IMG/VR virus record: IMGVR_UViG_3300022837_000037
Location: 1-34,226 of that record
Reading direction: 5' to 3' (one strand)
Source: a virus
Lineage: Duplodnaviria > Caudoviricetes
Length of the DNA stretch: 34,226 bases
Both the position numbers and the translations under genes were made by a program. Shown piece by piece: positions 1 through 34,226 of the stretch; the first letter of the stretch is position 1; the number at the start of each line of letters is the position of its first letter. The notes beneath the pieces are model-generated. The model searched no databases, was not told where the DNA came from, and saw only the letters and a list, made by a program, of their open reading frames with translations.

Positions 1-99
1 ATGGCTGTGGCTCTCAGAAGCATGGGCGTCCCCACAGCAAAGATTGCTACAGCCGCTGGGGTTTCATACCGCGCTATGGCCAGAAGACTGAGCAAGTGA
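1..99 (+). CDS. 3' end of a helix-turn-helix protein (likely truncated by window edge)
   Basis: Frame 1 reads MAVALRSMGVPTAKIATAAGVSYRAMARRLSK*, an HTH-like pattern (G-x-x-x-x-x-IA-x-x-x-GVS). Its TGA overlaps the next GTG start (GTGA at 96-99). Confidence 0.6.
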   Translation: MAVALRSMGVPTAKIATAAGVSYRAMARRLSK

Positions 100-425
100 G
101 AACTTACACTACCCAGAGCGGCACCTACACAGAAGCTGAGCTAGCTGTTGTTATTTGGATGAACCCCAAAACTAAGACTTCAGCCCAGTCTCGCTTTCTT
201 GAGACCATGACCGCTGAAAATTCACGTTTTCCCATGGCCTTTCCGCTCAAGACGCTTATAAAGAACCGCGATTGGCAGAATGCCACTCTTATTCGCACCA
301 GAGACGAAGTATTCGAATTCATCCGCTCTAGCGAGCGCACCCGACCGCTGATAGTTCCGCTTCCTATTGCCAAAGAGGCTTTAGGTTGGGAGGACTTCTA
401 TATCCCATCGGAGTACACCAAGTAA
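96..425 (+). CDS. hypothetical phage protein (109 aa)
   Basis: Coupled on both sides: GTGA overlap upstream, TAATG overlap downstream. No motif recognised. Confidence 0.7.
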   Translation: MRTYTTQSGTYTEAELAVVIWMNPKTKTSAQSRFLETMTAENSRFPMAFPLKTLIKNRDWQNATLIRTRDEVFEFIRSSERTRPLIVPLPIAKEALGWEDFYIPSEYTK

Positions 426-793
426 TGGCAATAGTAAAAACAATGGACGTTTTCCCAGCAATCATCAGGTTGGCTCCTCCAGGCTCCCTTTCCGACATAA
501 CTGAGCTAAATATCATTGGCGACGTTCCACAGGGGACCAGAAGAGTTGATACCGCCAGAGCTGTGGTTATTCAGGACACGCTAATTATTGGCGTTGATTC
601 TCCAGAGGGCACTCAAATTGTTTTCAAGGAGAAAATCACGCAATTAGAGAAGCTGGACAAGATTCACTACATTTTGACTGAGTCAGGTAAGATAGTGGCT
701 GTTGCTAAGGATAACAACTGCGGCTGTGGCACTCGCCTTCGTGGTTGGAACCCGTACGGCGCTTTCATAGCTTCCAGTCAGGACCCTGAATGA
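425..793 (+). CDS. hypothetical phage protein with C-terminal CGCG motif
   Basis: Start reassigned to ATG 425 (TAATG overlap with the previous stop). C-terminus NCGCGTRLRGWNPY. ATGA overlap with the next gene. Confidence 0.7.
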   Translation: MAIVKTMDVFPAIIRLAPPGSLSDITELNIIGDVPQGTRRVDTARAVVIQDTLIIGVDSPEGTQIVFKEKITQLEKLDKIHYILTESGKIVAVAKDNNCGCGTRLRGWNPYGAFIASSQDPE

Positions 794-1074
794 CACTGTT
801 TGAGTTTGTAATCATCGGACTAGCAGTATTCCGACTCAGTAGGCTCATCACAACCGACGTTATCTTCGAGCCCCTGAGAAATCGCTTCTGGAAAAAACAC
901 CCACCGCAGAGCAGCAAGCTTGGCTACTTAATAACTTGTGACTGGTGCACCTCTATTTGGGTCGCATCACTAGTTGTACCATCCGTTATCATTATCCCAG
1001 TACTTGTTTACGTCTACGCCGTTTTTGCGGCGTCGGCAATAGCAGGCCTGTTGACCGCGTACGAGCAAAAATAA
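790..1074 (+). CDS. DUF1360-like small membrane protein
   Basis: LAVFRLSRLITTDxIFEPLR...LITCDWCTSIWVA pattern with hydrophobic segments, matching my recollection of DUF1360. Confidence 0.75.
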   Translation: MTLFEFVIIGLAVFRLSRLITTDVIFEPLRNRFWKKHPPQSSKLGYLITCDWCTSIWVASLVVPSVIIIPVLVYVYAVFAASAIAGLLTAYEQK

Positions 1075-1111
1075 CTTGTATTCCGCAACTAATTGACGAG
1101 GAGACCGCCCA

Positions 1112-2818
1112 ATGGGTGTATTTAAAAGAGAAGAGCCAGCACAGGAGCCAGTAGCTCCAAAAGCTAGCGCTAAAAAATCTAGCAAAGGCAAGCCTTTCGG
1201 GAGCTCAAGACTTCCACAGCCAGCTGGTGCATCTTTCTTCTTCAACGCCCCAACTCCCGTTCCCTTTAACTCTCCCCGCGCCCTTACGGCTGCTGCCTCG
1301 CAAGTAAAAATGAACGACAAGGCCGAGTTCGAGCAGTTTAAAGCGCGCCGCTCCGCTTCATCCTCCGCTTGGCAGTCAGAAGCTTGGGAGTACTACGACG
1401 CAATTGGCGAAATCAAATACGCCTTCAACTTAGTTGCATCCGTTGTCTCACGTATCCGCATCTTTGCGGCTGCAATTGACGACCCAAGCCAGTCTCCTGT
1501 TGCAGCGAGCGAGTCCAGCTCAATCGACCAGAACCTTGCCTCAGCCGCAGAACGCGCACTTTCCCGCCTCAACTCCGCCTACGGTGGACAGCCAGGTCTT
1601 TTGAAAGATGCTGCCCTCAATCTTTCAGTTACTGGCGAATGCTACCTAGTTCAGATGCCAGCCCGTAGAGGAACTGGAGAGCCCGAGTCTTGGGACATCC
1701 GTTCCGTTGATGAAGTTGTAGCTGACGGTAGCGGAAACTTAAACGTTATTGGTCGCCGCGAACAAGGCGCAGGGCAGGGTGGCGGAAAAAACTCAGGAGT
1801 TGTCAACCTAGGCAAGAACGCTTTCGTTGGCCGTATCTGGCGCTCACACCCTCGCTACTCAGACGAGTCCGACTCGAGCCTGCGCGGTCTATTAGACCTT
1901 TGCGCAGAATTGCTTTTGTTGAACAGAACTTTCCGTGCAACCGCTCGCTCACGCCTAAACGCTGGCGCTCTTTACTTGCCAGACGGTCTTTCCGTAGCTG
2001 CACAGGGCGACCCTGCAAACTACCCTTACGATTCTGAAGATGGAATTGGCGCTGGCTTCACAGCTGAGGAAGCAGAAGACGAGTTTGAAGAGCAGTTGAT
2101 GGACGCGATGACCACGCCGATTCGTGACGAAGAGTCCGCATCTGCAGTTGTGCCCCTGATTATCCGTGGACCTGCCGAGCTTGGCGATGCCATCAAGCAG
2201 TTTAAGTTCGAGCGTTCTTTCGACCCAGCGCTAGCTGAGCGCTCCGACCGCGTACTAGAGCGTATCTTGCAGGGCCTAGATGTTCCTAAGGACGTCGTTA
2301 CGGGGCTTGCCAACGTTAAGTACTCCAATGCGCTCCAGATAGACGAAGCTCTTTATAAAGCTCACATCGAGCCTTTGATGCTCCTTATTGTTGACGCCCT
2401 AACAGTTGTCTACTTGCGTCCGTACCTAATTGCCAACGGCTACTCAGAGTCAGAAGTTTCTCGCATCACCGTTTGGTATGACCCTTCAGCCGTTTCTACA
2501 CGTAACGACAGGGCAACCGATGCTGACGCAGGCTTTGACCGCGGAGCAGTGTCCTACGACACATGGAGACGTGCGCACGGCTTCTCGGACCAAGATGCCC
2601 CCACTCCTACAGAGCTTGCAATACGCATGCTTCAGGAAAAGGGCTCGCTAACTCCAGAACTTACCGAAGCGATGCTTGGCGCTGTTTCCCCAGAGATTAT
2701 GAATGCAGTTCGTGCAGCACAGCAAGGCCAGTCCGTTGCCCCGTTGCCAACTGAAGTTGAAGAGGTTTTGAAAAGAGCAGCCGCGGGCGAGCCTGCCCCT
2801 GAAGAAGAAGCTAACTAA
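1112..2818 (+). CDS. portal protein (actinophage cluster-B-like)
   Basis: 568 aa; WQSEAWEYYDAIGEIKYA...SRIRI, GRIWRSHPR...SDSS, RSRLNAG and SAVVPLI motifs recalled from cluster-B-type portals. GAGGAG RBS upstream; first large gene of the head module. Confidence 0.85.
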   Translation: MGVFKREEPAQEPVAPKASAKKSSKGKPFGSSRLPQPAGASFFFNAPTPVPFNSPRALTAAASQVKMNDKAEFEQFKARRSASSSAWQSEAWEYYDAIGEIKYAFNLVASVVSRIRIFAAAIDDPSQSPVAASESSSIDQNLASAAERALSRLNSAYGGQPGLLKDAALNLSVTGECYLVQMPARRGTGEPESWDIRSVDEVVADGSGNLNVIGRREQGAGQGGGKNSGVVNLGKNAFVGRIWRSHPRYSDESDSSLRGLLDLCAELLLLNRTFRATARSRLNAGALYLPDGLSVAAQGDPANYPYDSEDGIGAGFTAEEAEDEFEEQLMDAMTTPIRDEESASAVVPLIIRGPAELGDAIKQFKFERSFDPALAERSDRVLERILQGLDVPKDVVTGLANVKYSNALQIDEALYKAHIEPLMLLIVDALTVVYLRPYLIANGYSESEVSRITVWYDPSAVSTRNDRATDADAGFDRGAVSYDTWRRAHGFSDQDAPTPTELAIRMLQEKGSLTPELTEAMLGAVSPEIMNAVRAAQQGQSVAPLPTEVEEVLKRAAAGEPAPEEEAN

Positions 2819-2820
2819 TT

Positions 2821-3999
2821 ATGGAAAAAGGGGACGAGCTAGCTAAGGGGCAGGGCAACGTTCCTATGCCTCAACCAACTTCGTCAATTACCGTTTCTGA
2901 TAAGAACAGCCTTATCCGTACTCTGTCGACTCTAGAGAATGAAGTTCACGAACTTCGCAAGACCATCAGAGAAGAGTATGCCTCCGAAGAGCTTTCCAAT
3001 AGCCCATGCTGGGACGGCTACGTCCAAATAGGAATGAAGAAGGGTAAAAACGGTAATCAAGTTCCTAACTGCGTTCCTGCTACTACTTCAGCTATCGCCG
3101 AAGCTGCAACGTTTGCCGCTGAGAACAGGCCAGCTGCCCCTGAGGGCTTCCACTACATGCCAGACGGTGCACTAATGCCAGACTCGGCACACGACGAGAA
3201 TGCCCCAAGACCAGAAGCTCCCGAAGGTTATCACTACATGCCAGACGGAAATCTTATGTTGGACTCTGAGCACGACGACGAAGCTGCAGCTAAAAAGAAG
3301 CGCACTGCTGCCCAGACTCCTGCTCCCAAGAAGGACCAAGTAAAAGGCTCTTCAAAGAACAAAAAGGGCTCGGCTTCTGGCAGTAAGAAAATTACCTTCT
3401 CAAAGGCCGTAGAAAAAGCTCTTTCCAACAAGGTTGAGACCCACAATAAAAAAGCATCGAAGGGACGCCGCGCAACTCTTGGGATGCTAAAGGCTGTTTA
3501 CCGCCGCGGAGCTGGGGCCTTCTCCACAAGCTACCGACCTGGACAGAACCGAAACTCTTGGGCACTTGCTCGCGTTAACGCGTTCTTGCGTTTGCTTTCC
3601 TCAGGTAAACCCTCTAAGGCTGCTTACGTACAGGACAACGACCTACTTCCTGCTTCACACCCAAGGTCCACCAAGAAAGACTCTTCTACCGAGCCCTTGA
3701 CCGCTGACGCTCAGGACCACTCCGAGCTAGAACTTATAACGGCCTCTGCTTACGCAGAAGCTGAACTCGAAATCGAGCTGCCCGCAGAGAACACTTTTAA
3801 AACAGCACAGGAAGCAATTCTTGCTCTTACCGAGTTTTCAGATTTTGGCTACGAAGCAGAAGAAGCTATCAAGGCAAGCTGGCTCCGTGCAATACGAAAC
3901 GGGGAAGACCCATACGTAAGAGCGAAGCTTCTCTCAACTTTGACACACGACAGTTTAGATGCAGACTTATTGCCAAGAGAGGCCTCTGAAAATGAGTAA
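2821..3999 (+). CDS. head-associated multi-motif protein (CWxGY..NCVP motif, 2x HYMPDG repeats, DUF5824-like domain)
   Basis: 392 aa; PCWDGYVQIGMKKGKNGNQVPNCVP; two 27-aa repeats; KAVYRRGAGAFSTSYRPG..WALARVNAF resembles DUF5824-type viral domains. Located directly after portal. Confidence 0.7.
   Translation: MEKGDELAKGQGNVPMPQPTSSITVSDKNSLIRTLSTLENEVHELRKTIREEYASEELSNSPCWDGYVQIGMKKGKNGNQVPNCVPATTSAIAEAATFAAENRPAAPEGFHYMPDGALMPDSAHDENAPRPEAPEGYHYMPDGNLMLDSEHDDEAAAKKKRTAAQTPAPKKDQVKGSSKNKKGSASGSKKITFSKAVEKALSNKVETHNKKASKGRRATLGMLKAVYRRGAGAFSTSYRPGQNRNSWALARVNAFLRLLSSGKPSKAAYVQDNDLLPASHPRSTKKDSSTEPLTADAQDHSELELITASAYAEAELEIELPAENTFKTAQEAILALTEFSDFGYEAEEAIKASWLRAIRNGEDPYVRAKLLSTLTHDSLDADLLPREASENE
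3127..3276 (+). repeat. tandem 81-nt (27-aa) coding repeat, 2 copies
   Basis: Identical 17-mer CACTACATGCCAGACGG at 3151-3167 and 3232-3248; protein RPxAPEG[FY]HYMPDGxLMxDSxHD twice. Confidence 0.9.
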
Positions 4000-6900
4000 C
4001 GAATACCCGATTAAGCCAGCAACACATACGCTATCTTTTGACGGACAAAATGCGAGCATCATTCGCGACATTCTTTCTTCTCTTGCAGAGCTAAACGAAG
4101 GTCACCGCGCATCTCGCCGAGTTACAGCTGGCATGGCTAAAAAAGTCGCCACACGCTCTCTTGCAAAGACTGCCGACCAGACTTACTCCCTTCGCCGCCA
4201 CCGTGCTTTTTCCGACCTCTCAGACTTCGCGGCACTTGCCCAGTTGGATAAGGGGCTTACCGCTTCTGCCCACACGAACCTGCTCCCCGTATCACATCCT
4301 CGGTCTACTCGCAAAAGTGCAATGGACTGGAAAGAACTTCGTAAGGCGCAAGCACGTTGGTTTGCTGACGACTCTCGCGTTACCGACCCCCTAGTTGGGC
4401 CGCTTCTCGCATCTGCCTTTACCGCTGAGCTAGGAAGCTCTGCCCACCAGTACGCTGTTGCTCGTCTGAACGCAATGGGACCAACTCAGGTTCCTCTAGT
4501 TGCATTGGTTGCCGCATTTAAAATGGGTGGCAATAAAGGCTTCTGGCGCTTCCAGCTTCGAGACAGTGAAGGTAAGTTTGCCAACATGTTTGGCGGTATC
4601 CGCAGGCTAGTGCGCCGTATAAACGGGACCGTTTCGTGGCTTGCTGGTCGAGTTGTTTCGACCAACCCAAATAACAAGACTTTTATCCAAGAACTACCAG
4701 ATGGCAGGCTAATTAGAACAGCAGCCTCTGCTGGTAAGTCTGTTAAGGCAATTCTTCCCAACCAACAGGACGCTCAAGGATTCAGCAAGACTCCAGCCAA
4801 ATCAGCAGCTGATAGCGATGTGGTTGACGAAGCAGACTTAGAGTTTGTAGATTCTCCAGATGGCTACAAAAAAGACCCGTCTTATAAGCCTACGCAGGAA
4901 GACATTGACTACTACGGACCAAAGATTGACCTTGGAACTAAATTTGTTGACGATAACGACAACTATGAAGTCCTAAAGTTTGACAACGGAGCCAACGTTG
5001 CCGCAAGAAACAAGTTTGAAGCCCAGCAGCAAAAAGAAGCTGAAGGTAACAACGTTGTTGCTCTAGGCATGGCCGAAGACGGCGAGCTTAACCCAGCGCT
5101 GCCTGTTTATTTTGTTCGCCGTAAAGATGACAAAGATAAAGACTTTGCTGTTGCTCAGTCTTGGGCAGATGTTCAAGACTTTATCGCTAAAGACGAGGAC
5201 CTTTACGAAGCAGGCGAGCCAGCTGACCCACAGCGTCCTTCACGCTCTGCTGGCCTTCTTGACCCAGAGCTTAAGGTTGGCGACAAGGTTGATACAGCTA
5301 ACTTTGACGGGGAAGAGATTCCTGGAGACGAGAATGCGTCCAAGTCACTACAGACTGCTTACCAGAAGAAACTAAAAAGCTTTAAAGATGCAGGCGGCGA
5401 GTTCCCACTTGACCCAACCCGTAGTCACTTTATGTTGGAAGACGGCACTGTTATCGACTCCGAGACGGGCCGCGTTCTTCGCGACTCCGTTGGAAACGCA
5501 AACCCAGACGCATGGCTAGATGATTTTGACGAGCAAGGAACTCAGAAGGACGAGGAAGCTCCTGCTGCAGCCACAGACGACACCCCTGAGACCGAATCAC
5601 CCTCTGTACCAGCTAACTACTATGAAATAGATACAAACGCTTCCTACGAGCCTCAGGGGGCTACTGAAGGGCAAGAGTCTGAGGACTTTACCGATGACCC
5701 TGCTGCACTTTCAGAAGAGTTCTCAGCTAAAGACCTAGTTAACGCTCTAAATGAGGGTGTTGTTGGTTCCGATAGCGTTCCTGGCAACGGTTTTGGCTAC
5801 TTGGACTTCTCTGACGGCGCTGAGATAGTTCCAGTTGAGGCTATCTACGAAGCTCTTAACGAAAAGGGCGAAGACGCTAAAGCCATTCTTGATGATATCT
5901 ACAAAGTCGGCAACGGTGACTTAGGGACTAAGGTTCCTAAGGGGACAAAAGAAGCCCTAGGTGACGAGCTTCCTGAAGCAGCTAAGGCCGAGCCTACGGG
6001 TAAAAAGCTTCCTCCACTGATTGAGGGAATGACCAAAGATGAGCAGCAAGCATTTTTGGATTCAGGCGAGTACAAGGCCTACCTCCCAGAAAACAAAGCT
6101 TACTCAGACTCTGATGTTCCAGAGGGTTACTCAGCAATTGACGAAGCACCTTTCAATGAAATTGAGGGCGACACTCCTCAGGATGCACCTCAAGGCTTTT
6201 CTGTCAGCCCAGTTGACATTGCTAACGATTACAAAAACGAAGAACTTATCAAGGAGCTTCGCCGCTCTATAGAGCCAGGAAATGCAACTCCAGGTTATGG
6301 AATCTTGGGCATGGACACTCCTGAAGGGGAGCAGTACCTAGCAAACGTTCCAGCCGAGGCAATTCGTGACGCACTTCAGCTGCAAGGCGTGGACACCGAC
6401 GAGCTGATAGATGCTATCTACGCAGAGGGCTTAAAAGGGCAAAACTTTGACGAGCCTACTAATGCTCAAATCCAAGACGCTATTGACGGCGAGGATGTTG
6501 AAGAAGTCGAAGCTACCCCCGAAGAAACCCCAGTAGCAGAACTTCCAGCTGCAGACGAACCAGTAGCCGCCGCTGACACAGCCACATCTACGTCAGAAAT
6601 CTCAACAGGAGAACCAGACGGACCAGCTCTACTAAGCGCCAGTGCCGAGAACCTTAAAGCAGGGGATATTACGTTCTCTGACAACTTTGTAATTGAAAAT
6701 GTATTCTCCGACGCTGACTCAGAGGCACAAAAGCCAGGAAGCGTTTGGATTGAGGGATACTACCCTGGACACCAGACTCAGAAGACAAAGCTCTGGGGCA
6801 AGAATGTTCAGATTAAAGTTTACCGCAATGTAGAAGCTCCTGCAAAGGGAGACCTCCCAGTTCTATCTAAGCCAAAGCCAAAAGAATTTGACCCCGAAGG

Positions 6901-9900
6901 TAAGATTTTTAAGGACAAGAACTTAGGGGTTTTTGTTCCTAAGGACGCAGAAGCTCGTAGCAAATTTCTTGATGCTTTAGACGAGTACAACAAAAACCTA
7001 GCGCAAGCTCAGGGGCTATGGACCGAACCTGACATCCAGACTCTTGCTGTGTGGCAGACCGAGGAAGTTGCCTTACCGTTTAGCCCAGCAACCCCCGTTG
7101 GTGTAACTACGGTTAAGGCTACAGAAGTTAAAGCTGGAGACGTCACTTTCAAAAAAGAGTGGGGTTCTGATTTTTACGAGTACTTCATTATTGAAGGCGT
7201 AGAAGAGGTAGACGGAAAAGCTGTTGTTAAGGGTTACTACCCTGGACACGTTTCGCAGACAAAAGAGTGGAACGCCACCACTGAGATTACGGTAATGCGC
7301 GGTGCCTCTAACTTGCCAGCTCCTGGAGAAAAGCCAGCGCTTTCACGCCCAGACAAGACTGACCTAGATTTAGTAGAGAAGAAAGCCGCATTCAAGGAAG
7401 CAAAGAAGCTCTCCGCAGAAGGCTTTACTCCTCCAATTGACCCAGACTCCGTTTCAACTGCTCAAACGGGAGCCACCGACAAGCCTAAGAAAAAGACTCC
7501 TTCTAAGCCAAAGCCTCCTGCCTTTCCAGCATTCTCTGGGGATAGGCTCAAGCAGATTGAAATTGAAGCAGCTGGCGACCCTACAAAGTTCCTAGAGCTT
7601 CTAGAAAAAGAAGAGATAATCTATCTCGACTTCGAGACTGCAGCTGACGGTGCATTTGAAGGCCAGACACCTATTCAAGTTGCATGGACCAAAATCAAAG
7701 ATGGTTTATCAACTGGCGTCGGAGCTTACTGGATGAACCCAGAAGTGCCACTTTCAGACTTCTACAAGAACGCCGACCCAGACGAGACCCTAAAAGACCC
7801 TTCTGGTAAGCCAGTCTCTAATGAGTTCTTGGCAGAGCAGCCTTCTATCCAAGAGCAGATGACAAAGCTTCTTGAAAAGATTGGCCCTGACACAATTGTT
7901 CTAGCTCACAACGTGCCGTTTGATGGTGGCATTATGAAGCGCTTCGCCCAAAAGTTCAACCTTCAGTACAATCCAGGCGGGGAGATAGACACCCTATCCC
8001 TAGCTCGTCTTGTTATTAACGGAGGCTACAAAGCGCACACGCTTCAAAACGTTGCAAGCCGCTACGGAATTGTACCTAACGGCAGCTGGCACGACGCGGT
8101 AACTGATAGTGATGTACTTCCTCCAATCTTAAAAAATCTTTTAGAAGAGATGTCTAAGACAAAGCAAGGACTCTCAGCTCTTAACGTTGACGCCAACATG
8201 CAAAAGTATGAAGAGGAACTTGTAAAGTTCAAAGCAGCCCAGGCTAAAAAAGACCTCGCTGACACAAGCCTTCCTGTCTCTAAAATCGTTAAAGATACTT
8301 TTGGTGGCGACGCTAAGGTCTCTACAGTTGACGAAATTATAAAGACAATGCCTAAGGTTCGTCCAACTTCTGATGAGGTTACTTCTGCTACAGCCGCAGC
8401 TAAGGTTGATTTAGGGGACGGCGACCTAGAAATTCAATCCGTACTAGGTGACTCCATCTCAAATAACTGGGTAAATGACAACGAGAACACCACATCGCTT
8501 GGCAAAGTCCCTGTTGAGCAGTGGCAGGCAGGGGACTTCCTCCGCGCTCCATCAGGTGGCTGGTTTGAAGTCCTCGAAGTTGTTGAGGACCCAGCTGACT
8601 CAGACAACATGTTTGTAAGACGTCGTTTGCTTATAAATGGCAAAGAGTACGGTATGAACAAGTCTTGGGTAAAGTTCCAGGCTTACGAGATTCGACGCCG
8701 CAACGGTGAAGTTGACGCTCCTGTTATTGAAGAAGCAGCTCCTAATGTCGACACGGAAACTACCATTGAGAAGTGGCAGAGCTACGACATTAAGCAAGAT
8801 GCTGACGGTGTTTACTATGCTGACGGAATCTCTAGCTCTGATGTTCAGAAGCTACGAAACGGGTTGATGACTCCACCTCAGTTGCCGTTCTTTGCTCCAA
8901 TGGGCGGCGGCAATAACCTTGACCAAGGCGATGGCTACTTCTTCTCTGCTAACGGACAACGTTTCTGGGGCAAGTTTGGTGCAGCGGGCGCTCTAGTTCG
9001 CCGTAAAAACAACGAAGGCGTCTTTGAGTACTTCCTCGCAAAGCGTTCCTCTGGACTTTCACAGGGTGGCGGAAAGTGGGGGTACCCAGGTGGTGCCCAC
9101 AAGGACAAGGGCGACTCCGAAGAAAATAACGGCATCATCACTGCAATCAATGAATTCGAAGAAGAAGTTGATGGCGACTTAAGCCCAGACTTTGTTGTTC
9201 CAGTAGGTCAGTTTGATAATCAAGTTGCTCCTGACTGGACATACAATACTCACCTATTTGAAGTAGGACCAGGACAGCTAAACGACCTGTCGCTAAAAGA
9301 CGGAGAAAACTCTGAGATTGGTTGGTTCACTGCTGACCAAATCAGCAAGATGGCTTCTCAAGGCACTCTTCAAGACAACTTTGCACAGACCGCAGATGTG
9401 CTCTTGGGCCTTGCGCTCGACGAGCCTACGACAACTGAGCCCGATGAAATTACTATCCCTGAAGCACAAAGCGGCTCATTGGGTCAAGTCTTTGATACGT
9501 CCAAGTGGAAAAAGGTAGCAGGACAAGCTGGGTCAAACCAAGGTGCGTTCTATGTTGACCCAGACAGTGGGCAACAGTACTACGTTAAAACCCCACAGAG
9601 TGAGTCCCACGCAGCTAACGAAGTTCTTGCCTCCGCGCTGTACGAAGAGGCTGGTCTAGACGTTGGTCGTTCTTACATTGGTAAGAACAAGGCTGGGAAA
9701 ATGGTTATAGTTTCTCCTTTCATTGATGGAACCGACGGAACTCTCGGTCAGATTGCACCTAACCAAAACATCACTGACGAAATCAAAAAGGGCTTTGCAG
9801 TTGACGCGTGGATGAACAACTACGATGTCATCGGCCTTGAGAAGGACAACATTGTTGTTGCCAACGCCAAGCCTTTCCGTATTGACGCTGGTGGTGCACT

Positions 9901-12900
9901 GCTCTTCCGTGCTCAGGGAGCTGACAAGGCCAAAGAGCTGGATACAAATGTCGCAGAGCAGATTAGCTCACTTCGCGATTCAAATGTTAACTCTCAGGCA
10001 GCAAGCGTATTCGGAGACATGACCGACGCCGAGATTGCTGAGTCAGCAAAGCTCGTTGCAAATATTGACGAAGCCAAAATAGATGAACTTGTAGACGCAG
10101 CCTTTGGCGGCGGTATTGAGGGCATTGACAGCCAATCTATTGCAGACAAGCTTAAGGAAAACCTAAAGCGTCGTCGTAACGAGCTTATTGAAATATATGG
10201 ACTTGACGATGCACCTATTGAAACTCCTGCTGCGTCAGAGGGCGGTCCAGAGAAGGTACTTCTTTCACTTGACGACATAGACCCAGAAGACCTAATTGAC
10301 GACCTTGATGCTCAAATTCAGGATGCAATTGCTACTGGAAACAACATTGTCTTCACGTACAACGGCAAAACAGTAGACCTTTCCCCAGCAGAAGTGAAAA
10401 CTTCCCAAACTGGGAACGTCGCTGTTGGTGGGACACTTCCTAATGGGAAGTTCTACGCATACAGCCTGTCAAAGATGGAGCAGGCGAATGACACCCCCTC
10501 CGAGGCAACTACCCCCGACCTAGCCACTCCAGAGACGCCAAGCCTTATAACTGTTGACACGGAAATTGAGCCTGTCGAAGCACAAAAGCCAACTGAAGTG
10601 CCTCAAGACCAAAAGCAAAAACTTCTTGAAAAAGTTGAAAACATTGCTGAGGCTTTGTTCGGCACAAAAGACCCCGAAAAAGTTAAGCAGATTCTTCAAG
10701 GATTTTTAGATAACGAGGTAGAAGACCCAGAACTTGTTCAGTCTATCCTTGACGACCTGAACAGCCCTGCGCCTGCGGTTGTGCCTATAGAAGCCCCTAT
10801 AGAAAAAGCTGATGCCGACATAAAACAGTCTCTCGTCCCAATTGACGGTGACGAAGACATCCCTGCAGCTGAAGTCTCCAAAATTGACCTTGACGAGCTT
10901 TCCCAAGAATTGGCCAATCCTACAGACCCTGACTTAATTTGGGCAAAGGTTATTGAGGATTATGAAGGCAGCGTTTTGGATAACGGCCACGTTGTCGTGT
11001 CTTCTCTCAATTTTGGTAGCAAACGTTTAGATGTGCTTGTTAAGCGCAACTCCGATAACACCTTCAGCATCTATCACCGCGTAACAGACGAGGAGACGGG
11101 GCAGACTAGAGTTAAAGAAATGAAGGGTCGTTGGCACTCTTTCACGGCACTAGATAGCCGAATTTCTAATGAGATTTACAAGAGCCAGAACTTCCCAAAC
11201 AAAATTGCTTCAGTGTCTAAAAAAGAAGGAGTAACAACGCTTCAGCCTTCTATGCCTCCTAAGCAATCAGGGTCTTACGTATCTGCTGACGGCAAAACTG
11301 TTGTCAAGGTTGGCATGACTGTTATTAACACTAAAACAGGCAAAAAAGGTATTGTAACTTCTCTAAAAGACCAGTATGTTGTTAAAGCTGGCGGCAAGGT
11401 CTACACCTACACAGACGTTGCAAAGGTAAAGTTTGAAGGAGAAGCTAAAGCAAACTGGAAAGCTTCCACCTTCTTAATGCCTGAAGGCTCTCAATCCCCT
11501 GAGGACGGACCTGACCAAGACTCTGGACAAGAAGGAGACGGCGGCGGAGGCGGAACACCGACCCCACCAACTACTCCCGAGACACCAGCGCCTGAAGCAC
11601 CTACACCCGAGCCAGAAGAGGTACAACCAGCTGAAGCAGTGGCCCCAAGCGGTCTTACCCCAGAAAGTAGCCTGTCTGAAGTTGAATCTGTAGCTGTAGA
11701 CAAAAACTCTGCAATGCATACTTCTTACTTTGGTGCTTCAAATAAAAGCGAGTACAAAAACCTTGTTAAAAAGTACTTGGTAAAAGACGCAACATCCACT
11801 GGTCAGAATATGCTCCCTGGAATTATTGCTTCTAACCAAGACCCAGACGCGCCAAACCCAGAACTTGCAAGCCACGGTGTCATAACAAAGACTTTCCCAA
11901 GCGAGCTTGCCGTAGAGGTTACGTACTTCGACGGGCCAATGAAAGGCACTACTCAAAAGCTAGAACAAAAAAACGTATGGAGCCGCGAGAAGTTTTTAAC
12001 TAACGAGCAGTCCAAAGAGCTGGGGATTGAAGTAGACGACTCAATTCGTACTGAAGCTATAAAGGCTCAGGGTGCCAAAGCTGAAGAGGCAAAGAAGCAA
12101 GCCGTTGCTCAAGCAGCACAACAAAAGAAGCAAAAAGAGGAAGCTGCTAAAAAAGCCGTAATCGAGAAAGCCAAGCAAGACTTAGCGGATAAGTTCACAG
12201 TTGAGGGCCCTGGGTTTGCTGTAGAAACTCTAGAGGGTGACGCAGATTGGAGCTCGACTCCGCTTGCGCAAGTTCCTAGCCTTAAGAGTGCTCTTGACAA
12301 AGTAAACTCTGGTGACCCTATAGACGCCACCAACGGCGCTCAGATTATGCTTGACAGCGCGGACATAGAAGACTTAAAAGTTCGTATTCAAAAAGTAGAA
12401 AAAGACGGCGCAAAGCAAATCCGTCTTTCCTTTAAGCTGACTAACTGGGCAGGGAACGCTTGGACTAAAAAGCTAGCTAAGCAACAGTTATCTGATGTTC
12501 AAGACACATCCAGGCTAGATAAGTACAAGGTCAACCCAGACGGTTCTCTTGTTTTTGAAAAAGAGTGGAACTCCAATGACGTTGATGGATACAGTAAGGG
12601 CCGTACATACAGAGGAGACCTTACTGATGGCAAAGGTAAGTTCCAATTTATTAGGGCTAACCGAAGTGGAAACACTCCAGATTTCTTCAATAAGGGTGGC
12701 TCCCACAACGGCTCGGTGTCTCTTCACAACAGAGTAGAGCTTCTCTTGCCAGAAGACGCTACCCCCGAGGACATTGCAGCTGCCCTAAAAGAATTGACTG
12801 CTATCCAAGAAGTACGCCCCGCTATGAAGTCAGACTTTAAGGGAGTAGCGGAAAACAAAATTATTAGCCTCTTTGGCCAAAAAGGCAACGGAGCAAAAAA

Positions 12901-13588
12901 CTACGAGGGAGAGCTTCGTAAGCAGATTCTTGATGAAGTAGAGAAAAACTACGGCTTTACTGCCGATAACATGGAAGTCCGTGTAGACGAGCAGCAAAAG
13001 GGTATTATCCAGTATCTTCTTCCAGAACAAGTTGCAGAGCAGCTAGCGGCAACATACGGAGTTGACTTCTTTAAGCACAACTTTGCTGACAAAAATCTAC
13101 CTAATGACGACAAAGAACGTGCAGACTTTGTCTACGATTTGCTATTCAAAAAGGGTGGCGGATTGTACTCCACAGTTACTCGTTGGAGCGAAGGTATAAA
13201 CACCTCTGGGCAATCAAGCTCCTCTGACCTTGCGGGAGTTGGAGCAGGGTACATTTTTACTTCAAAAGTTTCTTCTATGGAACTGAACGGCGTTTCCTAC
13301 AAAAGTTTAAACTTCTTCTTTGACGGAGTCCAACTTATTCGCCGCCCCGAGTTTTACGGTTCTAGCTATGACGCATGGGGTAAAAAAGTAGCCGATACTG
13401 ACTACTTAGAGCTTCTAAAGAATAAAAACCTATCAGAAGTACTGTTCAAGGAGAATCTCAGCTGGGCAGACCTTTCTGGGATAGCCTTGGACTCATCGGC
13501 TAGGAAGTTTTTATTAGAGCGGCTAACAGCAGAAGGAATCACCGAGATTTCTGGAAAACCCGTAGAAGAAATGTTTGGAGTTAAGTAA
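3992..13588 (+). CDS. giant (~3198 aa) multi-enzyme virion-associated protein: DEDDh exonuclease + Nudix + kinase-like + WYL-like + SH3/KOW-like + possible ART-like C-terminus
   Basis: Uninterrupted 9.6-kb ORF. Start reassigned to ATG 3992, which overlaps the previous gene's end. Domain motifs are listed in the sub-features. Sits between portal and protease, the usual MuF/minor head position. Confidence 0.85.
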   Translation: MSNEYPIKPATHTLSFDGQNASIIRDILSSLAELNEGHRASRRVTAGMAKKVATRSLAKTADQTYSLRRHRAFSDLSDFAALAQLDKGLTASAHTNLLPVSHPRSTRKSAMDWKELRKAQARWFADDSRVTDPLVGPLLASAFTAELGSSAHQYAVARLNAMGPTQVPLVALVAAFKMGGNKGFWRFQLRDSEGKFANMFGGIRRLVRRINGTVSWLAGRVVSTNPNNKTFIQELPDGRLIRTAASAGKSVKAILPNQQDAQGFSKTPAKSAADSDVVDEADLEFVDSPDGYKKDPSYKPTQEDIDYYGPKIDLGTKFVDDNDNYEVLKFDNGANVAARNKFEAQQQKEAEGNNVVALGMAEDGELNPALPVYFVRRKDDKDKDFAVAQSWADVQDFIAKDEDLYEAGEPADPQRPSRSAGLLDPELKVGDKVDTANFDGEEIPGDENASKSLQTAYQKKLKSFKDAGGEFPLDPTRSHFMLEDGTVIDSETGRVLRDSVGNANPDAWLDDFDEQGTQKDEEAPAAATDDTPETESPSVPANYYEIDTNASYEPQGATEGQESEDFTDDPAALSEEFSAKDLVNALNEGVVGSDSVPGNGFGYLDFSDGAEIVPVEAIYEALNEKGEDAKAILDDIYKVGNGDLGTKVPKGTKEALGDELPEAAKAEPTGKKLPPLIEGMTKDEQQAFLDSGEYKAYLPENKAYSDSDVPEGYSAIDEAPFNEIEGDTPQDAPQGFSVSPVDIANDYKNEELIKELRRSIEPGNATPGYGILGMDTPEGEQYLANVPAEAIRDALQLQGVDTDELIDAIYAEGLKGQNFDEPTNAQIQDAIDGEDVEEVEATPEETPVAELPAADEPVAAADTATSTSEISTGEPDGPALLSASAENLKAGDITFSDNFVIENVFSDADSEAQKPGSVWIEGYYPGHQTQKTKLWGKNVQIKVYRNVEAPAKGDLPVLSKPKPKEFDPEGKIFKDKNLGVFVPKDAEARSKFLDALDEYNKNLAQAQGLWTEPDIQTLAVWQTEEVALPFSPATPVGVTTVKATEVKAGDVTFKKEWGSDFYEYFIIEGVEEVDGKAVVKGYYPGHVSQTKEWNATTEITVMRGASNLPAPGEKPALSRPDKTDLDLVEKKAAFKEAKKLSAEGFTPPIDPDSVSTAQTGATDKPKKKTPSKPKPPAFPAFSGDRLKQIEIEAAGDPTKFLELLEKEEIIYLDFETAADGAFEGQTPIQVAWTKIKDGLSTGVGAYWMNPEVPLSDFYKNADPDETLKDPSGKPVSNEFLAEQPSIQEQMTKLLEKIGPDTIVLAHNVPFDGGIMKRFAQKFNLQYNPGGEIDTLSLARLVINGGYKAHTLQNVASRYGIVPNGSWHDAVTDSDVLPPILKNLLEEMSKTKQGLSALNVDANMQKYEEELVKFKAAQAKKDLADTSLPVSKIVKDTFGGDAKVSTVDEIIKTMPKVRPTSDEVTSATAAAKVDLGDGDLEIQSVLGDSISNNWVNDNENTTSLGKVPVEQWQAGDFLRAPSGGWFEVLEVVEDPADSDNMFVRRRLLINGKEYGMNKSWVKFQAYEIRRRNGEVDAPVIEEAAPNVDTETTIEKWQSYDIKQDADGVYYADGISSSDVQKLRNGLMTPPQLPFFAPMGGGNNLDQGDGYFFSANGQRFWGKFGAAGALVRRKNNEGVFEYFLAKRSSGLSQGGGKWGYPGGAHKDKGDSEENNGIITAINEFEEEVDGDLSPDFVVPVGQFDNQVAPDWTYNTHLFEVGPGQLNDLSLKDGENSEIGWFTADQISKMASQGTLQDNFAQTADVLLGLALDEPTTTEPDEITIPEAQSGSLGQVFDTSKWKKVAGQAGSNQGAFYVDPDSGQQYYVKTPQSESHAANEVLASALYEEAGLDVGRSYIGKNKAGKMVIVSPFIDGTDGTLGQIAPNQNITDEIKKGFAVDAWMNNYDVIGLEKDNIVVANAKPFRIDAGGALLFRAQGADKAKELDTNVAEQISSLRDSNVNSQAASVFGDMTDAEIAESAKLVANIDEAKIDELVDAAFGGGIEGIDSQSIADKLKENLKRRRNELIEIYGLDDAPIETPAASEGGPEKVLLSLDDIDPEDLIDDLDAQIQDAIATGNNIVFTYNGKTVDLSPAEVKTSQTGNVAVGGTLPNGKFYAYSLSKMEQANDTPSEATTPDLATPETPSLITVDTEIEPVEAQKPTEVPQDQKQKLLEKVENIAEALFGTKDPEKVKQILQGFLDNEVEDPELVQSILDDLNSPAPAVVPIEAPIEKADADIKQSLVPIDGDEDIPAAEVSKIDLDELSQELANPTDPDLIWAKVIEDYEGSVLDNGHVVVSSLNFGSKRLDVLVKRNSDNTFSIYHRVTDEETGQTRVKEMKGRWHSFTALDSRISNEIYKSQNFPNKIASVSKKEGVTTLQPSMPPKQSGSYVSADGKTVVKVGMTVINTKTGKKGIVTSLKDQYVVKAGGKVYTYTDVAKVKFEGEAKANWKASTFLMPEGSQSPEDGPDQDSGQEGDGGGGGTPTPPTTPETPAPEAPTPEPEEVQPAEAVAPSGLTPESSLSEVESVAVDKNSAMHTSYFGASNKSEYKNLVKKYLVKDATSTGQNMLPGIIASNQDPDAPNPELASHGVITKTFPSELAVEVTYFDGPMKGTTQKLEQKNVWSREKFLTNEQSKELGIEVDDSIRTEAIKAQGAKAEEAKKQAVAQAAQQKKQKEEAAKKAVIEKAKQDLADKFTVEGPGFAVETLEGDADWSSTPLAQVPSLKSALDKVNSGDPIDATNGAQIMLDSADIEDLKVRIQKVEKDGAKQIRLSFKLTNWAGNAWTKKLAKQQLSDVQDTSRLDKYKVNPDGSLVFEKEWNSNDVDGYSKGRTYRGDLTDGKGKFQFIRANRSGNTPDFFNKGGSHNGSVSLHNRVELLLPEDATPEDIAAALKELTAIQEVRPAMKSDFKGVAENKIISLFGQKGNGAKNYEGELRKQILDEVEKNYGFTADNMEVRVDEQQKGIIQYLLPEQVAEQLAATYGVDFFKHNFADKNLPNDDKERADFVYDLLFKKGGGLYSTVTRWSEGINTSGQSSSSDLAGVGAGYIFTSKVSSMELNGVSYKSLNFFFDGVQLIRRPEFYGSSYDAWGKKVADTDYLELLKNKNLSEVLFKENLSWADLSGIALDSSARKFLLERLTAEGITEISGKPVEEMFGVK
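7616..8150 (+). other. DEDDh (DnaQ/PolC-epsilon-like) 3'-5' exonuclease domain within giant ORF
   Basis: ExoI IIYLDFET, ExoII VLAHNVPFD, IDTLSLAR, HTLQNVASRYGI, ExoIII WHDAVTD; all catalytic D-E-D-H-D positions present. Confidence 0.9.
8927..9420 (+). other. Nudix hydrolase domain (actinobacterial MutT3-like) within giant ORF
   Basis: GDGY..FWGKFGAAGALV..LAKRS...GGKWGYPGGA..TAINEFEEEV..WTYNT; resembles the GDGW..WGRYGAAG..GGTWGLPGGA pattern of mycobacterial MutT3. Nudix box is degenerate. Confidence 0.8.
9500..10200 (+). other. HipA/PI3-4-kinase-like domain within giant ORF
   Basis: Gly-rich GQAGSNQG, YYVK lysine, NEVLASALY helix-C glutamate, DAWMNNYD..DN catalytic loop and IDAGG DFG-equivalent, in kinase order. 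Confidence 0.7.
10316..10490 (+). other. WYL-like domain within giant ORF
   Basis: IQDAIATGNNIVFTYNGKTVDLSP...GKFYAYSLSKM parallels the WYL pattern AI..(F)xY..VxP..R.FRLDRI but is degenerate. Confidence 0.45.
13070..13500 (+). other. possible ADP-ribosyltransferase-like fold at C-terminus of giant ORF
   Basis: FKHN ... GGLYSTxxR ... GAGYIFT ... SEVLFK gives an H / GLxS / aromatic / E order reminiscent of ART folds. Inference only. Confidence 0.4.
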
Positions 13589-13896
13589 TGAAAGACAAGA
13601 GACTAATTTTTAAAGGCGAAGGTATTCTTGAGAAAACTTCTAGCGAGGGGGTCTTCAAACGGTACATCTTTGGGGCCACTCTTACCTCTTCACCAGACAA
13701 CCCAGACGACTATATTACTGTAGACATGAGCGACTACGGATACGACTTCTTGGTTGATAGCGAGGATGTCACTATTGATTCAGACGGTATAATTACCTTT
13801 GAAGCTTTCGATGCTCAATACGTTATTCGTAAGGTGTCAGAAGCAGATGACTTACGAAATCTTAATCCAGAATTAGAAGACAGTGAGGAAGCCTAA
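13588..13896 (+). CDS. small acidic hypothetical protein (102 aa), translationally coupled to giant ORF
   Basis: TAATG overlap at 13586-13590; D/E-rich. Confidence 0.8.
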   Translation: MKDKRLIFKGEGILEKTSSEGVFKRYIFGATLTSSPDNPDDYITVDMSDYGYDFLVDSEDVTIDSDGIITFEAFDAQYVIRKVSEADDLRNLNPELEDSEEA

Positions 13897-14177
13897 TGGC
13901 AGAAACTCAGGGCACTGAGATAATGCAGTCTGTGGAGGCTTTGGTCGATACCAGCATAGACCAGGTAGTCACTATTGTCTACGATGTTGAGAACCTGGGA
14001 ACCTTTTTCAGAATTGATGGCAGGTGGAGACTGGGCACCCCCGAGATTGCTGCCGAGTTTGATGACACTGAGATTACAGAACTTGACTATGACAAATCTG
14101 TGGAACTTGTAGCACGTTTTGATGACAACGAGCTAATTACCTCCAAAGACTTGGCTGACTACGAGAGAAGCGAATAA
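13896..14177 (+). CDS. small acidic hypothetical protein (93 aa); resembles a module inside the protease polyprotein
   Basis: TAATG overlap at 13894-13898; GTFFRIDGRW resembles VTFIRKPGKW in the downstream gene. Confidence 0.8.
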   Translation: MAETQGTEIMQSVEALVDTSIDQVVTIVYDVENLGTFFRIDGRWRLGTPEIAAEFDDTEITELDYDKSVELVARFDDNELITSKDLADYERSE

Positions 14178-14180
14178 CAC

Positions 14181-17100
14181 ATGGAATTCCACGGCAAGCA
14201 CGAAACCCGACTCCTGTACACAGACAACGAGCGAGCTGTCATTGTTGATACCTTGTCCAACACGGTTGTTTCCATTGACGAGTCCGAGACTCTTATTGCC
14301 TCAGCGCAGTGGGATGCTTCAGTTGCCGAGCCTGAGGGCCCTTCGGCAGAATTGGCTAGAGCCGCTGTCACCGAACTAGATATCAAAGTTTTATCTGCTA
14401 ATGACCGTATGTACACAATTCCTAAGTCAGTTGTCTCGGAAGCAAAAAGAGGGCTAGCTTGGAGAAAAGAAGAAAAGCGCGGCGGCACTCCTGTTGGTCT
14501 GAATAATGCGAGGACCCTACTTGCAGGCGGCCAAGTTGGTATTCAAAAAGTACGTCACATTGCTAAATATTTCCCTCGTCACGAAGTTGACAAGAAGGCA
14601 AAAGGCTATAAGCCTGGAGAAAAAAACTACCCATCTAACGGTCGTATTGCTTGGGCTCTTTGGGGTGGAGACGCTGCACAGCGCTGGGCCTCTGCCATTG
14701 TTGAGCGTGAGAATGCTCAAGGAGCTTTAACCTCTGGCGGGTATGACGAGTACTATGCCCAAGAAAAACTTGACTACGGCTCCTATGCTGCTACTGGAGT
14801 AGAGCCTGACTTCTACATTCGCATAAATCTAACCACTGGCGGCATTGACCGCTTATATAAGGTAGACGAAGACGGAACTTGCAAGGTTTGGGACAACTGC
14901 TCTTGGGAAGATATGGGCAACGTTGAGAACGATTTTGAAACTTACGACAAAGCCCTAGACGGTCCGTACGACAGAAGCCAAAAAACCTATATTCCTGTTG
15001 ACCGAGACACTGCTATTGCTTGCTCTGCAATGTTAGATAACGCTCCTATGGAGCCAGTGTTCCTAAAGCAGATTAACTTTGACGAGACAGAAATGTTTGA
15101 AGCAGCAATGCCAGAGCTTGACTTTGAATTGCTAGACCAGTTTAGTGACGAGACCCCCGACTTCCTAGAAGAAGAAGACGAGTTCGACGACGGTCTTATG
15201 GCCTCAGGCGTAGCAATGTTCGCTGAGCAGCCTTCCGTTGACACAAGTCCAGGAGTAGACACTCCAGAAGAAAGGTCAGAGCGAGCCGAGACACAGGTTC
15301 GTGACATGATGGGCCGCTTCTCAAAGAACGGCTCTACAGTAATTATTGGCGGAGACGCTAACTATAAAGGCGTAATAACTGCGCAAGACGCAAAAAACGA
15401 GACTGTAACTGTTGAACTTGCTAACGGCGAGTCCGTAACAGTTGCTGGTGGCTTAACTCAGCAGATAGATACTTTTAAGTCAGTGGCTACGTCTGACTTT
15501 CCTTCTAGCAACCTAGATTTTAGTGGAATCCTTGGTCAGCCAAGAACTCCTATTGACCAGCCAAATGCCCAGCTTCCTGGAACACTTCCGCCCCTATCTG
15601 CTTCTAATGTGAACACATTAGTTGGAGACTACAATTCTTGGGCTGGAGACCAAAGGTTAGCCCCTGAGTACAGCGGTGACCCAATTCCTCCGTTTGTTCC
15701 TAAAGCTGTGCCAGATATCAACACTGCGCTGGGACGCTACCACAAGGGCTCTTTTAACCCAGATGGTACGGCTAAGCCTGGATGGAGCCCTGCTACAACA
15801 GAAAACGTCTACAACGAGCCACTTCTTCGCGACTGGTTAGATTCTGTATACGGTGATAAGTCTGGCAAAGGCTCTGGACAAACTTACTCAAGCTGGTACA
15901 CACCTAAGACTTACTCTGGCATAGACGTAGATGATAAAAAGTCTCGTAACGAAGTAGTTGGGTCTAAAAACCGAAGTGATTTGGATAAAAAGTTTGACCC
16001 AACTCGACTCTCTGTCGAAGGACTCACCGCAGCTGCAGACGGCAAAGCCCGTGAGCTAACCCCAGAAAGCACTGATGTTAAGCCTTTGTACTTGGCTATT
16101 GTCGCCGATGACGACCCTCAAGCGGTAATGAACCTAGTTTGCCTAATCCCAGCAACCACTAAGACAACAGTTCCAGTTACCTTTATTAGGAAGCCTGGCA
16201 AATGGGTGAAAGATGCGCAGATTCTTGCCGATTTAAACAGCCCTACCCCCCCTCCTGTAATTGTGTTAGACACAGAGAACTTGGCAGTTGTTACGGAACA
16301 GATTGACGGAGAGTCAGTCACGGCGAGTGTAACCGTAAAGTCACATTTTGCTTTGACCAACAATTCAATAATTTCTGCACTTATGGCTGCTGGCGGTGCT
16401 GACCGCAACAAAGGCAACGCTGGAGCCCTGCGCCGTTACTGGACTGTAGGAAAAGGCGGACTTAAGATTCGCTGGAACACTCCTGGCGACTGGACCCGAT
16501 GTAATCGTCAGCTTAAGAAGTACATGGGCCCACGTGCAAAGGGCTACTGTGCTCTTCGTCACAAGGAGATGACTGGCGTATGGCCTGGAGACAAGAACAA
16601 TGTTGGGAAGAAAAAGGGTAAAGCCCTTAAAGCTTCTGCAGAGAAGCAGACCACCGAGCTATTTGGCCTAAAAACAGAAGCTGCCATTATTGAGATGGCA
16701 ACCTTACGTGCCCGTGCAACCTCGGCTAAGTCCAGAATGGCAGGGCGAATTGCCGCTACCCCTACAGAGCACGGTGCAAAGTTCTCGATTCCTCTAGTAA
16801 TCCCCGAGGGCACCGAGACTGGCGACGGACGTATCTTCCAAAAGGGCTCTATTTCTATGAGAGACCTTCCGTTACCACTTTTGTGGCAGATTAAAACGGG
16901 CAACGGTCACGACGGTTCTGTAGTTGTGGGGCAGATAACTTACATGGAGCGAACCGATGAGGGCATTGGGAACGCTATAGGTGTCTTTGATTCTGGAGAA
17001 TTTGGCCAAGAAGCAGAGAGGCTAGTTCGCTACGGTTTCATCCGCGGAGTGTCTGCCGACATGGATAAGTTTGAAGCTGATGAAGAAGCTCCAGAGGATA

Positions 17101-19088
17101 CTGGAGACGACTCAAAGGACATCAGCTCAGGTAGAATAAATATAACAAGCGCTCGTGTAATGGCTGTGACTATTGTGCCTAAGCCAGCTTTTCAGGAATG
17201 CTTCATACAGATTGTTGACGAACGTACCAACTCCGAGGAGGAGACAATGCAACCAGACGGTATTTACGTAGATAACGTGAACCCTCTAGACGCTTCCGCG
17301 CTAGTTGCCTGCGGAATAGTCGCTGGCGCAATCCCGAACGAGCCTCCAATTAGCTGGTTCGACGACCCAAAGCTTAAAAAAGCCACTCCACTAACTATCG
17401 GAGACGATGGACGCGTGTTTGGTCACATTGCTGCATGGCACGTTGACCACATCGGAATGGCCTTTGGGACAAAGCCTCCTCGCTCTCGCAGCAAGTATTC
17501 GTACTTCCACACGGGGGTAGTTCGCACCGATGACGGTTCGGATGTACCAGTTGGTCAGCTAACTCTTGCTGGCGGTCACGCTGGTCTTGAGGCATCTGCT
17601 CAGCAGGCTGCAAAGCACTACGACGACACAGGGTCAGCTTTTGCTGACGTTCATGCTGGAGAAGACTCTTACGGTATTTGGGTTGCTGGGTCACTACGCT
17701 CTGGAACTTCTCCAGAACAGATTCGTGCAGCTCGTGCTTCAGCACCTTCTGGTGACTGGAGGCCTATCAAAGGCAGCCTAGAACTAGTTGCTGTTTGTCA
17801 GGTAAACGTGCCTGGATTCCCAATCGCCCGAGCAAGAGTTGCTTCAGGGCAAGTTATGGCTTTGGTTGCTGCTGGTGCAAGCATGCTTGCTCAATTAAAG
17901 AGCGACCCACTTGCTGAGCTAAACGCAAGGATTGATGCTCTTGCAGTTGCTCAGTCTGAGCCTCAGCTTGTAGATGCGCGTACTCGTTTTGCTCAGGCTC
18001 GTGAAGAAATTCGCTCTGAGAACCTTAAGCGCATGACCGAATTGTCTGACCGTGTTAAGGGAGCTAAAAAAGAAGACGATGAGTCCATTGAGTACATGAT
18101 TCAAATGATGGACGATGACCCAGAGAATGAACTTGCTGTTGTTCCTCGTCGCGTTCGTCGCCGTCTTGCCAGAGAAGGTAAGGCTATGCCCGATGGGTCG
18201 TTCCCAATCAGAAACATTTCTGACCTACGCAATGCAGTCCGTGCATACGGAAGAGCAAAAGCTGGAGCTAAAGGTGCGGTACGTAAGCACATTATGGTTC
18301 GCGCCCGCGGCCTAAACCGCATTGACCTGCTTCCACCAAAGTGGAGCACCCAGTACAGCGCAGATGGTGAAGAGCTTTCGCTACACGAGCGGACCCTTGC
18401 CATCTCTGAAGCCCTGAGTCTAAAAAAAAGTCCTGATTCCGAAAATTTAGAAGCACTTTTTACTGAAAAGGGTTTTACTGCAGCAGCAGGAGATGAAGAA
18501 GATTTAAAAGGAATAGCGCCTGAAGAGATTGAAGCTCTGAGAGTAGAAAAAACTTCTCGCGAAAACGAAGACGCAACTCCTAAGTTCACTCCTGACACTC
18601 AACCTCGTGATACTTCTGGCAGGTTTCGTAAAGTCCTAGCTCGACTAAAAACAGACCTAGGCATTGCTGGTCTTAATGACGCAGTTGAGAAAGCTGAAGA
18701 GATTGAGAACTTCGATGAGGCGGGGGACGTCGAGCAAGCAACCGAGTCTGCCCAGGAATTAATCGGGATTGTTGACCGATTGGACGCAAAAGCACTTAAT
18801 CCTGAAGCTTTAGAGAACGTTCGTGAGAGTTCTGGGAAGCTAGGCGAGGTAATTGCTAACCTCCCCTTTGAGTTCGGCGAAGAGGCCCAAAAGATTAGGT
18901 ACAGCGATGTGCCCGCCCCTCTGCAGCAGCTTATGGAAGAGATGATTGACCGCGTTGAAGCCAAAATTGGCGACGAAGACGCGGACATAGCTACTGCTGA
19001 CCTAAAGAGATTTATGTCTGGTGGAGACTATTTCAACCAAAGTGAGATTTCTTCCGAGATGGCAAAGCTCTTGAGGCTACTTACCTAA
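14181..19088 (+). CDS. capsid maturation (prohead) protease polyprotein, 1635 aa
   Basis: Protease core EGTETGDGRIF..LPLPLLWQ..GHDGSVVVG..IRGVSADMD (~16780-17220; candidate catalytic His/Ser). Second domain GRVFGHIAAW..GGHA..SGDWR..LELVAV..VNVPGF (~17340-17850). Also RGGTPVG..IAWALWGGD, IRWxxPGDxxRC..C..H..WPG and DUF6582-like AMPDGSFPI modules. Immediately upstream of capsid gene. Confidence 0.85.
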   Translation: MEFHGKHETRLLYTDNERAVIVDTLSNTVVSIDESETLIASAQWDASVAEPEGPSAELARAAVTELDIKVLSANDRMYTIPKSVVSEAKRGLAWRKEEKRGGTPVGLNNARTLLAGGQVGIQKVRHIAKYFPRHEVDKKAKGYKPGEKNYPSNGRIAWALWGGDAAQRWASAIVERENAQGALTSGGYDEYYAQEKLDYGSYAATGVEPDFYIRINLTTGGIDRLYKVDEDGTCKVWDNCSWEDMGNVENDFETYDKALDGPYDRSQKTYIPVDRDTAIACSAMLDNAPMEPVFLKQINFDETEMFEAAMPELDFELLDQFSDETPDFLEEEDEFDDGLMASGVAMFAEQPSVDTSPGVDTPEERSERAETQVRDMMGRFSKNGSTVIIGGDANYKGVITAQDAKNETVTVELANGESVTVAGGLTQQIDTFKSVATSDFPSSNLDFSGILGQPRTPIDQPNAQLPGTLPPLSASNVNTLVGDYNSWAGDQRLAPEYSGDPIPPFVPKAVPDINTALGRYHKGSFNPDGTAKPGWSPATTENVYNEPLLRDWLDSVYGDKSGKGSGQTYSSWYTPKTYSGIDVDDKKSRNEVVGSKNRSDLDKKFDPTRLSVEGLTAAADGKARELTPESTDVKPLYLAIVADDDPQAVMNLVCLIPATTKTTVPVTFIRKPGKWVKDAQILADLNSPTPPPVIVLDTENLAVVTEQIDGESVTASVTVKSHFALTNNSIISALMAAGGADRNKGNAGALRRYWTVGKGGLKIRWNTPGDWTRCNRQLKKYMGPRAKGYCALRHKEMTGVWPGDKNNVGKKKGKALKASAEKQTTELFGLKTEAAIIEMATLRARATSAKSRMAGRIAATPTEHGAKFSIPLVIPEGTETGDGRIFQKGSISMRDLPLPLLWQIKTGNGHDGSVVVGQITYMERTDEGIGNAIGVFDSGEFGQEAERLVRYGFIRGVSADMDKFEADEEAPEDTGDDSKDISSGRINITSARVMAVTIVPKPAFQECFIQIVDERTNSEEETMQPDGIYVDNVNPLDASALVACGIVAGAIPNEPPISWFDDPKLKKATPLTIGDDGRVFGHIAAWHVDHIGMAFGTKPPRSRSKYSYFHTGVVRTDDGSDVPVGQLTLAGGHAGLEASAQQAAKHYDDTGSAFADVHAGEDSYGIWVAGSLRSGTSPEQIRAARASAPSGDWRPIKGSLELVAVCQVNVPGFPIARARVASGQVMALVAAGASMLAQLKSDPLAELNARIDALAVAQSEPQLVDARTRFAQAREEIRSENLKRMTELSDRVKGAKKEDDESIEYMIQMMDDDPENELAVVPRRVRRRLAREGKAMPDGSFPIRNISDLRNAVRAYGRAKAGAKGAVRKHIMVRARGLNRIDLLPPKWSTQYSADGEELSLHERTLAISEALSLKKSPDSENLEALFTEKGFTAAAGDEEDLKGIAPEEIEALRVEKTSRENEDATPKFTPDTQPRDTSGRFRKVLARLKTDLGIAGLNDAVEKAEEIENFDEAGDVEQATESAQELIGIVDRLDAKALNPEALENVRESSGKLGEVIANLPFEFGEEAQKIRYSDVPAPLQQLMEEMIDRVEAKIGDEDADIATADLKRFMSGGDYFNQSEISSEMAKLLRLLT

Positions 19089-19249
19089 TAACCACATCTA
19101 ATCGACTATTCGTACAATCACTACTTTTCAACCTATGTAACATTATATGTAGGTGGAGTGCCTCCACGCCCTGTGCGTATCGGAGTCCCTTGGCCTCGAC
19201 TATAAGCAAGTAGGACATCCGTCCTATGTAACTGCCCTAAGGAGGGACA
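19089..19249 (+). promoter_or_regulatory. structured intergenic leader of major capsid gene (candidate promoter, hairpins, RBS)
   Basis: TACAAT at 19113-19118; hairpins GTGGAG-tgc-CTCCAC (19153-19167) and TAGGAC-atcc-GTCCTA (19211-19226); CCTATGTAAC direct repeat; TAAGGAGG RBS at 19238-19245. Confidence 0.55.
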
Positions 19250-21406
19250 GTGGACCGTATTAAAGAGATGATGAATCAGCTCGCTGAGTTAGGTGCCGAC
19301 CAGGTTACCGAACTACAAGAGCAGATTGTCGCCGAATTCGAAGCGGTTGAGAACGAGGAACCTTCCTCACAGACAGTTGACGCGATGACGTCGCTTGCCT
19401 ACATGCTTGAGGCCGTTCGCGGCGAGGTCAAGCAGCGCGAGGCCGCAGTTCAGGAGCTCGCCCAGCGGGCTGCTGAGGCAGCTAGCCGCGTATATGGCGA
19501 TGACGCTAAAGAAGATATGACTGCTTCTAAAGGCAAAGAAGAAATGAAAGACGAGGAGATGACCTCATCTGACTCAGAGGCCGCTATGGACTCTGAAGAA
19601 GAGAAGGTAGTAACCGAGCCTGACGTTCCTGCAATGCCAGCATCCGAGGAGATGAAAGACGAGGCTCCAGTAGCCGAATCTGAAACTCCAACCGAATCCG
19701 ATTCCGAAATGGAAGAGGACGAAATGGAAAAGAAGAAGACAATGTCCGAAGCATCAACTGAACTGAGTGAGACTACCGAACTCTCAATTGAAAACGAAAC
19801 TGTTTCAGAGGCATCCGCCGAAGAGACAATCACTGCTGCTGCCGAAGAAGAGACAGTTGTTGAAGTAGAGGCCGAAGAGGCTTCTGTGGAGACAGTTGTT
19901 GAAGCTGAAGCTGCAGTAGAGACCGCCGAAGTAGAAGTGTCAACCGAAGAGGTTGCTTCCATTGAAGAGGGTGCAGAAGCTGAAGCTTCTGTGGACTCCG
20001 AAGTAGAGGCCGCAGTAGAGGTAGAAGTTTCAGCCGAAGCCGCAACAAACGAAGAAACCACATCAAACGCAGCTGAATTATCAGCTCAAGAAACTATGGA
20101 GGCACCTGTGACCGCTTCTGCCGAAAATGCAGACAACCTCGACCTAGAGGTACCAGCGGACCGCCGTTTGGCATCCAAGGAGACCGCTTCTCCCGTGGCA
20201 ATCACGGCAGGTGCAGATATCCCTGGATATACAGCTGGCAGTACGCTAGATGACATGAGTACCGTTGCTGAGGCAATGGCAAAACGCCTACACGCGCTTC
20301 GTCGCGTGAACGGTGGGGACGGTGAGCAGCACATTGTTGCATCAATCACTCAGTCCTACCCTGAGAGCCGCACCTTGACCTCAGACGCTGAAAGCAACAG
20401 GCTCAAGATTAGTAATCTTGTATCACCTGAGGCTATCGTTGCGGCTGGTGGACACGTTGCTCCTTTCGAAGCCCGCTACGACGTTTTTGGAAACGGTTCG
20501 ACCGCTCGCCCAGTGCGTGACGCTCTTCCTCGCTTCCAGGCTGACCGTGGTGGTATCCGTTATGTTACCCCACCTAAGCTATCAAGCTATGCTGACGCTG
20601 TTGGTGTTTGGACTGCTGCTAACGATGCAGCTGAGACCCCAAGCCCATCTTCCAAGCTGAGCTTAACTGTTGAAGCTGCTGCAGAGAACACTGTAGCAAC
20701 TGACGCTGTAACCCTACAGCTACAGTTTGGTAACCTTGCAACACGCGCTTACCCTGAGTTGATTTCTCGTCACAACGAGCTTGGTCTAATTCAGCACGCA
20801 CGTGAAGCAGAGCAGAACTTGCTAGCCAAGATTACTTCCGCCTCGACCGCAGTTACTACCACAAACCTAATCGGTTTTGGTCGCGACTTCTTGGTCCAGA
20901 TTGGACGCGCTGCGTCTGCTTACCGTTCACGTCACCGCCTAGAGGCTGACGCTCCATTGCGTATTATTATCCCTACCTGGGTAAAAGACGCCATGGCTGC
21001 TGACCTTGCCTTGTCTATGCCTGGAGACAGCACTCTCAACGCTTACGCTGAGATTGATGGCTACATCGCAAGCCGCGGCGTAATCGTGAGCTACTCATTG
21101 GACCAGAACGTATTCGGTGCTCAGGGTGCAACTGCACTTGTTGAGTTCTCTGACACGTTCACTTGGTACCTATTCGCCGAAGGAACATTCTTGTTCCTAG
21201 ACGGAGGCACCCTGGACCTCGGAATCATCCGTGACAGCACCCTAGTTGGAACCAACGATTACAAGATGTTCGTTGAGACCTTCGAAGGTATTGCTATGGT
21301 TGGCGTCGAAGCTCTCGCTGTTACTTCAACCATCAACGTCAACGGTGCAGCTGCTGCACTTCGCGACACCCTTGGTGGAGTAGCCGCATCAGTCATTGAG
21401 CTCTAA
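19250..21406 (+). CDS. major capsid protein with N-terminal acidic scaffold-like region
   Basis: 718 aa; Glu/Ala-rich N-terminal half followed by ~320-aa domain starting IVAAGG..YD..RPVRDALP.FQADRGGI..GGTLDLGIIRDSTL..NDY..FVETFEG, as recalled for cluster-B-like capsids. Strong RBS. Confidence 0.88.
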   Translation: MDRIKEMMNQLAELGADQVTELQEQIVAEFEAVENEEPSSQTVDAMTSLAYMLEAVRGEVKQREAAVQELAQRAAEAASRVYGDDAKEDMTASKGKEEMKDEEMTSSDSEAAMDSEEEKVVTEPDVPAMPASEEMKDEAPVAESETPTESDSEMEEDEMEKKKTMSEASTELSETTELSIENETVSEASAEETITAAAEEETVVEVEAEEASVETVVEAEAAVETAEVEVSTEEVASIEEGAEAEASVDSEVEAAVEVEVSAEAATNEETTSNAAELSAQETMEAPVTASAENADNLDLEVPADRRLASKETASPVAITAGADIPGYTAGSTLDDMSTVAEAMAKRLHALRRVNGGDGEQHIVASITQSYPESRTLTSDAESNRLKISNLVSPEAIVAAGGHVAPFEARYDVFGNGSTARPVRDALPRFQADRGGIRYVTPPKLSSYADAVGVWTAANDAAETPSPSSKLSLTVEAAAENTVATDAVTLQLQFGNLATRAYPELISRHNELGLIQHAREAEQNLLAKITSASTAVTTTNLIGFGRDFLVQIGRAASAYRSRHRLEADAPLRIIIPTWVKDAMAADLALSMPGDSTLNAYAEIDGYIASRGVIVSYSLDQNVFGAQGATALVEFSDTFTWYLFAEGTFLFLDGGTLDLGIIRDSTLVGTNDYKMFVETFEGIAMVGVEALAVTSTINVNGAAAALRDTLGGVAASVIEL

Positions 21407-21472
21407 GCCCGATTCACGCAATAAGTAATAAGTAAAGCAATGTTCAGAACCCGCAGAGGAGAATAAGGAAAA

Positions 21473-22387
21473 ATGGCTATATTTAGAGGGGTCTTCCCCG
21501 CTACAAAGTTAATTCCCGCTCCCTGCGGGCTTCTGAGCGTTGCAACCACCACTTCCCACACTGGGAGTGAGTATGACGAGCGTTGGATTCGTGGCTTCGA
21601 TAAAGAATTCAACACCATGCCGTCATACGTGCGTCTTCTAACCGTAAACGACGCTGTAGTAACAGGTGGCGAGCTCACAGACAATCAGTCTGAAGCCCGC
21701 TACTTAAACTATGTTCCGTTCTTTATTGATGTAGAAGATTTTGCTTCGACCTTTGGCATTTTAGGCCAAGACAGGTTTGACCGCGTAAAGCAAGAGCTTG
21801 ATGCTGTTACTCAGAAGGCCGTAGAGCTCGAGTTCTGGGATGGCCCAGCAGCTCGTGCGTTAGTCAGCACTGGCCCAGACGTAGAAGAAGTTGGCTCAGG
21901 GAACATGTACATGAGCAAAGCTGGACTATCTACAGTTCCAGTCACAGGAGCATTTGCTCCGCACATTTCTCTTATGTACCTTGAGCAAGCAATCTCAGAA
22001 TCACCAGTAGGCGAAAACGGTGTTATCCACATGACACGCGACATCGCCTCAAACTTAGGCTCTCGTCTCATCTACAGAAAAGGTGATGACGAGCATCCAG
22101 GAAGTGTTATGACACGTCTTGGAACACAAGTAGTTATTGGCTCTGGTTACTCAGGTAATGGCCCAATAGGTGCGACAGGGGCTGCTGCTTCTGTCACTAA
22201 CAAATGGATGTACGCAACTGGTGTTGTTGACGTCCACCTTGGCAAGGTTGAGGTTGTAAACGAAGACTTGGGTCAGGGCGTAGATGCTACAATAAATAAC
22301 ATGAGAATCAAAGCATATCGCCCTGCGGCGGCTTACTCTGACCCCTCAATGCATTTCGCAATGCGAGTGACAATCCCTACTACCTAA
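21473..22387 (+). CDS. second capsid protein (cluster-B-like 'pentamer' capsid protein)
   Basis: 304 aa directly after the major capsid; PCGLLSVA..RW..G, AVExEFWDG, LEQAI..GVIH, TRLGTQVVIGSGY, WMYATGxV pattern. Confidence 0.65.
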   Translation: MAIFRGVFPATKLIPAPCGLLSVATTTSHTGSEYDERWIRGFDKEFNTMPSYVRLLTVNDAVVTGGELTDNQSEARYLNYVPFFIDVEDFASTFGILGQDRFDRVKQELDAVTQKAVELEFWDGPAARALVSTGPDVEEVGSGNMYMSKAGLSTVPVTGAFAPHISLMYLEQAISESPVGENGVIHMTRDIASNLGSRLIYRKGDDEHPGSVMTRLGTQVVIGSGYSGNGPIGATGAAASVTNKWMYATGVVDVHLGKVEVVNEDLGQGVDATINNMRIKAYRPAAAYSDPSMHFAMRVTIPTT

Positions 22388-22426
22388 TGACTAAGTCAAA
22401 ACCAACAACTTATAAGGAGAAATAGA

Positions 22427-23473
22427 ATGGCTACACAGGACTACGCGGCTAGCGTCCAAGGCGTGGCGCTCCGAGTCACTCGACTGGACGGCGCTGGAAA
22501 CATGCTCAACGGAGCAGGAGACAGCTACACGACTACCGCATTTTTGCGTGCATCGTTTACTCCTGAGTACGAAGAGGGCGATGAAATAACAGAGAAGTCT
22601 GCAGACGGCACAATCTGTGTCTCCTACAAGGCTCCTGACACACTGAAGAGAATCACCATGGAAATCGCTATCTGCGAGCCAGACCCAGAGCTTACTGCTC
22701 TTATGTCTGGTGGTCTTCTTCTTCGCAAGAACTTTGGCACCTTCGCCTCGCCTAGCAACCAGAGCATTGGTTGGTCGGCACCTGGCGTTGGAGACGACCC
22801 TGCTGGTAACGGTGTTACTATCGAGGTTTGGTCCTTCGCTGTTAAGGACGGCAAGCGTGCATCAACTCTTCCTTACTTCTACTGGGTCTTCCCATACGCA
22901 AAGCTTCGCCAGTCTGGTGACCGCGTAATTGAGAACGGCCTACTTGCCAACACCTTCGAGGGCTACGGCCTTGGAAACGTTGCATTCGGTAGTGGTCTTG
23001 ACGGCCGCTGGGAGTTCCCAGTTGCTACAGAGCGCCCATACAGCTACGCACGTGGCGACTGGGCACCTGAAGGTCTTCGTGGCTTCTACACTTGGCACAA
23101 CGAGTCCACAAACACTATTAGCAACAAGAGCTTGACCTCTAACGTTGCTACTTTGACTACTGGAACAGCTCACGGTTTCGGAATTGGTCAGACAGTAGTT
23201 GTGGCTGAGTCTGGCTCAGAGTTCAACGGTACTCACCTAATCACAGCTGTCCCTACAGGAACAACCTTCCGCTTTGCTAAGACATCAGCGGATGTTGCTT
23301 CAACCCCAGTGTCACCTGCTGGAACAGCTATCCGTCAGCGTGGCTACATCACAGTCCAAGACTTTGACAGCCAAGGCTCAACCACCACGTACAACGTACC
23401 TGGCGGCGAGTACTACAACCCTGACCTCCCAATTGACTTCATCATTGCGTCAACTGAGGACCCAACAGTATAA
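22427..23473 (+). CDS. major tail (tube) protein with inserted beta-repeat domain
   Basis: GVALRVTRLDG, TPEYEEGDEITEKSADGTICV, ICEPDPEL, IEVWS, YWVFP tail-tube motifs; TAAGGAG RBS; followed by a terminator. Confidence 0.85.
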   Translation: MATQDYAASVQGVALRVTRLDGAGNMLNGAGDSYTTTAFLRASFTPEYEEGDEITEKSADGTICVSYKAPDTLKRITMEIAICEPDPELTALMSGGLLLRKNFGTFASPSNQSIGWSAPGVGDDPAGNGVTIEVWSFAVKDGKRASTLPYFYWVFPYAKLRQSGDRVIENGLLANTFEGYGLGNVAFGSGLDGRWEFPVATERPYSYARGDWAPEGLRGFYTWHNESTNTISNKSLTSNVATLTTGTAHGFGIGQTVVVAESGSEFNGTHLITAVPTGTTFRFAKTSADVASTPVSPAGTAIRQRGYITVQDFDSQGSTTTYNVPGGEYYNPDLPIDFIIASTEDPTV

Positions 23474-23485
23474 TTTAGTTATGAG

Positions 23486-23528
23486 GCGGGTAGTTAACGA
23501 CGACACTGTCGTCAACTGCCCGCTTTTT
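23486..23528 (+). terminator. rho-independent terminator after major tail gene
   Basis: GCGGGTAGTTAACGAC-gacact-GTCGTCAACTGCCCGC 16-bp stem (one G-U, one mismatch) followed by TTTTT. Confidence 0.8.
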
Positions 23529-23546
23529 CTAATCTAAGGAGCCTTG

Positions 23547-24686
23547 ATGAGTAACTTGTGGGTAGATGTAGAAGAGCTTGGCGAATACGCAGACTCTGAT
23601 TACGCATATGATGCAATTAAGACCGCTTCTCACTTGCTCTGGAGTATGTCAGGGCGTAAATTTTCTGGTAGCACCACCGTCACTGAGCGGTACGTTTCTG
23701 CCTATGACCCATATCTTCGCACTGGGACTTCTAGCATGTCCCATGCTCCTCAGCTAATTAATGGAAAAGTAGAGAACGTTGTCAATGGCGGAAACGGTCG
23801 TTATTCAAACCATGACTTTCTTGGAGACGGCACCAACGCTCTTACCCGCGTAAGACTGCGAGGACGCAAAGTTGTTGAGATTCACAACATGCGAGATATG
23901 CAGGGTGAACTCATTGACCCAGACACTTACTACTTAGCAGACCACTCAGTAATTTACGGAACACCAAATGCTTCGTGGACCGCGACAAACGTTGAAGTGA
24001 CTTACACATACGGAACTCCTCCTCCCCCCTCAGGGCGAGCCGCTGCGAGACTTTTAGCCACAGAATTAGTAAAGCTTTATTCAGGAGACGACACCTGCGC
24101 CCTTCCTCAACGTGTGACTTCTGTTGCTCGTCAGGGAGTCTCTTACACAGTACTTGACAACCAAGACTTTATTGACGAGCTCAAGACTGGTATCTACGCA
24201 GTTGACCTCTTCTTGCGTGCTGTTAACCCAGACAAGGCCCGTGCTCGTTCTCGAGTGTTCTCTCCAGACCAGCCTCGTGCTCGTCGAATTATCGGCAAGT
24301 CCCCTGCCTTCGAGCTCAGCTCATACGATTTGTACTTCAACTCTCAGGGTGGCACGCAGGTCTACTACATCAACGAATTTGGTGGAGAGTTCCTTACCGA
24401 AGACAGCGCATGGAACGTGTACGCAACAGTGTCTAATTACAACAGCTCTACAACTACTGACTTCTCAAATGAGGCTCAGCTGGACAGAGTAGACGGTACC
24501 ATTAGAATCGCTCTGGGCTACCCAGCGTTGCTTGGGATATTAGGTCCTCGTAATCCTGGACTAATTGATATATATGCAAGCCGACCAAGTTTAGGAAACC
24601 CTGAGGTCAACGAGATAATCAACCTAGTAACGGGTAACATTATCTATCAGCTAGGTGGCCGCACAACACCAATAGCAATTGCATAA
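23547..24686 (+). CDS. head-to-tail adaptor with C-terminal extension
   Basis: ASHLLWSMSGRKF, VTYTYGTPPP, LATEL..CALPQRVTSVARQGVS, TGIYAVDLFL..VNP..VFSPD motifs. ATG 23547 preferred on spacing from AAGGAG. Confidence 0.75.
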   Translation: MSNLWVDVEELGEYADSDYAYDAIKTASHLLWSMSGRKFSGSTTVTERYVSAYDPYLRTGTSSMSHAPQLINGKVENVVNGGNGRYSNHDFLGDGTNALTRVRLRGRKVVEIHNMRDMQGELIDPDTYYLADHSVIYGTPNASWTATNVEVTYTYGTPPPPSGRAAARLLATELVKLYSGDDTCALPQRVTSVARQGVSYTVLDNQDFIDELKTGIYAVDLFLRAVNPDKARARSRVFSPDQPRARRIIGKSPAFELSSYDLYFNSQGGTQVYYINEFGGEFLTEDSAWNVYATVSNYNSSTTTDFSNEAQLDRVDGTIRIALGYPALLGILGPRNPGLIDIYASRPSLGNPEVNEIINLVTGNIIYQLGGRTTPIAIA

Positions 24687-24705
24687 TACATAAGAAAGAA
24701 ATGAC

Positions 24706-25218
24706 ATGGCAATAGCAGACATCAGTGGCGTAAATGACGACGCTAGGAACTTAGCAACCTTTCTTGGAGAAGTTCTCTCCAAAGTTGTGACTGTGTACGA
24801 CTCCTACAACATGCCTGTCCCGACCCGCAAGTATTACACTTTTGGAGCCCCCGCGGTTGACTGTGAGCAGCTAGTTGTGTCTCTTATCCAGATGTACATT
24901 GGAACTCCTGGCGACGAAGCCAACGAGCCTAGGCGCTGTAACGACCCACGAAGTGCGACTCTTCTTGTCTCTGTATCCCGAGCAGTGCCTGTAGCTCAGG
25001 CTAACGGGAACCCGCCAAACTCTGTAAACATCCAAGACGCTACTGAAGTCTCAGCTTTAGACGCTTGGATTCTTATGGAAAGCGTTAGAGATTTTGACTC
25101 AAGCTGGAGCGGCTTGCCCAGTGGGTTAGGCCTCGGCGTAATCGCAACTGTAGACGTTGACTCCCCCGAAGGCGGATTCCAGACGACCCGTTTGACCATC
25201 ACAATGGCTATTCCATAA
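24706..25218 (+). CDS. neck / tail-completion protein
   Basis: 170 aa; PAVDCEQLVV and PEGG motifs; position between adaptor and tail chaperone. Confidence 0.55.
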   Translation: MAIADISGVNDDARNLATFLGEVLSKVVTVYDSYNMPVPTRKYYTFGAPAVDCEQLVVSLIQMYIGTPGDEANEPRRCNDPRSATLLVSVSRAVPVAQANGNPPNSVNIQDATEVSALDAWILMESVRDFDSSWSGLPSGLGLGVIATVDVDSPEGGFQTTRLTITMAIP

Positions 25219-25610
25219 TGGCGAACGTAAGACTGGTTTGGAGACAACCAGTAATTGACAACTACCTAAACTCTCCTGGTGGACAAGTTGGGCGATACCT
25301 AAAAGGGCAAGGCCGTAAGGTTACAGCTGCTGCTAGGGCCCAAGTTGGGGTAAAAACGGGGCAGTTGCGCTCATCGATTCACATGCGTCACATGCGAGAT
25401 TCCCGAGGTCAATATCTAAAGATTGGCTCCTCTGTAAAGTATGCCTACATGCATCACGAGGGCACTAAGCCCCATTTAATCCTCCCTAAAGGGCCGAATA
25501 CCCACTTGAGGTTCTTTAGCAAGGGCGTAATTGTTTTTGCCCCTCTAGTAAGGCATCCTGGAACAAAGCCAAATCGCTATTTATCAGACAATCTAAAGTT
25601 GATAAGATAG
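25218..25610 (+). CDS. HK97 gp10-like neck protein
   Basis: Basic 130 aa; VKTGQLRSSI, YAYMHHEGTKPH, VRHPGTKPNRYL motifs; TAATG coupling. Confidence 0.75.
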   Translation: MANVRLVWRQPVIDNYLNSPGGQVGRYLKGQGRKVTAAARAQVGVKTGQLRSSIHMRHMRDSRGQYLKIGSSVKYAYMHHEGTKPHLILPKGPNTHLRFFSKGVIVFAPLVRHPGTKPNRYLSDNLKLIR

Positions 25611-25668
25611 ATAGTAGTAAGGACGCACTGCATTAGTTGTGCGTAAATGACATAGACAAGGAAGAAGT

Positions 25669-26007
25669 ATGACGAATAGATTTAAGGACTTCGGTGCTGG
25701 CTCAGCTGTCACAGATACGCCTGTTTCGTTTAAGCTCCACGGAGAAGATTTCGAGTGTTACCCAGCTTTGCAGGGTAAGATGCTCCTCGACTTAGTGGCT
25801 AACTCAGACGAAAACGACGGAGCTGCAATAGCCAAAACTATTGACTCGTTTTTCAAGGCTGTCCTCGTAGAGGAGAGCTATGCCCGTTTCGACATCCTAT
25901 TGAGGGACCCTATCCGCATTGTCTCAGTTGAGACGCTTGGTGAAATCACCTCATGGCTCGTAGAGGAGTATTCAAGCCGCCCTACGGCGGGGCCAGAGGA
26001 CTTGTAG
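25669..26007 (+). CDS. tail assembly chaperone (gpG-like)
   Basis: 112 aa acidic ORF two genes upstream of tape measure; ends WLVEEYSSRPT. Confidence 0.75.
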   Translation: MTNRFKDFGAGSAVTDTPVSFKLHGEDFECYPALQGKMLLDLVANSDENDGAAIAKTIDSFFKAVLVEESYARFDILLRDPIRIVSVETLGEITSWLVEEYSSRPTAGPEDL

Positions 26008-26417
26008 AGTGGGCAATTGACCTCTGGCCTTATATAAACGGAAAAGCCCTTGTGCAAGGCATAAACCTTAAAGAAATGGAACTGTCAGACATGTTAGATG
26101 TTATTCACTACTTCTTCGAAGAAGATTTAGTGGTCAGCTCCTCTGAAGAAGCCGAAGCCAAAACACAAATACGTTCCGTTATGTATAGGGACCTGTATGG
26201 AACTACGTATAAGTACGGAGTCAATAATACAGGACAAAGCTATAATATGAGTGATGACACCCTTCCTTCGGATGGGTTGATGGGAAGCACCGACGAAGTG
26301 ATTCCTGACCCAATGCAGCAAAAGCGTCCCACAAGGGCGTATACACCGACAACAGACTTTGATGCGGATAGTCCGCTTCCATTTGGGCGGGTCCTAGACC
26401 AGCCTGAAAGTCGTTAG
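25953..26417 (+). CDS. tail assembly chaperone second ORF (gpT-like), probably expressed by -1 frameshift
   Basis: Overlaps the upstream ORF in the -1 frame and ends just before the tape measure gene. True start uncertain. Confidence 0.65.
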   Translation: MARRGVFKPPYGGARGLVEWAIDLWPYINGKALVQGINLKEMELSDMLDVIHYFFEEDLVVSSSEEAEAKTQIRSVMYRDLYGTTYKYGVNNTGQSYNMSDDTLPSDGLMGSTDEVIPDPMQQKRPTRAYTPTTDFDADSPLPFGRVLDQPESR

Positions 26418-26436
26418 AAGAAGGGGGTGAGAGCGT

Positions 26437-29400
26437 ATGGCAGTAGTAGGTGATGCATATGTAGTAGTACGCGCTCTCACCGCTGGATTCAAAAAGCAAG
26501 TCGAACGTGACCTGAGCGGCATGGGCAGCATCGGGGATAGAGCTGGTAGGGACCTAGGAGACGGAGTAAACAAAGGTCTCAACAGAAACAAGATAGGCTC
26601 TGGATTAAGTGCAAATTTTCTTTCAGAGATTGAAGCAGCCCGAGTAAAGTTCCGTAACTTAAACATAGCCTCATTTGCTCTTGTTCCTGCAATTGGTGCA
26701 GTAGTCGGTATCATCGGTAGCCTCGTCAGCGGATTGGTTGTACTGGGTGCGGTTCTTGGAAACGTAGCCAGAGGCTCAATCGTATTCGTCGCGGCCTTAG
26801 GTAGCTTAGCTCAGGCTGCAATCGTGGCTAAAGTGGCCTTTAGAGGCGTAAGCGATGCCCTTTCAGCTGGCTTGAAGGCACAAAAAGCGGCGGCGGACAA
26901 CAGTGATGCACAAGCGGCAGCCGCTAGGCGCCTCCGTGACGCCAGATTATCTCTTAAGAGGCTACTAGAAGAAGAAAAGCCTGAAGCCCTTGCAGCAGCA
27001 CGTGAGAGGGCTGTCAGAGCCGAAGAAGCGGCTGCTGACGCATTGCTCGGGACCGAAAGAGCTACTAGAACTTATAATCAAGCACAAAAGAACTCTCTCA
27101 ATGCTCTCGAGGACCTCAACGAGGCTCGTGATGACGCCAGAGAAAAGATACAGCAACTTCGTTTTGAGGTTGAGGGTGGTGCTATCTCAGAGAAAAAGGC
27201 TCGCCTTGCCTTTGAAAAGTCTCGCGACTCCTTGCAAAGAGTTCAGGACCTCCCACCGAACTCCAGAGCACGCCAAGAAGCAGAGCTTGCCTTTGCAGAA
27301 GCCGAGCTAAACCTCCGCAAGGCTATTGACAACAACTCAGACCTCAAAAAAGAATCAGAAGCATCTACGAAAGCTGGCGTTGAGGGGTCTAAGCAAGTTG
27401 TTAAGGCTAAAGAAGATATTGCACAGGCCCAGCAGGCCGAACTTGACTCTGGGCTTGCCGCTGCTAGGGCAATTAGAGATGCAAGCAGGGCCACGGAAGA
27501 CGCCGCTAAGGCAGCAGCTGACGCTGGTGCTGGCGGAACCGTAGAGCGTGACTTAAACAGAAGAGTTGCTGCTGCTAGAGAGCAAGTTCAACTTGCTCAG
27601 CAGGCCGCGTCAAAAGCTGCTTCAGGCGGAATTGACGAGTATCGAAACGCACTAGAAAAGCTTTCACCAGAGGCTCAGAGCTTTGTTGAGTTCCTGATTG
27701 AGCAACAAAAAGCCTTTGATTCTCTCCGTGACGCTGCTGGACGACAGCTCTTTCCGAAGCTTGAAGAGTCTCTGACAATAATTATTGGGAAGTTCAAAGA
27801 ACTAGAGCCTCTCTTCGAAGAAACAGGCGGCATTCTTGGGGACTTGGCTGTTACTTTTGCTAAGACATTTTTCCAAGGCGAGAACTTTGAAAGACTAAAA
27901 GCTGTTTGGTCTACTAACAATACCCTTCTAGGAAACCTTGGTCAAACAGTTATAAACCTCCTAGAAGGATTTTTAGTTCTTCTAGCTGCCGCAGAGCCGC
28001 TGATTACTACTTTCGGGGACTGGGCGCGGAACACCAGCGCAGCTTGGAAAGAAACTAAAAAATTAGAAGAGACCAATGGAACGCTAGCTAGGACTTTTGA
28101 AGGGGTTCAGACCAAAGTAACGCTTCTAAAAGACACTTTTGGGGCTTTAAAAGATGCTTTTGGGCTAATTGGAGAAGTTATCAATGCTCCAGGAGGGCCT
28201 GGAGAGCAGCTTCTTACATACTTTAAGACCTCAGCCGAATCTTTTAAAGCCTTTATTACCACGGGGGAAGACGACGGTTCTCTAAAAACCTTCTTTACAA
28301 ACTCGGTCACAAACTTTACAAAAATCCTAGACGTAATTGGGAAAATAATAGGCGGATTCTTAACTCTTGGTGCCTCTCCTGGAGTTGGGCAATTTATAAC
28401 GTCAATAGAAAAAGTCACTGACTCTTTTAATCTGATTGGCGATGAAATTGGAAAAGAAGACGGTGCTATCGCACAGTTGGGTATTTTCCTAGAAGAGTTC
28501 GCCCTACTAATAAAAAACTTAACAGACAGCGGTGCGATTCAGGCCTTTTTCTCGACCCTAACTGGCGCTCTACAAATTGTAAACGCTATTCTTTCAAACG
28601 AAATAGTCCAGAGTGTTCTAAAGTTTGTTGGATTCCTTTTTGGAATTGTAACAGCGGTTGGAAGAATAATCGCTGTGGTTAAATTCCTTGGCAAAGCGTT
28701 TCTAGGAAATCTTGCGCTAATTCTAGGTCCAAAAGGTTTTCTAGCACTGACAACATTTTTTAAGCTTCTCCCATTAAAACTTAAAATTATGTATATGAGT
28801 ATTCTTCCTGGAGTTAAGGTGTTCTTCCTCACGAGGTTTTTACCTTTCCTAGCTACAGTGGCTGTTAATATTCTTAAATTCCTTGGCGGCCCTTGGGGTC
28901 TTCTCATCGGCGTGGTTGTGACATCCATCCTCTTTATTGTTAAGTACTGGGACGAGATTGTTGCCTTTTTCAAAGAGACAAGTGCAAAAATCGGTGAGTT
29001 TTTTGGCGAAGCATGGGCTTTTATAAAAGACGCTTTCTTTAATATCTGGCAGGCAATTTTAGATTACTGGAACAACACCGTCTTACCATTCTTTGCAAAC
29101 CTTGGCAAAACCATAGGTGACGCTGCTAAAGCAGCTTTTGATTGGTTCTTAAACTTCTTTAAGGACGCTTGGCAGGGGTTCTTAAGCTTCTTCACTACCA
29201 CTATTCCCAGCTGGTTTAAAGGCTTGGGCAAGCTAATCTCAAACGCGGCTGGGAACATTTTTGCGTTCTTTAGTGACTTGTTTAAAGACGCCTTTAACGG
29301 GGTAAAAAACTACTTTAATAACACCCTCATCCCGTTCTTTAAAGACCTACCAGCTAAAATAGGAGCAGCTGCAGCAGGACTTTGGGATTGGCTCAAGGAT

Positions 29401-29802
29401 AGTTTTAAGAGTGCTCTTAACTTCATAATCGATAAATGGAATAACTTTAGCCTAGACATCCGAATTCCTACGAACTTTATATCCAAAGCTCTAGGTGTTG
29501 CTGGCTTAGGATTTACGATTGACACTCCTAATATCCCCCGTTTGGCTGCTGGTGGCATAGTTCCTGCTACGCGAGGCGGGATGATGGCAGTTATCGGAGA
29601 AGGTGGCCGTTCAGAGCGAGTAGAGCCTCTTGATAAAGACGGGCTGTCTACCCGTGACAAAGCAATGATTAGGCTTTTATCTGGTGGCGCTGGTGGAGGC
29701 TCTACAATCAACGTTTACCCATCCGCAGGGATGAACGAGCGCGAGCTTGCCGAGCTTGTCTCTCGCAGGTTAGCTTTCGAGCTTAGGAGAGGCGCAGTCT
29801 AA
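26437..29802 (+). CDS. tape measure protein
   Basis: 1121 aa; MAVVGDAYVVV start, Ala-rich coiled coil, hydrophobic segments, periodic W/F repeats, C-terminal LAAGGIV..GEGG..E motif. Confidence 0.92.
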   Translation: MAVVGDAYVVVRALTAGFKKQVERDLSGMGSIGDRAGRDLGDGVNKGLNRNKIGSGLSANFLSEIEAARVKFRNLNIASFALVPAIGAVVGIIGSLVSGLVVLGAVLGNVARGSIVFVAALGSLAQAAIVAKVAFRGVSDALSAGLKAQKAAADNSDAQAAAARRLRDARLSLKRLLEEEKPEALAAARERAVRAEEAAADALLGTERATRTYNQAQKNSLNALEDLNEARDDAREKIQQLRFEVEGGAISEKKARLAFEKSRDSLQRVQDLPPNSRARQEAELAFAEAELNLRKAIDNNSDLKKESEASTKAGVEGSKQVVKAKEDIAQAQQAELDSGLAAARAIRDASRATEDAAKAAADAGAGGTVERDLNRRVAAAREQVQLAQQAASKAASGGIDEYRNALEKLSPEAQSFVEFLIEQQKAFDSLRDAAGRQLFPKLEESLTIIIGKFKELEPLFEETGGILGDLAVTFAKTFFQGENFERLKAVWSTNNTLLGNLGQTVINLLEGFLVLLAAAEPLITTFGDWARNTSAAWKETKKLEETNGTLARTFEGVQTKVTLLKDTFGALKDAFGLIGEVINAPGGPGEQLLTYFKTSAESFKAFITTGEDDGSLKTFFTNSVTNFTKILDVIGKIIGGFLTLGASPGVGQFITSIEKVTDSFNLIGDEIGKEDGAIAQLGIFLEEFALLIKNLTDSGAIQAFFSTLTGALQIVNAILSNEIVQSVLKFVGFLFGIVTAVGRIIAVVKFLGKAFLGNLALILGPKGFLALTTFFKLLPLKLKIMYMSILPGVKVFFLTRFLPFLATVAVNILKFLGGPWGLLIGVVVTSILFIVKYWDEIVAFFKETSAKIGEFFGEAWAFIKDAFFNIWQAILDYWNNTVLPFFANLGKTIGDAAKAAFDWFLNFFKDAWQGFLSFFTTTIPSWFKGLGKLISNAAGNIFAFFSDLFKDAFNGVKNYFNNTLIPFFKDLPAKIGAAAAGLWDWLKDSFKSALNFIIDKWNNFSLDIRIPTNFISKALGVAGLGFTIDTPNIPRLAAGGIVPATRGGMMAVIGEGGRSERVEPLDKDGLSTRDKAMIRLLSGGAGGGSTINVYPSAGMNERELAELVSRRLAFELRRGAV

Positions 29803-32174
29803 TGGTTTACACACAAGGACAAGAAAACTTTTCAGTAGACAGAGGGCTACAAGAGCTCTTTAGCCCAGACATTGGCCGCCTAAAGCTTGACGCAAACATT
29901 GTCCTTGGGGACTTTATCCTCAACACCCTAGACTCTGAAGGAGTTGTTTGGGTAGTTACTGACATTCCAGGATGGTGGGAAGCACCTAGAGCAGATGTGC
30001 CAGACATTCCTAGAGGCTTTGGTGATGGTTCGTATGAAGTACGAGGGCGCTACAACTCACGGAGCTTTTCTATTCGAGGCTCTTTCTTAGTCCCAAAACC
30101 AGCACTCGTTGAGGCCGCTCGTGACAGGCTTATTGCAGCTACCGCTAACTTGGCAAGAACTGGCGTTTGGTTTAAAACAGGCAGCGACCCAATTAGAGCA
30201 GCGTATGTAACGCTAAACGGCGACATCTCGATTGAGACTGAAAACCTTAGAGGCAGAACCAACTTTGAAATCGGGCTTCGTGCTGCCGACCCTATTAAGT
30301 ATGCGTGGAACGACGCAAGCCCAGATGGATACGCTTTCGCTGAGGTTCCAGTTAGAAACTCCGCAACTGGTGTTAGTGGGCTAGGTACGATTACCAATAT
30401 TGGAAACTACTCGGTGCCTTGCTTCCTAGAGGTGTCAGGTCCGTTTGCTGGTCCAGGAACTATTTTCAACAGAGCAACTGAAGAGCTCATCATTTTGACT
30501 CAGGGGTTGAAAGGTCCAATCTCTCGCACCGTAGTTAACAAGCAGCTCACTTTCAACCTAGCTACGCTAAAAGACATTGCCACACTTACCACCACTGAGG
30601 CTCATGGATTCTCTGTAGGAGATAGCGTTTATGTCTCAGGAATCGACGCACCCTTTGACGGGGACAACCTCATCACAGCTGTGCCTACTGACACAACTTT
30701 CAATTACGAAGCAGACGCTGCTTCTATCATCCCTGTAGCTTTCAAGTCTTTGTCAGCGGGTTTTGCTACTATAAAAACGACCGAACCTCACGGGCTAGTC
30801 ACAGGTAGTTCCATAGTTGTGAACGGCGTGGATTCAGTGTTTGACGGCGTGCACACAATCACATCTACTCCTGCTGCTAATTCTTTGCAGTTCTCCAAAA
30901 CTCGTATTCCTCCGAGGAGCGTTATCTCGGCATCGTTAATTTCCAACATTGCAACAATTAACACTTCTGACGTTCATCAGTTCATTCTTGGAGAAACCGT
31001 CACAATAACTGGCGTTGGGACTAACTACAACGGAACATTCGAAGTTACTGCAATTCCGTCCCCTACTTCTTTTAGTTACGCTTCTACCAGAACTAACGCT
31101 CGAACTATTATCAAAAAACAAATGGTACAAGACACTGTCATTTTGACAACTTCAGCTCCCCACGGGTTTGTTCCTGGCGAAAACGTAAATGTCACTGGAG
31201 TCGACTTATCTCTAAATGGTGGTTACACAATTGGCGCTACCTACCTCCCCACGGATTTTGGTTACCGCAGAGTCAGAACTACCCAAAAAACAATTGTGAC
31301 CAAAGCAAGGTCTAACAACGTTGCAACCTTAACTGCGTCTCAGTCGCACGGTTTTGTGGTTGGAGAGAAGGTTGTTGTAGAGGGTGCTGGTGGTGGTGGT
31401 ACTGGAGACTTTAACGGAACGCATACAATTACCAGCCTCCCCAGTTCGACCACCTTTACTTTTTCCAACAGCGGGTCTAATCAAGTCTCAACCACCATAC
31501 CCACTGGCGGTACAGCTAGAGCTGGAAGCCGAAAGATTGCTTCCATCCTTTTAGCTGGAAACGTTATAACCATAACTACCCGAGATAGCCACGGTGCGAT
31601 TTTTGGCGAACAAATTACAATTACGGGGGTAGGTGCTCCTTTTGATGGAACCTACACTATCTCCGCTATTCCTTTTCTAAATGTTTTGGAGTGCCAAAAG
31701 ACGGCGGCCAACGTTGCTCTCATTTCGTACCCAGTAAACGAAGAAACAGGAGCAACCGCCGATGTCTTTGTCGAGCTCTCAGGGGCAATTTCCTTGGTGA
31801 ATGTTACACCTAACGGGCAAGCAGAGGTAGGTGGAAGTCTTCCTTTGACTGCTACGGGCGGCACAGCAACTATTTCGGACACAATCCCAGAAACGTTTAC
31901 TGGTGGAAACGTTATTAAAACTCAGAACGTTCAGTTCACTCCTGGACTATCGGGAGCAACCGCAATTGTTTCGGCAGACATCCTTGAGATTGACACCCAA
32001 AACCGCGAGGTAGCTTTCAACGGAGAAGTTGAGGGAGCAAGAGGCAGAGTCGATGTATTGGCTAACTTCATAAAACTAGCTCCTGGAGATAATGAGTTAG
32101 AATTTATTGACTCAGGTAACCCAGAGGGTGAGACATCTCTTCGAGTCTATTACCGCTCTGGATGGCTCGGCTAA
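29802..32174 (+). CDS. distal tail (Dit-like) protein with six inserted beta-repeat domains
   Basis: Follows tape measure; GWW..GDG, LRAADPIKY, NIGNY and C-terminal LEID..KLAPGDNEL..YRSGW frame, interrupted by six T-x-x-x-H-G-F-x-x-G..V.G..FNG..IT..P..F repeats (~30530-31695). Confidence 0.8.
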   Translation: MVYTQGQENFSVDRGLQELFSPDIGRLKLDANIVLGDFILNTLDSEGVVWVVTDIPGWWEAPRADVPDIPRGFGDGSYEVRGRYNSRSFSIRGSFLVPKPALVEAARDRLIAATANLARTGVWFKTGSDPIRAAYVTLNGDISIETENLRGRTNFEIGLRAADPIKYAWNDASPDGYAFAEVPVRNSATGVSGLGTITNIGNYSVPCFLEVSGPFAGPGTIFNRATEELIILTQGLKGPISRTVVNKQLTFNLATLKDIATLTTTEAHGFSVGDSVYVSGIDAPFDGDNLITAVPTDTTFNYEADAASIIPVAFKSLSAGFATIKTTEPHGLVTGSSIVVNGVDSVFDGVHTITSTPAANSLQFSKTRIPPRSVISASLISNIATINTSDVHQFILGETVTITGVGTNYNGTFEVTAIPSPTSFSYASTRTNARTIIKKQMVQDTVILTTSAPHGFVPGENVNVTGVDLSLNGGYTIGATYLPTDFGYRRVRTTQKTIVTKARSNNVATLTASQSHGFVVGEKVVVEGAGGGGTGDFNGTHTITSLPSSTTFTFSNSGSNQVSTTIPTGGTARAGSRKIASILLAGNVITITTRDSHGAIFGEQITITGVGAPFDGTYTISAIPFLNVLECQKTAANVALISYPVNEETGATADVFVELSGAISLVNVTPNGQAEVGGSLPLTATGGTATISDTIPETFTGGNVIKTQNVQFTPGLSGATAIVSADILEIDTQNREVAFNGEVEGARGRVDVLANFIKLAPGDNELEFIDSGNPEGETSLRVYYRSGWLG

Positions 32175-32196
32175 CACAATACTTAAAGGACATTAA

Positions 32197-34194
32197 ATGA
32201 CTATCGAGACACAGGTTGAATACCGTTACTTCCTAACTGACCTACTCAGCAATGATGTAATTTCTGAGGTCCCGTTTAAAGGCGTTTCCTACGAAAGAGC
32301 AAACCGCAGAGCTGGAGCTTTTAGCGGAAGCATCCCATTTATTGAGTCCACTAAAGGACTAAACCTTTACGAATCAACTATGCCTGGTCGAACAGGGATA
32401 TACATTATGCGAAACGACGTCTGTGTTTGGGGTGGGATAATTTGGTCTCGGTCGTACGACGCGGTCAGCGAGACTCTAAGCGTCAACGGCGCTGAGTTTA
32501 TGAGCTACTTTTACCACAGGAACATCTGGCAGACAATTCAGTACGGCTCTGACTTTATCGGGGTCTCCACGTTTTCCGTGGCATCAGGCGTAGGGACTAT
32601 AGTTACCGAGTTTCCTCAGGGATTCGCCGTTGGACAAAAAATAGCTGTGTCTTTCACAAGTCCTATTGTTGATGGTGTCCAAACAATTACGCAGATTAAT
32701 TCAACGACTAGCTTTAGCTTTAAAACAACTTCTGGAGATGGCAGCGGGTCCAGTACAAGCGGAGCGGTACGTAGCCTAGTTGACACCTACGATTTTGCTA
32801 GAGACCTTATCTTTCAAACCTCCAAAGACCTAAGCGGCTTTAATTTTGCTAACGAAGTAATTAAACCAGCTAAAGAGCTTCAAGCAGAAATTGTATCTAA
32901 ATTACGGTCAGCTGGTGTAGTGACCCTACAAACAGGCGAGGACCACAGCATAATTGCGGGTCAAGAGATAGAACTAGTTCAAATTGATTCAGAGTTAGAC
33001 GGGTTTCACATAATCTCAGAAGTTCCAAATAATCGGACTATTAGATTTTTACTTGACGGGCCAGCGATTCCTCTTTCGTCTGTGCCTGGTATCCGCACGC
33101 AAAACGTGGAAAGCAAGCAGCTTTTAGATAACGTAGCAACCCTCACCCTTGACGATGCGCACAATGCAACAGTTGGGCAGACAGTAATTGTTACAGGCGT
33201 GGACGCCTTCTTCACTGGGAGACTAGATACAACATTTAACGGACGTTTCACAATTATAGATGTCCCTAGCCCAAACAGTTTTAGCTTTAGCTCGGGGGGC
33301 ATCTTAAATGTTGGCCCAGAGGGTGTTGCAGGTGGCATTGCTCTATTTGGGTCCAAAGTAATTTACGGGGACTATGGAAGCTACACAGCTAATGCCGATA
33401 TCGGGATTGACTTTGAAAATTTAGATAAGAGCGGTTATTACCAAGATACTCAAATCTTGAGAGGCTTTGAGCAGAAGACTGTTGGAGAGATACTCGAGCA
33501 GTACTCCAACACAGTTGAGGGTGGGTTCGAGTATCGCATTGACTGCGACTACAATTTCGATACCGCAACTTTTAGTAGAACATTCAGGCTCTTTCCTATC
33601 AGCCTTGCTGAGGCCCCGCCAGAGGGGGAAATTTACCCAGTCACTGCTTTTGGTGCTGAAAGACTGGTGTTTGAGTATCCTGGAAACATACTTAGTTTTA
33701 GTGTTGAGGAGTCCGCAGAGGACGCCGCTACTAGGTTCTTTGTAGTTGGCAGCATCGAGGACCTAAGCGATGACGCTAGCCAACCCTATGCAGGAGCCGC
33801 GGACCGCACTATGTTAGCTAACCCCAACGGGAGAAGCTGGCCTTTGATTGACTTAGCAGAACAGTTAGACGAAATTGAAGACGAGTTATCTCTTCACGCT
33901 TACGCTCGGGACTATTTGTTTGAGTCTCGTCCTCCTGTTGGGGTGTACAACGTAGTTGTTAATGGCTCGCTTTATCCACAGGTTGGGACATTTTTTCCAG
34001 GCCAGTGGTGCTCAATTATTGTCGACGATGAGTTTGTAAAACAGCGGCTAGCAAGCGACCAAGAGCCTCGAAGTGACATTCTTATCCGCAAGATTGATTC
34101 GTACTCGGTAGTTATACCCGACGGCGTCCCAATTCCTGAAGAAGTCCAACTTAGATTAGTAACAGATTGGAAGGTAGACCAACGTGGCAACTAG
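32197..34194 (+). CDS. minor tail / baseplate hub protein with three beta-repeat insertions
   Basis: YRYFLTDLLS..GAFSG..CVWGGIIW..EFMSYF, GGFEYRID, FEYPGNI motifs typical of actinophage minor tail proteins; three copies of the repeat. Confidence 0.75.
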   Translation: MTIETQVEYRYFLTDLLSNDVISEVPFKGVSYERANRRAGAFSGSIPFIESTKGLNLYESTMPGRTGIYIMRNDVCVWGGIIWSRSYDAVSETLSVNGAEFMSYFYHRNIWQTIQYGSDFIGVSTFSVASGVGTIVTEFPQGFAVGQKIAVSFTSPIVDGVQTITQINSTTSFSFKTTSGDGSGSSTSGAVRSLVDTYDFARDLIFQTSKDLSGFNFANEVIKPAKELQAEIVSKLRSAGVVTLQTGEDHSIIAGQEIELVQIDSELDGFHIISEVPNNRTIRFLLDGPAIPLSSVPGIRTQNVESKQLLDNVATLTLDDAHNATVGQTVIVTGVDAFFTGRLDTTFNGRFTIIDVPSPNSFSFSSGGILNVGPEGVAGGIALFGSKVIYGDYGSYTANADIGIDFENLDKSGYYQDTQILRGFEQKTVGEILEQYSNTVEGGFEYRIDCDYNFDTATFSRTFRLFPISLAEAPPEGEIYPVTAFGAERLVFEYPGNILSFSVEESAEDAATRFFVVGSIEDLSDDASQPYAGAADRTMLANPNGRSWPLIDLAEQLDEIEDELSLHAYARDYLFESRPPVGVYNVVVNGSLYPQVGTFFPGQWCSIIVDDEFVKQRLASDQEPRSDILIRKIDSYSVVIPDGVPIPEEVQLRLVTDWKVDQRGN

Positions 34195-34226
34195 AAGAAG
34201 AGCAAGCAGAAGCTCACTTACGGGAA
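34184..34226 (+). CDS. probable start of next gene (partial)
   Basis: GTG at 34184 overlaps the previous gene's end and reads MATRRRASRSSLTG, open to the window edge. Confidence 0.35.
   Translation, partial: MATRRRASRSSLTG

Follow-up and report, generated by a model that had tools for sequence, protein, structure and literature searches.

Polyvalent proteins are large chains of disparate enzymes that phages encode near their virion genes, with ArdC-N and MPTase-PolyVal domains, helicases and ADP-ribosyltransferases (ARTs) among their parts (PMC5512222, in the portion available). MuF polymorphic toxins lie near the portal gene, have a variable C-terminal toxin and are followed by a small downstream gene (PMC5576092, available portion), a pattern shared by the MuF-VIP2 fusions of actinophages (PMC7302621, likewise in part). 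DarT, of the DarTG systems, is an ART with the residues H13, R51, Y71 and E160 (PMC9967889, available portion) and is an anti-phage toxin (PMC9503650, available portion). The giant protein described here holds at least two disparate enzymatic domains, is encoded among virion genes and varies in architecture among its orthologs, and its relatives too carry ArdC-N with MPTase, helicase and ART domains. It also has the near-portal position, variable C-terminus and small downstream gene of the MuF toxins, and its ART family also tips MuF proteins.

The window, by which we mean the whole 34,226-nucleotide stretch of viral DNA analysed (IMG/VR record IMGVR_UViG_3300022837_000037), contains the giant as one open frame of about 9.6 kb, as the sequence-only reading had proposed. 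The frame runs from an ATG at 3992 to a stop at 13588, its ATG overlaps the stop of the upstream gene and is preceded by GAGAGG, and near-identical full-length copies occur on other contigs (92-100% identity per segment in L004). In a comparison with L009, pN was lower than pS in 17 of 17 segments. The placement between portal and protease is correct as to position, which is kept in relatives and in the phage DSL-LC01, except that a DUF5824 gene and two small genes also intervene; the major capsid gene lies beyond the prohead-protease fusion (Table 1).

Table 1. Features of the giant's locus, in window positions
Feature	Position	Strand	Basis or remark
Portal protein	1112..2818	+	phrog_776, E 7e-106
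DUF5824 protein, paralog of N1	2821..3999	+	Pfam, BLAST
Giant polyvalent head-locus protein, 3,198 aa	3992..13588	+	open frame, copies in relatives
N1, helical DUF5824-like domain, paralogous to upstream gene	4031..4522	+	BLAST, model
LVAA (aa 172-175), putative prohead-protease site at end of N1, before disordered linker	4505..4516	+	inferred
N2, QxRDxxGxF motif and KOW/SH3-like barrel	4550..4750	+	VIA Z 6.6 to KOW
R1a and R1b, duplicated conserved scaffold domains	5609..6481	+	comparison with relatives
R2a and R2b, duplicated GYYPGH domains	6635..7414	+	HHalign R2a-R2b 100%
DEDDh DnaQ/RNase T-like 3'-5' exonuclease, catalytic residues intact	7616..8146	+	Pfam, conservation
X1	8429-8716	+	weakly related to R2; HHalign R2b-X1 65%
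RenU/MutT3-like Nudix domain	8924..9391	+	Pfam, profile match to 6uuf
HipA/PI3-4K-like atypical kinase	9482..10210	+	residues, ESM clusters, HHalign
WYL-like barrel	10289..10492	+	transitive only
SH3/KOW-like segment (weak)	11273..11488	+	sub-threshold SH3-like Pfam matches
Conserved domain, no fold assigned	11669..12058	+	kept in relatives
C1, beta-sheet domain packed against ART in model	12227..12811	+	pTM 0.89
DarT-like ADP-ribosyltransferase domain (H3029, R3064, Y3087, E3149)	13028..13585	+	AlphaFold, VIA, Foldseek
S1, 102-aa tip-linked partner, candidate inhibitor	13588..13896	+	start overlaps giant's stop
S2, 93 aa, often fused to S1	13896..14177	+	also beside other tips, in Gordonia phage Forza
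Prohead-protease fusion, 1,635 aa; presumed processing enzyme	14181..19088	+	PHROG match, processing motifs

The phage has a siphovirus-type tail with a tape measure protein of 1,121 aa. DSL-LC01, a metagenome-assembled Actinomycetia phage, is the only annotated phage that matches the giant at both ends, and about 710 stretches in viral metagenomes match the portal patterns. A WhiB gene was found in all four related genomes tested, so the host is probably actinobacterial. MuF toxins are reported in temperate phages (PMC5576092, available portion); a search confined to tyrosine integrases detected none in the four related genomes, and a lytic lifestyle is suggested at most. Some features of the neighbouring genes are recorded here. 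The DUF5824 protein contains the short sequence RPxAPEGxHYMPDG twice, together with a CWDGYVQIG motif. In DSL-LC01 the counterpart of the protease fusion is annotated as three genes. At window 19250-22387 a capsid protein of 718 aa, with a long acidic N-terminus that holds six putative processing motifs, is followed by a conserved 304-aa protein (phrog_779), a pair that we take to recall the hexamer/pentamer capsid pairs of some actinophages.

The first part of the giant is a candidate loading platform, probably of a type other than MuF. N1 is similar by BLAST to the products of the upstream DUF5824 genes and is a candidate, inferred, prohead-targeting part; a fold search with it returned generic helical folds only. 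In BFVD the aa 1-300 model has prohead-protease, ChaB-named and GodonK proteins as weak matches (E 0.007-0.14), and neither this model nor that of the tip (aa 2740-3198) had a BFVD match below E 0.001. The earlier remark that no MuF domain was recognisable is borne out by Pfam and PHROG searches and by fold lists free of MuF-named entries, while HHalign of N1 against a three-sequence MuF alignment gave 0.2%. A MuF domain is probably absent, a remote one being the residual possibility, and sequence comparison places a DUF5824-like N-terminus where MuF would stand. The linker after N1 is predicted to be disordered (pLDDT under 50). The QxRDxxGxF motif of N2 occurs twice more in the protease fusion.

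At the end of N1 lies a putative prohead-protease site. The motif [LIVMF][TVM]A[ASG], defined post hoc after inspection of these same proteins, has seven copies in the protease fusion, where 1.6 are expected, and six in the capsid protein, where 1.5 are; in tail proteins it is at chance level. The giant has three strict copies, all within aa 44-175 (0.33 expected, p 0.002), and 47 of 51 homologs have something similar immediately ahead of the QxRDxxGxF barrel. A looser form, [LIVMF][TVM][AS][ASG], was found within 50 aa before S1 in five of six distinct fusions against a background of 4.6%. No strict copy follows aa 175, and thus there is no sign that the giant is cut into its domains. The available portions of two capsid papers, on Patience and Rosebush, say nothing on cleavage sites.

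Pfam and NCBIfam searches of the giant named the exonuclease and the Nudix domain only, and PHROGs the exonuclease only. The exonuclease is intact, as first read: the Pfam RNase_T match (aa 1211-1373, E 7e-10) contains the D-E-D-D residues and the histidine required of DEDDh enzymes, D1213 and E1215 being present in 55 of 57 dereplicated homologs, D1311 in 56 of 57, and H1367 and D1372 in at least 90%. The description of the next domain as a MutT3-like Nudix was right in its affinity (Pfam E 1e-5; profile match to RenU/MutT3, 6uuf, E 4e-14) and needs qualifying as to its box, which is partly degenerate. E1721, E1724 and E1725 occur in 22 of 22 homologs, and the three glutamates essential for the activity of RenU (PMC4401782, available portion) are kept, but in GX5EX7REUXEEXGU other residues replace the first Glu and the Arg, and the box carries an insertion of four or more residues relative to RenU. 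RenU prefers ADP-ribose, FAD and NADH as substrates (PMC4401782, same portion).

The kinase-like segment, also correctly read, is a HipA/PI3-4K-like kinase by its residues and profiles. K1866, E1877, D1945, N1953 and D1965 are present in 39 of 39 homologs, so that Lys, Glu, the catalytic Asp and Asn and the Mg-binding Asp are all represented, in a catalytic loop unlike DRHxxN. Its nearest named ESM clusters, at 0.91-0.92, are HipA_2, PI3_PI4_kinase and LepB_N (names borne by 46%, 38% and 99% of the respective members), and HHalign against the PI3/4K-type kinases of relatives gave 82%, E 1e-5. Queried alone, the domain had no match in Pfam, NCBIfam or PDB, and a PDB sequence search with its profile gave nothing significant (LepB, E 1.7). 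The same kinase occurs in a protein of Yersinia phage fHe-Yen8-01 labelled 'phage particle associated' by a GenBank note that is the sole source of the label (a literature search found no paper on this phage). The WYL-like barrel has transitive support, its profile matching a stretch of L080 that Pfam names WYL (E 1.5e-18); it has no direct Pfam match, and a PDB profile search gave nothing significant. Of the two KOW/SH3-like segments in the sequence-only reading, the one at 11282-11470 has sub-threshold SH3-like Pfam matches only, and the one at 11800-11990 has no supporting match.

The possible ART at the C-terminus is supported by its predicted fold. Folding by segment had been proposed as a check; N1 gave the generic folds described above, and the AlphaFold model of aa 2740-3198 is confident (pLDDT 88, pTM 0.89) and DarT-like. 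In a VIA search of 48,161 representative chains, where the tool's stated typical best Z is 7-8 and 8.8 is therefore just above it, the four top rows were all DarT (Z 8.8, 7.7, 7.4 and 7.4), superposing with rmsd 3.6-4.0 over 142-151 residues that span aa 3013-3198; the next row had Z 5.9. Foldseek against DarT gave probabilities of 0.85-0.90 with E of only 0.065-0.08. C1 has middling TBP/START-like fold matches (Z 5.9 or less). The order of H3029, R3064, Y3087 and E3149 suggests that they are the equivalents of DarT H13, R51, Y71 and E160, where Arg and Glu are catalytic and His and Tyr bind NAD.

The family of this ART is large and unnamed by Pfam: a profile search with an E threshold of 0.001 found 1,242 clusters (50% identity), 421 of which also pass 1e-10. 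Among the best 150 of the 1,242 clusters, H3029 is conserved in 139 of 140, R3064 in 149 of 149, Y3087 in 138 of 151 and E3149 in 147 of 150; in 116 of these 150 no more than 60 aa separate the end of the domain from the C-terminus, and 87 of the 150 proteins have at least 1,500 aa. The Pfam DarT profile matched neither the giant's tip nor 44 family members, and the ESM atlas has no named cluster for the tip. Three of the 44 proteins scanned are fused to MuF, and two clusters bear source names for MuF. The ART domain is 92% identical to that of L004 while its neighbouring segments are 98-100% identical (pN 0.045, pS 0.06), and it has a variable loop at aa 3092-3108 (window about 13265-13315); the few substitutions give only a hint of diversifying selection. 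The same family is found in three Myxococcota/Deltaproteobacteria MAG contigs (L248:6001-6051, L249:4573-6606 and L250), in ORFs of about 680-1,930 aa that are each followed by a 102-104-aa gene with no S1 match.

S1 goes with this tip. We surveyed 66 distinct loci, each with a match to the protease N-terminus and an ORF of at least 500 aa ending no more than 2.5 kb upstream. By scripted labels 41 of them were ART loci, with S1 downstream in 37, fused in three and missed in one (L234), which does have S1 (E 9e-28); a locus scripted as 'other', L119, proved to be a split giant with ART and S1. After these corrections every one of the 42 ART loci has S1, as the next gene or as a fused domain, against two of 24 with other tips. 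The two exceptions, L158 and L162, are both S1-S2 fusions with giants cut at the 5' end, and L162 has a weak kinase match and no ART. At kinase-tipped loci the S1 slot holds a different gene family in eight of nine. A tree of the protease N-terminus was built from 61 of the 66 rows, five being too short; on it the ART label changes 11 times, at least six of these forced by strong branches (the L119 mislabel included), so ART-S1 was not inherited as one block.

Since ART-adjacent genes served to train the S1 profile and many loci were fetched by ART queries, the S1 positives are partly circular. The evidence from fusion is not: the fused copies, which played no part in the training, reach E 2e-9 to 6e-8. 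In all, eight loci of three types and five proteins have S1-domain C-termini (E 2e-9 to 2e-4). For 18 S1 members the Pfam matches agreed on no family. Outside this phage group the MuF locus L217 reached E 0.13-0.18 against S1 (HHalign 3.6%); it has a 768-aa ORF similar to P0166, a MuF-C1-ART protein, and behind that ORF a 122-aa gene, the top match of the S1 profile among non-members. A metagenome scan with P0166 found no locus. A profile match to a pilin fusion (E 8e-5) was dismissed: it involved two stretches of a tandem construct, and a single copy gave E 0.18. S1 likely keeps the tip inactive until the giant's likely packaging and delivery to a new host.

Other arrangements were observed at these loci. 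The C-termini of L220, L214 and L238 run from ART through a spacer domain and a putative cleavage motif to a fused S1. In L119 (1917-11323) the giant is divided into two overlapping frames just before C1, which is a genuine split or an assembly error. Giants tipped by a second, DRH-type PI3/4K-like kinase (L043, L093, L098, L102, L134-L140 and L152) each precede small gene families of their own, candidate kinase inhibitors. In the cultured Gordonia phage Forza (L003:7671-13203) three separate genes come right after the portal and code for the kinase (gp78), a homolog of S2 (gp79) and an ART of VIP2 type (gp80).

Domain swapping, which the sequence-only reading had listed as something to look for at this locus, is evident among related phages. 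N1, N2 and R1, often with R2 and the exonuclease, form a common scaffold, and the remainder of the chain varies, its payloads including ArdC-N with MPTase, a UvrD helicase, VIP2-type ART, KTSC, DUF3626 and the second kinase family; the tips are ART, kinase, MPTase and others. ArdC-N/MPTase-type domains occur in L076, L155 and P0044, whereas the window's giant has no MPTase match. L015 is 44-75% identical to it up to R1b and 90-100% beyond; L007 is about 40% identical over X2-KOW1 with flanks of 76-99%; and the contig of L013 has a portal 98% identical and no match past the exonuclease. These identities indicate payload swaps among very close phages. The combination of exonuclease, Nudix, kinase and ART, which the sequence-only reading did not recall from elsewhere, is present in 31 of 72 giants, a set retrieved with the giant's own ends. 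Relatives can be far longer, with whole frames of 5,086-6,094 aa in G010, G011, G012 and G014. Because relatives share a scaffold and swap payloads, and because the ART tip is fused to MuF elsewhere, the giant is best understood as working like a polyvalent protein or MuF polymorphic toxin, and the polyvalent, head-locus interpretation given at the outset is supported, while the packaging, injection and anti-defence activity proposed with it are candidate roles; the tip's DarT-like identity, its linked partner gene and the payload swapping had been missed.

On balance we lean towards a giant that is loaded into the head, injected and early-acting as a multi-enzyme, with a tip restrained by S1 in the producing cell, a proposal built from sequences and models. 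What the sequences themselves establish is the location, the domains, the payload swapping among relatives and the co-occurrence and fusion of the ART with S1; the steps that follow are proposed. Quite probably the giant would be a late product that its DUF5824-like N-terminus, in MuF's stead, brings to the prohead. Rather tentatively, the prohead protease might trim it at LVAA and, in the fused forms, cut S1 away and so arm the tip. The giant would probably be ejected with the DNA and act early thereafter, S1 restraining the tip in the producing cell until then. The tip would very probably transfer ADP-ribose from NAD+; that the acceptor is single-stranded nucleic acid, as with DarT, we rate an even call. 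The Nudix domain would hydrolyse ADP-ribose, NADH or FAD-type molecules and the kinase phosphorylate host proteins. The portal-protease position, the MuF fusions of the tip and the kinase in a particle-annotated protein all argue for packaging. Against the proposal, a chain of roughly 350 kDa would have to traverse a siphovirus tail, and a DNA-modifying DarT-like tip could damage the phage's own DNA.

The nature of the acceptor separates this proposal from its best-surviving rival, an unlikely one, in which the packaged and injected giant has a tip whose target is protein or RNA, as for T4 Alt and the Tox-ART-HYD2 ARTs, S1 being a chaperone, an assembly factor or a kinase inhibitor. The best fold matches of the tip, DarT and then Tpt1/KptA, are all nucleic-acid enzymes, although a common fold does not fix the substrate and the characterised packaged phage ARTs modify proteins (PMC5512222, available portion). 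As to S1, the internal kinase was found in five of five ART-bearing genomes checked; it travels with the ART and S1 could thus be the kinase's partner. An S1-S2 fusion is found at 23 ART loci, and two loci have S1 in the absence of ART, yet S1 adjoins the ART or is fused behind it, and Forza gp78, which bears the kinase, precedes S2 and not S1.

Whether the giant leaves the cell in the particle is the issue in a second, unlikely rival, in which it is made late and acts unpackaged in the producing cell, in host shut-off, in recycling of host DNA and cofactors, or in blocking co-infecting phages as DarT does. Its position in the head module, the fusion of the same tip to MuF, and the N1 and QxRDxxGxF parts that it has in common with head-locus proteins all speak for a particle-bound protein; the awkward size of the giant for tail passage and the role of DarT as a defence toxin against phage (PMC9503650, available portion) speak for the rival. 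An anti-grazer 'Trojan horse' toxin aimed at protists feeding on infected cells, an idea put forward for the VIP2-type ARTs of freshwater actinophages (PMC6802176, available portion), would accord with the VIP2-type PF03496 domains of some relatives and is very improbable for this giant, whose tip is H-Y-E and DarT-like rather than R-S-E and whose cognate partner gene implies a toxin active in the bacterium that makes it. A mainly structural inner-head or ejection protein with decayed enzyme-like passengers, as the degenerate Nudix box and the many barrel-like and unassigned domains might suggest, is equally improbable given near-invariant catalytic residues in four enzymes at 30-50% overall identity.

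Returning to the head-loaded, S1-restrained giant, its tip and S1 would be a candidate toxin-partner pair within an ART family of 1,242 clusters that lacks a name, and members of the giant's own family are frequent in viral metagenomes. Were the tip to modify DNA, the phage would be exploiting a DarT-type reaction, and a toxin fold that bacteria use against phages would have been turned into a phage weapon. The locus points to MuF-independent loading of cargo into heads and to arming of toxins by the maturation protease. The boldest form of the proposal, in which actinophages of a widespread lineage package a DarT-like DNA ADP-ribosyltransferase as an injected weapon, with an S1 inhibitor replacing the DarG-type hydrolase, the prohead protease arming the tip by releasing S1 and a DUF5824-type domain replacing MuF, is doubtful.

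Compared with known systems, the giant departs from each in some respect. Its ART is H-Y-E and DarT-like whereas the Tox-ART-HYD2 of PMC5512222 is H-Y-D, and in the main text of that paper, as available, Nudix, exonuclease and WYL domains appear in other contexts only. It differs from MuF toxins in that no MuF was detected, several enzymes share one chain and the partner is sometimes fused. The tip resembles DarT1/DarT2 (PDB 8baq, 7omv, 7yk3; PMC9967889, available portion) in fold and in H-R-Y-E order, but its identity to them is 10-16%, it lacks a Pfam DarT match, forms the end of a phage-encoded giant and has the extra C1 domain. A small unrelated gene stands in place of DarT's Macro or NADAR partner: neither antitoxin was found in the five records searched for each, among which there is one complete ART-bearing genome, or by Pfam among 20 window proteins scanned. 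The tip's modelled fold is thus that of DarT, while by sequence and antitoxin it falls outside DarT membership. ORF94 of DSL-LC01 (OQ999401) is a syntenic homolog of 3,289 aa in which N1, R1, kinase, C1 and ART are present, and the gene after it is S1-like (E 3e-6); ORF94 has no exonuclease or Nudix match, and its authors left it unannotated (PMC10611076, available portion). A literature search that did not reach the supplements of PMC5512222 and PMC9503650 found no account of the MuF-free scaffold, the DarT-like tip family or the separate-or-fused partner, and the family may be listed in those supplements under another name (N4-like, p0068-like or ORF28). As far as the literature searched extends, therefore, the giant belongs to a known class of protein, and what it brings to that class is a MuF-free scaffold, a DarT-like tip family and a partner, S1, that is either a separate gene or fused.
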